This document shows positions 1 to 64,000 of a stretch of DNA of 64,000 bases, piece after piece. The translations under genes were made by a program, and so were the position numbers. Positions within the stretch are counted from its first letter, which is position 1. Each line of letters starts with the position of its first letter. The stretch comes from Candidatus Levyibacteriota bacterium. GTDB taxonomy: Bacteria > Patescibacteriota > Microgenomatia > Levybacterales > UBA12049. Location: the NCBI GenBank assembly GCA_052034235.1, contig JBPOIT010000008.1, positions 79,081 through 143,080 of the forward strand, written 5' to 3'. The notes beneath the pieces were generated by a model. That model was not told the origin of the DNA and ran no database searches. It saw only the letters and a list, made by a program, of their open reading frames with translations.

Positions 1-40
1 AGGTATATTATCAAGTGTCCCACAATATCCTGATTCTGCA

Positions 41-1888
41 TTGGCACTCCTAGGAGGAGGCACAGTTGCTAGCCATCTGTATGCAAAAGGTTTTGCACGA
101 AGAGAAGATATTGGAAACCATTTATTTCGAATGGCTGGTGAATTTTCTTCATTACTTCAAGTGCATTATCGTACTCATGAACGATCTCTCGCTCATTGGC
201 GGGGGATACCCTTGGGGGATATCGATCAGGTAAGTGAAAGAATATTCACTGGTAGCCGTCTTGCAATAGAAAGTAAAACAACGAAAACTGAAGCTAAAGC
301 AATTGCGACCGGTGTCACTGTCGCACAAAGTATAAATGTGTTAAACGTAGGATCTCTGCAGGAGCTTGCCATAAAACTTTTAGGTCCGACTTTTGCTGCA
401 GCATACCTTTTCCGCAGAATCCGCAAAGAACGATCAGGCGATACTGTAAAACAGTATATAGCTGACCAGAATGATTTGCTCTCTGAAGCTCAACGGATTA
501 AACGACTAATCGCTTCTGATAGAAGTGGGAGTTTGGCACTCGATCTTAATGCAGAGACGGATCTAGGAGAAAGACGCAGGGCACTTGTAGGATCTGTACA
601 AAAGAGTCGAGTCCATACAAAAGGTGCTATCGAAAAAACTCCCTGGTATCTTGCACTAGGTACAACCCTTGCAGATTATACCGCTGATGTTCCTCCAGGT
701 GTCGGTTCATTGATCACAGGAGGTATTATAGTATCAGCTCTCAGTTCCTTTGATGATGAATTTACTCGACTAAGAACAGATGAGGTCCGCAAAATAGAGT
801 TAGGTCACTTGGTTGAATTAATAGATGAAATTGAACTTTCTGAACATCGTATTCCTACACGCATAGAAAGAACTGCAATTATGGATAGATATAAGTTTCA
901 AGAAATTGAAACGCGGGAAGAGGTTTTAGATGCAATGAGAAACCATGCTCTAATTATTGCTGGACTAGATAATGGCGCAGTAATGAACCGGAAAGTCTTA
1001 GTTGATAAACCTATTTTTCTTTTTCCAGGAATTTCTTTTGTTAATGCTCCCTCTGGAACAGGAAAATCTGAATTTTTGAGAATGATTGCGCTGGAACAAG
1101 GAAATATTGCTCGAATACAAATTACCATGGGAGCTGATTTTAGAGAGATTCGTCACGATTTGCTTCCTGAGATTGTTACGCTCGTTGAAGCAGTTCCACA
1201 AAGCACTGAAACAACTATAGCTGAACAAATGGTACCTTTTGTTATGGAAAAAGGGGATAACGCATTTAAAGATGCTCTTCGCGGACTTGAGAATGACAAA
1301 ACCATATCGCGTAAATATGGTAGACATTCTACGAATAACGTCTTGAATAGACTCTTTACTGAACATTATCAGAGACAAGCATTACTCCAAATTTGGGTTG
1401 AAGATCCTTCATTTGTAAGTGGATCGGTCGTAGGTTTGGCAAATACACTGCTCAATACTGCCTTTATGAAGGTCATACAATCCTTAATACCTTCAATTAA
1501 TACACCTGAAGAAGCTGCTGCATATCTCCAAAGAAAACCTGGTGCCTCAAAAGGCACTTCTACCGGTGAAGCACAGCGTTGGGAATTATGTAAAGCACTA
1601 CTAAAAGAAAGAGCTGTGCTTCTTCTTGACGAACCGACTGGAAACCTCGATTCACATGAAGAAGACTCTTCACTTGATCATGTAGCCAACTCTTTAATCG
1701 CATATCAGAAGCGTTACCCACATACAGTCATTCTCATTGCAACCAACGATAGAACACTCCAAACGAAATTAATTCAAGCATCACAAGCCGATGTTTTACA
1801 ACAGAGATTTCCACTCGTTGATAAACTTATTCAAGCAGAAGATACTGGCAAAAGCATTATATGGAGAGCCGAACCATTGATAGTTTAA
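41..1888 (+). CDS. ABC-type ATPase domain protein with ~320 aa unknown N-terminal domain; probably 5'-partial (frame open from window position 2, annotated start is TTG)
   Basis: C-terminal half has Walker A NAPSGTGKSEF, ABC signature-like STGEAQRW and Walker B/D-loop LLLDEPTGNLD; ~175 aa between Walker A and signature (longer than canonical ABC); no in-frame stop between pos 2 and 41. Confidence 0.5.
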   Translation: MALLGGGTVASHLYAKGFARREDIGNHLFRMAGEFSSLLQVHYRTHERSLAHWRGIPLGDIDQVSERIFTGSRLAIESKTTKTEAKAIATGVTVAQSINVLNVGSLQELAIKLLGPTFAAAYLFRRIRKERSGDTVKQYIADQNDLLSEAQRIKRLIASDRSGSLALDLNAETDLGERRRALVGSVQKSRVHTKGAIEKTPWYLALGTTLADYTADVPPGVGSLITGGIIVSALSSFDDEFTRLRTDEVRKIELGHLVELIDEIELSEHRIPTRIERTAIMDRYKFQEIETREEVLDAMRNHALIIAGLDNGAVMNRKVLVDKPIFLFPGISFVNAPSGTGKSEFLRMIALEQGNIARIQITMGADFREIRHDLLPEIVTLVEAVPQSTETTIAEQMVPFVMEKGDNAFKDALRGLENDKTISRKYGRHSTNNVLNRLFTEHYQRQALLQIWVEDPSFVSGSVVGLANTLLNTAFMKVIQSLIPSINTPEEAAAYLQRKPGASKGTSTGEAQRWELCKALLKERAVLLLDEPTGNLDSHEEDSSLDHVANSLIAYQKRYPHTVILIATNDRTLQTKLIQASQADVLQQRFPLVDKLIQAEDTGKSIIWRAEPLIV

Positions 1889-1954
1889 GAAAAAATTGTA
1901 CAACAGTTTCCATTTCTCTCTCATTTTGGTTATAATACAAACGTTTACACATAC

Positions 1955-2036
1955 GCGGATGTGGTGAAATGGTAGACACGCAAGTTTTAGGAACTTGTGC
2001 CCAAAAGGTGTGGAGGTTCGAGTCCTCTCATCCGCA
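1955..2036 (+). tRNA. tRNA-Leu (anticodon UAG), class II with long variable arm
   Basis: Cloverleaf folded by hand: acceptor GCGGATG/CATCCGC, 3-bp D stem, anticodon stem CAAGT/ACTTG, loop TTTAGGA (U33, anticodon TAG, G37), 14-nt variable arm, T stem GGAGG/CCTCT with TTCGAGT loop, discriminator A; CCA not encoded. Confidence 0.85.
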
Positions 2037-2055
2037 CAAAAGGTTGTTATACCTT

Positions 2056-2937
2056 TCAAGTGGTTACTATTGGTTTCATTTTATTACTAAAAAGAGTTAT
2101 TGGATTAGCTACTAAAATTTGTTTTCTTGTAGGATCATCTTGCCCCAAAAGTGTAATAGGCCAGAGATCTGCCTCATATGGTGGAACCCATCCTAAATCT
2201 GTCCCAGCTAAAATCCTGTCTGGTCTTTCTTCACACATAGTAAAAAATGCATTTTTAGCTCGTTCGTTCCATTCTGTTATGTTTGGGTGTACCGTTACTG
2301 TTCTTCTTCCTGTGTCAGGATCGAATCGTCGAGATTCTCCTATTTGATGCATACACGTTGTGTTTAGATAAACACGATCTTCCTTTGTTGCAAATTCGAC
2401 TGCTTCATCCATATATTTAGGGTCAAGCCCGCCAAAATGAGCGAGGATAAGTGTAAGATTTGGAAATCGTTTTAGAACATCTTTGCTCATTGCTACTGAA
2501 TTAAAATCTTGACCAGATCCAGCTGCATGGAGCAAAAATGGAATTTTATTTTTTTGCGCAATATCATAATAAGGATAATACCGTGGATCATCCATAGGAA
2601 TCCTAAAGAGCGCAGGATGAGACTTTATACCAACAACAAACTCTTTACCTGCAAGCATTTCAATCTCTTCTGGTTTGTCAGCCTTGGAGCTGAATTCAGA
2701 TTCTTCGTTAGGGTTTGCCATGAGATACATACCAAGAAAACGTGGATCATCTATTACTTTCTCTAAAGTCGCTTTATTCTTTTTAGCAGAAAAAGGAATC
2801 GTGAGAAATCCTGTGTCACTAAATTCCGGAGCGTGGAAGTATCCAGTTGTATCACCAATACCCAGTCGTCTTGATTTTCCTAGAAATGTATGTGTATCAA
2901 TTACTTGTAATTTTTGAGGACGAGTTTCTATGCTCAT
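2056..2937 (-). CDS. metal-dependent amidohydrolase (amidohydrolase-2-like TIM barrel)
   Basis: N-terminal VIDTHTF (HxH metal site), later ILAHFGG and HAAGSG motifs typical of amidohydrolase-2 family; 293 aa. Confidence 0.55.
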   Translation of the reverse strand: MSIETRPQKLQVIDTHTFLGKSRRLGIGDTTGYFHAPEFSDTGFLTIPFSAKKNKATLEKVIDDPRFLGMYLMANPNEESEFSSKADKPEEIEMLAGKEFVVGIKSHPALFRIPMDDPRYYPYYDIAQKNKIPFLLHAAGSGQDFNSVAMSKDVLKRFPNLTLILAHFGGLDPKYMDEAVEFATKEDRVYLNTTCMHQIGESRRFDPDTGRRTVTVHPNITEWNERAKNAFFTMCEERPDRILAGTDLGWVPPYEADLWPITLLGQDDPTRKQILVANPITLFSNKMKPIVTT

Positions 2938-2965
2938 AGCAAAGGTATAATAATGTGCTAGTCAG

Positions 2966-3874
2966 TTACTTTGGCAAATAAGCCAATAGTCTTTCGACAT
3001 CTGGTTGCTCCATTTCAAATGAAAGTGCGGCAAGATTTTCTCTCATGTGCATCGGATTTTTTGTCTGAACCAAGGGTACCGCTCCCCATTCATAAACAGC
3101 GCGAATTCCCACTTGAGCTGGAGTCATGTTATATTTATAAGCTATTTCTGTTACAACATCGCTAGCATCCTGACTCCCAGTCAGTCCTCTGTTTAGCGCG
3201 GCTGATGCCTCAAAAACAATGCCATTAGCACGACATATCTTACGAGTTTCAGCTGCATCTGGACGAGGATTTGCTAAATTCACTTTAGCTTGATACACAC
3301 TTACTGTACCACCTACTTTATCAACCTCGTCAATTGCAAGTCCTAATTCATCTGGCCGCAGATTACTTAACCCAACTGAACGTGCATGACCAATCTTTAC
3401 AGCAGCAACTAAGCCTTTTACTCCCACAAGCATATCTTGTTCACGGTCTTCCCACCTATTGTGCAAAAAGAGAACATTTGGAACTCTACCAAGTCTTTCC
3501 CTGCTTTTTTGAGCAGCATCAATTATATAATCATACGGAGAAGTTCCAGTATCGGGTGGTATTATACCTACTTTGGTTGCAATAGTTAACTGTTCGTGTG
3601 GGAATGCTAGGATAGCCCTGCGGACAGCTAATTCTGATGCTCCATATGCCTGAGCGGTATCTATATGATGAAACCCAAGACCGATTGCAATTCTCAATAA
3701 TCCAGTATCTTTTTTTAAATCACCAGGTAGCGCAGGAAACATTTTTGTTTTTTGATCTTGCTCAGTGCCCGCAGCATATGCTGCTGTTCCAAAACCTATA
3801 GGATTACCAATTATATTTGATATGTTAACTCCTGAATCTGGCAATCCACCACCAGTATATTTCTCATGTCCCAT
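2966..3874 (-). CDS. aldo/keto reductase family oxidoreductase
   Basis: GFGTAAYA, HIDTAQAYGASE, LFLHNRWED motifs characteristic of AKR superfamily; 302 aa. Confidence 0.7.
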   Translation of the reverse strand: MGHEKYTGGGLPDSGVNISNIIGNPIGFGTAAYAAGTEQDQKTKMFPALPGDLKKDTGLLRIAIGLGFHHIDTAQAYGASELAVRRAILAFPHEQLTIATKVGIIPPDTGTSPYDYIIDAAQKSRERLGRVPNVLFLHNRWEDREQDMLVGVKGLVAAVKIGHARSVGLSNLRPDELGLAIDEVDKVGGTVSVYQAKVNLANPRPDAAETRKICRANGIVFEASAALNRGLTGSQDASDVVTEIAYKYNMTPAQVGIRAVYEWGAVPLVQTKNPMHMRENLAALSFEMEQPDVERLLAYLPK

Positions 3875-4007
3875 AGCAGTATTATAGCAATTTTTTTACA
3901 AAATGGAAGTACTTCGAATGTATAACGGAAATATAACCTATCACACCGGGAGTAATGAACATTGAAGATTTTCTGGTTTCCACAAACGTTGATGAGATGA
4001 TGATATG

Positions 4008-4039
4008 AGGTGTGGAGGTTCAAGTCCTCTCATCCGCAC
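4008..4039. repeat. direct repeat: copy of the 3' 32 nt of tRNA-Leu (end of variable arm + T arm + acceptor 3' strand), 1 mismatch
   Basis: aggtgtggaggttcaagtcctctcatccgcac vs tRNA 2005-2036 aggtgtggaggttcgagtcctctcatccgcac. Confidence 0.8.
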
Positions 4040-4095
4040 TAGACCGGACATCGTGTTCGGAAGAACTCGAATAGCTTGATATATAGGGCTAATTA
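4040..4095. repeat. 56-nt unit (tagaccggacatcGtgttcgga...) repeated at 4924-4979 (~49/56 identical)
   Basis: Direct sequence comparison of the two intergenic regions. Confidence 0.8.
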
Positions 4096-4158
4096 AAACT
4101 AGACATAAACCATTACATTCTATCCTCCAAAAATTAATAGCAATTTAGCCTCAGAAAT

Positions 4159-4177
4159 GGTTCAAGTCCTCTCATCC
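4159..4177. repeat. second short copy of tRNA-Leu T-arm fragment ggttcaagtcctctcatcc
   Basis: identical to 4018-4036; a third copy tggttcaagtcctctc at 5041-5056. Confidence 0.75.
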
Positions 4178-4275
4178 TGTTTTTCCATAAATCGATAGAT
4201 GTAATTTTCTAAATACTATTGCCAATACGAGCTTAATATATTGACAAAAGGTATGTTATGTCATAAAATCTATAA

Positions 4276-4560
4276 GTGAAATATTTTGATTGGGATAAAG
4301 AGAAGAATGAGCGCTTAAGGATAGAACGTGATATATGCTTTGAAGATATCCTTACTATTCTTGAAGAGAAAGACTTTCTCGATGTCGTAGAGCATCCTAA
4401 TACAATAAAATATCCTAATCAAAAAATGTTTGTGATAGAATGGGATGAATATGTATATTTAGTTCCATTTGTCGAAGATGAGGAAAAGTATTTTTTAAAA
4501 ACTATTATTCCAAGCAGAAAAGCCACAAAGCAATATTTAGAAAAGAAAAAATTACTATGA
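4276..4560 (+). CDS. brnT: BrnT-like toxin (DUF497 RNase, type II TA)
   Basis: GTG start; N-terminal YFDWDKEKNERL and C-terminal IIPSRKATKQYLEKKK resemble BrnT family consensus (FEWD...IISARKAT.KE...Y); 4-nt ATGA overlap with downstream antitoxin. Confidence 0.6.
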   Translation: MKYFDWDKEKNERLRIERDICFEDILTILEEKDFLDVVEHPNTIKYPNQKMFVIEWDEYVYLVPFVEDEEKYFLKTIIPSRKATKQYLEKKKLL

Positions 4561-4817
4561 AATATTACGAATTACCAAAAGAAGAACAAGAATTACTTGA
4601 AGAGTACGAAAAAGGAGAATTTAAAAGTGTTTCCGATCTTAAAACAGTAAAGGAACAATTTTCCCAAATTGCCAAGAATACTCTAAATAAAGCGAGAAAT
4701 ATCAATATTAGACTTTCAGAGAAAGATTTAGTATTGCTTAAAAGAAAAGCTGTAGAGGAAGGTATTCCCTATCAGACACTTGTATCTTCTGTTCTACACA
4801 AATTTGTAAGTAAATAA
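4557..4817 (+). CDS. brnA: BrnA-like antitoxin (ribbon-helix-helix)
   Basis: C-terminal INIRLSEKDLVLLKRKAVEEGIPYQTLVSSVLHKF matches BrnA RHH pattern (ISIRLPxxxLxxLKxxAxxxGxPYQSLIKxxL); overlaps brnT by 4 nt. Confidence 0.6.
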   Translation: MKYYELPKEEQELLEEYEKGEFKSVSDLKTVKEQFSQIAKNTLNKARNINIRLSEKDLVLLKRKAVEEGIPYQTLVSSVLHKFVSK

Positions 4818-4862
4818 ACATTAATTATTTTCTACGATTTATAGTTTTCTTCGGCTTGATAC

Positions 4863-4923
4863 GCTTCCATAAATTTAATAAGTTGAGCTAGTAATGGTTC
4901 AAAATAAAACCGCTCTTCCGCAC
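4863..4923. repeat. 61-nt repeat ending in degenerate tRNA 3'-end copy (ggttcaaaataaaaccgctcttccgcac); second copy at 6228-6288
   Basis: gcttccataaattt[A/G]ataag...ttcaaaataaaaccgctcttccgcac in both; ~53/61 identical. Confidence 0.8.
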
Positions 4924-4979
4924 TAGACCGGACATCCTGTTCGGATAACCTCGAATAGCTTGATAAATAGGGTTAATTG
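4924..4979. repeat. second copy of the 56-nt tagaccggacatc... unit
   Basis: see 4040-4095. Confidence 0.8.
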
Positions 4980-5040
4980 TAAGCAGTTTAATTCTATATT
5001 GGGCTACTTATAATAAATTATTAAAATTCTAGCCTTATAA

Positions 5041-5056
5041 TGGTTCAAGTCCTCTC
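5041..5056. repeat. third short tRNA-Leu T-arm fragment copy (tggttcaagtcctctc)
   Basis: match to 4158-4173 and to tRNA T arm. Confidence 0.6.
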
Positions 5057-5128
5057 TTTTCATTATAATCTTACCGCTTGACAAATGGGTATTATATAGG
5101 TACTATATGGGTAGTCGTTTTTGAACTT

Positions 5129-6175
5129 ATGTTTACACCCTACTTTACTATCACTCCTAAAATAACAAAAGATATTGAATTAATAGGTCAAATATTTGGA
5201 TATTTTCGTGCTGTCACACTTCCCCTTGGCTACAGAAAAGAACTTATTACTAAAGTTACTGCAGAAACAGTGCATGCCTCAACAGCAATAGAAGGGAATA
5301 CTCTAACTGAGAAACAAGTGCAAGAAGTATTAGCAGGAAAAGAGATACATGCGGAGGATCAAGATATTAAAGAAATCATCAATTATAATAGCGCACTTGA
5401 TTATATTGAAAAAATTGTAAAAGATACGAAAGAACTAGTAATTACAGAGGTATTAATCAAAGAAATTAATTTTATTATTCTTAAAAATATACGAGATGAT
5501 ATTTCAGGAGCATATAGAACTGGACAGGTGCGTGTTGGCGACTATGTGCCTCCTGATCATTTGAAAGTGCCAACTTTAATGTCTGAATTTATACAATGGA
5601 TCAAAGATCCTCTGCCTACTTCTCTATCACCTATTCTCTATACAGGTATTGCGCATTATCAATTTGTTGCGATTCATCCATTCACTGATGGCAATGGAAG
5701 AACGACACGCATTTTGACTACACTTATGCTTGCTCTCAATGGATATGATATGACAAGTTTCTTTGCTCTCGAGAGTTATTACAACCGAAATAGAAAAGCT
5801 TATTATGAAGCTCTTAACTCTGCTGATAAATATAGAATAAACGGAGAACCTGATTTAACTAGATGGCTTGAATATTATGTAGAAGGAATGCTTATAGAGG
5901 CAACACGTGCAAAATCACGAATTGAAGAATTGCACGAAAAAAGTAAAATGGTTAGTGATAAAGCTTGGCTAAGTGACATTCAGATTAAGATGCTCAAGCT
6001 TACGATAAAACAAGGCAAGGTAAAAACAGCAGATTATCTGCTTGTTTCAGGATTGAGCAGAAAAGGCACGTATAATGCTTTGGAGAAGCTAGTACAAGAA
6101 GGACTTATAAGCAGGAATGGAACGAATAAAGGAGCATATTATACGGTTACTGAAAAAGGATTAACGTATCGATAA
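5129..6175 (+). CDS. Fic/Doc family protein (class II, internal inhibitory motif), C-terminal winged-helix-like tail
   Basis: Fic active-site motif HPFTDGNGRTTR; upstream inhibitory-helix motif S-T-A-I-E-G-N ([ST]xxxE[GN]); ATG at 5129 preferred over TTG at 5078 which lies inside the repeat; TTGACA-17-TACTAT promoter at 5078-5106. Confidence 0.75.
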   Translation: MFTPYFTITPKITKDIELIGQIFGYFRAVTLPLGYRKELITKVTAETVHASTAIEGNTLTEKQVQEVLAGKEIHAEDQDIKEIINYNSALDYIEKIVKDTKELVITEVLIKEINFIILKNIRDDISGAYRTGQVRVGDYVPPDHLKVPTLMSEFIQWIKDPLPTSLSPILYTGIAHYQFVAIHPFTDGNGRTTRILTTLMLALNGYDMTSFFALESYYNRNRKAYYEALNSADKYRINGEPDLTRWLEYYVEGMLIEATRAKSRIEELHEKSKMVSDKAWLSDIQIKMLKLTIKQGKVKTADYLLVSGLSRKGTYNALEKLVQEGLISRNGTNKGAYYTVTEKGLTYR

Positions 6176-6227
6176 ACGTCTACTAATGGTCTATATTAAG
6201 TCCAATGATACCTTTTCAACCTGATAG

Positions 6228-6288
6228 GCTTCCATAAATTTGATAAGATGAGCCAGAAGTAGTTCAAAATAAAACCGCTCTTCCGCAC
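6228..6288. repeat. copy of the 61-nt repeat with degenerate tRNA 3' end; right boundary of the cassette array
   Basis: see 4863-4923. Confidence 0.8.
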
Positions 6289-6305
6289 AAATGTTTGCAT
6301 CGACT

Positions 6306-8075
6306 TTAATCTTTACGTGGTTCAGAAAGTTTATCTACTAACATCTGCATCGAAGGAGCATAGGTTACACCCTCTTGCGTAAAATGAAATGCGTAGTTTA
6401 TAGATCCAACTGAACCACCATCAGTCGTGTATGAAGCTGCATCAGCAATGTTATACATCATTAGCAATTGGAGCATCTCACTATACCCCATACCAGCTTC
6501 ATGAGCCATACCTTCAATTTCTTTTTTTGTCCTCTCAATACTATCATCGATTTTATCTTGCACAACTGGATTAGCAATAAGAGCACGTAGTCTTGTACTT
6601 CTTGAGCCGAAGTGCAGTACTGTTCCATATTTTTTAAGCAATACTCCTACAGGATTCTCTCGTTCGAGTACTGTCGATGCAATTTTCATTTCACCATCAG
6701 TTGCACCAGCCATTTCAAGTACCCTAGTTCCAATGAGAGTATTGAAATAATGTTGAGAAGCTTTGTAATGTTTTGCTAAAGGTTTACCTATATCGTGAAG
6801 CGCCAATAACAATCTATAGAAAGTCTTGCGAACATTTCCTGGGAGCTCCTCTAGCTTTCCAAAAATTTTTTCATGCTCTATCATTGTTGATAATGTATTG
6901 TAATGCAAAGTTTGCCCCTCCCAATTTGAGATCTGGGCATACTGTTCAGATAAGAAAGCTGATTGACTAAGTGCATCGATGACATGTTGGGGATGATAGT
7001 CTTGCCCCATTCTTCCATCCGCTATGTCTAAAATATCACGGGGAACAGATTCATAATCTGCTTCCTGCAATGTCATTCTGCGTTTCTCACCAGTTTTAAA
7101 TTGCTTTTCTATACGCGTATTCCGTTGTAATATCGTGTGTTGTTCTGTAGGGAAATGGCTTGCATGAAGGTCTACGCATTCTATTGGCAATACTGGAATA
7201 GTTACTCCACTATCTATTGCTTTATTTTTTACCATTTCCACTTGACTTAGCGGTACCTCTAGCGCTAATAATTTCCCAGGAGGGACATCAAACATTGTTC
7301 TATCTTCAAACCTTGATAATGCAGGAACTCGATATGAACTGACCGCATCTGCGTCAAACACAGCAATAACTGGGAAATTACCTTCTATTGTAGAATATGC
7401 ATCCGCCAAATCCATATATTTTAGGTCCCTTGGAATATCCTTGCGAACCTTTCCGAACCAACCTGGTGAAAAACGTGGGCCGTCTTTTACTCCGTAGTGA
7501 GTTTTTCCTACTGTATAAGCCAAAGTTAAAAATTCAGATGGTCTCATATCTAAACCTGTATCTAAGGCGAAATACATTGCCCAATCTTTTTTCGATCCAT
7601 ATTGCCAGACGAGTGGAATACCTTCTGTTTCATGTAATAGCGCGTACGATCGTGCGTAAAAACGCGCCCTGGATAGAGAAGTTGTAGGCATATTACCAGG
7701 TGTCCCTAACCAGCCATCTGGTGCTACTTGTACCCCTTCATCAAAAATTCCATCTACAATATTTGACACCTCTTCGGTATATGTACCTGGTGTACTCTCA
7801 TGAGCATATTGAAGATAACCTGTCCCATGAAAGAAACGATCTGTCCTGATCTTTTCACTGCCATATATGGATTCAATAACGGGTTTATACCTTGTGTATG
7901 CTTCACTCACACTTTTCGGAACTTCAACATTCCTTGCTTCGGTTAAATTCCGTTCTAGACTAAGATATCCTTTTATTATTTGAGTAGGTACATCAATTCT
8001 ATTTGGTAATTCTCTTCGCATAACCATAAAAATGGAATTATAACAAAACCTGTAGGTATTAACAATGACCTCCAC
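6306..8075 (-). CDS. large HD-domain phosphohydrolase-like protein with ~370 aa unknown N-terminal region
   Basis: C-terminal half carries H...LHDIGKP...H...D pattern of HD superfamily (QHVIDAL, LLLALHDIGKPLAKH); rest unrecognised; true start may be internal Met (e.g. ~8027). Confidence 0.5.
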   Translation of the reverse strand: MEVIVNTYRFCYNSIFMVMRRELPNRIDVPTQIIKGYLSLERNLTEARNVEVPKSVSEAYTRYKPVIESIYGSEKIRTDRFFHGTGYLQYAHESTPGTYTEEVSNIVDGIFDEGVQVAPDGWLGTPGNMPTTSLSRARFYARSYALLHETEGIPLVWQYGSKKDWAMYFALDTGLDMRPSEFLTLAYTVGKTHYGVKDGPRFSPGWFGKVRKDIPRDLKYMDLADAYSTIEGNFPVIAVFDADAVSSYRVPALSRFEDRTMFDVPPGKLLALEVPLSQVEMVKNKAIDSGVTIPVLPIECVDLHASHFPTEQHTILQRNTRIEKQFKTGEKRRMTLQEADYESVPRDILDIADGRMGQDYHPQHVIDALSQSAFLSEQYAQISNWEGQTLHYNTLSTMIEHEKIFGKLEELPGNVRKTFYRLLLALHDIGKPLAKHYKASQHYFNTLIGTRVLEMAGATDGEMKIASTVLERENPVGVLLKKYGTVLHFGSRSTRLRALIANPVVQDKIDDSIERTKKEIEGMAHEAGMGYSEMLQLLMMYNIADAASYTTDGGSVGSINYAFHFTQEGVTYAPSMQMLVDKLSEPRKD

Positions 8076-8099
8076 TTGGTTGATATATAAGACCTATAG

Positions 8100-8978
8100 G
8101 TGTATAATCTTCCTTTTATGATTACTCAAGAAAGACACAAACGATCCGGTGAGTATTATGCAAAAGTTCTTTGGGGAATGAGCGAACGAAGGACGAGTCG
8201 AAGAATAGATAGACTGGATGTTCCGCAAGATGACAAAGATCTTGCAAAGCAACTATTAACAAGTCACAAAAATAGGTATTCATCAGTAGCGGCCTTAGAA
8301 GTTCCACATCTAGAATTAAGCCCAACTGAGAAATTAGGTGTTGTTTTTTTTATATCTTCAATTTTTGCTGTCGATGACCTGATCGATACGAACAAAAAAA
8401 ATGGTTCTACTAACCTGTTTAGCGAACAGCTAGATACGCTTAAGGTAAGAGACACTGGAATAACAGTAGCACAGTTGCGAGACAAGGTATACGATTCCTT
8501 TGCTGGTGATAAACGTACACTTCTGGAAAGATATTATGCAAGTATGCTTGAGTTACATAACCAGGGACACGTAGCACCTGCCGGTACATATAGTTTTAAG
8601 GATGCATGGGAATACAAAGAAAATACTACTGTGCCGTTTGTAGAAACAGTTGCTGATTTAGTTGGCTTTGATGCTAATAGGCGTAATGATGTGAGTGCAG
8701 GAGCGATGGCTTTACAATTAGTTGATGATGCGAATGATATTGCACAAGATACACAAGAAAAATCAATGAATATCTATCTTGGCCTTGCAACTGATAACGG
8801 TGAATTATCACAAATAGATTGTGCACTTAGAAATAAGGACTTGACACGAACCGAACTATTCAAGGCTGCCCCGTTAACACATGCACAGTATCTAAATATA
8901 TTTGACGTAGCTGTCTCACACTTGTCAAAACCAGGTAGACGTGGAATTTTGCGAGCAATAGGGAGAATTTATATGTAG
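8100..8978 (+). CDS. isoprenoid-synthase-fold protein (class I terpene synthase / phytoene-squalene synthase-like), tentative
   Basis: Two Asp-rich motifs ~120 aa apart: FAVDDLID (DDxxD) and LVDDANDIAQDTQE (DDxxD overlapping ND..Q...E, NSE/DTE-like); ALQLVDDAND...NIYLG resembles CrtB/SQS second motif; start more likely ATG 8118 (leaderless after TTGATA-17-TATAAT promoter at 8080-8108). Confidence 0.35.
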   Translation: MYNLPFMITQERHKRSGEYYAKVLWGMSERRTSRRIDRLDVPQDDKDLAKQLLTSHKNRYSSVAALEVPHLELSPTEKLGVVFFISSIFAVDDLIDTNKKNGSTNLFSEQLDTLKVRDTGITVAQLRDKVYDSFAGDKRTLLERYYASMLELHNQGHVAPAGTYSFKDAWEYKENTTVPFVETVADLVGFDANRRNDVSAGAMALQLVDDANDIAQDTQEKSMNIYLGLATDNGELSQIDCALRNKDLTRTELFKAAPLTHAQYLNIFDVAVSHLSKPGRRGILRAIGRIYM

Positions 8979-9032
8979 AGCATTCGCACCTTGAACAACA
9001 GGTGTAAATCTATTATAATTCATTTTACACAT

Positions 9033-9869
9033 ATGGCAAAAGCAATACTTGCTCGTCAGGATGACGGGACACTTACATTGACACTTACTATCCCTCAGGA
9101 AGCGGTTAAAAAGGCTCGCACTGAAGTCGTTAAAAACATGGCTGCAGGTGCTGAACTACCTGGATTCCGCAAAGGAAAGGCTCCTGAAAAATTGGTTGAA
9201 GAAAAACTCAATCAAGATCAGGTTCGTGAAGAAATCCTTAAAAACTTACTTCCACAGATCTACACAGATGCAGTTGAAGAACATAAGATAAGGCCTATCA
9301 TGAATCCAAAACTCCATGTTGAGAAAATTGAAGACGACAAAGACTGGATTGTTACTGCATTGACCTGCGAAATGCCTGAAGTTGATCCTGGCGCTTACAA
9401 AGAAAATGTGAAGAAAATAACAGCAAAAAGTAAAATAGTTATCCCAGGTAAGGAAGAGGAAGCAAAAAAACCAAGTACAGAAGAAGTACTGAAAGTCGTT
9501 CTTGATGGAGCAAAGGTAAGTGTACCTGCAATTCTTGTTGAACAGGAAGCAGATAGATTAATTGCACAGCTTTTGGATGATATTAAACGTCTTGGACTGA
9601 GCCTTGATCAATATCTCGGTTCTACCAAGCGAAACCCTCAAGATCTGCGAGCAGAATACGCAACACGAGCAGAAAGTGATATCAAACTCGAATTTGTGCT
9701 TCAAAAAATCGCAGAAGATGCAAAGATATCAGTTGATCCAAAAGAAGTAGACGAGGCTATCACCAAGGCTAAGAGTCCTCAAGAAAAAGAGAGCATGGAA
9801 GCGAATAGATACCTTCTTGCAGGCATACTGAGACAACAGAAAACGCTTGATTTCTTAATGAATCTATGA
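9033..9869 (+). CDS. tig: trigger factor, short form lacking the PPIase domain
   Basis: N-terminal ribosome-binding signature GFRKGKAP; C-terminal arm-domain-like region; only ~279 aa so the central FKBP domain is absent; ATG at 9033 chosen over upstream in-frame start. Confidence 0.6.
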   Translation: MAKAILARQDDGTLTLTLTIPQEAVKKARTEVVKNMAAGAELPGFRKGKAPEKLVEEKLNQDQVREEILKNLLPQIYTDAVEEHKIRPIMNPKLHVEKIEDDKDWIVTALTCEMPEVDPGAYKENVKKITAKSKIVIPGKEEEAKKPSTEEVLKVVLDGAKVSVPAILVEQEADRLIAQLLDDIKRLGLSLDQYLGSTKRNPQDLRAEYATRAESDIKLEFVLQKIAEDAKISVDPKEVDEAITKAKSPQEKESMEANRYLLAGILRQQKTLDFLMNL

Positions 9870-9884
9870 TAGAGTCCACATACT

Positions 9885-10517
9885 ATGGGCAAAACAAAGA
9901 CAAAGCAGCTTAACCCACTTCAGCACAGCCTGGAGACAGTCCAGGATTATGCCTCCAATGGGGCAAAAAACATCGTTAAAAGTTCCGCAGACATCGCAGG
10001 TCAATCAACTAACGATTTCTTTGAGATGCTTGGACTCGATACCAAACCTGAATCCCAAGGCAATAAAGATCCAAGACGTGGTGAAGTTGAACTTTTTAGT
10101 TCAGAAAAAAAGCATAAAGTAGAATCACGAGCACATATCGAATATCATGATGAAATTCGTAAATCTGGCGAACATGCAAACCGAGCCGTAGAAAGCCAAG
10201 CAATTCGCAAAATCCAAGAGGCACTTTCTGAGATACAACAGCTTATAAAATCAAGTAAAACCCTAGAAATTGAATTTGCTGAATTTGCAGTAATGGAAGC
10301 ACCAACCGAAGTGGGAGAATATGACCTCAATTTCTTTGAATGGCTCATGCTTACTATTAAACAAGCCCGTGAGAAAGTTGAAGATTCAGGAGCTTGGCTA
10401 TCTGCAGTAAAAGGCAAAAACGGTAAAAAGGGTACAGATTATTGGTCAATGTCTCAAAAGCACGGGACATCTTTCAGCATGTCCAATGAACGCTCCAGTG
10501 CAACTTCAGTCGGTTAA
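9885..10517 (+). CDS. hypothetical protein
   Basis: 210 aa ORF, charged, no recognisable motif; 3' end overlaps sufU convergently by 12 nt. Confidence 0.4.
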   Translation: MGKTKTKQLNPLQHSLETVQDYASNGAKNIVKSSADIAGQSTNDFFEMLGLDTKPESQGNKDPRRGEVELFSSEKKHKVESRAHIEYHDEIRKSGEHANRAVESQAIRKIQEALSEIQQLIKSSKTLEIEFAEFAVMEAPTEVGEYDLNFFEWLMLTIKQAREKVEDSGAWLSAVKGKNGKKGTDYWSMSQKHGTSFSMSNERSSATSVG

Positions 10518-10871
10518 AGCTTTACTTAAGGTCGTATAAACGAGCAGCGCGCATTTCGTTCTCGTTGGCGTCAATTCCACTTCTAATAACTTCAAAACAT
10601 CACTCGGCTTCATTTCCTTAATATATGTACACGTTTTGCCTTTTATTTCTTCCGTAAAAAGAGATGCTGATGCTTTTGAAATTGAGCACCCCTCTGATTC
10701 GAAAGCAATTTGTTCAATCTTTTCATTCTTTAGCTTGGCAGTAATATGGATTTTATCTCCACAAAGAGGATTTACATCAGATATATCAATATCAGCATCC
10801 TTAATTACCCCATAATTTAATGGATGTTTCCAATGTTCTAAAATTATTTCGCGATAAATATGATCCTGCAT
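10506..10871 (-). CDS. sufU: SufU/IscU-type Fe-S cluster scaffold
   Basis: NPLCGD, EGCSISKASA and TKCALL motifs (three conserved Cys of U-type scaffolds); last gene of suf cluster. Confidence 0.75.
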   Translation of the reverse strand: MQDHIYREIILEHWKHPLNYGVIKDADIDISDVNPLCGDKIHITAKLKNEKIEQIAFESEGCSISKASASLFTEEIKGKTCTYIKEMKPSDVLKLLEVELTPTRTKCALLVYTTLSKALTD

Positions 10872-10872
10872 A

Positions 10873-12075
10873 TTAAAGATTAAACGTTTTTTTGACCGCC
10901 GCTAAACCGTCAACCAATCGGTCGATATCTTCTTTTGTTGTATACAGTGAAACTGATGCACGAGCCGTTGCTATAACACCTAATCTCTTCATCAAAACCT
11001 GACAGCAATGATGACCAGAGCGTATTGCTACATTATGACTATCAAGCACTTGCGCAATGTCATGTGGATGAATACCGGGTATTTCAAACGAAAAGATACC
11101 TATACGATTTTCACTTGTCTTGGACCCGTGAAGTTTGAGATAGGGGAGTGATGTTAGTTTTTCTAACCCATACGCAGTTAATGCTGCGTCATGTTTCATA
11201 ATAGTTTCAAAACCACTCTTTTGGATGTAGGCAATTGCTGCTCTAAGTCCTGCAACACCTTCTAAATTACCAGTTCCGGCTTCAAATTTTTCAGGCACAT
11301 CAGCATAGACTACTTTTTCTTTGGTAACAGTTTTAATCATATGGCTACCCACAATAACCGGATTCATGTTTTCTAACAGAGCTTGCCTGGCCCACAAAAC
11401 ACCCACACCCGAAGGACCAAACATTTTGTGAGCTGAAAAAGTAAGAAAATCACAATCTAGTGTTTGAACATCGATAGGAAGGTGAGCAATAGATTGAGCA
11501 GCATCAATTAACACTTTGATCTCAGGATTTCTTTTTTTAAACTGGCGGATAATATCATCAATTGGATTAATCGTACCGAGGACATTGGAAATATGCGTTA
11601 AGGCAAGCAGTTTAACGTTTGCTGGCACTGAAATGATGAGTCTTCCTTCTTCGTTTATAGGAAGAAAAACAATTTCAATGCCAATTTCATCCTTCAAACG
11701 GAGCCATGGCACGAGATTTGCATGATGTTCCATTTCAGTGAGGACCACCACATCACCTTTTTTAAGAAACTTACGAGCCCAACCCTCAGCCACATAATTG
11801 ATTGATTGATTTGTATTGCTTGTAAAAATTATTTCATTTCGCGATTTTGCGCCAATGAATCTTGCAACGACATCACGTGTCGCTTCATACACTGCAGTCG
11901 CTTCTTCTGCTAATTTATAAATGCCCCGGTGAATATTGGCATTTTTCTTTATATAAAACTCAGTTACTGTATCAATCACTATTTGCGGCTTTTGACTTGT
12001 CGCTGCTGAATCTAAATACGTTAACTCCTGATAATTTTTAAAAATTGGGAAATCTTTTTTGAAGTTACTCAACAT
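10873..12075 (-). CDS. sufS: cysteine desulfurase SufS
   Basis: PLP-lysine motif SAHKMFGPSGVGVLW, HHANLVPW, catalytic Cys in RSGHHCCQ; 400 aa; in suf cluster. Confidence 0.85.
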   Translation of the reverse strand: MLSNFKKDFPIFKNYQELTYLDSAATSQKPQIVIDTVTEFYIKKNANIHRGIYKLAEEATAVYEATRDVVARFIGAKSRNEIIFTSNTNQSINYVAEGWARKFLKKGDVVVLTEMEHHANLVPWLRLKDEIGIEIVFLPINEEGRLIISVPANVKLLALTHISNVLGTINPIDDIIRQFKKRNPEIKVLIDAAQSIAHLPIDVQTLDCDFLTFSAHKMFGPSGVGVLWARQALLENMNPVIVGSHMIKTVTKEKVVYADVPEKFEAGTGNLEGVAGLRAAIAYIQKSGFETIMKHDAALTAYGLEKLTSLPYLKLHGSKTSENRIGIFSFEIPGIHPHDIAQVLDSHNVAIRSGHHCCQVLMKRLGVIATARASVSLYTTKEDIDRLVDGLAAVKKTFNL

Positions 12076-12631
12076 ACGAATTAAGCTCCTTTAGTGCTTT
12101 TTTGGCAGAATCTTCTGGGAATGCTGAAAGCATGCTGTGTAAAAATCCTTGAATGATCAGTGCTTTGGCTGAACGTTCAGAAATACCTCGTGAACGAAGA
12201 TAAAACATTTCAAGATCATTCACACGTCCAACAGTAGTCGCATGTCCAGCTTTGATATCATTTTCTAGAATTTCCAAACTCGGCACAGCGCGGCCTTTGG
12301 CTTTGTTTGACAGAAGCAGTAAATGTGCAGCAAGCCATGCATTTGTTCCTTTGGCTCCTGGTTCAATTTTGACAAGGCCGTCATAATTTACCTGAGCATT
12401 ACCGTCCAATGCCCCTTTGACGATAATTTTACTTGTTGTGTCAGGCTGTTCATGATAAATATTGGTGACCAGATCGAGTTTACTGCTCTCTTTACCAAGA
12501 AGTAAAATCAACAGTGTTATACTTGCTCCTTTGCCAGCAAGTTTAATTGAATACGAAAGCTGCGTTTCATCACCCATCCATAAAACGGGCAAAACTCTCT
12601 CTTCATTTGCTTTAATAATTATTTCATTCAT
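12065..12631 (-). CDS. sufD: SufD-like Fe-S assembly protein (short form)
   Basis: SufB/SufD C-terminal beta-helix-like region; position between sufB and sufS; only 188 aa. Confidence 0.55.
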   Translation of the reverse strand: MNEIIIKANEERVLPVLWMGDETQLSYSIKLAGKGASITLLILLLGKESSKLDLVTNIYHEQPDTTSKIIVKGALDGNAQVNYDGLVKIEPGAKGTNAWLAAHLLLLSNKAKGRAVPSLEILENDIKAGHATTVGRVNDLEMFYLRSRGISERSAKALIIQGFLHSMLSAFPEDSAKKALKELNSYVE

Positions 12632-14031
12632 TACCCAACACTTCCTTCCATAGAGAGACTTATCAAACGATTCAGTTCAACCGCATATTCAAGCGGCAGT
12701 TCTTTGACAATCGGTTCAATAAAACCATTGACGATAAGTGAGGTTGCCTGGGCTTCATCAAGTCCGCGTGACATGAGATAAAAGAGTTGCTGTTCTCCAA
12801 TTTTGGAAACTGAAGCTTCGTGTCCTAATGTAACGTCCTGCTCGTTCACAATATTCACAGGATACGTATCTGACCGTGAAAGTTCATCAAGAAGCAGCGC
12901 ATCGCAGCGCACAAACGATTTACTGCCCCGAGCTCCGTTGACAATTTTTACCATGCCCCGGTAACTTGAACGACCGCCATGCATACTGACAGATTTGGAG
13001 GTAATCGTACTCGTTGTATACGGCGCGAGATGAATAGCTTTACCTCCTGCGTCTTGATGCTGGCCCTTGCCGGCAAATGCGAGTGACAACACTTCACCTC
13101 GTGCACCTTTGCCTGCCAAAATGACTGACGGATATTTCATGGTTGCTTTGGAACCCAAATTGCCATCAATCCACTCGCCAAACCCTTCTTCATGAACAAG
13201 CATGCGTTTGGTGACGAGATTGTAGACATTATTACTCCAGTTCTGGATAGTTGTATAGCGTACACGTGCTCCTTTTTTGACAATAATTTCAACAACAGCA
13301 GCATGCAGTGAGTCTGTTGAGTAAATCGGTGCAGTGCAGCCCTCAACATAATGAACATAACTTCCTTCTTCCGCGATAATAAGCGTACGTTCAAATTGGC
13401 CCATGTTGGCGGCATTGATTCTGAAATATGCTTGAAGGGGAATGGTCACTTGAACGCCAGCCGGAACATAGACAAAACTGCCGCCGCTCCAAACAGCTGA
13501 ATTGAGAGCTGCAAATTTATTATCACTCGGCGGGATGACAGTTCCGAAATATTGACGCACAATGTCAGGATATTTTTGAAGCGCAGTGTCCATGTCGACA
13601 AAAATCACTCCCTGATTTTCCCATTCTTTGCGCAAATTGTGATAAATAACTTCCGAATCATACTGCGCACCTACTCCTGCAAGAAATTTCTTCTCAGCCT
13701 CAGGAATACCAATTTTGTCATAGGTGTCTCGGATATCTTTGGGGACATCATCCCATGAACGGGATTTTTTATCAGACGGACTCACATAATAGTAAAGATT
13801 CTCAAAATCAATGCCCGATAAATCTGCACCCCAACTCGGCATCATTTTTTGCTCAAACATCATATGCGCATTGAGTCTGAATTCCCGCATCCATTCGGGT
13901 TCATTTTTGTGGTAAGAAATTGATTCTACCACATCACGGCTTAACCCTTTAGGCGTTTTGAACACAGCATTTTCCGGTTTGTGGAAACCATATTTGTAGT
14001 CTGTTTTAACAACTGGTTGTGGTGGTTTCAT
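12631..14031 (-). CDS. sufB: Fe-S cluster assembly protein SufB
   Basis: 466 aa, typical SufB core; between sufC and sufD. Confidence 0.8.
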
Positions 14032-14792
14032 ACGTATGTTTCATAACCTGATTCTTCAATTTCTTTGGCAAGGACATGATCCCCTGATTTGGCGATTTTG
14101 CCCTTAATCATCACATGAACAAAATCAGGTTTGATGTAATGCAAAATTCTTTGGTAATGGGTGATAAGTACCAATCCCAGTTTATAATCAAGCGCATTAA
14201 TTGCTTTGGCAATGTATTTCAGCGCATCAACATCCAAACCTGAATCAGGTTCATCAAGAACAGCAAATGCTGGTTTGAGCATAGCCATTTGTAAAATCTC
14301 AGCCTTTTTCTTCTCACCACCTGAAAATCCTTCATTGAGAGAACGTTTGGTTAAATCATCTTGAAAGGCAAGTTGTTCAGCACCTTCTTTTAACTGATTT
14401 CGAAAGGCGATAGGGGAAAGTTTTTTTTCGCCAGTTTTTTTATTCTCATTAATCGCCATACGGAGAAAACTTGCATAATTTACGCCAGTCACCTCGACTG
14501 GATACTGAAAACCAAGAAAGAGCCCTGCTTTGGCACGCTGGTCGGGAGTAAGGGTTGTAATATCAGTTCCGTTTAATGTGATCGTTCCTTCAGTAATTAC
14601 ATAGTGTGGATGTCCCATGAGCACCTGGGCAAGTGTTGATTTGCCACCACCATTCGGACCCATGATTGCATGAATCTCACCTTTTTTTATGGTCAAATTG
14701 ACACCGTTGAGGATTTTTTTACCCTCAACTGTGCCTGCATGCACATTTTTAATTACCAGTGTATCTTTCATTTTTTGTGTGATTCTCTCCAT
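14028..14792 (-). CDS. sufC: Fe-S cluster assembly ATPase SufC
   Basis: Walker [10 protein letters not shown], signature FSGGEKKK, Walker [12 protein letters not shown]; 254 aa. Confidence 0.85.
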
Positions 14793-15021
14793 TCTTTTTC
14801 AAGTTCCTGATTAATTTCCTCAACCATATCATCAACTTCCTCATCACTCAGCCCGTGCATTTGGCCGCCAATCTGCAATGTATCATCTTCGCTGAAATAA
14901 CATCCGGCGCAGTGTATGCCATATTCAGCCAAAAGCTCCGCAGCACGCGGACTCTCCTGCGTAAGGATATTTACTTTATCAAATTTCGTTATAACATAAG
15001 GCGCACTCTGTGTTGTCATAA
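14768..15021 (-). CDS. DUF1858-like small redox-disulfide protein
   Basis: GIHCAGCYFSEDDTLQIGGQMHGLSDEEVDDMVEEIN resembles the hybrid-cluster-associated redox disulfide domain; start taken at internal MTTQ (ATG ~15021); upstream part of the 139-aa ORF overlaps nothing conserved. Confidence 0.45.
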
Positions 15022-15035
15022 TACAATACAAAATT

Positions 15036-16091
15036 TTATAAAGCAGCAATAATTTTGTCCGCAAGTTCGGTGGTAGAAAGTACGTGCTGGGTGGCAATGT
15101 CCTTGGTACCGTAACCTTTGTCCAAAATCGTTTGTACTGCATTATACATGGCGTCTCGCTCTTTTTTAAGTCCAAAGCTATATTCAAGCATCATCGCAGC
15201 TGAAAGCATACTGCCGATTGGATTGGCGTAATTTAATCCAGCTGCTTTTGGGAATGAACCATGAATTGGTTCATATAGTGCATTTTTGAGCCCGATTGAT
15301 GCAGAAGGGAGAAGACCGATTGACCCGGTAATGACTGACGCTTCATCTGTCAAAATATCTCCAAACATATTTTCAGTAAGGACAACATCAAACGCACTCG
15401 GGCGTTTGATAATCTGCATTGAAGCATTGTCGACAAACATATATTCGACAGTAATATCAGGATAGTCTTTTTCCATAGCCTGAACCGTTTCGCGCCACAA
15501 TCGTGAAGTCTCAAGCACATTTGCTTTATCAACAACGGTCAGGTGCTTTTTGCGCTTTTGTGCAACTTCAAAACCATATTTTGCAATTCTCACAATTTCC
15601 GGTTTAGAATATTCTGACGTGTCAAAAGCACTCATTCCATTATTAGTTCTTCCTCGTTTACCAAAATAAATGCCACCGATAAGTTCACGAATAACAACAA
15701 AATCGACGTCTTTAATAATTTCAGCACGCAGCGGTGAACGATCTGCAACACTTTGGAATATTTCTATCGGACGGATATTGGCATACAACCCAAGTGCTTT
15801 TCTGATGCCTAAGATTCCTTGTTCCGGCCTCACTTTGGCTGTGGGATCATTATCATATTTGGGATCACCAATCGCGCCGAGGAGGATAGCGTCTGCTTCT
15901 AAACTCAATTTGTGTGTTTCTTTGGGGTAGGGATCTCCCGTTTTATCAATAGCAACGGCACCAATCAAGCCTTCCTGAAAGGTAAACGTATGGCCAAATT
16001 TTTCAGCTGCCTTTTCTAAAAATCGTACTGCCTGTGTGGTTATTTCTGGTCCAACACCATCACCTGGAAGTACTGCAATTGTTTTTTTCAT
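15036..16091 (-). CDS. leuB: 3-isopropylmalate dehydrogenase
   Basis: GDGVGPE N-terminus, isocitrate/isopropylmalate DH signature region, 351 aa, follows leuD. Confidence 0.85.
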   Translation of the reverse strand: MKKTIAVLPGDGVGPEITTQAVRFLEKAAEKFGHTFTFQEGLIGAVAIDKTGDPYPKETHKLSLEADAILLGAIGDPKYDNDPTAKVRPEQGILGIRKALGLYANIRPIEIFQSVADRSPLRAEIIKDVDFVVIRELIGGIYFGKRGRTNNGMSAFDTSEYSKPEIVRIAKYGFEVAQKRKKHLTVVDKANVLETSRLWRETVQAMEKDYPDITVEYMFVDNASMQIIKRPSAFDVVLTENMFGDILTDEASVITGSIGLLPSASIGLKNALYEPIHGSFPKAAGLNYANPIGSMLSAAMMLEYSFGLKKERDAMYNAVQTILDKGYGTKDIATQHVLSTTELADKIIAAL

Positions 16092-16702
16092 GTTGTACGT
16101 GAATAATCATCAGTTCTGGTTTTTTCAAATGTTTCTTTTTCGCGGGTCAGACTTACCAAATAATCAACATCGTCATAGCCGTTCATGATACAGATTTTTT
16201 TGTAAGGGTTTATGTCAAAGGATTCGTAAAGGTCTTTCTTCGGAATACCGATCGTTTGTTTTTCAATATCAACTTCAATAATAGTCTTATGATCTGTTTG
16301 CACTTCTTTAAAGAGTTTGCGCAAAAACACTTCTGAAACCTGAACCGGGAGAAGGGAATTGTTCAGAGCGTTATTTTTAAAGATATCTGCAAAAAAGCTT
16401 GAAACAACAACGTTAAAACCATAATCAGATAACGCCCATGCTGCATGTTCACGACTGGAACCGCAACCGAAATTTCGGCCGGCAATAAGTATTTCCCCTT
16501 TATAATTTGGATGATTGAGGACAAAATGAGGTTTTGGATTCCCTTCAGGATCAAACCGCCAATCTCGAAACACATTCAGCCCAAAACCTTCACGAGTCGT
16601 CGCTTTGAGAAACCGCGCCGGAATAATCTGATCAGTATCCACATCCTGCATATCGAGTGGTACTGCTGTTGAAATAATTTTTGTAAGTTTCTTTTTGGTC
16701 AT
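16088..16702 (-). CDS. leuD: 3-isopropylmalate dehydratase small subunit
   Basis: 204 aa aconitase swivel domain; between leuC and leuB with 4-nt overlaps. Confidence 0.8.
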   Translation of the reverse strand: MTKKKLTKIISTAVPLDMQDVDTDQIIPARFLKATTREGFGLNVFRDWRFDPEGNPKPHFVLNHPNYKGEILIAGRNFGCGSSREHAAWALSDYGFNVVVSSFFADIFKNNALNNSLLPVQVSEVFLRKLFKEVQTDHKTIIEVDIEKQTIGIPKKDLYESFDINPYKKICIMNGYDDVDYLVSLTREKETFEKTRTDDYSRTT

Positions 16703-16704
16703 AT

Positions 16705-18120
16705 TTAAATAAACTTTCTTACATCACTTACTTTCCCAGTAATTGCTGCGACGGCTGCGGTCATGGGACTTACGAGAAATGTTCTTGCACCCGGACCTTG
16801 GCGGCCTTGGAAATTACGATTGGAAGTTGAGACACAATATTTTCCGGCAGGAATTTTATCTTCGTTCATCCCAAGACAGGCAGAACAGCCTGCACCTCGC
16901 ATATCAAATCCTGCTTCGGTAAAAATTGTATTAAGGCCTTCTTTTTCGATTTGTTTGGCAACTTGCGCTGAACCAGGAACGACAAAAACAGTAAGTCCGG
17001 CTGGCTTTTTCTTGCCTTTAACAAGAGCTGCAACTTTTCGAAAATCTTCAATACGCGAATTGGTACAAGAACCGAGAAAAACATAATCAACTTTGTGACC
17101 CAAAAGCTTCTTGCCTTGTTTATCAGTCAAACCCATATACTCCATAGCTTTTAAGAAACTATCTCGTTCCGGTGCTGTTTCAAGTGTATCAACGGTCGGG
17201 ATACGTTTGGTAATACCAATTCCCATACCAGGATTGGTACCATACGTGATCATTGGCTCAATATCTGAGGCATTTATATAAAGTTCACGATCATATTCCG
17301 CTCCTGCGTCAGATGGAAGCGTTTTCCAATATGCTACTGCCTTATCCCACTCTTTTCCCTTAGGTGCAAACTTACGACCTTTCATATAGGCAAATGTTGT
17401 CTCATCAGGTGCAATCATTCCTCCACGAGCACCCATTTCAATACTCATATTACAAATCGTCATGCGGGCTTCCATAGAAAGCGAACGGATTGCTGAACCA
17501 GAATATTCGACAAAATAGCCTGTACCACCTGAGGCTGAGATTTGAGCGATAATATAAAGAATAATATCCTTTGAGCTGACACCTTTGCCTAATTCACCCT
17601 CAATTCGGATATTCATGGTTTTCGGTTTGTACTGGAGAATAGTTTGTGTTGCTAAAACTTGCTCAACCTCGCTTGTTCCGATTCCAAACGCAATCGCTCC
17701 GAATGCACCGTGTGTAGAAGTATGGCTGTCACCACAGACAATTGTCATGCCTGGTTTAGTAATACCAAGTTCCGGACCAATAACGTGAACAATGCCTTGA
17801 TAAGGATGTCCCAAACCATACAAACGAACGCCAAACTCTTTGCAATTACTTTCAAGCATCGCGACCTGTTTGCGTGACATTTCTTCTTTTATGGGTTTAT
17901 CCTGATCTTTGGTGGGAACATTGTGATCCATTGTCGCCCACGTACGATCAAGTCGGGAAACTTTTAACCCGCGCTTTCTTAAACCATTAAATGCCTGAGG
18001 ACTGGTTACTTCATGAATCAGATGTGCGTCAATATAAAAAACTGCGGGATAACTTTCCTGTTGATGAACAACATGTGCGTTCCAGATCTTTTCGAATAAC
18101 GTTTGTGGTTTCTTTGCCAT
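16705..18120 (-). CDS. leuC: 3-isopropylmalate dehydratase large subunit
   Basis: aconitase family Cys ligands (GSCTNS, CGPCIG-like CSACLGMN), 471 aa. Confidence 0.85.
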
Positions 18121-18137
18121 AGATTTAAACTAACATG

Positions 18138-19628
18138 CTACACAATTTTATTTAATGCATCCAAATATGCTTTGACTGATGCGACGACGATATCTGAATC
18201 TGCTCCGAAGCCGTAAAACAGAACGCCCTTATGAGCGATTTGGATATGTACTTTCCCTGTGTCATCGCTGCCTCGGGTAAGAGCCTGGACCAAATATTCT
18301 TCAAGCACAACTTTTTTCTTAAGGATTTTATCAATAGCATGAAACGCAGAGTCGACCGGTCCATTTCCAGTAGCTGTTGAAACTTCTTCCTTACCGTTTA
18401 ACAATAATTTCACTGTTGCCATAGGTGCAAGAGGAGTGCCACAAACAACTTGCAAAAGGGTAAGTTTGGCACCAGCATCATTGGCCGAATCGCCCATAAG
18501 TATTCGCAAATCATCATCGTTGATATCTTTTTTCTTATCAGCAACGTTTAAAAATTCCTGATAAACACTATCAAGCTTTTCCTGAGTCAATTTATACCCC
18601 AAACGCTCCATGTGATGCTTCAATGCTGCTCTTCCACTTCTTGCAGTAAGTGCGAGTGAAGATTCTTTGATACCCACATCTTCAGGACTCATAATTTCAT
18701 AGGTAAAGCGATTTTTTAAAACCCCATTCTGATGAATACCTGAGGAATGAGCAAATGCATTGCGCCCGACAATTGCTTTGTTTGCTTGTACTGGCATACG
18801 CATGAGACGAGAAACCAAACGTGACGTTGGATAGATCTTTTTTGTATTGATATTGGTAACTGCATTGAGATCTTTACGGGTTTTTAAAATCATAACAGCC
18901 TCTTCAAGTGACGTATTACCAGCACGTTCTCCAACACCATTTATGGTTACTTCAAACTGACGAGCGCCGTTTTGGACTGCTGCGATTGTGTTCGCTGTTG
19001 CCATACCAAGATCATTATGACAATGAACACTTACAATAACCCTGTCAATTCCCTTTACATTCTCAAAGAGATATTTAATTTTTGCACCAAATTCATTTGG
19101 CAAGCAATAACCTGTGGTATCCGGAATATTAACCGTTGTTGCGCCAGCTTGAATTGCTGCTTGGATAAATTGCGCAAGAAATGCATTCTCTGTACGCCCT
19201 GCATCCATGGCTGAGAACTCAACATCCTGCGTAAACTTTTTGGCATATTTGACGGCCTCGACAGCTTGCTCCGTGATTTTTTCGCGCGTTGAGCGGAACT
19301 GATGAATGATATGGATGTCAGAACTACTGATAAAGGTGTGGATTCGTTTGTGTTTGGCAAATTTCAACGATTCAGCTGCTGCATCAATGTCTCCCTTTAT
19401 CGCTCGTGATAATGCGGTAATCACAGGCTCTTTCACATTTTTTGAAATTTCCTGGACTGACTTTAAATCACCTGGACTTGAGATAGGGAAGCCTGCCTCG
19501 ATGATATCAACACCCAAAGCCTCAAGCGATTGTGCCACTTCAATTTTTTCAACAGTATTCAGCTGGCAACCCGGTACCTGCTCACCATCACGAAGTGTCG
19601 TATCAAAGATAAATATTTTATTTTTCAT
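18138..19628 (-). CDS. leuA: 2-isopropylmalate synthase
   Basis: [10 protein letters not shown]-terminus, [13 protein letters not shown] motif, C-terminal LeuA dimerisation domain; 496 aa. Confidence 0.85.
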
Positions 19629-20463
19629 TATGTTTTGTTTCTACTTTAGTAAAGATATTTTTCCTAAAAAACAGTATATACACCATGCCAATATATCCTA
19701 CCATTATAGCAAGTCTTGCCCCGCTAAAATGCTGGTCGATGCCGGTAAATGTCTGCAGCGCATGACCAACCAAACTGTGTGAATCCGGCAGGAACGGCAT
19801 ATGCAGCGGCACAATTTCATACAGTTCGACATGCCAATAAATTTCAAACAATTCAGTGATACCGTTTTGCACCATCGCAGCTCCCAGCAGTATAATCATA
19901 TACTCAGTAATTTGAAAGACTCGCTTCACTGAAAATTTCAGATAAGCCATACTGGTAGCCAAACCAACTGCACCGGCGCTGAGAAAACCGGTAAACAATC
20001 CTGCCATATTCTGAAAGAACACTGAGAAAAGAGAAGTACTTGCCGTGAACAATGCAATCTCAAACCCTTCACGAACGACTAAAAATAAAATGGTAAAAAA
20101 GAGTGAAACATCAAATACGTTCTTCTTCAGTTTTTCAGCGGCTTTTTTAATAACCGACATTTTTTGCACATGCATGACTTTGTGCAGTGAAAAAATAACA
20201 TAAGCCAAGAAACAACCTGAAAAGATCATCAAATAACTCTCAAGCACTTCAGCATTTTCTTCTGTCAAAACAGCCCGAGCGCTGTCACCAAAAGCAAATG
20301 TTCCGATTGCCAGCACAAATGCAATTGCCATACCCACTCCGGCTGCAAGAACAATTTCTTTTTCCTTTCTCAGCTGCAGGGACCTCGAAAGTCCCCAAAA
20401 GACACCTACAATCAAAAAGGCTTCCAAAAATTCTCTAAAACTAATCAACGCTGTTGTAAACAT
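19618..20463 (-). CDS. FTR1/EfeU-family permease-like membrane protein
   Basis: Two RExxE motifs in predicted TM helices ([10 protein letters not shown] and [10 protein letters not shown]); multi-TM; overlaps leuA start by 11 nt; lies between Leu leader attenuator and leuA. Confidence 0.5.
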
Positions 20464-20480
20464 AAAATCGATTTAAGCCA

Positions 20481-20502
20481 TAAAAAAACCGCCTTCCGGC
20501 GG
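20481..20502 (-). terminator. intrinsic terminator of Leu attenuator (ccgcc-GGAA-ggcgg + U7) immediately upstream of FTR1-like gene
   Basis: minus-strand RNA cccgccggaaggcgg followed by ttttttt, then ATG of 19618-20463 gene 18 nt later. Confidence 0.65.
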
Positions 20503-20541
20503 GTTTGTTTGTCGAATTTTTAACCAAACAAATCTCGCCGT

Positions 20542-20589
20542 TTACACGGTAAGGAGAGCAAGGTTAAGTAGAATATTTTGGCTGTTCAT
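20542..20589 (-). CDS. Leu-rich leader peptide MNSQNILLNLALLTV (15 aa)
   Basis: 5 Leu in 7 consecutive codons; sits between a TTGACG-17-TACAAT promoter and the terminator. Confidence 0.55.
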   Translation of the reverse strand: MNSQNILLNLALLTV

Positions 20590-20596
20590 ATGAATC

Positions 20597-20625
20597 ATTG
20601 TAACAAGACCTTAATTTCCCGTCAA
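20597..20625 (-). promoter_or_regulatory. sigma70-like promoter TTGACG-17nt-TACAAT for leu leader
   Basis: read on minus strand: ttgacgggaaattaaggtcttgttacaat. Confidence 0.5.
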
Positions 20626-20633
20626 GCATTAAT

Positions 20634-21557
20634 TTAGAATTGCACCTTTGTGCACCAGCTTATGTAGGCTTCGTCTTGGCCTCTGACTACTGAGAAGAAT
20701 TTATCTTGGAGTTTTTTGGTTAATAGGCCGATTTTTTCTGAGATGACTCTTTTATCGATGCTATGAACCCAAGCTACTTGGCATCCAGTTCCTGAAAGGA
20801 AGATTTCGTCAGCGACGTAGATTTCTGTACGCTCGATCGGGCGGGCTTCAACTGGGATTCCCATGTCTTTTGCGAGCTGTATTACTGAGCGGCGGGTGAT
20901 GCCTTCGAGAACGCCTTCTGAGACTGTGGGTGTTATCAAAATACCATCACGGATCATAAAGAAATTTTCAGCTGAACCTTCTGCCACATGACCATCTTTA
21001 TTAAGCATAATAGCCTCATCATAACCGTTGTCTGTAGCTTCTTTTCGTGCTAGTGCTGAATTGATATAGCCACCGGAAGCTTTGGCACGGGAAGGGATAG
21101 CGTTATCTGAAATTCGCTGCCACGTAGAAACACCCATATTCAAACCTTTACTGACAGGCAAATATTCACCAAGTGGGATCATGTAGAGTGTAAAATCGAG
21201 TGTGGTATTGGCAAGATTTGGACCGAGTTCTAAATTGCCGACATAAGCAAACGGACGGAAATAGACGTCAGTTGTTGGTTTATTTTTTTTGAGAAGATCA
21301 AGCGTAATCGTTTTGAGCTGGTCTTTATCATAGGGAAAACCACAGCCTAATATCCTAACACTTGAGAGAAAACGCTTGTAATGGTCATCCAAACGAAATA
21401 CATAGACAGCTTTTTCTTTTTGATTGTAATACCCGCGAATTCCGCCAAAAATACCTGTGCCGTATTGCAGTGCATTGGTTTGAACTGACACTTTCGCGTC
21501 TTCCATTTTGACTACTTTATTCTCAAAAAATGCGTAGGGAAAAGATCCGGTTTTCAT
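20634..21557 (-). CDS. ilvE: branched-chain amino acid aminotransferase
   Basis: class IV aminotransferase fold, 307 aa, within ilv cluster. Confidence 0.8.
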   Translation of the reverse strand: MKTGSFPYAFFENKVVKMEDAKVSVQTNALQYGTGIFGGIRGYYNQKEKAVYVFRLDDHYKRFLSSVRILGCGFPYDKDQLKTITLDLLKKNKPTTDVYFRPFAYVGNLELGPNLANTTLDFTLYMIPLGEYLPVSKGLNMGVSTWQRISDNAIPSRAKASGGYINSALARKEATDNGYDEAIMLNKDGHVAEGSAENFFMIRDGILITPTVSEGVLEGITRRSVIQLAKDMGIPVEARPIERTEIYVADEIFLSGTGCQVAWVHSIDKRVISEKIGLLTKKLQDKFFSVVRGQDEAYISWCTKVQF

Positions 21558-21558
21558 A

Positions 21559-21852
21559 TTATTTCAAAAATGTCGGGCCGACTTTGCATGGTTTAATTTC
21601 AATTTTCTCCCAAACTTTATTTACCACATATGGTTCAACAAGCAACCATTCATCAAGTTCAGTTCTACTAGGAAAATCCATCACCATAACTGAACCATTC
21701 ATGTGGCCATCAGTATCAAGCGTTGCTATGCCATACAAATAGCTTCCTGCAGCTTTCATCTGATCACCTAATGCAACATGCTTTTCTCTAACATCAAGAC
21801 GTCTTTTTAGACCTCCATCTTTATAATCATGAGCTATTATTAGAAATTGCAT
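21559..21852 (-). CDS. YciI-like small protein
   Basis: 97 aa, MQFLIIAHDYKDGG...HVALGDQMKAAG pattern of YciI/DGPF family; inserted between ilvD and ilvE. Confidence 0.5.
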   Translation of the reverse strand: MQFLIIAHDYKDGGLKRRLDVREKHVALGDQMKAAGSYLYGIATLDTDGHMNGSVMVMDFPSRTELDEWLLVEPYVVNKVWEKIEIKPCKVGPTFLK

Positions 21853-21864
21853 GGCACCTCCATT

Positions 21865-23661
21865 TTACCACATTCCAGCACCATCTATGGCTTGTTTGGC
21901 TGTTAATCTCATGCGTTTAAGCAGTCTGTTATTTATTGTTTTAACAAAAGGATGCATTCCGCCATTTTTCTCAGCTGTCTGATCCCAAATCTTTTTGCGA
22001 GCTTTAAAGATGACCGGATCGTCAAGTTGTACACAATCCATACTGTCTTTGTTGATATCAATGATAATATCATCACCGTCTTCAACAAGGGCAATAGGGC
22101 CGCCGAGGAATGCTTCAGGGCCGACATGGCCAATGACGAGTCCGACTGAACCGCCTGAGAAACGAGCATCAGTCATAAGGGCAATGGTAATATTCTTTTC
22201 GCGACAAAGTGTTGTAATGCGTGACGTCGGATCAAGCATCTCAGGCATGCCTGGAGCGCCACGAGGACCCTCGTAGCGAATGACAACCATATCTTTGTCC
22301 TGAAATACATCTGGAGTTTTTTCAAGTGTATCGAGAAGTTCTCTCTCACTATTAAAAACACGAGCTTTCCCTTTGAACACACCGTTTTCCATTCCTGTTT
22401 CAACACCTGCAACTTTGATGACTGCACCGCCTTTGGGAGCGAGATTGCCTGTAAGCAAACGCAATCCGCCAGTTTTTTTAAATGGTTTTTTCACGGACAA
22501 AATAACCTCACCGTCGGGTTTTGGTGGAGCTAAACGTTTTATCTGCTCTGAAAGTGTTTCGCCTGTACACGTCATGCAATTACCATCCAAAAAGCCTGCA
22601 TCTAACAGTTCTTTAACAATCACCGGCAGACCACCTTTTTCTTCGATATCAACCATCGAATACGCGCCAAACGGTCTGGCATTTATGAGAACAGGCAAAC
22701 TGTGGGAGAGTTTATTAAATTCTTTTTGAGTCATCACATCTTCCCACAGATCAAATCCAGCAGCCCTCGCGATTTCAACAGAGTGGAGGACGACATTGGT
22801 TGAACCGCCCATAGCAATCGCAACTGCAAGCGCGTTACGAAGTGAAGCCGGCGTGACGAGGTTTTTGGGTCTGATACCTTTTTTGGTCATAGTGAGAAGA
22901 CAATCAATCAGCTGCTCAGGAAATTCTGTCACTCTTCGTGGATCATCTGACGTCGGGGTTACCATATGCAGCGGTTCCAAACCAACAAGTGCGATAAAGG
23001 TTTGCATCGTGTTATACGTAAACATCCCTCCACAGCTTCCCTGACCACAACAAGCATTGAGAGCAACACGTTTTTTCTTATCTTCGTCTGGATCACCTGC
23101 AACTTGAAAAGCACTTACGATATCAATTCGCTCGTGCGTTTGAGGATCAAGGCCAGGTTTGATTGAACCGTCTGAGAAAATGACTGCTGGCTGGTTGTGT
23201 TCCAAAATTGCAGCAAGTGTTCCAACGGGAGGTTTGTCACAGGCAACAACTGAAATACAGCCCTGTACTTTGCTTGCACTTAAATGAATGGTGATTGCAT
23301 CGTGTGTTACTTCACGACCGATGAGGGAAAAGCGCATTTCATCAGTTCCATTGAGTTGGCCGTCCGAAACACCGATTGTGTAAGCTGGAGGGATAAGACG
23401 AGCTGGAAGATTGTCTTTTTTTATGCGAGCTGCCAGCGCTTTATGGATGATTTTTACTTTTTCTGTAACCCCCACGTAACATTGACTATCACCGAGACTG
23501 CCAGTTACTGCCCACACAGGTTCGTGAATTTTGATGGGGGATTGGCCGAGGAAACGAGCAGTTCCCACGCGCTGTACATCACGTCCGGGGTTGTCCACGA
23601 CAAATTCAGACGTATCAACAGTTTTCTCTTCACACTGACAATTTTCTCCACAGCTTTTCAT
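21865..23661 (-). CDS. ilvD: dihydroxy-acid dehydratase
   Basis: 598 aa ILVD/EDD family; Cys ligand region CGQGSCGGMFTYNTMQT-like. Confidence 0.85.
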   Translation of the reverse strand: MKSCGENCQCEEKTVDTSEFVVDNPGRDVQRVGTARFLGQSPIKIHEPVWAVTGSLGDSQCYVGVTEKVKIIHKALAARIKKDNLPARLIPPAYTIGVSDGQLNGTDEMRFSLIGREVTHDAITIHLSASKVQGCISVVACDKPPVGTLAAILEHNQPAVIFSDGSIKPGLDPQTHERIDIVSAFQVAGDPDEDKKKRVALNACCGQGSCGGMFTYNTMQTFIALVGLEPLHMVTPTSDDPRRVTEFPEQLIDCLLTMTKKGIRPKNLVTPASLRNALAVAIAMGGSTNVVLHSVEIARAAGFDLWEDVMTQKEFNKLSHSLPVLINARPFGAYSMVDIEEKGGLPVIVKELLDAGFLDGNCMTCTGETLSEQIKRLAPPKPDGEVILSVKKPFKKTGGLRLLTGNLAPKGGAVIKVAGVETGMENGVFKGKARVFNSERELLDTLEKTPDVFQDKDMVVIRYEGPRGAPGMPEMLDPTSRITTLCREKNITIALMTDARFSGGSVGLVIGHVGPEAFLGGPIALVEDGDDIIIDINKDSMDCVQLDDPVIFKARKKIWDQTAEKNGGMHPFVKTINNRLLKRMRLTAKQAIDGAGMW

Positions 23662-24122
23662 TTTTTTGAATATTCTGCAAGTTCTAAAATAATGCCTTCC
23701 GGTCCGTAGAAATAACAGAGTTTTTTCTTTGACGGAGCATAATCCTGAATCTCACTAAAAAAGGTTACGTTTCTCTTCTTTAATTGTGCAACAACCGCTT
23801 CAATGTTTTCAACCTCAAAAGCAAGATGTCTCAATCCGTGATGATTGGCTTTACTTATCTTTTCCTCTGAATCATCAACCGGTGAATCGTATTGTATCAG
23901 TTCAAGATTGGTTTGAGCAGCATCCAAACGAAGCGCGCAATATTCTGCTTTGACATTTTTCAGTTGAGTAACGGCATCAACCCAACCTCCAGTCAAAGTT
24001 CCTTCGTGAACAATGCTAAATCCTAAATCCAAAAAGAATTTTTTGGCAGCAGGCAAATCTGTAACGACGATATTTATATGATCAATTTTGAGAAGAGACG
24101 CAGAGGATGTTCGCTGCTTCAT
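23658..24122 (-). CDS. glyoxalase/VOC family protein
   Basis: 154 aa, two beta-alpha-beta-beta-beta modules (IDHINIVVTDL...; GLRHLAFEVENIE); overlaps ilvD start by 4 nt and ilvC end by 1 nt. Confidence 0.55.
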   Translation of the reverse strand: MKQRTSSASLLKIDHINIVVTDLPAAKKFFLDLGFSIVHEGTLTGGWVDAVTQLKNVKAEYCALRLDAAQTNLELIQYDSPVDDSEEKISKANHHGLRHLAFEVENIEAVVAQLKKRNVTFFSEIQDYAPSKKKLCYFYGPEGIILELAEYSKK

Positions 24123-25201
24123 TATTTTTTCGTTTTAGCTGCTGGCTTAATTGCTTTTTGATACTCTGGGCGAAGTTTGCGAACTTGTTTGCCTGTTTGC
24201 CACAGTTCACTTTCATCCATTTCTTTGAGTTCTTTTGCCAATTTTTCGCGGTAATCTGGTTTACTGTTTGCTTTGATAGTTATTTCAGCTTCCTTGCCGG
24301 ATTTGACGCTGTCATACAGTTCTTTAAAGACTGGTTCAACAGCTTTTCTGAATTTTGGCTTCCAATCAAGTGCGCCGCGCTGTGCTGTTGTTGAACAATT
24401 TGCAAACATCCAGTCCATACCATTCTCACCGATAAGAGGGATAAGACTTTGTGTTGCTTCTTCAACGGTTTCGTTAAATGCTTCGGATGGAGAGTGGCCT
24501 TTCTTGCGAAGCAAATTATATTGTGCTTCCATAAGACCAGCAATTGCTCCCATCAAAACACCACGCTCACCGGTTAAATCACTGTACACTTCGTTTTTGA
24601 AAGTGGTTTCAAACAAGAATCCTGAACCAATGCCGATACCCATAGATTTAACTTTATCAGCTGCTTTACCAGTTGCGTCTTGATACACGGCAAAACTTGC
24701 ATTGATACCACGACCTTCAAGAAAAATCTTGCGAACGGTACGTCCTGAACCTTTTGGAGCAACCAAAATAACATCAACATCTTTTGGAGGAACGATACCT
24801 GTTTGTTTGGCATAGGTAACCGCAAACCCATGAGAGAAATATAACGTTTTACCAGCGGTTAAATATTTTTTAACCGTTGGCCAGAGTGCAATTTGTGCTG
24901 CGTCTGAGAGGAGAACGCACAAAATGGTACCACGCTCCGCTGCTTCTTCAATTGAGAAAAGTGTTTTACCTTCAACCCAGCCGTCTTCTTTTGCCTTTTT
25001 GTAAGAAGCTGATGGTTTTCTTTGTCCGACAATGACATTAAAACCATTGTCTCTGAGATTTAACGCTTGTGCTGGTCCTTGCACGCCGTAACCAATAACA
25101 GCAATGGTTTCATTCTTTAAAACCTTTTTTGCTTTTTCAAGTGTAAATTCTTCTCTTGTTACGACGTCTTCTTTTACGCCGCCGAAATTCATTTTTGCCA
25201 T
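24122..25201 (-). CDS. ilvC: ketol-acid reductoisomerase
   Basis: IGYGVQGPAQALNLRDNG NADPH-binding N-terminus; 359 aa. Confidence 0.85.
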   Translation of the reverse strand: MAKMNFGGVKEDVVTREEFTLEKAKKVLKNETIAVIGYGVQGPAQALNLRDNGFNVIVGQRKPSASYKKAKEDGWVEGKTLFSIEEAAERGTILCVLLSDAAQIALWPTVKKYLTAGKTLYFSHGFAVTYAKQTGIVPPKDVDVILVAPKGSGRTVRKIFLEGRGINASFAVYQDATGKAADKVKSMGIGIGSGFLFETTFKNEVYSDLTGERGVLMGAIAGLMEAQYNLLRKKGHSPSEAFNETVEEATQSLIPLIGENGMDWMFANCSTTAQRGALDWKPKFRKAVEPVFKELYDSVKSGKEAEITIKANSKPDYREKLAKELKEMDESELWQTGKQVRKLRPEYQKAIKPAAKTKK

Positions 25202-25263
25202 AGAGTTCCTTTCAAAATATCCTAAACAATTAGAATTTTTAGATTATACAACCAAATCTTAAT

Positions 25264-25773
25264 CTATTCAATATCTTTATCGTCTTTTAAGACGGCAATT
25301 CTGCCAGATCTGACGAATTCCAAGATACCAAATGGTTTGAGTTTTGAAAATAATAAATTAACTTCTTTTTCCGAGCCAGTCAGTTCAACAGTAATTGAGC
25401 CTGCTCTGTTCAAAACGATGGGTGTATGAAATTCGTGAGCAATTTTACCTATTTCATATTCTTGTTTCTTATCTTTGACTGAAACTTTAATAAGCGCAAC
25501 TTCCTTATACACTAACTCACTATTTGACTTTGCCATCACTTTGACGACTTCAATAATTCGATAAAGATGTTTGACTGTTCTATCAACAAGCTGTCTGTCA
25601 GCATTTACTGCAACGGTAAAGCGTGAAATACCTGGTTGTTCTGTCTCTGAAACGGTAAGGCTTTCAATATTTACCTTTCTACGCAAAAATAAATCAGAAA
25701 TACGATAAAGCACGCCCGGCTTGTTCTCGGCGAAAATAATAATGGTATATAAATTTAAGTCAGTCAATGTCAT
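25264..25773 (-). CDS. ilvN: acetolactate synthase small (regulatory) subunit
   Basis: ACT domain ENKPGVLYRISDLFLRRKVNIESLTV; 169 aa; follows ilvB. Confidence 0.8.
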   Translation of the reverse strand: MTLTDLNLYTIIIFAENKPGVLYRISDLFLRRKVNIESLTVSETEQPGISRFTVAVNADRQLVDRTVKHLYRIIEVVKVMAKSNSELVYKEVALIKVSVKDKKQEYEIGKIAHEFHTPIVLNRAGSITVELTGSEKEVNLLFSKLKPFGILEFVRSGRIAVLKDDKDIE

Positions 25774-25776
25774 AGG

Positions 25777-27465
25777 TTATTTCAATCGTACCTCCGCAAC
25801 GCTTGCACCTGTTGGCACCATTGGGAACACATTTTCTTCTTTTCTGACAACAATTTCCAAAACCTGCGGGCCTTTCGCTGCAATCAACCGGTCTAATGCT
25901 TTACTTAAATCTGCACGCTTTTCAACTTTGTGGGCATCGAGTCTGAAACCTTTGGCAACTGCTACAAAATCAGGATTATTCATTTCAGTAAACGAATAAC
26001 GTTTTTCAAAAAACATTTCCTGCCACTGCCGCACCATACCTAAGAAATTATTGTTCAGAATAATAATTTTGACGGGGATTTGTTCCTGTGCAATTGTTGC
26101 AAGTTCTTGAATATTCATTTGAAAACTTCCGTCTCCGTTTATCGCAAAAACTTCTTCTTTTGGCCTCCCAACCTTGGCACCCATAGCTGCAGGAAGTGCA
26201 AAACCCATCGTACCTGCACCTCCAGAAGTAACAAAGGTATCAGGTTTTTGGTATTCGTAATACCTGGCTGTCATCATTTGATGCTGACCGACATCAGCCA
26301 CAATAATTGCTTCTCCTTTTGTTTTATCTGAGAGCATTTTGATAACTTCAGGCATACTGATTTCGCCAGTCAGCGGATCAGTTTCGTGTTTATATACTGT
26401 TTCGTATTCTTTCTTTTTGCACGCAGCAAATTTCGCAAGCCACTGGGGATGTGTTTGTTTTTTGACGTGCTTGGTGAGTGCCTTCAGTGCAGCTTTCGCA
26501 TCTGCCGCAATAGCGATATCAACCTGAATTATTTTATTTATTTCTGCTGGATCGATATCAACATGGATAATTTTTGCATTTGACGCATAATCTGAAACTC
26601 TACCTGTGACGCGGTCATCAAATCGCATACCGACGGCGATTATCACATCAGCTTCGTTGGTTAACAGATTTGGACCATAATTGCCATGCATGCCGAGCAT
26701 CCCAGCGTATAATGGGTGAGAAGCAGGGAATGCAGACAATCCGTGCAGTGTTACACCCACAGGAATACCGGTTTTTTCGACAAACGTTATGAGTTCTTTT
26801 TCTGCTTTGGAAATCAAAATACCGTGCCCAATCAGCATGAATGGTTTTTTGGCATTATTTATAACTTCTGCGGCTTCTTCAATCTGCATCATATCAGGCT
26901 CTTTTTCAGGATGATAACTTGGCAATGAAGTGATTTTTTTGTATGTAAACTCCATTAATTCGATTTGTGCATTTTTGGTGATATCAACCAAAACTGGACC
27001 TGGACGGCCAGAATTGGCGATATAAAAGGCTTTGGCCATGACTTCAGGAATTTCCGCCGCTCGGGTAACCTGATAATTCCATTTGGTGATTGGGGTAGTA
27101 ATACCGATAACGTCAGCTTCCTGAAATGCATCAGTTCCGATGACAGCTGCCGCAACTTGTCCAGTAATACAAACCAGAGGAACTGAATCCATCTGAGCAT
27201 CAACAATTGCGGTAACTAAATTGGTGGCACCAGGTCCTGATGTAACTAAACAAACTCCCTGGCGTCCTGTTACTCGAGCATATCCTTCAGCAGCATGTCC
27301 AGCACCCTGCTCATGTCTCACTAAAATATGGCGCAATTTATCTTTGTAATCATACAACGCGTCATAAGTCGGCATGATTGCACCGCCAGGATAACCGAAG
27401 ATTACTTCGACACCTTCGTGCACCAAAGATTCCATTATTGCTTGTCCGCCTGTTATTTTTTTCAT
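25777..27465 (-). CDS. ilvB: acetolactate synthase large subunit
   Basis: TPP-enzyme motifs; start taken at MKKITGGQAIMESLVHEGVE (ATG 27465) because upstream 29 codons of ORF overlap the leader/terminator. Confidence 0.85.
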   Translation of the reverse strand: MKKITGGQAIMESLVHEGVEVIFGYPGGAIMPTYDALYDYKDKLRHILVRHEQGAGHAAEGYARVTGRQGVCLVTSGPGATNLVTAIVDAQMDSVPLVCITGQVAAAVIGTDAFQEADVIGITTPITKWNYQVTRAAEIPEVMAKAFYIANSGRPGPVLVDITKNAQIELMEFTYKKITSLPSYHPEKEPDMMQIEEAAEVINNAKKPFMLIGHGILISKAEKELITFVEKTGIPVGVTLHGLSAFPASHPLYAGMLGMHGNYGPNLLTNEADVIIAVGMRFDDRVTGRVSDYASNAKIIHVDIDPAEINKIIQVDIAIAADAKAALKALTKHVKKQTHPQWLAKFAACKKKEYETVYKHETDPLTGEISMPEVIKMLSDKTKGEAIIVADVGQHQMMTARYYEYQKPDTFVTSGGAGTMGFALPAAMGAKVGRPKEEVFAINGDGSFQMNIQELATIAQEQIPVKIIILNNNFLGMVRQWQEMFFEKRYSFTEMNNPDFVAVAKGFRLDAHKVEKRADLSKALDRLIAAKGPQVLEIVVRKEENVFPMVPTGASVAEVRLK

Positions 27466-27476
27466 AATATAAACAT

Positions 27477-27497
27477 AAAAAAACCGCCTTTCGGCGG
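27477..27497 (-). terminator. intrinsic terminator of ilv attenuator (ccgcc-GAAA-ggcgg + U7)
   Basis: minus-strand RNA caagcaccgccgaaaggcggttttttt immediately upstream of ilvB ATG. Confidence 0.65.
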
Positions 27498-27532
27498 TGC
27501 TTGATTGGTCCAGGTCACAATCAATCCCGCCT

Positions 27533-27580
27533 CTAGGAGGCAAGAGCGACAATGACTAGAAGAGCTGCTGAATTTCTCAT
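27533..27580 (-). CDS. BCAA-rich leader peptide MRNSAALLVIVALAS (15 aa)
   Basis: LLVIVAL run of Leu/Val/Ile codons between strong promoter and terminator upstream of ilvB. Confidence 0.55.
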   Translation of the reverse strand: MRNSAALLVIVALAS

Positions 27581-27589
27581 GTTACAATC

Positions 27590-27617
27590 ATTCTATCACA
27601 AGCCCTAAGCTTGTCAA
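27590..27617 (-). promoter_or_regulatory. sigma70-like promoter TTGACA-16nt-TAGAAT (with TGn) for ilv leader
   Basis: minus strand: cttgacaagcttagggcttgtgatagaat. Confidence 0.5.
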
Positions 27618-27634
27618 GGACTACTATCAGGAGA

Positions 27635-29335
27635 CTAAGCCGCTTCTAAAACCGGGAAAATATTTCCAGGCGCCATAACACCATGAGGATCAAATGCTTC
27701 TTTAAACGCTCTCATTTCTGCAATTCCTTTATCACCAACCAATTCTCTTAGTAATGCCTGTTTCACAGGATGTTCTCCAACCGCATGTTCTGCAGTACCT
27801 ACTCCTCCCAACTCTCGAATTGCTCTCGTACTTACTTGTAATAATATACTAGCTGCTGCAGTAGCTTCTTCCTGCGTTTTAGGCATTGCGTTTCGATGCC
27901 CGTTTCCTTCACCATGCCCCCATTCGACACTTTGAATATCTCCCAAAGCTGTTTCATACCAACCAGATAGTTTTTCTAAATCATCTGGGTTCACACACAC
28001 ATCTGTTCCACTTTTTTTTATTCCACGCCCGCGCATGATTCGATTTACTGTATCAGGAACATCTTCTCGTATACCTATAAAATATTGCTGGGTTTGCTTA
28101 TCTTCAGGTATGGCACCTAATACTCTCGAGTCATCATTTACATTTATACCAACCGCAGTGATGTTATCACCCAATAACTCTAAGGCTGTCATATCATCAC
28201 CAGGAAGTTCCATTTGTACCAAAACGAGCGCATTTCCTTTTTCACCTGGTGGATTGAAGCTACCATTTTCAGCAATCAGTTGTCTCGCACCAGACCCAAT
28301 ATATTCAACAGCACTTAGGCCACCTGGTTCTTTCGTCTCACGTTTTTCTGGCTGTTGTTGACGCAATCTCCGCACAAGTTCGTGCATCTGCTGATCATTG
28401 TCACACACAACAAGTGCCATTGCTGTAGGAGGCTCTGGAAGAACACGGAGCGATAATTTTGTAATTGTCCCTAGTGTACCCTCACTTCCTACCAGCATAT
28501 CAATCAAATCAACTTCTCCTTTTTCATTTCGCTTTGTGTTATAACCCGCAGAAATCTTTGGGACGTCAGGCATGGCATATGTAGGAACTGGAACTTTTCT
28601 TCTTGAAGTACCATCTGGACTGACAATTTCAAAATAATCAGGATCACCTTCTTTTTCACCTTTTTGAGAGAATGACTCACCTCGTTTAACATTTATAATT
28701 TCACCTGTAGCCAAGACCATTTCGATTCCTTCTACAAATTCATTTAATTTTCCATATTTGTAATTAAGAGCACCCCCATTATTTGTTGAAGCACCACCAC
28801 CCACAGTTGCACGATCATATGTTGGCGCACAAGGAAGAAAAAGGTCTTCTTGTTTTAGTTTCTTATTGAGATCACTAAATGTTACTCCGGGTTCAACTGT
28901 GACGACTTTTTCACCGTGCAGGGTTGTTTCTACCTCACCAATTCCGGTAAGTTCCTGCATATTAATCAGTACATCATTATGTGGGACAGCGGCACCGGTA
29001 AGAGAAGATTTTGCCCCAAAGGCAACAATACCTCTTACTTCTCCGTCAGCTTTCAAGCTGACTGCTTTGCCCATGACAAACGCCACTTCAGCAGCACCTG
29101 AACCCGGTTTCATTGTGTACATTACAGGGGATTCACCTTTAAAACCCGCTTCATCACCAACATATGTTTGTATTGTTAATTGATCAGATGTTGCGTCGAT
29201 TCTAGAGAAATCAGGTCTTTCTGTTGCATACCTCGTTCTAATTTCATTTCGTGGTCTGCCTGAACGCTCATGTAAGGGACTATCTGGCGTTGCTAAAGGC
29301 TGTGGTCTATAGATATCTGGTCTCACGCTGAGCAT
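27635..29335 (-). CDS. FAD-linked oxidase (GlcD / D-lactate dehydrogenase-like)
   Basis: PCMH-type FAD-binding region (TVGGGASTNNGG) and C-terminal oxidase domain; 566 aa. Confidence 0.6.
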   Translation of the reverse strand: MLSVRPDIYRPQPLATPDSPLHERSGRPRNEIRTRYATERPDFSRIDATSDQLTIQTYVGDEAGFKGESPVMYTMKPGSGAAEVAFVMGKAVSLKADGEVRGIVAFGAKSSLTGAAVPHNDVLINMQELTGIGEVETTLHGEKVVTVEPGVTFSDLNKKLKQEDLFLPCAPTYDRATVGGGASTNNGGALNYKYGKLNEFVEGIEMVLATGEIINVKRGESFSQKGEKEGDPDYFEIVSPDGTSRRKVPVPTYAMPDVPKISAGYNTKRNEKGEVDLIDMLVGSEGTLGTITKLSLRVLPEPPTAMALVVCDNDQQMHELVRRLRQQQPEKRETKEPGGLSAVEYIGSGARQLIAENGSFNPPGEKGNALVLVQMELPGDDMTALELLGDNITAVGINVNDDSRVLGAIPEDKQTQQYFIGIREDVPDTVNRIMRGRGIKKSGTDVCVNPDDLEKLSGWYETALGDIQSVEWGHGEGNGHRNAMPKTQEEATAAASILLQVSTRAIRELGGVGTAEHAVGEHPVKQALLRELVGDKGIAEMRAFKEAFDPHGVMAPGNIFPVLEAA

Positions 29336-29386
29336 TATAACATACTTATTTGACGTGAAAGAAAGCTGAGGAGTATACTTCTTTTT

Positions 29387-30478
29387 ATGACAACTGTTCC
29401 TCTGAATGATATTCTTTTTCTGGCTCAGAAACTTATTTCCATCCCGTCTGTCACAGGAGATATCGACAAGTCAATTGATGTGTTACAAATTGCAAAAAAA
29501 GAACTGTCAGATTTTTCTTTTACGCCATATGCTTCAAATGGCTATCCGAGTCTTTTGTATACGAATACGCCGGATACCAAACAGTTTAAAATAATCCTCA
29601 ACGCACACTTGGATATCGTCCCCGGATTACAAACGCAATTCAGACCATATGTACAGGACGGCAAACTCTACGGTAGGGGAGCATATGATATGAAAGCTGC
29701 TGCTGCTGTTATGGTCTTGCTCTACAGAGAAGTTGCAGAAACTTTACCTTTTAGTTTAGGATTACAAATAACAACTGATGAGGAATCAGGAGGACTAAAC
29801 GGTACGCTCCATCAAGTAAATGAAGGTGTGAGAGCAGAATTTGTAATCACAGGTGAATCGGGAAGCAATTTTAGGATAATTCATGAATCAAAAGGTATGC
29901 TGCATCTCAAACTCATTTCAAAGGGCGTTGCATCGCACAGTGCTTACCCATGGCGAGGCAGGAATGCAATTATACAAATGTACCAAGCATTAGAAGAAAT
30001 ACATAAAATATATCCTCCGCTTACAGAAGAAAAATATCAAACCAGCATTAATATCACACATATTTCAACACCCCAATCTTCGAAACATACAGTAACCCCA
30101 GATGTCTGTGAAGCTATTTTGGACGTTAGATATCTTCCGAATGAACATGATTCAGTGATAAAAACTATTCGTTCAATTATGCCAGAGAAAATTGGATTCG
30201 AAATCCTGCTTCATACGCCACCACATGTAACAGATAGTAATAATGAATATATTCATCACCTTAAAGAATTAACTCGAGATTTGTTGCATAAAGATACTGC
30301 ACTTATCAAACAACATGCCACATCTGATGCGCGCCATTTTACGTCAGTCAACTGCGCGGGAGTAGAGTTCGGACCCGTAGGTTATGGGCAACATGATGAT
30401 AATGAGTGGGTTGATATTAATAGTCTTGAAAATTATTATAAAATCCTTCAATCTTTTCTTAAATCTCTTGAGAAATAG
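29387..30478 (+). CDS. M20-family metallopeptidase / deacylase (ArgE/DapE-like)
   Basis: AHLDIVP, TTDEESGG, GESGSNF-type M20 metal-binding motifs; 363 aa. Confidence 0.65.
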   Translation: MTTVPLNDILFLAQKLISIPSVTGDIDKSIDVLQIAKKELSDFSFTPYASNGYPSLLYTNTPDTKQFKIILNAHLDIVPGLQTQFRPYVQDGKLYGRGAYDMKAAAAVMVLLYREVAETLPFSLGLQITTDEESGGLNGTLHQVNEGVRAEFVITGESGSNFRIIHESKGMLHLKLISKGVASHSAYPWRGRNAIIQMYQALEEIHKIYPPLTEEKYQTSINITHISTPQSSKHTVTPDVCEAILDVRYLPNEHDSVIKTIRSIMPEKIGFEILLHTPPHVTDSNNEYIHHLKELTRDLLHKDTALIKQHATSDARHFTSVNCAGVEFGPVGYGQHDDNEWVDINSLENYYKILQSFLKSLEK

Positions 30479-30561
30479 TATATTTTTGCTCTGTTAATTC
30501 CTTACAAAACACTTACACAAAATACTTTACAAATTTATCAGCACTCCACTATAATGAGTTC

Positions 30562-30667
30562 ATAATTATGTCAAGACATACACATTGCATGAAGAAGATG
30601 GTTATTAACCCCTAGCGGGCGGTGACTATCATGATGCAAACACCCGCTACAATGAGCGGGTTTTTTT
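30562..30667 (+). ncRNA. candidate ~105-nt small RNA or orphan leader (promoter TTTACA-18-TATAAT at 30526-30555, terminator cccgct-acaatg-agcggg + U7 at 30643-30667)
   Basis: promoter and intrinsic terminator bracket a short non-coding stretch; contains only a 15-codon ORF (30568-30615, MSRHTHCMKKMVINP) without SD. Confidence 0.3.
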
Positions 30668-30768
30668 GTTTTTATGGATGAGCATCAAAATTAATGTCTT
30701 GTTTTTGTCAGGACACGGGAGTATATAGGAGATATAATATCTTTTCGTTTTAAATTTAATATAAATAT

Positions 30769-32238
30769 ATGGATCTTAAAAATAAATTACTCTTTGACAA
30801 AGGTCAACCAATACAATTGGGGCTTGGACTCCACAACATAGGAAGTGGCGTACTCCGTTATTCTCATGAAGACGTTAAAAAAACAGTTCAAGATTATTAC
30901 GCACAGCGCTGCGGACATCTGCCGCTCAATGCCAAAACAGTTGGCATGCTCGTTGATGAAATAACAGAAGATATCCGTTCACAAGCCGCATATCTGAGTC
31001 AGTTATACGGAAGAGAAATCAAACTGCTAACGCATGAAGATCTCAAAAAACTCAAAACGAAACCACTCATCGTACCTTATATCCTTGTTCCAGAAGTTGA
31101 AGAACAATTTTCTAAAATTGATGCAAACATGTGGGGGATTCCGGGCAAATTAACACATGTGTTGAAAAACAAATCGGAATTCTATCGCATGGTCAATGTT
31201 CTTAAAGTGGACGATTTCCGTGTGCCTGATTATCAAACTGCCTATTTAGCAGAAGTTATCCCGTATACTAAAGCATTTCTGAAAAAAATTGAAGATATGT
31301 ACACGGAAGCTGGCGTAAGAAATACGTACCCAGTAGGTGTCATGCTACGAGCAGCTGATGAAGATGGTAACTTTGGAAGCTCACTGCTTTATGAAAAAGG
31401 CAAATATGTTGTCATGATCCCAAATGGGGAAATTAGTGACGCACGTGTTTATGGTAATTGGGAAGAAGCACTTGTTAATTCAAAACGCATCCTCGCAGCA
31501 GCCATGCAAACCCAAAAAGAGCCACGTGTCGTTGTAAGCAGATACATCGATGTCGTTGATTCACCAGGATTATCGGTTGTTATACTCAAGGGTTCGGTCT
31601 TTTCACTTGGATGGAACGTACAAACTCAAAAAGAGCCGAGTCGAAACCCTGTCGTTGCTGGAACATACCGTCCAAAAGATCCAATTCTTAAAGGACTTCA
31701 GGAGAAATACGAAACATATTCAGCAAAAGTACTCGAAAAATACCTTCGCAAAACAGCGGAACGCTGCAAAATTGATTTTAATGCAATTGAAGGAATTGCA
31801 AATATTGATCTTATCATTCCAAGTGCGTTAGAGAAAAAATTCCAGGAAAAACGCGGCAATAAAATTGACTTTTACTTTGCAGAATGTAACCCTCGCTGGA
31901 CCACATACTCAGACGCAGTCTTAACAGTGCTTGGAGCGAGAAAACTAGATGCTACAGTTAACAATATGCTCAAAGTTATCAAAGAGGGTATCGCTATTGT
32001 CGATAATTATAAACTTCCAAGTACTATCGATCCAAGAAGTGTCCGTGATCTTATCTACCAAAAAGATCAAGAATTGCAGAAACAAGGCACTAGAATTATA
32101 TGTAGAATGACAACTAATCCAATGGGGGTTATCTTCGCAGGAGATATTGAACTTGCGCAACTTGAGATGAAAAATATCGTAAAGAGTCTCCATTCGCAAA
32201 ACGTAACACGTTCTGCTGCGGAATTTCTTTTTCAATAA
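30769..32238 (+). CDS. hypothetical protein, possibly ATP-grasp-fold ligase
   Basis: 489 aa; C-terminal FYFAECNPRWT resembles the ATP-grasp E-x-N Mg-binding motif; otherwise unrecognised. Confidence 0.3.
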   Translation: MDLKNKLLFDKGQPIQLGLGLHNIGSGVLRYSHEDVKKTVQDYYAQRCGHLPLNAKTVGMLVDEITEDIRSQAAYLSQLYGREIKLLTHEDLKKLKTKPLIVPYILVPEVEEQFSKIDANMWGIPGKLTHVLKNKSEFYRMVNVLKVDDFRVPDYQTAYLAEVIPYTKAFLKKIEDMYTEAGVRNTYPVGVMLRAADEDGNFGSSLLYEKGKYVVMIPNGEISDARVYGNWEEALVNSKRILAAAMQTQKEPRVVVSRYIDVVDSPGLSVVILKGSVFSLGWNVQTQKEPSRNPVVAGTYRPKDPILKGLQEKYETYSAKVLEKYLRKTAERCKIDFNAIEGIANIDLIIPSALEKKFQEKRGNKIDFYFAECNPRWTTYSDAVLTVLGARKLDATVNNMLKVIKEGIAIVDNYKLPSTIDPRSVRDLIYQKDQELQKQGTRIICRMTTNPMGVIFAGDIELAQLEMKNIVKSLHSQNVTRSAAEFLFQ

Positions 32239-32290
32239 ACCGCAATTGTTTTCAGCTTCAAGTTTTGTTACAATCTAATCTGTTGAAACC

Positions 32291-32364
32291 GGGCTCATAG
32301 CTCAGTTGGTTAGAGCGTTGCATTGACATTGCAAAGGTCAGTGGTTCGAGTCCACTTGGGCCCA
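32291..32364 (+). tRNA. tRNA-Val (anticodon GAC)
   Basis: acceptor GGGCTCA/TGGGCCC (one G-U), D arm GCTCAGTTGGTTAGAGC, anticodon stem TTGCA/TGCAA loop TTGACAT, T arm AGTGG-TTCGAGT-CCACT, discriminator A. Confidence 0.85.
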
Positions 32365-32382
32365 CACAAATTAAAATATCTA

Positions 32383-32410
32383 CCCTCCCAATTTGGAGGG
32401 TTTGCTTTTG
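32383..32410 (+). terminator. intrinsic terminator after tRNA-Val (ccctcc-caattt-ggaggg + T-rich)
   Basis: hairpin followed by tttgcttttg. Confidence 0.5.
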
Positions 32411-32416
32411 CTACGT

Positions 32417-33241
32417 ATGTCATTACCGGTTGAGATTGAAAGACCTTATTTTGAACCAGTCGAATTATTAGGAACAGAACATAAGTTTTGGCCTAATGTG
32501 ATAGATGTTCTCCAAACACATGATACAAGAACTCTATATGATCGAGTTGTTGCTGTTGCCAATCAGGCTCCAAATGTAGACTTAGTGGCAGTACATGAAA
32601 TGATAGATGTTATCTCCCTTGAGTATGGTGATAAACCACCAAGAAAATTAACCGGAGATAATGAAATAAATCACTCTCTTCAAGTGTTTTTAGTTGGTGC
32701 AGAATTGATTGGTCCGGACAGTCTAACAACTCAACAGGCACAAATCATGTTAGGACATAATCTGGTTGAAGATACTACTTTGCCACGTCAGGTTCGAAAA
32801 AATATGGGAACTGTTGTTCATGATGGAATTGATGCTCTCAGTCACCATGTAGCTGGTGTAGCACGTTTTCCAAATGGTGATAAAACTCCTCATTTCAATG
32901 AAATTATAAATGCTCACGATGATCCTGAACATGATAAATCGGAACTTGTAACGATCAAAATAGCAGACTTTATCGTTGTTGGAAATGATCCATTAACTCC
33001 TAGCGAACTTGTAGACTCAACAAGAATACCACAATGGCAATCGATGACCGACAAAAAGATTCGTGAAATGAAGCTCTTCAAAAGTCTTCTACCCCAAGAA
33101 CAAACCGGTGCTCATCGAAGATTAAGGGAAGCTATTGCATTTACGACACTTCGGCAAGACCCACAAGCACAGACAAAACTTACCGAAGTTTTACAGAGAA
33201 GGACTGCTCAAGAACTTCCTAGACAAGTACCAACAAAATGA
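32417..33241 (+). CDS. HD-domain protein related to small alarmone hydrolase (Mesh1/SpoT-hydrolase-like) with HD dyad replaced by HN
   Basis: EINHSLQVFLVGAEL...LGHNLVEDTT aligns by eye with Mesh1/SpoT INHPIGVA...LLHDTVEDT; ATG at 32417 preferred (TTG 32393 lies in tRNA terminator). Confidence 0.45.
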   Translation: MSLPVEIERPYFEPVELLGTEHKFWPNVIDVLQTHDTRTLYDRVVAVANQAPNVDLVAVHEMIDVISLEYGDKPPRKLTGDNEINHSLQVFLVGAELIGPDSLTTQQAQIMLGHNLVEDTTLPRQVRKNMGTVVHDGIDALSHHVAGVARFPNGDKTPHFNEIINAHDDPEHDKSELVTIKIADFIVVGNDPLTPSELVDSTRIPQWQSMTDKKIREMKLFKSLLPQEQTGAHRRLREAIAFTTLRQDPQAQTKLTEVLQRRTAQELPRQVPTK

Positions 33242-33819
33242 CAAGTAACAATGCCTACCAGTTATTAACAAAGTACATGCAGAACAAAAACCTGCTGAAG
33301 CATTCTCTTGCAGCTGAGGCAGCTATGAAGGGAATTTATCGCCATCTTACTCCTCAGGACAAACAAAATGAGACTGATGAAGAAATTTGGGGAATTACAG
33401 GATTACTTCATGACATCGATTATGAAGTTGCACAAAATGAAGGCAAACTCGATCAGCACGGGACATTTGTTGGGATAGCGGAGAAAGACGCATTACCAAA
33501 GGATATTGCCCACGGCATTCAGGCACATGCTTATGTCTATTCAAAAGTTATGCCCGAATCACCAATGGATTGGGCAATAACAGCTTGTGATCAGCTTACT
33601 GGTCTTATTGTCGCTTGTGCGCTCGTACAGCCTGAGAAAAAACTCTCAATCCTTACTACCGAATCAGTCCTTAAAAAATTCCGGATGAATGCATTTGCCA
33701 AGGGAGCGGATAGAAACGCAATTCTATTTTGTGAATCAAAACTAAACATTGAACTTGCGCAGTTTGTCGAAATTGTCCTCAAATCCATGCAAGGTATAAG
33801 TAAGGAAATAGGATTATAA
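33238..33819 (+). CDS. HD/HDIG-family phosphohydrolase-like protein
   Basis: LKHSLAAEAAM...GITGLLHDIDYE (H...HD) pattern; 193 aa; ATGA overlap with upstream gene. Confidence 0.45.
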   Translation: MTSNNAYQLLTKYMQNKNLLKHSLAAEAAMKGIYRHLTPQDKQNETDEEIWGITGLLHDIDYEVAQNEGKLDQHGTFVGIAEKDALPKDIAHGIQAHAYVYSKVMPESPMDWAITACDQLTGLIVACALVQPEKKLSILTTESVLKKFRMNAFAKGADRNAILFCESKLNIELAQFVEIVLKSMQGISKEIGL

Positions 33820-33829
33820 TCACTTATAT

Positions 33830-34099
33830 TTGACAACCGGTTCTCATTCCATCTACACTTTTAATATGGCTAAGCAAATCCAACCATTTGAACGTAGTAC
33901 CAAACTAAAACTTCCTGAAATTCTCTTTAATAATTTCGTAGGAGGACTTTCGTGGGGTATAGGTGCAACAGTAGGCGTCGCACTCTTTTTTGCAGCACTC
34001 ACTATGATCGCTCAAAACATCAATCTTGTCCCTGTGGTCGGTACTTTTGTTTCTGACATCATAGATTTCATCCTCAGAACTAATCCAAATTTGAAATAA
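33830..34099 (+). CDS. small membrane protein
   Basis: 89 aa ORF with one long hydrophobic segment (GGLSWGIGATVGVALFFAALTMIA). Confidence 0.35.
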   Translation: MTTGSHSIYTFNMAKQIQPFERSTKLKLPEILFNNFVGGLSWGIGATVGVALFFAALTMIAQNINLVPVVGTFVSDIIDFILRTNPNLK

Positions 34100-34139
34100 C
34101 GAAACGCTAATAAATAGCAACCAGTGAGCGTTTTTTAGA

Positions 34140-34712
34140 TTATGCCGTTGCTTGCCTAGCGGAAACCCTTTTTGGCTTATTCCTTAATGGTCTAACTAAA
34201 GTTTGCAAAGCTTTAACAACACGGGGATTTGTTTTAGGATTTTGTTGTGCTTCAACTTGTTCAACAATTTTTTCCATTCGCAAATATCCCTCTATTGATT
34301 CTTCATCTGTCTCAGGGTTTTCATGAAGTTCAGTCAGTCCATTTTTCAAACGCTCTGCTATCCCCTGAGAGAAAGTATACTTGTAAACCCCTTCATCGAG
34401 ATCAAATATAATTTCTTCATATGGACTTTCTTGCTGATGAGCCTGCTGTTCATTAATTACTAAAATTCTAATTTGATCAGTTGAAGAGGTACGATCATAA
34501 CTCATCGTAACCAATTGTCTTCCACTTCGTTGATCGAGCATTTCTCTTCGTGTTTGTGGGGTGGTAGTTACTTCATCCGATTTAGGATACGGTAACTCAT
34601 ATGTGCTAGGAGAAAAAGACGAAACGCGGTTCTTTATTGTTTTTGTCAATTGAGAGATATCATCATGAGTTACCTCACGAGTCATTGCTATTTCTGGAGA
34701 TATTTCTGCCAT
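34140..34712 (-). CDS. hypothetical protein
   Basis: 190 aa ORF, acidic, no motif recognised. Confidence 0.4.
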   Translation of the reverse strand: MAEISPEIAMTREVTHDDISQLTKTIKNRVSSFSPSTYELPYPKSDEVTTTPQTRREMLDQRSGRQLVTMSYDRTSSTDQIRILVINEQQAHQQESPYEEIIFDLDEGVYKYTFSQGIAERLKNGLTELHENPETDEESIEGYLRMEKIVEQVEAQQNPKTNPRVVKALQTLVRPLRNKPKRVSARQATA

Positions 34713-34748
34713 ACAATCATTCTACACGAATTATCACACTTCTGAAGT

Positions 34749-35033
34749 TTACACCCGTGATGGGTGATTTTCATGGGGACGTGCACCTACCGCTCCTGCA
34801 AAACCTGTACGACTATTGCTAAAAGGCAGAAATCCACATTTTTCTCTGGCTAGTTCAAACACAGTACCTACTACGGGCCCAAAAGGTTGCCGCATCTCTC
34901 GGAGTCTCTGCCTTCGCTGTATATGCCAATCACTAACTTCTTTAGCCATCATCGCCATTCCTTCTGCGACTGCAACATTTGGTGATCTCAATTCATACAT
35001 GCTTGAATTATAACATACCTTCAAGAAGTACAT
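34749..35033 (-). CDS. hypothetical small protein
   Basis: 94 aa ORF. Confidence 0.3.
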   Translation of the reverse strand: MYFLKVCYNSSMYELRSPNVAVAEGMAMMAKEVSDWHIQRRQRLREMRQPFGPVVGTVFELAREKCGFLPFSNSRTGFAGAVGARPHENHPSRV

Positions 35034-35147
35034 TTATTACCCTGTTTTAATCACTTGCGCAATTCTCTCAACACATAATTTTTTACAATTAATATATATT
35101 TAATATCATATCTATTACTGCTATACTATTTCCGTTAGAGAAGGGGG

Positions 35148-35561
35148 GTGAAAGAAATGACGGCTATTAAAGACATTGAAGGAATTGGTGCAGCACAGGA
35201 AAAGAAGCTTGTTGCCGAAGGAGTAAAAACAGTTGAAGGATTACTCGACGCAGCAGGAAGCGCCGCCGGACGAAAAAAGCTTGCTGTAGCAACAGGAATA
35301 AATGAAAAACTACTCCTCGAATGGGTAAATCATGCTGATTTATACCGAATCAAGGGTGTAGGTTCTGAATTTTCTGATTTGCTCGAAGCAGCAGGTGTTG
35401 ATTCTGTCCCAGAATTATCTCACCGAAAAGCAGAAAATCTCCATGAAGCGCTTGTGGAGGTCAATGCAAAGAAAAAATTAGTGCGCGTACTACCAAGTGT
35501 TGAAAAAGTCCAGGACTTTATTGACCAGGCGAAAAAACTGAAAAAAGTAGTTACACATTAG
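35148..35561 (+). CDS. DUF4332-like helix-hairpin-helix protein
   Basis: repeated IEGIGAAQEKKL / IKGVGSEFSDLL HhH-like segments; 137 aa. Confidence 0.45.
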   Translation: MKEMTAIKDIEGIGAAQEKKLVAEGVKTVEGLLDAAGSAAGRKKLAVATGINEKLLLEWVNHADLYRIKGVGSEFSDLLEAAGVDSVPELSHRKAENLHEALVEVNAKKKLVRVLPSVEKVQDFIDQAKKLKKVVTH

Positions 35562-35576
35562 TTTTCACTTTCACAC

Positions 35577-35605
35577 AAAAAAACCACTCTTCAAGAGTGG
35601 TTTTT
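35577..35605. terminator. bidirectional intrinsic terminator (A7-ccactct-tca-agagtgg-T5)
   Basis: perfect 7-bp stem flanked by A-run and T-run. Confidence 0.65.
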
Positions 35606-35662
35606 GGTTCTTCAATTTTCCTCAAAAATGTCCTCCCACAGGCATTTGACTTATGCCTAAAG

Positions 35663-37006
35663 ATGACCTATAATATTTCGATGCGTGAAAGAATATTCTC
35701 TTCCAGGACTGGGAGAACAGTGCGTGCTTATGCCTCATTGGGCATGATGCCTTTTGTTGGAGGATTTAGTGCTGAAACTGAAGCAGTATCTCAAACAACT
35801 GAGATGCGCCCAAGTACAAGCACCGTTCAGACAGTTACACAAGTCACAACCGGTGGTGTTGATTTAGATCGCGGGCAAGTTATTCTGGAAAAGCGTACCG
35901 TGAAGCCTGGTGATATGGTCACTCAGATAGCTGTGGATCAGATACATGCAGCAGGTAAAAAAAGTACGAGAGTAGGCAGGGATATCGTTACAGCATTTAC
36001 TGCAACAGCTTCTTCACTCAAAGATGCAGATATTATCGTACCCGGCAAACAACTGTCAATTCCTGATAGAAAAACTGTACGTAAACTTGTCGAAGCCGGT
36101 AGGGGAAAAGGGGATCCCAAGACAGTAGCGGAAGTGAAACAACTTGCTGATGCAATCAGAGCAAGTAATAATAATTTTAACGATAAAGCGGTGCGAGAAG
36201 AGGCAACAGATGTCATACAAACACTAACTCATGGCAATACTCAACCAACTATCGCTGAGTCACCAAGTACGAATGAACAACCCAGTGAAGCCCAGTCACC
36301 TAACACCAACACCGTCCCTCAAGTATCGCGTGGTGGAATTATAGAGTCACCAGAACAACCTACTAATATATCAACCCAACAAGTGCCAACTGCAAATGAG
36401 ACAAATGATAATAATAGCCCTTGGGTACCACTTGTCCCCCTGAGCGCTGTTTTACTAGCTGCAAGTGCGGTCGTAGGGATAGGTTACAACTCTTTAAAGA
36501 AAAAATATCCACCAGATCCTGAGAAGAAAAGCGGCAAGGAAAAGTTTTTGACATGGTTAAAAAAAGGACGCCCGATTCCTCAAGAGACTCAAGAAGATGT
36601 GAACGCGTGGTTATGGGAGGACGGCATACTTGCAAAGCTTAAGGCATCTCCATATAGACCATACCAAAGTGATGAATCATGCTATTTTGAATACTTCAGA
36701 AACACTTCTGATGTGGAAAGAATTCTTGCCAGAATGAATGGGCAACTTGATAAGCAAAGTAAATCCCATCTGGAAGCTTTTAAAGAAAATATATTTAATA
36801 AAGATAACCTTGTATTGGTAGTATATCTGGAGGAACCCAAATGGGGATATAAACTCATACCACGTATCGATGTTATAGAAATACCCAACGAGGAAAGTCT
36901 TATTGCCACAGGAGAAATACCTGTTGTGCCTGGTACACTTACTTATAGAACATTACACCCTGGCATTGGAAGAGACACGCAGGAGAGACCTCTCGTTCGA
37001 GGGTAA
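35663..37006 (+). CDS. LysM-domain membrane protein with low-complexity Thr/Gln/Asn-rich linker
   Basis: RTVKPGDMVTQIAVDQ...IIVPGKQLSIPD LysM pattern; TM helix WVPLVPLSAVLLAASAVVGIGY; start moved downstream because 35597 lies in terminator hairpin. Confidence 0.5.
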   Translation: MTYNISMRERIFSSRTGRTVRAYASLGMMPFVGGFSAETEAVSQTTEMRPSTSTVQTVTQVTTGGVDLDRGQVILEKRTVKPGDMVTQIAVDQIHAAGKKSTRVGRDIVTAFTATASSLKDADIIVPGKQLSIPDRKTVRKLVEAGRGKGDPKTVAEVKQLADAIRASNNNFNDKAVREEATDVIQTLTHGNTQPTIAESPSTNEQPSEAQSPNTNTVPQVSRGGIIESPEQPTNISTQQVPTANETNDNNSPWVPLVPLSAVLLAASAVVGIGYNSLKKKYPPDPEKKSGKEKFLTWLKKGRPIPQETQEDVNAWLWEDGILAKLKASPYRPYQSDESCYFEYFRNTSDVERILARMNGQLDKQSKSHLEAFKENIFNKDNLVLVVYLEEPKWGYKLIPRIDVIEIPNEESLIATGEIPVVPGTLTYRTLHPGIGRDTQERPLVRG

Positions 37007-37852
37007 CTACTTCTTAAATTTTTCCCGAACCTCTTTACTTATTTTTTGATTAATCCGTTCAAAAGCCACTTCTCTTGAACCAGGTGTCAATAATTGGTCT
37101 GGAGTAAATAATTCCATGCTTACTGTTTCTCTATCATTTCTTCCATAGATAACGTGAAGGTTACCGTTGCGGTCAAAACCCATAAAAAATGCCACATTTT
37201 CAGTTGCAGTTTTACTGGCATTTTTCGGCGCAAGAAGAAGCGCTTTACCAGGTGCTTTATCTGATTGTTCACCTGGAGTAAGTGATTCATCGGCAAATTG
37301 TTCAGCATCAGACACTCTTCTACCTCTATTACCAGGAAATCTGCCCATGAGCTTTGTAGCACGTAATATCGCTTCATCAGTATCCAACACCCCAGTTCTT
37401 GCTAAATCTGCATGATCATGAATTTCACCATATAAGAGCGGAGAATCTGTACCAGCTGGGTGTCCCCAAAAAACATTTATTGTCGTAGCACGGTAGAAAA
37501 AGGTCATGCCTTCATCAATTGTAAAGGGTATCTGGATAAAATGACGTGGCTTGTAACGAATACCGTCTTCAGTTGATACTTGTTCAAAAATCATCGGCCG
37601 TTCAACGGAGAGAGGTTGACCTTGAAAGACATTTGCCCGTTTAGAGAGAGGAGGCATATGACCACTTGTTTCATTTCTCATATTTTCCTGAGAGATGTAT
37701 GCAAGAAATGCATCCAAAACACCTGCCTTCCCAACAGGCATCTCTGTTGAAAGTAAATTTGTCTGCTCAGTAAGAGGTGGTGGCAACTCTTCGAGGAAAT
37801 TTCTCTGTGGTTGACTATTTATTGTTCTTCTCCAACTTTCTATTAATCTCAT
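37007..37852 (-). CDS. hypothetical protein
   Basis: 281 aa ORF, no motif recognised. Confidence 0.4.
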   Translation of the reverse strand: MRLIESWRRTINSQPQRNFLEELPPPLTEQTNLLSTEMPVGKAGVLDAFLAYISQENMRNETSGHMPPLSKRANVFQGQPLSVERPMIFEQVSTEDGIRYKPRHFIQIPFTIDEGMTFFYRATTINVFWGHPAGTDSPLLYGEIHDHADLARTGVLDTDEAILRATKLMGRFPGNRGRRVSDAEQFADESLTPGEQSDKAPGKALLLAPKNASKTATENVAFFMGFDRNGNLHVIYGRNDRETVSMELFTPDQLLTPGSREVAFERINQKISKEVREKFKK

Positions 37853-37942
37853 ATTAATTTGTTATTATAGCATGCTGAGTCTCATTATCTTTTTGGCAAG
37901 GTTGAGAATATAGTAAATATTTTTAGGATATATGCTTGCAAA

Positions 37943-38968
37943 TTGAATGTATTTTTCTATAATGTCCCGATGGGTGGTAAAGAGCGTAAAGGACGAAAGA
38001 AGCATGTACAAGCAGGTTATCCAATAGAATCACTTGAGCTTACAAGTGTGTTTACAACAATAAGTGGAAGGCCACTAGATGAGGAATCTACTTTGCATTC
38101 AGCTGCAGCAGAGCGCACCAAATTTGTGTATGTCAGAAATGTTCACCCAGATTCAAGAGGTGCCTTTCCTGACTGGCCCATGAACAGTACTGCCATGCAA
38201 GAAGTTACGAGTAATAGAAAACGTATCAGTAACGACTTAGCGTGGCTCAATCAACAATACTACGGAAATGAAAAACCTCAGATGGTCACGACAAAGCAAG
38301 CACATGAGCTTGCAAGTATTGGAGTCTGGATGCCTGCATTTCTCGTATTCCGGGCAATTAATCCTGTTAGAATAAGAGAAATTCCCGATAATGTTGGTGA
38401 CTTATATAAAATTGCACAAGGTATACAAAGCGCAACAAAGGTTTTACAACAGGAGCAGGGAGATACGTATCCAGTTACACCGGAAGTAATCTATGAAATG
38501 GCTGACAGAATGCAACCAAATAAGCTTCCGCTCCTTGTAAACGAAACTGTAGAGCGAGTCTGTCCTGCATCAGAAAAAATCATCAGGGCTACGGCAGCTG
38601 TTCTTTTGGACGGAGCTGAAGGAAATCCTGCAGAAAGCGATTTGGGCGCATACATAAACGTCGAAGAATTTTCTAGACTGAAGGACTTTTCACTGGCAAG
38701 TACCATATATATCGCAAGCATTTTTGACTACTTCCACGAAATGGATCGTCGAAAAATCCTCTTAGCTGAAGGAGTTACGAAAGATAGTTTTGGTCAATTA
38801 GTCCGCGTAGATAGGAATAAAGTGGCAACTGAAATGAAAGCTCTCGATGACGAGTTTGTCCGGAGCAGAACCATATTGCAAAGAACTTTTAATACCTCAT
38901 TGGGGAGAAATCCATCAAACATCATGTCTGATGAAACGATTTTCGCAAAGCATGGACTTATACGCTAA
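37943..38968 (+). CDS. hypothetical protein
   Basis: 341 aa ORF, no motif recognised. Confidence 0.4.
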   Translation: MNVFFYNVPMGGKERKGRKKHVQAGYPIESLELTSVFTTISGRPLDEESTLHSAAAERTKFVYVRNVHPDSRGAFPDWPMNSTAMQEVTSNRKRISNDLAWLNQQYYGNEKPQMVTTKQAHELASIGVWMPAFLVFRAINPVRIREIPDNVGDLYKIAQGIQSATKVLQQEQGDTYPVTPEVIYEMADRMQPNKLPLLVNETVERVCPASEKIIRATAAVLLDGAEGNPAESDLGAYINVEEFSRLKDFSLASTIYIASIFDYFHEMDRRKILLAEGVTKDSFGQLVRVDRNKVATEMKALDDEFVRSRTILQRTFNTSLGRNPSNIMSDETIFAKHGLIR

Positions 38969-39005
38969 AGACAGAAATGGACAGTATGATATAATACTAT
39001 AAGAC

Positions 39006-40301
39006 ATGAGGCAGCTAGACAGAGAATCAGGAGCCGTATTACAAATATTTTTTGAAAATTATATGACTGATGCGGCAATTACTAGAGCTATTGATACTAC
39101 TCAGGGTAAGAATCCGTTAGTGAGAACGGCCAGATTTCTGCATGGTCTGCCCGCCCAAGGAATTGCAGACATTTCCAATGCCTTAATAAAAGGCATAGGT
39201 ACAGAATCAGCCTACTGGAACGTTAACAGAAGAGATGTAGCAAATGCATATTTAGAGATTGCCCCACTACAAAAAATTCCTGAGGATCGTTTAACAACAA
39301 TGTATACAGAAAGTATCGACGAGATTGCCCCAACAGCAGATCTTTGGGGAAGTCCTTTTTCATTAGTCACTACAGGAGAGGTACTTTCTCGTTTCATTGG
39401 AAGCAATCCTCATTCCAAAGCTGCAATAGAACACGCATGGGAGCAGGTTCAAACACGCATGGCTTCTCAAGAAAATTGGGAACCGTTTCAACAACAGATT
39501 GATGCAATGCTTGAAAGCTACGAAGAAACTTCTCTTTCAGTGGATGTACAAGAACATATTATATTCGAAAAACCCAGAAAAAAAAGCTTATTACAAACTG
39601 CACGAAGCAAAAAAAAGTATTTAACGATCCTGGCAACAAAACAATTACATTCTGAAGGAAAACGACCTGTGGACATCGCAAGGGCACTCGATGTGGCTGC
39701 ATCTAGTGTCACGAGTCATATGACCTTATTAGCGGAAGCCGATGAAATTACTCGAGCACGAAAAGGCGTTGAAGGAAACCCTGATGAGCGTGATGCTCGA
39801 AGAGCTGTTATCAAATCACTCGCCGCTAGTGGAAAAACTCCATTGGAAATTGCCGAAATAACACAGCTCTCAGAGACAAAAATCGAGGCGCATCTGTTTA
39901 TGTTAAGAATAGTACCAGAAGGTAGTAAACCAAGAGTACTGGTGGCTGAATCAGCATCGGGACCCATTAAAAGCAGACGTGAAGCATTAGTTCCTTTGGT
40001 AGGAGTAATAACAATCGAGGCGCTAGCGAAGCGATTTGGTTGCTCAGTAGGAACTATTTCAAACGATTATGATGCTCTTGAAGCTCAAGGCCTCATTACC
40101 AAACAGCAAAGACATGCATTGTCAACAAAGGGTAACAAAGCAGAAAGGATTATAGAATATGCCTTAGCAAACCCAAAGAAAAAAGGTGTTGAGATTGCTA
40201 AAGCACTTGGGGTATCACCAGGTCATGTATCTATCACACTGAAAAACCACTTCAAAAAAGACCCTCCCTCACCAGAACCTAACTATCTTCGATCAGACTA
40301 G
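39006..40301 (+). CDS. hypothetical protein with four tandem helix-turn-helix-like repeats in C-terminal half
   Basis: four segments of pattern (K/G)xxxxEIAxxLxxSxxxVxxHLxxL: RPVDIARALDVAASSVTSHMTLL, KTPLEIAEITQLSETKIEAHLFML, TIEALAKRFGCSVGTISNDYDAL, GVEIAKALGVSPGHVSITLKNH. Confidence 0.45.
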   Translation: MRQLDRESGAVLQIFFENYMTDAAITRAIDTTQGKNPLVRTARFLHGLPAQGIADISNALIKGIGTESAYWNVNRRDVANAYLEIAPLQKIPEDRLTTMYTESIDEIAPTADLWGSPFSLVTTGEVLSRFIGSNPHSKAAIEHAWEQVQTRMASQENWEPFQQQIDAMLESYEETSLSVDVQEHIIFEKPRKKSLLQTARSKKKYLTILATKQLHSEGKRPVDIARALDVAASSVTSHMTLLAEADEITRARKGVEGNPDERDARRAVIKSLAASGKTPLEIAEITQLSETKIEAHLFMLRIVPEGSKPRVLVAESASGPIKSRREALVPLVGVITIEALAKRFGCSVGTISNDYDALEAQGLITKQQRHALSTKGNKAERIIEYALANPKKKGVEIAKALGVSPGHVSITLKNHFKKDPPSPEPNYLRSD

Positions 40302-40363
40302 CATGCTCCTGAACAAAACTTTATTTTTGACAAGTAATTCTTTGTTACGTATAATCTCACGAT

Positions 40364-40903
40364 ATGATTGAGCAATCAGTTCCACTGCAAGAAAGGGTAC
40401 GATCCTTACAGGCAGCCGGTCATCCAAATGCATTAGAATTCGTTGCCGCAAAGAGAATCGCTGATGTAGCTCATGAAAGCACAAGCGGTAATTGGTGGGA
40501 AGACTGGCGAAGGCAAAGACCAAATCCATGGTATAGCCAAACTGAAGAAGGACTAATAGTAGTCAGAGGCCGTGGAGGAAAACAAGTCTTTGATACGTTG
40601 ATGACACCTTGGGGAGAATGGCACACAGTAGGCTCACGGTTAGGAATAATTTTTGACCAAGAAAGTTTTTTGAAAGAAGTCACACTCGAACCATTTGGAA
40701 CCCCACCACCAAGTGTCGTTAGCTTTTCAGCACACTTTGGAGAATATTATGGAGTGAAATCGGTAGGCGGACTGACACTCCCAAGAGCCTCCTTGAGAGA
40801 AAGACCGAATAACTATTTTCAAACTGGGGATTCATGGAAGGCGCTTCAAGACACGTATAATTCGGTAGTTCCCCCAAGAGAAGCCCCCCGAACAAGAAGA
40901 TAG
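40364..40903 (+). CDS. hypothetical protein
   Basis: 179 aa ORF, Trp-rich, no motif recognised. Confidence 0.4.
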   Translation: MIEQSVPLQERVRSLQAAGHPNALEFVAAKRIADVAHESTSGNWWEDWRRQRPNPWYSQTEEGLIVVRGRGGKQVFDTLMTPWGEWHTVGSRLGIIFDQESFLKEVTLEPFGTPPPSVVSFSAHFGEYYGVKSVGGLTLPRASLRERPNNYFQTGDSWKALQDTYNSVVPPREAPRTRR

Positions 40904-40960
40904 ATACTTTAATTATCTTATAGTTTGTAAATTTCCTCAATTTTTGATACAATCCCGTAT

Positions 40961-41458
40961 ATGAAAAAATCTAAATTGTTAAAGCGGGGGATTATTATAT
41001 TTTGTGCCCTTCTGATTACGGTATTCAGCTTTGGTTGGTTCACATTTCAAAAAGCCGAAGCCGGGATGCAGAACGTGGAATTATTGACAAATACTTTTTT
41101 GGCCAAGACTTCACGGGGTGAATATGAAAACACTTATAGTATGATGGCGGAAGTTGCTCGAAGAGAAATATCATATGGACAATTCAAGGATAGTCTTACC
41201 TATCCTAAAGGAATATTTACCGAGATAACTACCGTTAGAGTAACTAGCTACAGTTTTATGTATTATATCGGCCAAGGTATGACAATAAATTTTACAGGAT
41301 ATGTGGTCTATTCGGATGGTAACACAGGGGATTTAACAGCTACGTATATTGAAGAGAATGGGGAGTGGAAGATAACCTCCATGAGGATCTTTCCTAACAT
41401 AGACAGACTTAAAAAATTTAATACAAATCTAGACTACACTCCGGCTCAGCAAAATTAA
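40961..41458 (+). CDS. membrane-anchored/secreted hypothetical protein
   Basis: N-terminal signal/anchor MKKSKLLKRGIIIFCALLITVF; 165 aa. Confidence 0.45.
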   Translation: MKKSKLLKRGIIIFCALLITVFSFGWFTFQKAEAGMQNVELLTNTFLAKTSRGEYENTYSMMAEVARREISYGQFKDSLTYPKGIFTEITTVRVTSYSFMYYIGQGMTINFTGYVVYSDGNTGDLTATYIEENGEWKITSMRIFPNIDRLKKFNTNLDYTPAQQN

Positions 41459-41501
41459 GAAACATGATTAAATACCTGACGAACAAACCCACAGGTAACA
41501 A

Positions 41502-41810
41502 ATGTCCATGAATAAAATAAAAACATATCTCAAAGGGTTTTTTAAAGGTTTAGGCCTTTTACTTATTGTGTTTGTGATGGGGGCGATTCTTGAAATTTTG
41601 CATAAACCCAACGTTTCTCAGGAAATTTTACAACAATTTCTCGAAGGTATATTTTTTATTGCATTCACAGCTTACTTCGTTAGAAAACATAACCAATCTG
41701 AAACATGGATACTTTGTTCTTTGTTCTCATTACCGTTCCTTTTTGGTGCTATTGAATATCAAAAACATTTTTCAGAAACCCATCTTGAGGGTGAAAAACA
41801 AAAAAAGTAG
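41502..41810 (+). CDS. small membrane protein
   Basis: 102 aa, 3 predicted hydrophobic helices. Confidence 0.4.
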   Translation: MSMNKIKTYLKGFFKGLGLLLIVFVMGAILEILHKPNVSQEILQQFLEGIFFIAFTAYFVRKHNQSETWILCSLFSLPFLFGAIEYQKHFSETHLEGEKQKK

Positions 41811-41866
41811 CATCCATAAGACATCTCACGCTATAAACCTCTCCCAATCCCGCCGTAGAAAATAGA

Positions 41867-42337
41867 TCAGGTTCGTATACCATTTCTTAATCTCTCGAGC
41901 ACATGGTCTGTTGCTGATCTGATTACCTCAACTGCCTGGTTACCGGCACTCGCATTATTTAATGGATCATTTTCATGAGTTATGTATGCTCCTCCAGATA
42001 CGTTTCTTGCAGCAGATTGGATTAGCCTACGAGGGCAAACAGTGTAACCATAATTAGAAACTTCAATGCCATTACCTTGTAATGTTGGTATATCCCGTTG
42101 AGGGATAATACCACCTTTATAGTGTTCACTTAAACGAGAAACTATTGCACCACAATAACTGGGTCCGGGACATGGTTCACAAAGTCGATTTTGAACTTCT
42201 TCGGTATCACCACCATTAATAAATGCGACATTTTTCGAAACTGCATACCGTTGCCCTGCATCATTTACTTTCGCCTGAGCAAATAGTCCTACTTCCGTCT
42301 GTCCTCCAAGGCGATATATCTCACTACTCATATGCAC
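41867..42337 (-). CDS. hypothetical protein (possible Cys/His peptidase-like)
   Basis: 156 aa; conserved-looking Cys (YCGAIV) and His (GAYITHEND) spaced ~68 aa, loosely CHAP-like; weak. Confidence 0.3.
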   Translation of the reverse strand: MHMSSEIYRLGGQTEVGLFAQAKVNDAGQRYAVSKNVAFINGGDTEEVQNRLCEPCPGPSYCGAIVSRLSEHYKGGIIPQRDIPTLQGNGIEVSNYGYTVCPRRLIQSAARNVSGGAYITHENDPLNNASAGNQAVEVIRSATDHVLERLRNGIRT

Positions 42338-42389
42338 ATATTATATCCCATAGTATATATGCTGTCAACTCAAAACAACTTCAGGTAGC

Positions 42390-43178
42390 GTGGTTAACAA
42401 ATACTATGCAGAAGCGGATGCATTCATAGTGTTTGTATTCTATACTTGTCTTGTGAAAGAAAAACTTCAAAAGCTAATGCATCAAAACGTATCTTCATTT
42501 ATTATTGCACCGTTTACAAAAAATGAAGCTATTATTGTCCAACTTCTCTTCACCTATGCTTTTTTTGAATACATTTTATATGGAGGTTTAAAAGAATTTC
42601 ATATCGCTGACAAATTGGGTCCCACTGTTTTATATCTTCTTGAACCGTCTTCATTGATTGCCATGACAATCGCACTCTATTATTTACTTTTTCTCGTATT
42701 TGTAGCTGCAGGTATGTATAACCCTCAGAAAGAAATAAAAAAAATTATTCCACTCACTATGGTCGGTATCGTCTCATTGCTCTCAATTATGTACGCAAGC
42801 GATAGTGTCAGAATAGCCGCTCCCAAAGATTTCTATGATAGCGTACTTTATTGTGTCGGACTAATAACACTGTTAGTATCTGCGGTGAGACTGATAGTAA
42901 TCATGAGCACGTTGGGAAAACGGTATGATAGTTGGGGGAAGCTTGACGATAATGAAATAGTCAGTAAAATGCAAATTTCGTTTATGAGCTTTCCAAAATA
43001 TATAGTACTAGCGCTTTGTTCAGTTACGCTTTATTTTCTTTTACATCCACCATTTGCTCATTCACTTTCAAAACAGCTACCGCTTCTCCTTCCAACATTT
43101 TTACAATCATACTTTTACATGATGATTGTATTAAGCCTCTACGAAAAACTCACAATCAGAAAACTTACTACCAAGTAA
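42390..43178 (+). CDS. polytopic membrane protein
   Basis: 262 aa with ~6 hydrophobic helices. Confidence 0.45.
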   Translation: MVNKYYAEADAFIVFVFYTCLVKEKLQKLMHQNVSSFIIAPFTKNEAIIVQLLFTYAFFEYILYGGLKEFHIADKLGPTVLYLLEPSSLIAMTIALYYLLFLVFVAAGMYNPQKEIKKIIPLTMVGIVSLLSIMYASDSVRIAAPKDFYDSVLYCVGLITLLVSAVRLIVIMSTLGKRYDSWGKLDDNEIVSKMQISFMSFPKYIVLALCSVTLYFLLHPPFAHSLSKQLPLLLPTFLQSYFYMMIVLSLYEKLTIRKLTTK

Positions 43179-43326
43179 GATGGGCAGAACTAACGTTCGT
43201 GTAATGGTGTTCTTTCAGGTGGTAAAAGTGGCTAAAAAACTAATTCCCCTACGTACAAGCCCAAACCATGCAGAGTGTGGCGATTACACTTTCTTTCCAT
43301 ACGGTGCTGGTGTATAATGCCTCACA

Positions 43327-43845
43327 ATGTCAACGTGTGAACAAAGAGGATTACAACCTGGAGAATTTGCTACAGCAGTGACAGCACATGTTGTCGGTGA
43401 ACATGGCACCAGCGGTGTATCATTAGCCCCAGATGCTTCTTGGGTAAGTGCCTCGCTCAACGAGGGACCTACCGCTCCTGTGGTTTACCACGCTACTGTG
43501 TATGAGGTAACAGAAGTTACTCAATATGGTGGTATGAGAGGGAGAATCGTTGCAACAACAGAACCTCCAACAGAATTGAACCAACCCGGTACCGTCAGTA
43601 CGATTCATTCGGGATTTAACGGTTATATGGGCGGCAGAAGAAATCCCACAGACGCAGCTCTTCGCGAAGCCGGAGTAACCATAACTACGCAACCTGAGGG
43701 AGCAACAGGTAGAGATATTCAAAGAGTCCAAGTAGAAAATCCTTGGAAAACAGTTGGCCAATACGCAAATAACGCCATCCTGCTAGACGTCGTCACTCCC
43801 CCAAGTCATTTCATTACACGACCGAGAAGAGTTGCACAACGATAA
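43327..43845 (+). CDS. hypothetical protein (GC-richer than neighbours)
   Basis: 172 aa ORF; TATAAT at 43313-43318 only ~9 nt before ATG. Confidence 0.4.
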   Translation: MSTCEQRGLQPGEFATAVTAHVVGEHGTSGVSLAPDASWVSASLNEGPTAPVVYHATVYEVTEVTQYGGMRGRIVATTEPPTELNQPGTVSTIHSGFNGYMGGRRNPTDAALREAGVTITTQPEGATGRDIQRVQVENPWKTVGQYANNAILLDVVTPPSHFITRPRRVAQR

Positions 43846-43954
43846 CCCTGTGATTTGTGATTACCACGCTCCAGGTAGAAATTAAACTAACAACCATTCT
43901 CTTTTGCATCCCATAATATTGACATCCTGAGTCTCCAGCTTTATACTTCCGTTT

Positions 43955-44548
43955 ATGACTGAAATTGATCGCAGAGGTTTTCTTAGATTAGCAATAGCCG
44001 CTGGCACAGGAGCAGCAGGTGCTGTGGTAAATACGACCTTGGGAGCCGGAGAAATAGCTGTTGGAAAAGAATTAGGTATTTCTGTCGGAAATGCTTCTTT
44101 TGATAATCAAGAAAAAAAAGCCTGTGGAAATAATCCGAATCCAAAAGCCTGTAGAGAGGAGTTAATTAATGATCCACAGCTGGAAACTGAACTCTTATTT
44201 AATGCACCACTTATAGAAGAAATTATATTTCGAGGTGTCCCTTCAATGGCATTAAGCGCATACGAAAACAGAGGTAACGAAGAAGCCCCTCATCCAATTG
44301 AAGCATTTGTAAATGGATCCGGAGGATTACGCATGAATAGACGTGAAGCTATCGTAGGAGGAGTAACAGCTGCCGCTTTTGGACTTGCACATAATATAAC
44401 TGAGAAGGGGATAGACACAAAACATGTCCCCGCACCACAATTTACTGCTGGCCTCACAAATTGGTATCTCCAAAGAAAATTTGGCTTTTTCTCCAATTTT
44501 CTTAGTCACATCGGAGCAAATTATTTAGCAAAACGACAATATAAGTAG
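43955..44548 (+). CDS. CPBP (CAAX protease / Abi) family intramembrane metalloprotease-like protein with Tat-like signal
   Basis: N-terminal DRRGFLRLAIAAG twin-arginine motif; EEIIFRG (CPBP motif 1 EExxxR) and FGLAHN (motif FxxxH); 197 aa. Confidence 0.45.
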   Translation: MTEIDRRGFLRLAIAAGTGAAGAVVNTTLGAGEIAVGKELGISVGNASFDNQEKKACGNNPNPKACREELINDPQLETELLFNAPLIEEIIFRGVPSMALSAYENRGNEEAPHPIEAFVNGSGGLRMNRREAIVGGVTAAAFGLAHNITEKGIDTKHVPAPQFTAGLTNWYLQRKFGFFSNFLSHIGANYLAKRQYK

Positions 44549-44576
44549 AAACCTACAGCCTCAAACCGCGCGGAGC

Positions 44577-44960
44577 GTGGCGGTTACAGAACTCTGTTAC
44601 AATATTTTAATGAGCGTTGATACTGTTTATTACCTCATGGGTTGTTTTACTACTATCCTTTTTGGGCTTTATCTTGTAGTTGATTATAAAGATTTTGGCG
44701 AAAAGTTAATCCGTACTCAGAAGGAGAAGTTGAAAAGTGAACCCAAAGTAACAGTGGGTACCATGCAAAAGATAACTCTCCTAACAGGAATTGGTTGTAC
44801 AATCTTTGGCATCTATGAAGTAACGCAGTATAACAGCTTCGTTCGGGACCTTTCCTTTCCTAACGCTTTTATACCTTACGGCATTGCCATTTACATAGGT
44901 TTCACCATTATATTCACCTTCAAACTCATCATAAGCATTAGAAAACACTTAAAGAAATAA
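44577..44960 (+). CDS. small membrane protein
   Basis: 127 aa, 3-4 hydrophobic helices; real start may be ATG ~44610 (MSVDTVYYL). Confidence 0.4.
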   Translation: MAVTELCYNILMSVDTVYYLMGCFTTILFGLYLVVDYKDFGEKLIRTQKEKLKSEPKVTVGTMQKITLLTGIGCTIFGIYEVTQYNSFVRDLSFPNAFIPYGIAIYIGFTIIFTFKLIISIRKHLKK

Positions 44961-45300
44961 TCACCTTCCTACTGAAAGGCTTACGTCAAAAGGTTCAGGC
45001 TTGTTCCACCTGAAGTTTGGTGGTTATTCACTATTTTAAAGCATTAATCATATTTGCGACCCAGCCATTAATAAGATCACAAGCAAAATACAACAGTGTT
45101 GCCTTCTGGAATAAACTCAACTTATTAAATACTTTGATCATAGCCTCATCATACGTCCAATCACCTAGTTATATGGTTATGACAGTTTTGTCTAATAAGC
45201 ACCTTCAAGTCAGTCACTCATTAAATGTTACATATATATTTTGCTAGCGAAAAACGTTTAGATAATTTCTCAACAATAACACCAAACCCGTTTTCCCAAC

Positions 45301-45331
45301 AAAAAAGCCACCCTAACAGCTTATGGGTGGC
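45301..45331 (-). terminator. minus-strand intrinsic terminator (gccaccc-11nt loop-gggtggc followed by U6 on minus strand) in a ~600-bp ORF-poor AT-rich spacer
   Basis: 7-bp GC-rich stem with A6 on plus strand = U-run on minus strand; lies ~240 nt downstream of the minus-strand gene ending at 45577. Confidence 0.45.
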
Positions 45332-45576
45332 CTCGGTAGATTCCTTAAGGCTAATTCTCTGAAAAATGTTTATGTACTATACATAAAGTTTTTCAACCAG
45401 ACAATAAAACTTAGTTTCCCCAAGTTAATTGACTTCTTGCATAAATTAGCAGATCAAAAGTATTTTGTAAAGAGTATATATATGGATCATACTGTACTAA
45501 AAATTGACCGCCAAACAGAGATGGAATTATAGTTGTATTAAAAAATAAGGAGTATGTTACACCTGAAGCGTGGGGG

Positions 45577-46626
45577 TTAGGTAATCATTTTAACTTTCTT
45601 GAAAACTCTAACAATTCCACCTTGATGACCTCGATAGTCATATTGAGATCGTAATTCAGCAATTAATTCAACGGGCAATTGTGCGTTAATTGCATCAGTC
45701 ACTTGAGCACCAAATTCTTTTTCCTTATTCGAAAAAGAAACAAAAAGAATTTGTGACTTTTTGAAATGTTCTTTAGCACGATTTACGTAGGCTTTAACAT
45801 CTCCCTTGTGTGCTTTCATTGGCATAGCTACTAATAACATACTATAAGTAATACCAGTAGAATTAAAATGCCATTTGAAATCATCTTCCATGCCGATGTT
45901 TTCAATAAAATTCAATAAATGATCTAAAATTTGGCTAAATTCACTTCCTAAATCGGTTTTTTTAAACCTCTGATTATCAGCACATAATTCCAGGGCTCTT
46001 ATCGCAATACTAAAAAAGAATCCTTTTTTATAAATCTGTTCAATTTTTTCATAATAGTTGGAAAGAGACTTATATTTTCTTGATTCAGGTAAATAATATT
46101 TATCATGAAATCTAGTAACTAAACGTTCATGAGAACTAATTATTACACTGGTTGTAAAATAAATTATTGCTTTCTTCTGAACTTCCTGAATTAAATATTT
46201 TGATTTTGGCAATAATACCGATTCTAAAAAAGGTTCAGTTACATTTAAAAAATTATCTTCTTGATTATCTAAAGGTCTTATCCTTACAAAAACTTTATTT
46301 TCTCTAATAAAAACCTCTTTTGTGGAATTCTTAACCCATTGTATCTCTAGAGGTTTTATATCTGAGCTTGGCAATTCATCTTTAATTGATCTGATAGCAA
46401 AATTGAATTTACCCTGAATGTCATTCTTAATAGCAGCTTTTTGAAGTAATACAAATTTAAATTGTTGAGCGAAAGGGATTAACACTTTAGCTTTTAATAA
46501 AGAATATATTGGCAAATTTTTAATGAAATGATTTGCTAATAATAAAAATACTACTACAAAGAATAACACGTAACCAATTAAAGGATGACTTTCAAGTAAT
46601 TTTATAAACGTCTCCGGATCTTGCAT
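45577..46626 (-). CDS. hypothetical membrane-anchored protein (AT-rich gene)
   Basis: 349 aa; N-terminal TM helix LIGYVLFFVVVFLLLANHFI; Lys/Asn/Phe-rich, low GC. Confidence 0.45.
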   Translation of the reverse strand: MQDPETFIKLLESHPLIGYVLFFVVVFLLLANHFIKNLPIYSLLKAKVLIPFAQQFKFVLLQKAAIKNDIQGKFNFAIRSIKDELPSSDIKPLEIQWVKNSTKEVFIRENKVFVRIRPLDNQEDNFLNVTEPFLESVLLPKSKYLIQEVQKKAIIYFTTSVIISSHERLVTRFHDKYYLPESRKYKSLSNYYEKIEQIYKKGFFFSIAIRALELCADNQRFKKTDLGSEFSQILDHLLNFIENIGMEDDFKWHFNSTGITYSMLLVAMPMKAHKGDVKAYVNRAKEHFKKSQILFVSFSNKEKEFGAQVTDAINAQLPVELIAELRSQYDYRGHQGGIVRVFKKVKMIT

Positions 46627-46635
46627 ATCTTATAG

Positions 46636-46857
46636 TCATTTAATAAATTCAGAACTACGAGTTATACACTGACTTCCATTACAGCTAACAACAATTCTAT
46701 TACTTCTTGTAAAAATATATTGTAAATTGTCTCTCGATATAATATCTCCACAAAAAGTACATTTAAGTGCACTTGCGTTAAATTTCTCTATTAGTTCTAA
46801 GTCTTCAAGAACTTGAGAAAGGTCCGATTCAAAAACAGCTTCAATTTTTTTATTCAT
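46636..46857 (-). CDS. small Cys-rich (zinc-ribbon-like) protein
   Basis: 73 aa; CTFCGD ... SCNGSQC (CxxC...CxxxxC). Confidence 0.35.
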   Translation of the reverse strand: MNKKIEAVFESDLSQVLEDLELIEKFNASALKCTFCGDIISRDNLQYIFTRSNRIVVSCNGSQCITRSSEFIK

Positions 46858-46956
46858 TTATAAAATTTAGTGAATTATAGCATTTAATTATTAATTTATT
46901 AGTAAATGATTTTCTCTCCTCTTTATTCCCACCCACAAATTTGCTATAGTAAACCC

Positions 46957-48711
46957 ATGAATAAAGAAGCTTATTTACAGGAAATTCGGCATTCTTCGGC
47001 GCATCTTTTGGCGGCGGCGGTTAAAACTCTTTGGCCGGGAGCTAAGAATGCTATTGGACCTGCTATTGAAAATGGATTTTATGAGGACTTTGACATGGGA
47101 GATGTGAAATTGTCTGAAGATGATTTGCCACGGATTGAAGAGAAGATGCGGGAGATTTTGAAAGGGTGGAGTGCTTTTGAAGTGAAGGAAGTATCTGCGG
47201 AGCAGGCAAGGCGCGATTTTGCTGATAATCCTTACAAACTCGAACTTATTGAAGAATTTGCAAAAGAAGGGAAGACCTTGACTGAGAATAATCCGGGGAA
47301 CTTCCTTGATCTTTGTAAAGGTGGACATTCACAGAGGCCTCAAGAAGATCTAAAACATTTCAAATTGCTTTCAATTGCTGGAGCATATTGGAGAGGGGAC
47401 GAGAAGAATAAGATGTTAACTCGTGTTTACGGGACGGCATTTGCCAAGAAAAGTGAACTCGATGCGCATCTTGAAATGATTGAAGAGGCAAAGCTGCGGG
47501 ATCATAAGAAATTGGGGAAAGAACTCGACTTGTTTGTGTTTTCTGAGACTGTGGGGAAAGGGTTGCCTCTTTGGACTCCGAAGGGATCGACTATTAGACG
47601 GGTGCTTGAGCGGTTTATTGTGGATGAAGAACTCGCACGGGGATATCTGCATGTCTACACACCTGATCTTGCCAATATCGCACTCTACGAGAAATCTGGA
47701 CATTATCCATACTACAAAGATTCTATGTATGCCCCAATTCAGATTGATGATGAGCAGTTTATGCTGCGGCCGATGACATGCCCACATCATTTTGAATTGT
47801 ATTTGAGCAAACCTCATAGCTACAAAGAATTGCCCATGAGATACGCTGAGCTTGCCAAACTGTACCGTTATGAACAATCAGGCGAGTTAGCAGGTTTACA
47901 GCGCGTACGCACGTTTACACTGGCAGACGCGCATATCATTGCACGTCGTGATCAGGCTGAAGAAGAAATAAACGGGGTTTTGGATCTGATCGAATTTATC
48001 GCTGATAAATTCCACCTCGAATTTGGAAAGGACTATCACTATCGCCTGAGCCTTGGAGACCGCTCTGACGAGAAAAAATACTTCAAAGATGACAAAGCAT
48101 GGGACGAGGCAGAAAATGCCCTCCGCACGGTTCTTACGGCGCGTAAAGCCCATTTCGTTGAGGCACCTGGAGAAGCAGCGTTCTACGGACCCAAAATCGA
48201 TGTCCAGATGAAAAACGTCAACGGCAAAGAAGATACAGCATTTACCGTGCAGTATGACTTCGTTATGCCAAAGCGATTTAAACTCTCCTATATCAACGAA
48301 AACGGAGAAGAAGAACAGCCAATTGTTATCCATCGTTCATCAATCGGCGCACTTGAGCGAGTGATGGCATTTCTCATCGAACACTTCGCTGGAGCGTTTC
48401 CATTGTGGCTTGCACCTGTTCAGGTGCTTCTTTTGCCAATTGCTGATCGGCATGCTGATTTTGCTCAAAAAGCTGCTGCTGAGCTCAGAAAAGCAGGAAT
48501 TAGAGCTGAAGCGGATGTCCGCTCAGAACGACTTCAAGCGAAGATACGTGACGCCACTTTACAAAAAGTACCTTTTATGGGTATAATAGGGGACAAAGAA
48601 ATTGAGAATTCCTCGATTTCAGTTCGTAAACGAGGCGGACAAGACTTAGGTCAAGTCGAAATAGCCACGTTTATGAAGGAATTACAAGAAGAAATTGATA
48701 AAAAAATCTAA
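46957..48711 (+). CDS. thrS: threonyl-tRNA synthetase (short form lacking N-terminal TGS domain)
   Basis: editing-domain HSSAHLLA near N-terminus, class II motifs and anticodon-binding domain; 584 aa from ATG 46957. Confidence 0.85.
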   Translation: MNKEAYLQEIRHSSAHLLAAAVKTLWPGAKNAIGPAIENGFYEDFDMGDVKLSEDDLPRIEEKMREILKGWSAFEVKEVSAEQARRDFADNPYKLELIEEFAKEGKTLTENNPGNFLDLCKGGHSQRPQEDLKHFKLLSIAGAYWRGDEKNKMLTRVYGTAFAKKSELDAHLEMIEEAKLRDHKKLGKELDLFVFSETVGKGLPLWTPKGSTIRRVLERFIVDEELARGYLHVYTPDLANIALYEKSGHYPYYKDSMYAPIQIDDEQFMLRPMTCPHHFELYLSKPHSYKELPMRYAELAKLYRYEQSGELAGLQRVRTFTLADAHIIARRDQAEEEINGVLDLIEFIADKFHLEFGKDYHYRLSLGDRSDEKKYFKDDKAWDEAENALRTVLTARKAHFVEAPGEAAFYGPKIDVQMKNVNGKEDTAFTVQYDFVMPKRFKLSYINENGEEEQPIVIHRSSIGALERVMAFLIEHFAGAFPLWLAPVQVLLLPIADRHADFAQKAAAELRKAGIRAEADVRSERLQAKIRDATLQKVPFMGIIGDKEIENSSISVRKRGGQDLGQVEIATFMKELQEEIDKKI

Positions 48712-49282
48712 ATTCAAACAGCAAGAAAAACGGTATAGACTCAACGAGCGGATCTTCGCGGCTACTTTGAGAGTCATAGATGCCGAAAGTAAGCAAATAG
48801 GTGTCCTGTCCAAAGACGAAGCACTGCGACTTGCTCGAGAACAGGAACTTGATTTGGTTGAAATCGCGCCAATGGCTAAACCGCCTGTCGCAAAGATTAT
48901 CGACTATAACAAATTCCAATATCAATTAGCGAAGAAGAAACAGGAAGAAAAGAAAAAAGCGAAAAGTTCCGAAACCAAGGAAATACGCCTTGGGCCTTTT
49001 ATGTCTGATAATGACTTACAAGTTATGATCAGAAGAGGACGAGAGTTTTTGGAAGACGGAGATAAAATCCGTTTGGTAGTTAAGTTTAGAGGACGACAAA
49101 TTACTCGTTCAGAATTTGGAAGACAAATTATTCAAAAAGTCGTAGCGGCATTGAGTGATATCTCCAAAGTCGATCGGGAACCAAAATTTGAAGGACGACA
49201 AATGGTCGCTCTTTTATCTGTTGAAAAGGGAAAGAAACACGAAGAAAGTGCCCCAGCAGAAAAGGAGCCAGCACAAGCTTGA
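48695..49282 (+). CDS. infC: translation initiation factor IF-3
   Basis: IRLNERIFA...VRVIDAE...DLVEIAP N-domain and KEIRLGP...GRQ C-domain; true start possibly non-canonical; overlaps thrS end. Confidence 0.8.
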   Translation: MIKKSKFKQQEKRYRLNERIFAATLRVIDAESKQIGVLSKDEALRLAREQELDLVEIAPMAKPPVAKIIDYNKFQYQLAKKKQEEKKKAKSSETKEIRLGPFMSDNDLQVMIRRGREFLEDGDKIRLVVKFRGRQITRSEFGRQIIQKVVAALSDISKVDREPKFEGRQMVALLSVEKGKKHEESAPAEKEPAQA

Positions 49283-49314
49283 TCAGGGATCAAAAGAAAG
49301 GATTATGATACGTT

Positions 49315-49524
49315 ATGGCAAAGGCAAAAGTAAAGAAGAAAATAAAAGGTTCAGTTTCAAAACGCTTTAAGGTCACCAAGACCGGCAAAGTGATGTTTGC
49401 GCATCAATACGGAAGTCACAAAAAACTGCACAAATCAAAATCACGTATCCGTCGCCAAAAAGAACCAGGACAATTGACAGGAGCATTCGCAAAGAAAATC
49501 AAACAGATTCTAGGCGCAGCCTAA
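49315..49524 (+). CDS. rpmI: 50S ribosomal protein L35
   Basis: 69 aa, very basic, [26 protein letters not shown] typical of L35. Confidence 0.8.
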
Positions 49525-49531
49525 TAAAACT

Positions 49532-49882
49532 ATGAGTAGAATTAAACGAGGAATCGTATCACGAAGAAAACATAACAAACTGTTGGGACTTACCAAGGGT
49601 TATCGCGGCACAAAGAGTAAACTCGTCAAAGTCGCAAAAGAAGCATACCTGCATGCAGGACAATATGCTTATGAAGGCCGCAAAGACAGAAAGCATGATT
49701 TCCGCACACTTTGGATTGTGAGAATCAGTGAAGCAATCAAACTCGAAGGCATGAACTACAGTGTGTTCATCAACAAACTGAAGAAATCAAACATCGAACT
49801 CGACAGAAAGATCCTCAGCGACCTCATCGTCAACGACCCAGCCGCATTCAAACGCGTAGTTGACACCGTCAAAACCGTATAG
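49532..49882 (+). CDS. rplT: 50S ribosomal protein L20
   Basis: [26 protein letters not shown] typical L20 N-terminus; 116 aa. Confidence 0.85.
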
Positions 49883-49899
49883 TAGGATAAAACAGTACT

Positions 49900-49971
49900 A
49901 TGAATTTCTCAGCAAACAACTATTTTTGGTTTTACTTTACTCCCTCCAAGGGGGGTTCGCTCGTGGCATAA
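49900..49971 (+). CDS. aromatic-residue leader peptide MNFSANNYFWFYFTPSKGGSLVA (23 aa)
   Basis: six consecutive aromatic codons Y-F-W-F-Y-F; AGGA 12 nt upstream; followed by alternative hairpins and intrinsic terminator; occupies the position of pheM downstream of rplT. Confidence 0.55.
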   Translation: MNFSANNYFWFYFTPSKGGSLVA

Positions 49972-50003
49972 ACCCCACTAGCAAAGGTAAAACCTTAAGA
50001 ACA

Positions 50004-50026
50004 CCCCCAACTAAGGGGGTTTTTTT
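50004..50026 (+). terminator. intrinsic terminator of aromatic attenuator (ccccc-aactaa-ggggg + T7)
   Basis: acacccccaactaagggggttttttt; upstream G6 run (49950-49955) can alternatively pair with the C5 arm. Confidence 0.65.
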
Positions 50027-50067
50027 GTGGACAAACGCGAAAAATGTTTTTTTCGCCAGGAGCTTAT

Positions 50068-51012
50068 ATGAAAATTTTAGGCATAGGTGAATCAGTTATA
50101 GATAATGTGTACCAAATTGATGGAGAAGCTCCAAAACATTTTGATGGAAAAGATTTACATTCCACCAAACATGTCGGTGGACCAGTTCTGACTGCCATGA
50201 TTGTGTTGGCAAGACTCGGAGTTCCATGCACCTACATGACATCAGTTGGACGTGACGAAGACGCTGAACTCATCGAGCGGGTACTCAAACATGAAAATGT
50301 CCGCTTACTCCCGAAATACCAGCAAAAAACAAAAGTGAATACCATCGTCATAAATAAACAAACAGGGCAACGGGAAAAGCTGAGAGGACCCATCAAACAC
50401 TCCTCGATAAAAGACCTCAGCCGCAACTTCCTCCACCAATTTGACCTCATCATCATCGACCGACACGAACAACAAGCCTTTTACGAAATCATCAAAAAGA
50501 AAAAAGCCACAACAAAAATCATTATCGATCCGTCAACAGAAATCTCAAAATTCACACTCGATATGATCAAATACGCTGAGTATCCAATTATCCCAATCGA
50601 AGCAGTGACACCAACATTTACCGGCTCACTTGAAAAAATCGACCATGTCCTTAAGAGACTCTATGAATGGACCAAAAAACCACTTGTCATCACAGCTGGA
50701 AACCTGGGGAGTTTTATTTTCAACGGACAATCGGCTGAACTTTTGCAGCCGCTTCCTGTTAAAGCGCTTGATACAACAGGAGCGGGAGATATTTATCGGG
50801 GTGCTTTTGCCTACGGCCTCACACAAAACTGGGATCTGAAAAAAACAGCCAGATTCAGCAACATCGTTGCAGCACTGCAATGTACCAGAATAGGCAACGC
50901 AGCAGCTATTCCTTCAAAAAAAGAAATCATGAAATATCATGACACACTCATTGAAGGAAAAGCTTTAACCTCTTGTACGCTAAACAATATTTATTTACAA
51001 TTACAAAGTTAA
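50068..51012 (+). CDS. PfkB-family carbohydrate/nucleoside kinase
   Basis: C-terminal DTTGAGDIYRGAFAYG (PfkB signature 2); ATG 50068 (MKILGIG) chosen. Confidence 0.6.
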   Translation: MKILGIGESVIDNVYQIDGEAPKHFDGKDLHSTKHVGGPVLTAMIVLARLGVPCTYMTSVGRDEDAELIERVLKHENVRLLPKYQQKTKVNTIVINKQTGQREKLRGPIKHSSIKDLSRNFLHQFDLIIIDRHEQQAFYEIIKKKKATTKIIIDPSTEISKFTLDMIKYAEYPIIPIEAVTPTFTGSLEKIDHVLKRLYEWTKKPLVITAGNLGSFIFNGQSAELLQPLPVKALDTTGAGDIYRGAFAYGLTQNWDLKKTARFSNIVAALQCTRIGNAAAIPSKKEIMKYHDTLIEGKALTSCTLNNIYLQLQS

Positions 51013-51014
51013 CA

Positions 51015-51947
51015 ATGAAACAATACGATTTAGAATTATTCGCCGGACCTTGTTCAATTACTCCTGAAAATACTGAGGAAGTAATAAGTGAAACAGCAAA
51101 CATAACCACACCCGACGGTACGCGTGCAATTTATGGCACGCGCGTTGTCGGTTTAAAATCCCGAACAGCACTTGATTTCAACGGTGACGGCATGGGGCTT
51201 GATTCACAAATCATGCAAAAAGTGATTACCCACAATGATCCTGATCCTAAAAAATATGAAATCCCCAGTGTCCAGTTGGCCGAGAAAATCGCAAAAGCAA
51301 CCGGCATGGTCATTTCAACTGAAATAATGTTGCCACATCTACAGCTGCCGTTTTGGGCAGCCAAAAAAGCACTCCGCGGCAACGTAATGATTTGGAATCC
51401 AGCAGTTGAACAGCTGGGATGGAATCTGTTGGAACTTGCTGCATTTGCCAGGGAAAACGATTGGAATGTCGGCATCAAACACGGCAAATTCCTCGGCAAA
51501 GATCCGCTCGAAGTTGCCAATCATCCAGATTACAAAGGTGAAACAACACTCGAGAAGGTTTTAATTGGTTTGACAACGTATGTGGGTAAGATTGATGGAG
51601 ATTTGGTCATCATTCACCGCGGTGTTGATGTGCCTGGACGCGGCGATTATCGAAACGCCACAATCCATCACATCATGGCACGTATCAAGCATAACATCCC
51701 ACACGGCAAAATCTTTTTTGACCCTACACACACCATCGGCCCGGTCATGCGCCACACCATTGTTGATGAAATTATTAAAGCTGCCAAACTCAAAGTAGGC
51801 GACGAATTTCTCTATGACGGCTTTCTGATGGAAGCTGGAAGTTCGTCACCTGTTGATATGGGAGAACACCTGACACTTGATGAACTCAGAGATGTGGTCA
51901 CAACACTGAGCGAGTTTAGAAAAATAAGGCCGCCAAAAAATTCATGA
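51015..51947 (+). CDS. aroF: 3-deoxy-7-phosphoheptulonate (DAHP) synthase, type I-beta (KDO8PS-like fold)
   Basis: FAGPCSI, IHRGVD and DPTHTIG motifs match DAHPS I-beta/KDO8PS family; operon context favours DAHPS. Confidence 0.6.
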   Translation: MKQYDLELFAGPCSITPENTEEVISETANITTPDGTRAIYGTRVVGLKSRTALDFNGDGMGLDSQIMQKVITHNDPDPKKYEIPSVQLAEKIAKATGMVISTEIMLPHLQLPFWAAKKALRGNVMIWNPAVEQLGWNLLELAAFARENDWNVGIKHGKFLGKDPLEVANHPDYKGETTLEKVLIGLTTYVGKIDGDLVIIHRGVDVPGRGDYRNATIHHIMARIKHNIPHGKIFFDPTHTIGPVMRHTIVDEIIKAAKLKVGDEFLYDGFLMEAGSSSPVDMGEHLTLDELRDVVTTLSEFRKIRPPKNS

Positions 51948-53029
51948 AGACAATTACCGTTACCGCTGAAGAAAAACCGAAAAAACCATACAACATCATT
52001 ATTGGATCCCATCTTCTCCAAAAGCTTGAGAGTATCGTTGATCTGAAGGAGTATTCACACATCGCAATCATAACTGATTCCAATGTCGCGAAGTATCATT
52101 TGGAAACGCTGCGATCACACTTCAAACAGCCCGTCAAAACAATCATTATCCCGCCAGGTGAAAAAGAAAAAACGATCCACTCTGTTGAGATTATTTGGAA
52201 AGAACTTGCTGAAGCTGGTTTTGACCGAAAATCACTTGTTATCAATTTGGGCGGCGGTGTGATTGGGGATATGGGAGGATTTGCAGCAGACACCTACATG
52301 CGAGGAATTGCTTTTATAAACATCCCGACAACTATTCTCGCACAAGTTGACGAAAGCGTGGGCGGCAAAACAGGAATCGATTTTCTGGGCATTAAAAACA
52401 TCATTGGCACATTTCAACAACCTAAAGCAGTAATTATCGATATGGCAACAGTCGCAACGTTGCCCAACAGAGAATTCACCTCAGGTTTTGCAGAAATTAT
52501 CAAACATGGCCTGATCGCTGATAAAACCTATTTTGAAAAAGTCACAGCCAAAAAGCCCCGAGACTTTTCTGAAGAAGAACTCGTTGCTATCATTACCGGA
52601 TCTTGTGAAATAAAACAAAAATATGTAGAAAGCGACACGCATGAGAAAGGCTTAAGGCGGGAACTAAATTTCGGCCACACCATCGGGCATGCAATCGAAT
52701 CACTTAGCCTCCAAACAGATGTGCCATTGCTGCATGGAGAAGCGGTGAGTATTGGTATCGCTGCTGAGGCAAAACTTTCTCAGCTGAAAGGTTATCTTTC
52801 TGAAGACGACGTCCTGACTATTCGCAGAGTTTATGAACATGCTGGTTTACCAACGAGGATCAAACTTTTGGAGACAGAGAATATTATCAATAAAATGAAA
52901 AGTGACAAAAAATCAATTGCTGGCGAAATAAAATGGACACTACTCAAACACATTGGCAAAGCAACGCACGATGAAGAAGTATCAGAATCTCAGATACGCG
53001 AAGCACTCGATTTTATTTTGCATGAATAA
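51944..53029 (+). CDS. aroB: 3-dehydroquinate synthase
   Basis: NAD-binding GGGVIGDMGGFAA and metal-binding His motifs; 361 aa. Confidence 0.85.
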   Translation: MKTITVTAEEKPKKPYNIIIGSHLLQKLESIVDLKEYSHIAIITDSNVAKYHLETLRSHFKQPVKTIIIPPGEKEKTIHSVEIIWKELAEAGFDRKSLVINLGGGVIGDMGGFAADTYMRGIAFINIPTTILAQVDESVGGKTGIDFLGIKNIIGTFQQPKAVIIDMATVATLPNREFTSGFAEIIKHGLIADKTYFEKVTAKKPRDFSEEELVAIITGSCEIKQKYVESDTHEKGLRRELNFGHTIGHAIESLSLQTDVPLLHGEAVSIGIAAEAKLSQLKGYLSEDDVLTIRRVYEHAGLPTRIKLLETENIINKMKSDKKSIAGEIKWTLLKHIGKATHDEEVSESQIREALDFILHE

Positions 53030-54308
53030 ATTGCAACTTGTACCGCTTGAAGAACCTGTCACTGCTGAAGTCGCATTACCCGGCTCACTTAGTTATACAA
53101 TCCGCGCACTTGCGCTTGCTGCAATGACCAAAGGCATTGTGCATATAAACCACCCGCTTAAAAGCGATGACACATATGCCATGCTCGCATCCCTCCAAAC
53201 ACTAGGCATCAAATGTGAGGAAGAAGAAGACGCTTTTGTTGTTTTTGGCGACCTTTCGGATGTGATTGATCAGGAGTACACAATCAATATCAGATTATCA
53301 GGAAGAGCTGCGAGAACTCTTCTGGGGATACTTTGCATTGTACCAGGAACAAAAACCTTAACCTGCAGCGATCCATTTAAAAAACGTCCTATGAAGGATC
53401 TGGTTGAGGGACTGAGACAATTAGGCGCCAAAATCGAATATCTAGAAGACGATGGTCATTTGCCCGTCAAAATTACCTCATCCAAACTCCAAACAGGTCA
53501 CGTCTCAATGGAAGGAACGATGAGCAGTCAATATTTCTCAACACTTATGATGATTGCACCGATGATTGGTGAAGTCTCAATTGATGTTTTGGGCGAACAA
53601 GCCTCAAAACCATTTATCGACATCACTATCGAGGCAATGCAGCGTTTTGGAATTACTGTCTTTAACAACAATTATCAGTCATACAAAATCCCAGCAGGTC
53701 AAACATATACAGCCAAAACGTACACTGTCGAAGCTGATGCAACCGCTGCAAGTTATTTCTGGGGTATAGCAGCTGTGACGGGAAGTACCATAACCGTTAA
53801 AAACGTTTCACCCGAATCCAAACAAGGAGACGTAAAATTTGTAGAAATACTCGAAAAAATGGGCTGCACCATAACTGCAGACGAATCAGGAATAACCGTA
53901 CAAGGTAACGAACCGTTGGTTGGCGTTACAGTTGATATGAATCATCTGCCTGACGTTGTGCCAACGCTTGCAGTCGTCGCATCATTTGCAAAAGGTACAA
54001 CCACAATCACCGGACTTGGACATCTCAAAGGAAAAGAATCAGACCGAATTGAAGCACCAAAAGAAGAACTTACCAAATTAGGCGTCACCATTTCTTCTAC
54101 CGAAAATTCACTGACCATCCAAGAGTCAACACCCGGTAGCGCTGAAGTGCAAACACACGGCGATCATCGAATAGCCATGTCTTTGGCAATTGTCGGCGCA
54201 AAAATTCCAGGACTTGTCATACATAATCCCGAAGTTGTCAGTAAGTCATTTCCTGAATTTTGGGGTACAATAGAAGAGTTGGGAATAAAAACAAAGGAAA
54301 TCGTATGA
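53022..54308 (+). CDS. aroA: 3-phosphoshikimate 1-carboxyvinyltransferase (EPSP synthase)
   Basis: EPSPS family length and LPGSLSYTIRALALAAM, conserved KESDRI region; ATG 53022 overlaps aroB stop. Confidence 0.85.
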   Translation: MNKLQLVPLEEPVTAEVALPGSLSYTIRALALAAMTKGIVHINHPLKSDDTYAMLASLQTLGIKCEEEEDAFVVFGDLSDVIDQEYTINIRLSGRAARTLLGILCIVPGTKTLTCSDPFKKRPMKDLVEGLRQLGAKIEYLEDDGHLPVKITSSKLQTGHVSMEGTMSSQYFSTLMMIAPMIGEVSIDVLGEQASKPFIDITIEAMQRFGITVFNNNYQSYKIPAGQTYTAKTYTVEADATAASYFWGIAAVTGSTITVKNVSPESKQGDVKFVEILEKMGCTITADESGITVQGNEPLVGVTVDMNHLPDVVPTLAVVASFAKGTTTITGLGHLKGKESDRIEAPKEELTKLGVTISSTENSLTIQESTPGSAEVQTHGDHRIAMSLAIVGAKIPGLVIHNPEVVSKSFPEFWGTIEELGIKTKEIV

Positions 54309-54805
54309 ATATAATTCTAATCGGCTTCATGGGAGCCGGAAAAACAACTATCGCTAAAAAACTTGCTGCTGAACTCGATTTCAAATATATCGACATGGAT
54401 ACGGTTATTGTTGAGAAATCAGGCAGAAAATCTGACAGAGAGATCTTTGAGAAAGACGGAGAAATCGCGTTTCGCGAATTTGAAATTCTTGTTGCCAACG
54501 AGCTTAAAGACGAACAAAATCATGTTATCTCAACAGGAGGCGGTATTGTCATGAACCAGGTAAGTATCGCTTATCTCAAAAAAAATGGGGTCGTGGTCTT
54601 TTTACAGACTGGCTTTGAAACAGCAAAAAGCCGCGTCCACCAGGACGAACCGCCACCACTTTTTAAAGACAAAGAAAAAGCAAAAGAGCTCTACGACTTG
54701 CGCCAGCCACTGTATCACTTTTACGCAGATGTCATTGTTGAAACCGACGACAAAAATCCAAATGAAGTAGCGCAAGAAGTTATACAAAAGATCAAACATT
54801 TATGA
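54305..54805 (+). CDS. aroK: shikimate kinase
   Basis: MNIILIGFMGAGKTT Walker A at N-terminus; 166 aa; ATGA overlap with aroA. Confidence 0.8.
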   Translation: MNIILIGFMGAGKTTIAKKLAAELDFKYIDMDTVIVEKSGRKSDREIFEKDGEIAFREFEILVANELKDEQNHVISTGGGIVMNQVSIAYLKKNGVVVFLQTGFETAKSRVHQDEPPPLFKDKEKAKELYDLRQPLYHFYADVIVETDDKNPNEVAQEVIQKIKHL

Positions 54806-55632
54806 ACATCACAGCACAAACTAAAATTTGTATGGTAATAGGTGACCCCGTCGGCCATTCACTCGGTCCGCAAATGTATAATCCCGCATACAAAGCACTT
54901 GGCATCGATAACGAATACGTGTACGTCGGCTGCAATGTGAAAGTTGAGGAACTTGAAGATTTTTTCAAAGGCGTCAGGGCAATGCATATACGAGGCATCA
55001 GCTGCACTGTGCCGCATAAAGAACATGTGAGAAAATTTCTTGATGTCATCGATGAAACCGCACAAAAAATCGGCGCCGTTAACACAATAGTAAACGAAAA
55101 TGGTGTCTTACACGGCTATAACACTGATTGGCTGGGTGTTGTCACACCGCTTGAGAAAATCACCTCACTTGAAAATAAAACCGTTGCCCTGCTTGGCACA
55201 GGCGGCGCAGCAAAAGCGGTTGCATACGGCGTAACAAAACTGGGCGGACAACTCGCAGTGTTTGGCAGAACCTTTGAAAAAGCGGAAGCACTTGTTGATA
55301 CGTTTGGAGGAGATGCATATTCATTTGAGGCGCTTGAAAAAGTGAGTGACATGGATATTATTTTTAACGCCACACCCGTTGGGCTTCATCCACATGTAAA
55401 CGAAACGCCGCTGCCAAAAGAATATATAAAGAGTCATCATATTGTCTTTGACGCGGTCTATGCGCCTCATAAAACAAAATTCCTGAGCGATGCTGAGAAA
55501 CAAGGTGCTACAATAATCTATGGTACAGAGATGTTGCTCTACCAGGGAATGGAGCAGTTTAAACTCTATACAGGACACGATGCACCAGAAGATGTGCTGA
55601 GGACTATTTTAAAGGAGCACGAAAACGTATGA
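54802..55632 (+). CDS. aroE: shikimate 5-dehydrogenase
   Basis: GDPVGHSLGPQMYN (substrate-binding) and GTGGAAKAV Rossmann motif; 276 aa. Confidence 0.8.
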   Translation: MNITAQTKICMVIGDPVGHSLGPQMYNPAYKALGIDNEYVYVGCNVKVEELEDFFKGVRAMHIRGISCTVPHKEHVRKFLDVIDETAQKIGAVNTIVNENGVLHGYNTDWLGVVTPLEKITSLENKTVALLGTGGAAKAVAYGVTKLGGQLAVFGRTFEKAEALVDTFGGDAYSFEALEKVSDMDIIFNATPVGLHPHVNETPLPKEYIKSHHIVFDAVYAPHKTKFLSDAEKQGATIIYGTEMLLYQGMEQFKLYTGHDAPEDVLRTILKEHENV

Positions 55633-56321
55633 CACATAATTACTGTTTACCGATTATAAAAAGAACAAAAGCTGAGGTGCTTGAAAAAATAACGCTGGCT
55701 CATGACTATCATTATTTTGAAGTCTGGCTTGATTATATTGAAGATTTGGATTTTGATTTTGTTCACGAACTGCTTACCTACAAAGACAGAATCATTTTTG
55801 TTTTGAGAAGACAGCATTTAGAAACGCCTACGATGGAAACACAGCGCCGCTTGTCGATTATTTCCGCAATCAGCAAATCAGAATGCATGCTCGATTTGGA
55901 TGTCATCACCCAGCAGGAAGAACTGTCTTATATCCAGAACAATAACTTAGAAATTCCTTTGATAACGTCCTATCACGATTATCAATCAACACCAGAAGAA
56001 AAAAAGCTGATTGAAGTTATGTCGATTATGATGAACTACAAACCAGCCATTATAAAAATTGCAACGAAATGTAATAAACCAGAAGACGGCCTTCGACTGC
56101 TTGATTTGCTGTTGAGTTTGAAAAAGGAAAAGAAAAAGTACATTATTTTGGGAATGGGGGAGTATGGTACAATTACGAGGCTATACGGAGCACTTTGGGG
56201 CAACGAATTTATCTTTGCACCAGAAAAAAAGGAAGAAGCATCAGCACCAGGGCAACTGACAAGAGAAGAGATGCAGACTGTTCTTGCTATTTTAAATGAG
56301 AGTGAAACAAAATCAGACTAA
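55629..56321 (+). CDS. aroD: 3-dehydroquinate dehydratase, type I (tentative)
   Basis: 230 aa; YFEVWLD resembles the type I DHQase ExRxD motif; only missing step of pathway in the operon. Confidence 0.5.
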   Translation: MTHNYCLPIIKRTKAEVLEKITLAHDYHYFEVWLDYIEDLDFDFVHELLTYKDRIIFVLRRQHLETPTMETQRRLSIISAISKSECMLDLDVITQQEELSYIQNNNLEIPLITSYHDYQSTPEEKKLIEVMSIMMNYKPAIIKIATKCNKPEDGLRLLDLLLSLKKEKKKYIILGMGEYGTITRLYGALWGNEFIFAPEKKEEASAPGQLTREEMQTVLAILNESETKSD

Positions 56322-56333
56322 TTAATAAGCATT

Positions 56334-57419
56334 ATGGCTGGAAATACATTTGGACATTTATTTAGAGTTACAACCTTTGGAGAGTCGCATGGCGGCGCGG
56401 TTGGTTGTGTCATAGACGGCTGCCCGCCAAACATTGAAATAACTGCAGAAGAAATCCAAAAGGAACTCGATCGACGAAAACCTGGCCAAAGTGCCATTAC
56501 CACTCCACGCAAAGAACAGGACATCATCCATATTTTATCAGGCGTTTTTGAAGGGAAAACAACCGGCACACCAATCCTCATGCTTGCCCACAATACTGAT
56601 ACGAGACCTGAAGATTACGGAAACTTAATTGAACTCTATAGACCAGGACATGCAGATTTTACGTACGAAGCAAAATATGGCATCAGGAATTGGAAAGGCA
56701 GCGGACGCGCATCAGCCAGAGAAACACTTGCCCGCGTCGCTTCAGGAGCACTTGCCAAAAAATATTTGAAAGAAAAACTCGGTGTTGAGGTTTTGAGTTA
56801 TGTCGAAAGTGTCGGCGATATTAAAACCACTGTTGATTTTAACGAGGTCACTATGGATCAGATTGAAAGTAATATTATCCGATGTCCAGATGGAAAAATC
56901 GCTGAGAAAATGATCAAACTCGTTGAAGAAGTGCGAGATGACGGCGATTCTATTGGTGGAGTTATACGAGGCGTTATCAAACATGTTCCTGCAGGTTTGG
57001 GTGAGCCTGTTTTTGATAAGATTCCTTCAGAGCTCGGTAAAGCCATGATGAGTATCAATGCCGTGAAAGGTTTTGAAATTGGATCAGGTTTTGAAGGAAC
57101 AACGATGCGTGGCAGTCAGCATAACGACGAGTTTTTTGTCGATGAGAATCAGACAATCCAAACAAAAACCAATCATGCAGGCGGTACATTGGGAGGAATC
57201 TCAACTGGTCAGACAATCCATTTTCGTGTCGCATTCAAACCAGTCTCAACGATAAGTAAAAAACAAAAAACGGTAAATAAGCAAAAAGAAGAGATCGCTA
57301 TGGAAGCAAGCGGCAGACATGATCCTTGTGTTTTACCACGAGCAGTTCCGATAGTTGACGCCATGAGTGCTCTTGTTATAATGGATCAATATTTAAGGCA
57401 TAAAGCACAAAATCAATAA
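56334..57419 (+). CDS. aroC: chorismate synthase
   Basis: [21 protein letters not shown]-terminus and conserved chorismate synthase signatures; 361 aa. Confidence 0.85.
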
Positions 57420-57420
57420 T

Positions 57421-57690
57421 ATGAGCCATGACTTAAACAAACTGCGAGAGAAAATTGATACCATTGACGATGAAATCGTTGGTTTGTTATCAAAGCGCAT
57501 GGAAATTGTTGAGAAAGTAGGACAGTACAAAAAAGAAATGCAGCTGCCGCCGCTTGATAAAAAGCGCCTTGAAGAAGTGCTGCATACAAAAAAGAACAAA
57601 GCCAAAATTTTGGGCATTTCTGAGTCATTGGTTGAAAAATTATTTAAGGTAATTCACGACCATTCAGTAAAATTACAAAAAAAAGTATGA
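57421..57690 (+). CDS. chorismate mutase (AroQ class, monofunctional)
   Basis: LNKLREKIDTIDDEIVGLLSKRMEIV typical AroQ helix; 89 aa. Confidence 0.7.
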   Translation: MSHDLNKLREKIDTIDDEIVGLLSKRMEIVEKVGQYKKEMQLPPLDKKRLEEVLHTKKNKAKILGISESLVEKLFKVIHDHSVKLQKKV

Positions 57691-58829
57691 AACTAGCCAA
57701 GCGAGTTGATCTTATCCCTGAATACATCCATTTCCGCCTCGGGCGAGAACTGAAGGCTGTGGAAGAAAAGACGGGACGCAAGGTCCTGCATTTCGGCATC
57801 GGCAGTCCTGATGTGACTCCAAGTGAAATCTATCTTGAAAAACTAACTGAATTTTTCCACGAACCAAAAGCACACATGTATCCTGGCTATACCGGCATTC
57901 CTGAATTTAAACAAGCACTCGTTTCCTGGTATAAAACACGTTACGGTGCAATGCTTGAAACATCTGAGGTTGATATTGTGCTCGGCGGCAAAGATCTCAT
58001 CAGCCATCTCCCATTTGTCCTTTTTGATGAAGGCGATGAGGTATTGGTTCCAGATCCAGGTTATCCATCATACACAGAACCTGCAATCCTTTTGGGTGCC
58101 AAACCAATTGCCTATGATTTGATTGCCGAAAATGATTTTAAACCAGATTATAAAAATATCACATCAAAAATTTCAAAAAAAACCAAAGCAATCTGGGTAA
58201 ACTTCCCCTCAAACCCAATAGGACAAGTCTTAACCCTTGCAGAGCTTGAAGAGCTCGTGGCATTTGCAAAAGAACAAAATCTGTTTATTTTGTACGATAA
58301 TGCCTATTCAGACCTCACCTTTGACGGATTTGTCGCTCCAAGTATTATGCAAATAGAAGGTGCCAAAGATATCGCAATTGAACTTGGATCATTCTCAAAG
58401 ACATTTTCATTTGCCGGTTATCGTATGGGTTGGATTGCCGGAAACAAAGATGTCGTTTCAGGTCTTACCAAAATTAAATCACAAATGGATTCTGGCATGA
58501 CGCTTCCGCTTCAAAAACTCGGTGCGTATGCGCTCAACAATTTTGATAAAAAATGGCACACAGCAACTGTCCAAAGTTACAAAGACCGACGGGATATCAT
58601 TGCGGAAAAAATCAAAACACTCGGACTGACGTTTGAAATGCCAAAGGGTGGTATGTTTATTTGGGCAAGAATTCCTGACAGTGAAAAAGATTCCGAAACT
58701 TTTGCGATGAATCTTCTTAGAAACAAACAGATTCTCGTCACACCCGGAAGTGCCTTCGGCAAAAACGGCGACCGATACGTAAGGGTCAGTTATTGTTCTG
58801 ATATCACCAAAATCAACGATTACTTCTAA
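57687..58829 (+). CDS. class I/II PLP aminotransferase (probable aromatic/prephenate aminotransferase)
   Basis: SFSKTFSFAGYRMGW PLP-lysine motif, NPxG region; 380 aa; within aro operon. Confidence 0.65.
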   Translation: MKLAKRVDLIPEYIHFRLGRELKAVEEKTGRKVLHFGIGSPDVTPSEIYLEKLTEFFHEPKAHMYPGYTGIPEFKQALVSWYKTRYGAMLETSEVDIVLGGKDLISHLPFVLFDEGDEVLVPDPGYPSYTEPAILLGAKPIAYDLIAENDFKPDYKNITSKISKKTKAIWVNFPSNPIGQVLTLAELEELVAFAKEQNLFILYDNAYSDLTFDGFVAPSIMQIEGAKDIAIELGSFSKTFSFAGYRMGWIAGNKDVVSGLTKIKSQMDSGMTLPLQKLGAYALNNFDKKWHTATVQSYKDRRDIIAEKIKTLGLTFEMPKGGMFIWARIPDSEKDSETFAMNLLRNKQILVTPGSAFGKNGDRYVRVSYCSDITKINDYF

Positions 58830-58830
58830 G

Positions 58831-60147
58831 ATGAAAAAAGTCACCATAATCGGTTACGGCAGGTTTGGAAAAACACTCTTTCGTCTTTTGAAGGATGAGT
58901 TTGAGGTGACTATTTATAAACGTAAAAAAGCTGAGGGTGAAGAAGGACCAATCACCACTGATCTCAAAAAAGCCTACGAAAACGATACCATATTCTTTGC
59001 AGTCCCCATCGAATCATTTGAGTTTGTCCTATCAGAACACAAAGACTATTTCAGACCTGAACAGGTGCTGATTGATGTCCTTTCCGTCAAACTTCACCCC
59101 AAACACATCTTTGAAAAATATTTGAAAGGTTCCAAAACACAAGCACTGCTAACACATCCAATGTTTGGTCCTGACAGTACTACTCAAGGATTTGCAGATT
59201 TGCCAATCGTCATGGATCAGTTCACGTCAGAGAAGAAAACCTATGACTTTTGGAAAAATGTGTTTGCAAAAAAAGGGTTAAGCGTTATCGAAATGTCCGC
59301 AGATGAGCACGACAGGCTCGCAGCTGATTCACAAGGATTAACTCACTTTATCGGAAGATTACTTGATGAAATTGCGATGAAAGAAACCACCATTGATTCG
59401 CTGGGTGCAAAGCGTTTACAAGATGTACGCGAGCAAACATGTCATGATACCTGGGAACTCTTTACCAACCTCCAACATTACAATCCCTACACCAAACCCA
59501 TGAGAATAAAACTCGGGGAGGCATACGATAAACTCTACAACAAACTCATCCCAAAACAACTTCATAAAGAGTACATCACCATCGGCATTCAAGGAGGGAA
59601 GGGAAGCTTTAACGAAGAAGCTATCAATTATTATCTCAAACGAAACGGTATAAAAGAGTACAAAATCGAATATCTCCACACCTCAGACCGTGTCTTTGCG
59701 GAACTGCACGAGGGTTCAATCGACCAGGGTCTTATCGCCATTCACAATTCAATCGGCGGCGCTGTCACCGAAAGCATCCAGTCCATGGCCAAACACAAAT
59801 TCGAAATCGTCGAAGAATTCGCAATCATCATCTCCCACACCCTTATGATACGAAATGATGCGACGCTAAAGGACATCGACACCATCATGACCCATCCCCA
59901 AGTCCTAGCCCAATGCAAAAGCTCACTCGCCCAAAAATACCCACATCTCAAACAAACCAGCGGAGAAGGAGAACTCATAGACCACGCCCTCGTCGCCAAG
60001 TCATTAAGCGAAGGCAAACTCCCAAAAACTACCGCCACCATGGGCAGCCGAGTCCTGGCTGATATTTACGGATTAAAAATAGTAGAAGAAAACCTCCAAG
60101 ACCTCAAAGAAAACTACACAAGCTTCCTGCTTGTAAAAAGAATTTAA
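58831..60147 (+). CDS. bifunctional prephenate dehydrogenase (TyrA) / prephenate dehydratase (PDT) fusion, no ACT domain
   Basis: N-terminal Rossmann VTIIGYGRFGKT and TyrA core; C-terminal ITIGIQGGKGSFNEEA...HNSIGGAV...NYTSFLLV PDT domain ending right after the TRF-like motif. Confidence 0.6.
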   Translation: MKKVTIIGYGRFGKTLFRLLKDEFEVTIYKRKKAEGEEGPITTDLKKAYENDTIFFAVPIESFEFVLSEHKDYFRPEQVLIDVLSVKLHPKHIFEKYLKGSKTQALLTHPMFGPDSTTQGFADLPIVMDQFTSEKKTYDFWKNVFAKKGLSVIEMSADEHDRLAADSQGLTHFIGRLLDEIAMKETTIDSLGAKRLQDVREQTCHDTWELFTNLQHYNPYTKPMRIKLGEAYDKLYNKLIPKQLHKEYITIGIQGGKGSFNEEAINYYLKRNGIKEYKIEYLHTSDRVFAELHEGSIDQGLIAIHNSIGGAVTESIQSMAKHKFEIVEEFAIIISHTLMIRNDATLKDIDTIMTHPQVLAQCKSSLAQKYPHLKQTSGEGELIDHALVAKSLSEGKLPKTTATMGSRVLADIYGLKIVEENLQDLKENYTSFLLVKRI

Positions 60148-60203
60148 CAAGAATTTCACCGATTTTTCCCAATATTTCCAAAAAATGTTATAATAAATTC
60201 TCT

Positions 60204-60497
60204 ATGGAACTTAAAACTATAAAACAATTAGCAAATCCCATTTTAAAAAAATATGGTGTCGTTCGAGCAGCTGTTTTTGGATCTGCAACCAGAAATGAGA
60301 TGAAAAAACAAAGCGATGTGGACATGCTTGTGGAACTACCTCAATCAGTCCATGGATATGATTATGTTGCTCTCAAAGTTGATTTGCAAGAGGAACTTGA
60401 AACTGCACTTGGAAAACGTGTTGATTTAGTCGAATATGATCTTATCAAACCCGAATTAAAACAGTATATTCTTCCTTCACAGGTACAAATACTATAG
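60204..60497 (+). CDS. mntA: MntA-like minimal nucleotidyltransferase (antitoxin of HepT/MntA pair)
   Basis: GSATRNEMKKQSDVDMLVE (GSx9-13DxD NTase motif); 97 aa. Confidence 0.65.
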   Translation: MELKTIKQLANPILKKYGVVRAAVFGSATRNEMKKQSDVDMLVELPQSVHGYDYVALKVDLQEELETALGKRVDLVEYDLIKPELKQYILPSQVQIL

Positions 60498-60498
60498 C

Positions 60499-60843
60499 AT
60501 GAAAAAAGATCCTCTTATTTTTCTTACCGATATTCTGTTTTCAATTAATCTCATTGAGGAATATATCAAGGACTCGAATCTAAAATCATTTGAAGAACAC
60601 TACGGCACACAAGATAAAGTTATGCACCGTCTGGAGATAATTGCAGAATCCGCAAAACGTTTACCAGAAGAAACCCGTCTGAAATATAATTCCATTCCCT
60701 GGAAAAGTATAATCGGTCTAAGAAATATTATTACTCACACCTATGACGAAGTTAATCTTCAAGAAATTTGGGAAATAATAACTAAACACCTTCCAGAAAC
60801 AAAAAAACAAATTGAACAAATAAAAACCGATTTACAAAAATAA
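60499..60843 (+). CDS. hepT: HepT-like (DUF86/HEPN) toxin
   Basis: RNIITHTY (Rx4HxY HEPN motif); 114 aa; 1-nt spacing after mntA. Confidence 0.65.
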   Translation: MKKDPLIFLTDILFSINLIEEYIKDSNLKSFEEHYGTQDKVMHRLEIIAESAKRLPEETRLKYNSIPWKSIIGLRNIITHTYDEVNLQEIWEIITKHLPETKKQIEQIKTDLQK

Positions 60844-60901
60844 ATACTTCTCGTATCTTATATAACAGACGTGGTTGAGGTTGAGGCCGATTCACGTTAT
60901 A

Positions 60902-61960
60902 ATGATCTTTATGAAAGAAAATCTTTTATCTATTAAAAATAATGCAATTTCGCTTGTTATTTCGGCGAAATCTTTGAAGGAACTTGAGGAAATTAAACTG
61001 CAGATACTTGGACGCAGTGGGATTTTGACAACTGCTTTGAAAGAGATGTCCAAGGTACCGGTGGAGCAGAAGCCTGAGGTGGGGAGGGTTGTGAATGAAG
61101 TGAAGACGATTATTGAGGATTCAATCGCCACCAAAGAAAAGGAACTTAAAAAGACCAAGGCGAGTACTCGTAAAATGCTTGATGTCACTGAACCGGGGAA
61201 GAGGCCGGAGCTTGGGAGTTTGCATCTTATTACCCAGGCAATCAGAGAGATTACTGAGATTTTTGAACATATCGGATTCACTCGTGAACGATATCCTGAA
61301 ATTTCGTATGATTGGTATAACTTCACAGCACTCAACTTCCCGGAAAACCATCCAGCTCGGGATGATCTCGAAACCTTTTATATCGCAGGTACACCGCATA
61401 AACAAAAAGGACGCATGATGCTTAACGTTCATACCTCAACTGGCCAAGTCCAGCATATGGAGCGCGTCAAACCGCCATTCAAAATGCTCAATATCGCAAA
61501 AGTGTATAGACGCCAATCAGACGTTTCTCACACACCTGTTTTCCACCAATTCGAAACCCTCGTCGTCGGCGAAAATATTTCGATATCTCACTTAAAAGGT
61601 GTTTTGGATTATTTCGTCAAATCATATTTCGGCGAAACTCGAACAGCACGCATCAGACCATACAATTTCAGATTTACAGAACCATCATTTGAAACCGACG
61701 TTTCATGCGGTGTCTGCAAAGGAACAGGCAAAATCGGAAGTGAAAAATGCAGACTCTGCAAAGAAGGCTGGCTCGAACTCGGAGGCGCCGGCATGGTCCA
61801 TCCAAATGTCCTCAGAGCAGGCGGAATCGATCCAAACAAATACACAGGCTTCGCATCTGGCTGGGGAGTCGAGCGGGTACTTATGATGAAAGAAGGAATT
61901 AAAATCGACGATCTGAGGACACTCTATGCAAACGATTTGGACTTTTTGAAACAATTCTAA
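60902..61960 (+). CDS. pheS: phenylalanyl-tRNA synthetase alpha subunit
   Basis: class II motifs (FPENHPARD, GAGMVHPNVL, GWGVER); start uncertain (TTG 60875, ATG 60902 or 60911; TTGAGG-17-TATAAT promoter at 60875-60903). Confidence 0.85.
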   Translation: MIFMKENLLSIKNNAISLVISAKSLKELEEIKLQILGRSGILTTALKEMSKVPVEQKPEVGRVVNEVKTIIEDSIATKEKELKKTKASTRKMLDVTEPGKRPELGSLHLITQAIREITEIFEHIGFTRERYPEISYDWYNFTALNFPENHPARDDLETFYIAGTPHKQKGRMMLNVHTSTGQVQHMERVKPPFKMLNIAKVYRRQSDVSHTPVFHQFETLVVGENISISHLKGVLDYFVKSYFGETRTARIRPYNFRFTEPSFETDVSCGVCKGTGKIGSEKCRLCKEGWLELGGAGMVHPNVLRAGGIDPNKYTGFASGWGVERVLMMKEGIKIDDLRTLYANDLDFLKQF

Positions 61961-61972
61961 TTAGTAAACTTT

Positions 61973-63931
61973 ATGAATATTAAAATTTTAGACAGCTGGT
62001 TGAGAGAATATCTTAAAACCAGTGCAACACCAAAACAAATAGCTGAAAAACTATCACTTTCAAGTGTGTCAGTTGAACGTATCGAGAAATTCAAAAAAGA
62101 CGACTATGTCTATGACATCGAAGTCACAACCAATCGACCAGAACTCATGTCAGTTATCGGCATCGCACGAGAAGCAGCAACCGTCCTTCCACAATCAGGA
62201 ATCAAAGCTTCATTCACTGAACCCAAACTCACCATGCCCAAAGTGACAATTAAAAATGGTCCCAAAATGACAATCAAAAATGATCCAAAGCTTGTGCATA
62301 GAATTCTCGCAGTCATCATGGAAGTAAACCTCAAAGATTCACCACAATACGTCAAAGACAGACTTGAATCAACAGACATCAGAAGCCTCAACAACGTTAT
62401 CGACGTTACCAATTACATCATGCGCGAAATTGGCCACCCGACACATGTCTTTGATTACGACAGACTCACCAATTACACACTCATCATCAGAGAAGCAAAA
62501 CGTGGAGAAAAAATAAAAACACTTGACGACAAAGTCTATACACTTTCAGGCGGAGACATCGTTGCAGACGACGGAACCGGCCAAATTGTCGATTTGCTTG
62601 GCGTTATGGGCACTGCCAACAGTGTCGTCACCAATGAGACCAAACGCATCCTCTTTTTTATCGACAGTGTTGCACATACAAGAATTCGTAAAACATCAAT
62701 GGAACACGGCATCCGAACAGAAGCCGCAGTTCTTAACGAGAAAAACCTCAATCCAGAATATGCAGCTGACGCATTTGCAGCTGGTGTAAAACTCTTTGAA
62801 AAAATCGCAAACGCTAAAATCGTTTCAAACATCATAGAAATCTATGAAACCAAACCAAAAGCAACCAAAATTTCTGTCACTGAAGAAAAAATTAACAGTG
62901 TCGTCGGAATAACCATCCCTCTCAAAACATCAGTTGAAATCCTGACCAAACTCGGATTTGAAGTCAAACTCAAAGGCACAACGCTTGATGTCATTGTCCC
63001 GCCAAAAAAGAGTGGACTGGACATGCAAATCACCGAAGACATCATCGAAGAAATTGCCCGTGTGTATGGCTACCACAACATCCCAGGCTCACTGCCGCCA
63101 ATCACCAACAAAGAATATGTCCATATCGAGAAAAGTGATCTCTTTTGGGAAGACCGGATCAAAGACAGTCTCAAATATTGGGGCTTCACAGAAGTCTATA
63201 CCTATCCAATGGTTTCAAAAGAGCTTATCACCAGCAAACATGATGAAGCAGTCACCATTCATAATCCCTTAAACGAAGAATTTGTGTTTATGCGCCAAAC
63301 CTTAATTCCAAGCCTTCTTCAGGTAGCTGACAATAATCCTGACCATACAGTCATCAAAATATTTGAAATCGCAAATATTTATGAAAAAACCCGAGAGTTG
63401 CCAAGACAAGCAATGAGACTCTCAGGACTCATCAGAAAACCCAAAAATTCCTTTTATGAAGTTAAAGGTCTTGTCGAACAACTGCTTGATGACTTAGGCA
63501 TTAGAGCGCTTTCATTTACCAATTTGCCAGAAGAGCGAAACGGTGCCACAATTTATATCAGTAAAAAGGAACTTGGCGTTATTGAAATCATTGACGACAC
63601 AACAATTGATTTTGAACTCGATTTATCAGTACTGCTCGCACATGTCCGCCAAAAGCGCACATACACACCGCCAAGCAAATATCCACAACTCATTGAAGAT
63701 ATCGCTGTCATAGCGCCTTCTGATGTCACGACAGGGGATTTACTGGAAGCACTTGCCAAACAAAGTCCACTCATTACAGAAGTAACACTTTTTGATAAAT
63801 ATCAGGAAACCCGAACGTTCCACATCGTCTATCAAAGCATGAGTAAAAATTTAACCAACGAAGACATCAAACCAATCAGAGAGAAGATTTTGAAACTGTT
63901 ACACGAGACATTCCACGCAAAACTGAAATAA
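61973..63931 (+). CDS. pheT: phenylalanyl-tRNA synthetase beta subunit (652 aa, short form)
   Basis: B3/B4 and B5 domain-like regions, conserved C-terminal FDVY-like ferredoxin-fold anticodon-binding domain; follows pheS. Confidence 0.8.
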   Translation: MNIKILDSWLREYLKTSATPKQIAEKLSLSSVSVERIEKFKKDDYVYDIEVTTNRPELMSVIGIAREAATVLPQSGIKASFTEPKLTMPKVTIKNGPKMTIKNDPKLVHRILAVIMEVNLKDSPQYVKDRLESTDIRSLNNVIDVTNYIMREIGHPTHVFDYDRLTNYTLIIREAKRGEKIKTLDDKVYTLSGGDIVADDGTGQIVDLLGVMGTANSVVTNETKRILFFIDSVAHTRIRKTSMEHGIRTEAAVLNEKNLNPEYAADAFAAGVKLFEKIANAKIVSNIIEIYETKPKATKISVTEEKINSVVGITIPLKTSVEILTKLGFEVKLKGTTLDVIVPPKKSGLDMQITEDIIEEIARVYGYHNIPGSLPPITNKEYVHIEKSDLFWEDRIKDSLKYWGFTEVYTYPMVSKELITSKHDEAVTIHNPLNEEFVFMRQTLIPSLLQVADNNPDHTVIKIFEIANIYEKTRELPRQAMRLSGLIRKPKNSFYEVKGLVEQLLDDLGIRALSFTNLPEERNGATIYISKKELGVIEIIDDTTIDFELDLSVLLAHVRQKRTYTPPSKYPQLIEDIAVIAPSDVTTGDLLEALAKQSPLITEVTLFDKYQETRTFHIVYQSMSKNLTNEDIKPIREKILKLLHETFHAKLK

Positions 63932-64000
63932 CTACTTCTTTTTCCTTCGCGATTTTTTCCCTGTATTCTTTTTGTTTTTTCCTGAAGAAACTTTGCGTTT

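Follow-up and report, generated by a model that had tools for sequence, protein, structure and literature searches.

In E. coli, the genes thrS-infC-rpmI-rplT are followed by the short leader pheM and then by pheST. The pheM region comprises a short ORF that carries an aromatic run, a GGAGGC-type segment 2 and a terminator of the form GCCUCC-CAGU-GGAGGC-U7. The pheL leader of pheA (Rfam RF01859) controls phenylalanine biosynthesis (chorismate mutase/prephenate dehydratase); its peptide ends in ...FTFP, and its RNA contains a segment 1 ACCUUCCCC, a segment 2 GGGAGG and a terminator GGCCUCCC-AAAU-CGGGGGGCC-U6. The E. coli ilvGMEDA leader is a multivalent attenuator carrying Ile, Leu and Val codons. 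In Firmicutes, T-box elements are the usual means of controlling aminoacyl-tRNA synthetase and aro genes. A combination of Phe, Tyr and Trp codons was not found among the leaders described in the literature, and for CPR, Patescibacteria, Levybacteria or Microgenomates, searches of incomplete coverage retrieved nothing relevant on leader peptides or attenuation. Classical attenuators precede the genes trpS and leuS, which encode synthetases, in Actinobacteria, in place of a T-box (PMC1262725). In mycobacteria, according to a preprint (bioRxiv 10.1101/834739), leaderless polycysteine short ORFs act as amino-acid-responsive attenuators.

The locus described here belongs to an uncultured CPR bacterium (Candidatus Levyibacteriota) and lies within the window, that is, the whole stretch of 64,000 nucleotides of contig JBPOIT010000008.1 that was analysed. 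A sequence-only reading had proposed that a 23-codon ORF with six consecutive aromatic codons lies directly 3' of rplT, followed by a strong intrinsic terminator, and these features were all recovered. The rplT stop codon occupies positions 49880-49882 of the forward strand, as seen by sequence inspection, and the leader ATG is located at 49900. A putative σ70-type promoter (49860-49888, forward strand; TTGACA at 49860-49865, a 17-nt spacer and TAGGAT at 49883-49888, matching the consensus at 10 of 12 positions) overlaps the last rplT codons and the spacer, with its -10 box ending 11 nt 5' of the leader AUG. The leader ORF (49900-49971, forward strand, with its stop codon at 49969), present in the ORF list, encodes the 23-codon peptide MNFSANNYFWFYFTPSKGGSLVA, and its regulatory codons Tyr-Phe-Trp-Phe-Tyr-Phe (TAT TTT TGG TTT TAC TTT) span positions 49921-49938.

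Downstream of the aromatic run, four RNA segments can be distinguished, all on the forward strand. Segment 1 (ACUCCCU, 49939-49945) pairs with segment 2 (GGGGGGUUC, 49950-49958, whose G6 tract covers 49950-49955) to form an anti-antiterminator hairpin, hereafter the protector, a pairing backed by covariation. Segment 2 has segment 3 (GAAC.ACCCCC) as its alternative partner. The spacer (49959-49994) is predicted by folding to contain an inner hairpin (49959-49982) and a AAGGUAAAACC element (49984-49994). In the predicted off state this element pairs with the Trp-Phe-Tyr-Phe codons (49928-49938 supplying the 5' strand to a long-range helix), and within the antiterminator it folds into a small hairpin; GGTAAAAC or TAAACCA is kept in the aligned spacers of relatives. 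Segment 3 (GAACACCCCC, 49999-50008) provides both the terminator 5' arm (50003-50008) and the antiterminator 3' strand. Segment 4 (GGGGGU, the Shine-Dalgarno-like 3' arm of the terminator) and the U7 tract (50020-50026) together occupy 50015-50026, with support from covariation and folding, and complete the intrinsic terminator (50003-50026; ACCCCC-AACTAA-GGGGGT, seven T in all; -11.1 kcal/mol).

This arrangement shares both the slot and the build of E. coli pheM. A covariance model derived from the CPR leaders (R1) found pheM from its AUG to its U-tract (37.8 bits, E = 2e-5 in 5 kb) and pheL from end to end (34.2 bits), and the ...FTFP end of pheL closely resembles the ...FTFA and ...FYFTS of the CPR leaders. 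When the window was searched with the Rfam RF01859 Phe_leader model, the locus scored 26.3 bits (E = 0.012-0.05), short of the gathering threshold of 55, and no match at gathering was obtained in the loci of nine relatives; the R1 and Rfam models thus each recover the other's leader, but weakly. In contrast to pheM, the aromatic run of the window is made up of three Phe, two Tyr and one Trp codon, the attenuator is set apart from pheST by some 10 kb of aro/tyrA-pheA genes plus a toxin-antitoxin pair, and the leader AUG lacks a Shine-Dalgarno sequence and has a promoter spaced for a leaderless start. It differs from pheL in its mixed aromatic codons, where pheL uses Phe only, in its phylum, and in an operon that spans the whole shikimate pathway together with the Tyr and Phe branches. 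As in ilvGMEDA, one leader would serve several related amino acids with a shared biosynthetic operon, and as in Actinobacteria, classical attenuation would take the place of a T-box for a synthetase gene; unlike ilvGMEDA and the actinobacterial trpS and leuS attenuators, however, the leader of the window precedes both biosynthetic and synthetase genes. With the mycobacterial polycysteine ORFs, as the preprint describes them, it has in common a short ORF at or near the transcript 5' end, the lack of a Shine-Dalgarno sequence and a richness in the sensed amino acid, whereas here the leaderless start is deduced from promoter spacing and a canonical intrinsic terminator is present.

The comparison was extended to 80 GTDB species representatives of Levybacteria-like bacteria (Levybacteria/Microgenomates, CPR). 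Conservation of the leader ORF, one of the two points on which the sequence-only reading had staked its proposal, was observed in 55 of these 80 species-level relatives, which carry the same leader 3' of rplT. With a frame-blind nucleotide motif as the anchor, all 55 loci had an ATG-open path in the aromatic frame, compared with two and one of the 55 in the other two frames; moreover, N-terminal indels were multiples of three in an alignment (A1) of 37 of the leaders, and the peptide core (Y/F)F(W/Y)FYFT(S/P) was highly conserved. A run of at least six aromatic codons anywhere in the six frames of 64 kb arose in 13.5% of first-order Markov simulations with the composition of the window, so that the run by itself is not significant. 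It is the combination of a short intergenic ATG-started ORF directly 5' of a terminator with its conservation in 55 species that sets the element apart from chance.

Segments 1 and 2 and both terminator arms, segments 3 and 4, were found in 55/55 loci, detection being unreliable in L017, L046 and L076. Every leader ORF is followed by a terminator with a G+C-rich stem and at least four U; most have 6-9 and the window has 7. In nearly all leaders segment 1 begins at the last aromatic codon or directly 3' of it, in the shortest ones within the run, and the gap between segments 1 and 2 measures about 3-6 nt across relatives. The leader stop codon shifts in position from before segment 2 to about 45 nt past it; since leaders that stop before segment 2 nevertheless keep it, the constraint there acts on the RNA and not on the C-terminal peptide.

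The codon content of the leaders varies with the genes that they precede. Leaders located directly before pheS are Phe-rich and contain no Trp, as seen in the distant relatives of the window, while those before aro/tyrA-pheA operons are mixed, with Tyr codons in 30/30 and Trp codons in 24/30 aro-linked leaders. The sequence-only reading had suggested sensing of all three aromatic amino acids. The part concerning Phe and Tyr fits this correlation between codons and genes, whereas the case for Trp sensing is weaker, with a single UGG in the window and none in 6 of the 30 aro-linked leaders; in folding, the UGG of the window is also part of a helix with the downstream GUAAAACC element.

The pairing proposed between the G6 tract and the C5 terminator arm, and the covariation of terminator and antiterminator, were then evaluated as the second of these points, and neither check told against the proposal. 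A plain MAFFT alignment (A1) was unfit for column-wise counts, with the terminator register one base off in several rows, and pairs were counted on a covariance-model realignment. On this realignment, fitted to the off-state model and analysed with statistics that ignore relatedness, the 1:2 and 3:4 helices showed changes on both sides in 13 of 14 pairs, and 90.9% of the cells were paired, whereas slid partners gave no more than 69%; none of 500 shuffles reached the observed value. For the 2:3 pairing the corresponding figures were 80% and at most 67%, and none of 5000 permutations reached the matched energy. In the window itself, the 2:3 energy was -10.9 kcal/mol with its own upstream region, compared with a mean of -7.1 kcal/mol when the upstream regions of other species were substituted. 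Covariation thus appears strong for 1:2 and 3:4, and weaker but above controls for 2:3, in which segment 2 tracks the terminator arm, with the reservation that the alignment favours the off state and disregards kinship. In short Phe-type leaders, CCC/GGG is replaced by CGC/GCG jointly in all four segments. Independent compensatory events are limited in number because GGGAGG/CCUCCC is common to most members of the family.

Folding likewise yielded the mutually exclusive structures that had been anticipated. Calculated energies in the window were -28.1 kcal/mol for the protector and -24.7 kcal/mol for the antiterminator. Equilibrium folding of full-length RNA with ribosome masks gave a muddled picture (in the window, the terminator persisted in the minimum-energy fold even when a ribosome occupied the last two aromatic codons), and it was replaced by nascent transcripts ending at segment 3. 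In these transcripts, a ribosome mask at the aromatic codons led to the 2:3 pairing in 50-55 of the 55 loci, and a mask at the stop codon in only 5/55; full-length RNA masked at the stop codon formed the terminator in 54/55. In ribosome-free nascent RNA at equilibrium, 1:2 was favoured in 29 loci and 2:3 in the other 26, so the off state would depend on the order of folding and on the additional long-range helix. A nested 1:4 + 2:3 fold was favoured by RNAalifold, which is possible because segment 1 resembles segment 3 and segment 2 resembles segment 4.

The anatomy, conservation, covariation and mutually exclusive folds of the element have thus been established computationally, and the locus unites the hallmarks of classical attenuators: a leader ORF with cognate codons, a terminator, exclusive 1:2, 2:3 and 3:4 pairings (segment 1 adjoining the regulatory codons, segment 2 close enough to the stop codon to be reached by a ribosome there), compensatory changes and genes of the cognate pathway. 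The window also holds three more elements of the same build, one before ilv, one before leu and one before a gene of no known function; the leader of the ilvBNCD-E operon reads MRNSAALLVIVALAS and that of the leu operon MNSQNILLNLALLTV. On this entirely computational basis, we consider it very probable that the element is a classical ribosome-mediated (leader-peptide) transcription attenuator reading the supply of charged aromatic tRNA. Transcription would start at the promoter overlapping the end of rplT, so that the mRNA 5' end would coincide with the leader AUG or lie a few bases upstream of it. With plentiful aromatic amino acids, the ribosome would pass YFWFYF as far as the stop codon and either cover segment 2 or, once released, allow the protector to form, in which the aromatic codons pair with AAGGUAAAACC and segment 1 with segment 2; segment 3, left unpaired, would then form its helix with segment 4, and RNA polymerase would terminate at the U7 tract. 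With scarce Phe-tRNA or Tyr-tRNA (possibly Trp-tRNA), a ribosome stalled in the aromatic run would cover the run and segment 1, and segment 2 (G6UUC) could pair with segment 3 (GAAC.AC5) as an antiterminator before segment 4 is made. The polymerase would then read into the aro/tyrA-pheA operon and probably pheST. Ribosome stalling and the efficiencies of termination are predicted features of this scheme.

The upstream regions of the relatives are consistent with the proposed transcript start. A promoter-like -10 hexamer ends 3-23 nt before the leader AUG in 49 of the 55 relatives (6-11 nt in 36), and 21 of those 49 have an exact TTGACA -35 box at a spacing of 17-18 nt. No Shine-Dalgarno-like motif precedes the leader AUG in 54/55 relatives, nor in the window. 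Because the -10 box ends 6-11 nt before an AUG devoid of a Shine-Dalgarno sequence, the leader probably has a leaderless or short-leader start, on which its efficient translation would therefore depend.

Translation could also be the main regulated step. In such a mechanism, leader translation would control ribosome loading instead of, or besides, transcription termination: the 3:4 hairpin would hide a Shine-Dalgarno-like GGGGG/GGGAGG serving a start right after the U-tract. Segment 4 does read GGGAGG(U) in most relatives; a U-tract of about 6-9 nt comes next, and directly after it an AUG or GUG in 34/55 leaders. These starts mostly open mini-ORFs of 1-29 codons; in seven loci they open a long ORF (49-361 codons), which is a recognisable first structural gene in L010, L012, L035 and L052. 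However, the remaining 21 loci have no start codon at this position, which rules it out as a universal start, the intrinsic terminator is canonical in 55/55, and the first gene of the window has its own AGGAG (50058-50062) 40 nt downstream, followed by its ATG at 50068. As the principal mode, translational control is unlikely; it is best taken as a possible second layer rather than as an alternative. In the window, the GUG directly 3' of the U-tract starts a 14-codon mini-ORF (50027-50071, forward strand) of hypothetical use, whose UGA shares bases with the first gene's AUG (AUAUGA). Folding also places an 8-bp A/U-rich hairpin (GCGAAAAA/UUUUUCGC, 50037-50056, forward strand) just 5' of AGGAG; it is specific to the window, no counterpart having been seen in the leaders of relatives.

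A further explanation would make the aromatic peptide itself the effector, either as a TnaC-like arrest peptide sensing free amino acids in the exit tunnel or as a trans-acting small hydrophobic protein. The strongly conserved amino acid core speaks for it, but the nearly invariant UUUUACUUUACUUCCC shows nucleotide-level conservation and base-pairs in the models, the N and C termini vary freely in sequence and length with a moving stop codon, and sister elements carry runs of Ile/Leu/Val or Thr codons within the same RNA frame. We regard a peptide effector as very improbable. It is just as hard to believe that an ordinary terminator of thrS-infC-rpmI-rplT is accompanied by a fortuitous short ORF, with an independent and unregulated start of the aro operon: although the site right after rplT would also stop upstream read-through and the aromatic run recurs in simulations, this is already contradicted by the conservation of ORF, frame, run and segments 1 and 2 in 55 species, by the covariation of segment 2 with the terminator arm, and by second leader copies in split aro operons far from rplT (L035:9392, L036:13161 and L066:6950). 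A T-box or other riboswitch was rejected, as Rfam at the gathering threshold returned only two tRNAs in the whole window, no T-box matched positions 49500-50300 at E up to 10, where the permissive search yielded just the Phe_leader match below threshold, and none was found in the loci of nine relatives.

For the preferred transcription attenuator, the genes that it would control were identified by Pfam, which confirmed rplT on the upstream side and a series of aro genes on the downstream side. The operon extends over 50068-60147 on the forward strand, from its first gene to a fused prephenate dehydrogenase/dehydratase, in the order PfkB kinase, DAHP-synthase-like protein, aroB, aroA, aroK, aroE, aroD, aroC, chorismate mutase, aminotransferase and the fused enzyme. 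Of the complete 11-gene pathway claimed by the sequence-only reading, the run of aro/Phe/Tyr genes up to 60147 was borne out, but the first gene encodes a sugar kinase of the PfkB family without an assigned role and the second is only distantly DAHP-synthase-like. This second gene (51015-51947; a 324-aa ORF) found nothing in Pfam, NCBIfam or single-sequence PDB searches. It matched the Pfam-positive DAHP synthases of relatives at a BLAST E of 2e-4 with 22% identity, and a profile of its family gave seven weak PDB matches (E = 0.1-0.4), all to DAHP synthases. It may thus be a very divergent DAHP-synthase-like protein, and only with it would the pathway be complete.

The genes pheS (60875-61960) and pheT follow downstream of the aro operon, as had been proposed (60875-63931, forward strand, by Pfam). 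Between them and the aro genes lies an MNT/HepT toxin-antitoxin pair (60204-60843, also by Pfam) found in this genome only. Gene orders vary among relatives; the sequence-only reading took the aro genes to be inserted, but either a gain or a loss of these genes may lie behind the arrangement. The aro genes adjoin pheS directly in L002, L010 and L012, and relatives without aro genes (L016, L029, L040 and L055) have the leader directly before pheS, which makes it an analogue of pheM and agrees with the earlier assignment of the locus to the pheM position; in these four relatives the leader may plausibly control pheS directly. Only weak consensus matches, and no strong terminator-like site, were detected on the forward strand between 50751 and 61357. 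Judging from these observations, pheST probably closes the transcription unit of the aro operon.

CPR/Patescibacteria are usually pictured as reduced, largely auxotrophic episymbionts. Here a Levybacteria lineage carries operons for shikimate/Phe/Tyr, ilv and leu, and this locus points to their control by textbook ribosome-mediated attenuation, a mode that works only where transcription and translation are tightly coupled. The mechanism is already known; its setting, breadth and likely leaderless start are notable rather than revolutionary. The conserved leaders provide testable amino-acid-starvation sensors for uncultured organisms, since metatranscriptome coverage across the terminator would report amino-acid status in situ, and they would also mark proteins of no known function as starvation-induced. 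The likeness to E. coli pheM at a shared syntenic junction could mean either that the attenuator is ancient or that it has been reinvented repeatedly.

Tentatively, and with the odds rather against it, Levybacteria-like CPR may possess a genome-wide set of leaderless leader-peptide attenuators derived from one module, whose rplT/pheS member would share ancestry with gamma-proteobacterial pheM. This module would consist of a -10 box a few bases before an AUG without a Shine-Dalgarno sequence and of CCUCCC/GGGAGG segments 1-4, with the terminator 3' arm doubling as the Shine-Dalgarno sequence for a start right after the U-tract. The codon run of each member would set the amino acids to which it responds (Phe/Tyr/Trp, Ile/Leu/Val, Leu or Thr), and the targets would be biosynthetic operons, synthetase genes (pheST, thrS) and proteins without known domains.

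The rplT gene (49532-49882, + strand; Pfam Ribosomal_L20) is followed, after a 17-nt spacer, by a 23-codon leader ORF with an ATG start, MNFSANNYFWFYFTPSKGGSLVA (49900-49971, + strand). The ORF contains six aromatic codons in a row (49921-49938), and 3' of this run lie a G6 tract (49950-49955) and an intrinsic-terminator-like hairpin, ACCCCC-AACUAA-GGGGGU, leading into a U7 tract (50003-50026), all on the + strand. An AGGAG motif follows the terminator, and the first structural gene starts with the ATG at 50068. The short ORF, its aromatic codons, the G6 tract and the terminator are all present as the sequence-only reading had described them. Since 13.5% of 64-kb sequences simulated with the same composition contained at least six consecutive aromatic codons, the run by itself is no proof, and context and conservation carry the case. 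An A/U-rich 8-bp hairpin, GCGAAAAA-UGUU-UUUUUCGC (50037-50056, + strand), separates the terminator from the Shine-Dalgarno sequence of pfkB and was found in this genome only.

Conservation was examined in 80 GTDB species representatives, the best relatives by rplT. These are MAGs whose titles read Candidatus Levyibacteriota/Levybacteria, Patescibacteria group, Microgenomates or Gottesmanbacteria, and those with a complete chromosome span 0.76-1.6 Mb. Downstream of rplT, 55 of the 80 loci carry a short ORF containing an aromatic run, with the consensus M-x(5-7)-(Y/F)F(W/Y)FYFT(S/P). With the frame-blind motif TTT[AG]C as anchor, the aromatic frame offers an ATG-open path at 55/55 loci, the other two frames at 2/55 and 1/55; N-terminal lengths differ by multiples of three in an alignment of 37 leaders (A1). 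A G+C-rich hairpin with a U-tract lies 3' of the ORF in all 55 cases. The proposed leader ORF is conserved in these 55 species. Most of the other 25 loci have no leader and an rplT-pheS gap of 36-130 nt. Many records (L002, L007, L014 and others) are titled 'uncultured Gammaproteobacteria bacterium', two of them having contigs of 1.3-1.6 Mb; these titles look wrong and were regarded as unreliable, because the records share synteny, leaders and 66-78% L20 identity with Levyibacteriota-titled ones.

A per-sequence search identified the same four-segment layout in 55/55 leaders, in which segments 1:2 would form a protector (off state), 2:3 an antiterminator (on state) and 3:4 the terminator. Nearly all leaders have the start of segment 1 (ACUUCCC or similar) at the last aromatic codon or directly 3' of it, the shortest have it within the run, and its detection was unreliable in L017, L046 and L076; segment 2 (GGGAGGU or similar) follows about 3-6 nt beyond, and segments 3 and 4 are the terminator arms ACCUCCC and GGGAGGU. 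The window carries a G/C variant (ACUCCCU/GGGGGGU/ACCCCC/GGGGGU), a short Phe-rich subtype (L021, L039, L040, L049, L051 and others) changes CCC/GGG to CGC/GCG in the four segments together, and the 2:3 stem is long and obvious in L052 and L056. Since segment 2 is retained where the stop codon precedes it (e.g. L035, L055, L076), this region is conserved as RNA and not as peptide.

All matches were realigned to R1, a covariance model of the off-state structure built on 37 leaders. In this off-state-fitted alignment, uncorrected for kinship, the 14 pairs of 1:2 and 3:4 were 90.9% paired, compared with 52-69% when partners were slid by 1-3 columns; changes on both sides occurred in 13/14 pairs, and 0/500 shuffles matched the pairing or covariation score. 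The 2:3 pairing reached 80% versus at most 67% when slid, under the same fitting and lack of kinship correction, with double changes in 6/7 pairs. Support from covariation is strong for 1:2 and 3:4 and weaker, but above controls, for 2:3, within the limit set by GGGAGG/CCUCCC being common to most members. In a permutation test, the terminator 5' arm paired better with its own upstream region (mean -11.9 kcal/mol) than with those of other species (-10.7 kcal/mol) across the 55 aromatic leaders (0/5000 permutations), and the window arm gave -10.9 versus -7.1 kcal/mol. RNAalifold favours a nested 1:4 plus 2:3 fold because segment 1 resembles segment 3 and segment 2 resembles segment 4.

Folding of the leader region in the window yielded the mutually exclusive structures that had been anticipated. 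The predicted protector (49928-49994; -28.1 kcal/mol, z = -3.8) combines the Trp-Phe-Tyr-Phe codons paired with AAGGUAAAACC, the 1:2 stem and an inner hairpin; the antiterminator (49950-50008; -24.7 kcal/mol, z = -4.2) pairs G5.GUUC with GAAC.C5 and encloses two hairpins; the terminator has -11.1 kcal/mol, and the full-length leader, when free, adopts protector and terminator together. When nascent transcripts ending at segment 3 were folded with an imposed ribosome footprint, 2:3 formed in 50-55 of the 55 loci when an aromatic codon occupied the A site and in 5/55 with the ribosome at the stop codon. Ribosome-free nascent RNA was split between 2:3 (26 loci) and 1:2 (29 loci), which makes folding order a probable determinant of the off state. 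In full-length RNA with the ribosome at the stop codon, the terminator formed in 54/55. This modelled behaviour is that expected of a classical attenuator.

Taken together, conservation in 55/80 relatives, the four segments, covariation and mask folding support, on a computational basis, the earlier proposal of a ribosome-mediated aromatic amino-acid attenuator at the position held in E. coli by pheM, conserved in a lineage within the candidate phyla radiation (CPR). The mechanism is the same as in classical enterobacterial attenuators and is already known, such attenuators preceding synthetase genes in gamma-proteobacteria (pheST) and Streptomyces (trpS, leuS) (PMC1262725). A literature search of incomplete coverage found no paper on leader-peptide attenuation in CPR bacteria; the host group and the mixed aromatic codons are among the points of interest, together with the wider element family, a start that is likely leaderless and a terminator arm resembling a Shine-Dalgarno sequence. 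The Rfam Phe_leader model (pheA/pheL leader) matched the window end to end at 26.3 bits, below its threshold of 55, a value that none of nine relatives' loci reached either, and membership in that curated family was rejected. Conversely, R1 run on 5 kb of E. coli sequence picked out pheM (37.8 bits) and pheL (34.2 bits), covering each from its AUG to the U-tract, with no other noteworthy match. Shared with the CPR leaders are ...UUUUACUUU.../...FTFP codons, a GGAGG-type segment 2 and a terminator of the form GCCUCC(C)/GGAGGC, a likeness that may come from either descent or convergence.

Upstream of the leader the gene order is thrS, infC, rpmI, rplT. Downstream follow a PfkB-family sugar kinase (50068-51012, + strand; all matches below NCBIfam equivalog cut-offs), a 310-324-aa ORF, aroB, aroA, aroK, aroE, aroD (type I), aroC, chorismate mutase, a class I/II aminotransferase and a 438-aa fusion of prephenate dehydrogenase (N-terminal) and dehydratase (C-terminal) (58831-60147, + strand), where the aro run ends. 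The kinase is kept as first aro-operon gene in many relatives (47-82% identity). The second gene (51015-51947, + strand) had no match in Pfam and NCBIfam searches, and its product shows 39-74% identity in 15 aligned relatives. It is a candidate for a very divergent DAHP synthase, because it retains GPCS, K-S-R-T, HRG and DPTH motifs, aligns distantly with relatives' Pfam DAHP_synth_1-positive proteins (22% identity, E = 2e-4), and its family profile weakly matches only DAHP synthases in the PDB. Of the complete chorismate/Phe/Tyr pathway claimed previously, aroB to aroC and the later steps are supported by Pfam; with a divergent candidate for the DAHP step, completeness is plausible. No ACT regulatory domain was detected in the prephenate fusion protein, which may thus lack allosteric feedback and leave attenuation as the main control.

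The 30 leaders preceding aro/tyrA/pheA operons all contain Tyr (mean 2.0) and Phe (mean 3.0) codons, and 24 have one Trp codon; four leaders directly before pheS are Phe-rich and lack Trp. Sensing of Phe and Tyr, as suggested earlier, fits this relation between codons and genes, and that of Trp is uncertain, since the lone UGG also takes part in a long-range helix and is replaced by Tyr/Phe in several species. In L002, L010 and L012 pheS comes directly after the aro genes, and a single aro-pheST unit therefore stands behind the attenuator in these loci. In the window, pheS and pheT lie 3' of an MNT (nucleotidyltransferase)/HepT (HEPN RNase) toxin-antitoxin pair (60204-60843, + strand), located after tyrA-pheA and not found at this spot in the relatives examined. 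With this insertion in between, pheST may be co-regulated; the + strand from 50751 to 61357 contains no strong terminator, only weak terminator-like consensus matches.

A promoter-like -10 hexamer ends 3-23 nt 5' of the leader AUG in 49/55 leaders (6-11 nt in 36), 21 of them having an exact TTGACA -35 box; in every case where the leader comes immediately after rplT, the putative promoter overlaps the 3' end of that gene. Since the hexamer is close to the AUG and 54/55 leaders have no Shine-Dalgarno-like motif before it, the sequences suggest a leaderless or nearly leaderless mRNA; leaderless regulatory short ORFs are reported from mycobacteria (bioRxiv 10.1101/834739). Transcripts reading through from rplT would in that case be translated poorly and be terminated. 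Segment 4 is Shine-Dalgarno-like, and an AUG/GUG lies beyond the U-tract in 34/55 leaders. A long ORF begins at this codon in seven of them, and in L010, L012, L035 and L052 that ORF is the first structural gene; the codon in the window starts a 14-codon ORF that overlaps the beginning of pfkB. An additional translational layer of control is possible.

R1 revealed further aromatic copies in split aro operons (L035:9392-9520, L036:13161-13282, L066:6950-7062). L031 has tandem leaders, one mixed and one Phe-type (L031:10936-11043) before a prephenate dehydratase-ACT gene. Because these second copies lie inside or before split operons, preceding pfkB-DAHPS-tyrA/pheA, aroB or the prephenate dehydratase-ACT gene, the module is portable rather than bound to rplT. 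In genomes without aro genes at the locus, a 68-75-aa ORF family (...TREGLA... motif; no Pfam match in two members tested) lies between the aromatic leader and pheS (L017:4294-4500, L024:3722-3940, L028:10509-10736, L037:10501-10728, L045:1860-2075).

Sister elements with Ile/Leu/Val or Thr runs were also found by R1 in relatives. Ile/Leu/Val-run leaders precede 145-490-aa ORFs without Pfam domain (L028:3211, L021:3841, L013:570, L044:2687, L032:2594, L027:529, L062:4611, L069:5393), which are apparently under amino-acid-starvation control, and an Asp/Glu racemase-like gene (L026:519); a Thr-run leader, MKKLFKINTTTFF, directly precedes thrS (L009:7368). The window itself holds three more elements of the same build. 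One, the leader-like MSRHTHCMKKMVINP (30568-30667, + strand; terminator ACCCGCU-ACAAUG-AGCGGGU-U7), precedes a 489-aa ORF (30769-32238, + strand) with no Pfam match. The Leu-rich leu leader MNSQNILLNLALLTV (20589-20482, - strand) is a weak R1 match (25.1 bits). Its terminator, CCGCC-GGAA-GGCGG-U7, has an AUG after it, and the leader precedes an FTR1-like permease gene, leuA, leuC (aconitase family) and leuB. The ilv leader MRNSAALLVIVALAS (27580-27477, - strand; terminator ACCGCC-GAAA-GGCGGU-U7, then AUG) precedes ilvB (25777-27462), ilvN, ilvC, ilvD and a class IV aminotransferase gene (ilvE in ilvBNCD-E), and has a TTGACA-17-TAGAAT promoter 9 nt 5' of its AUG.
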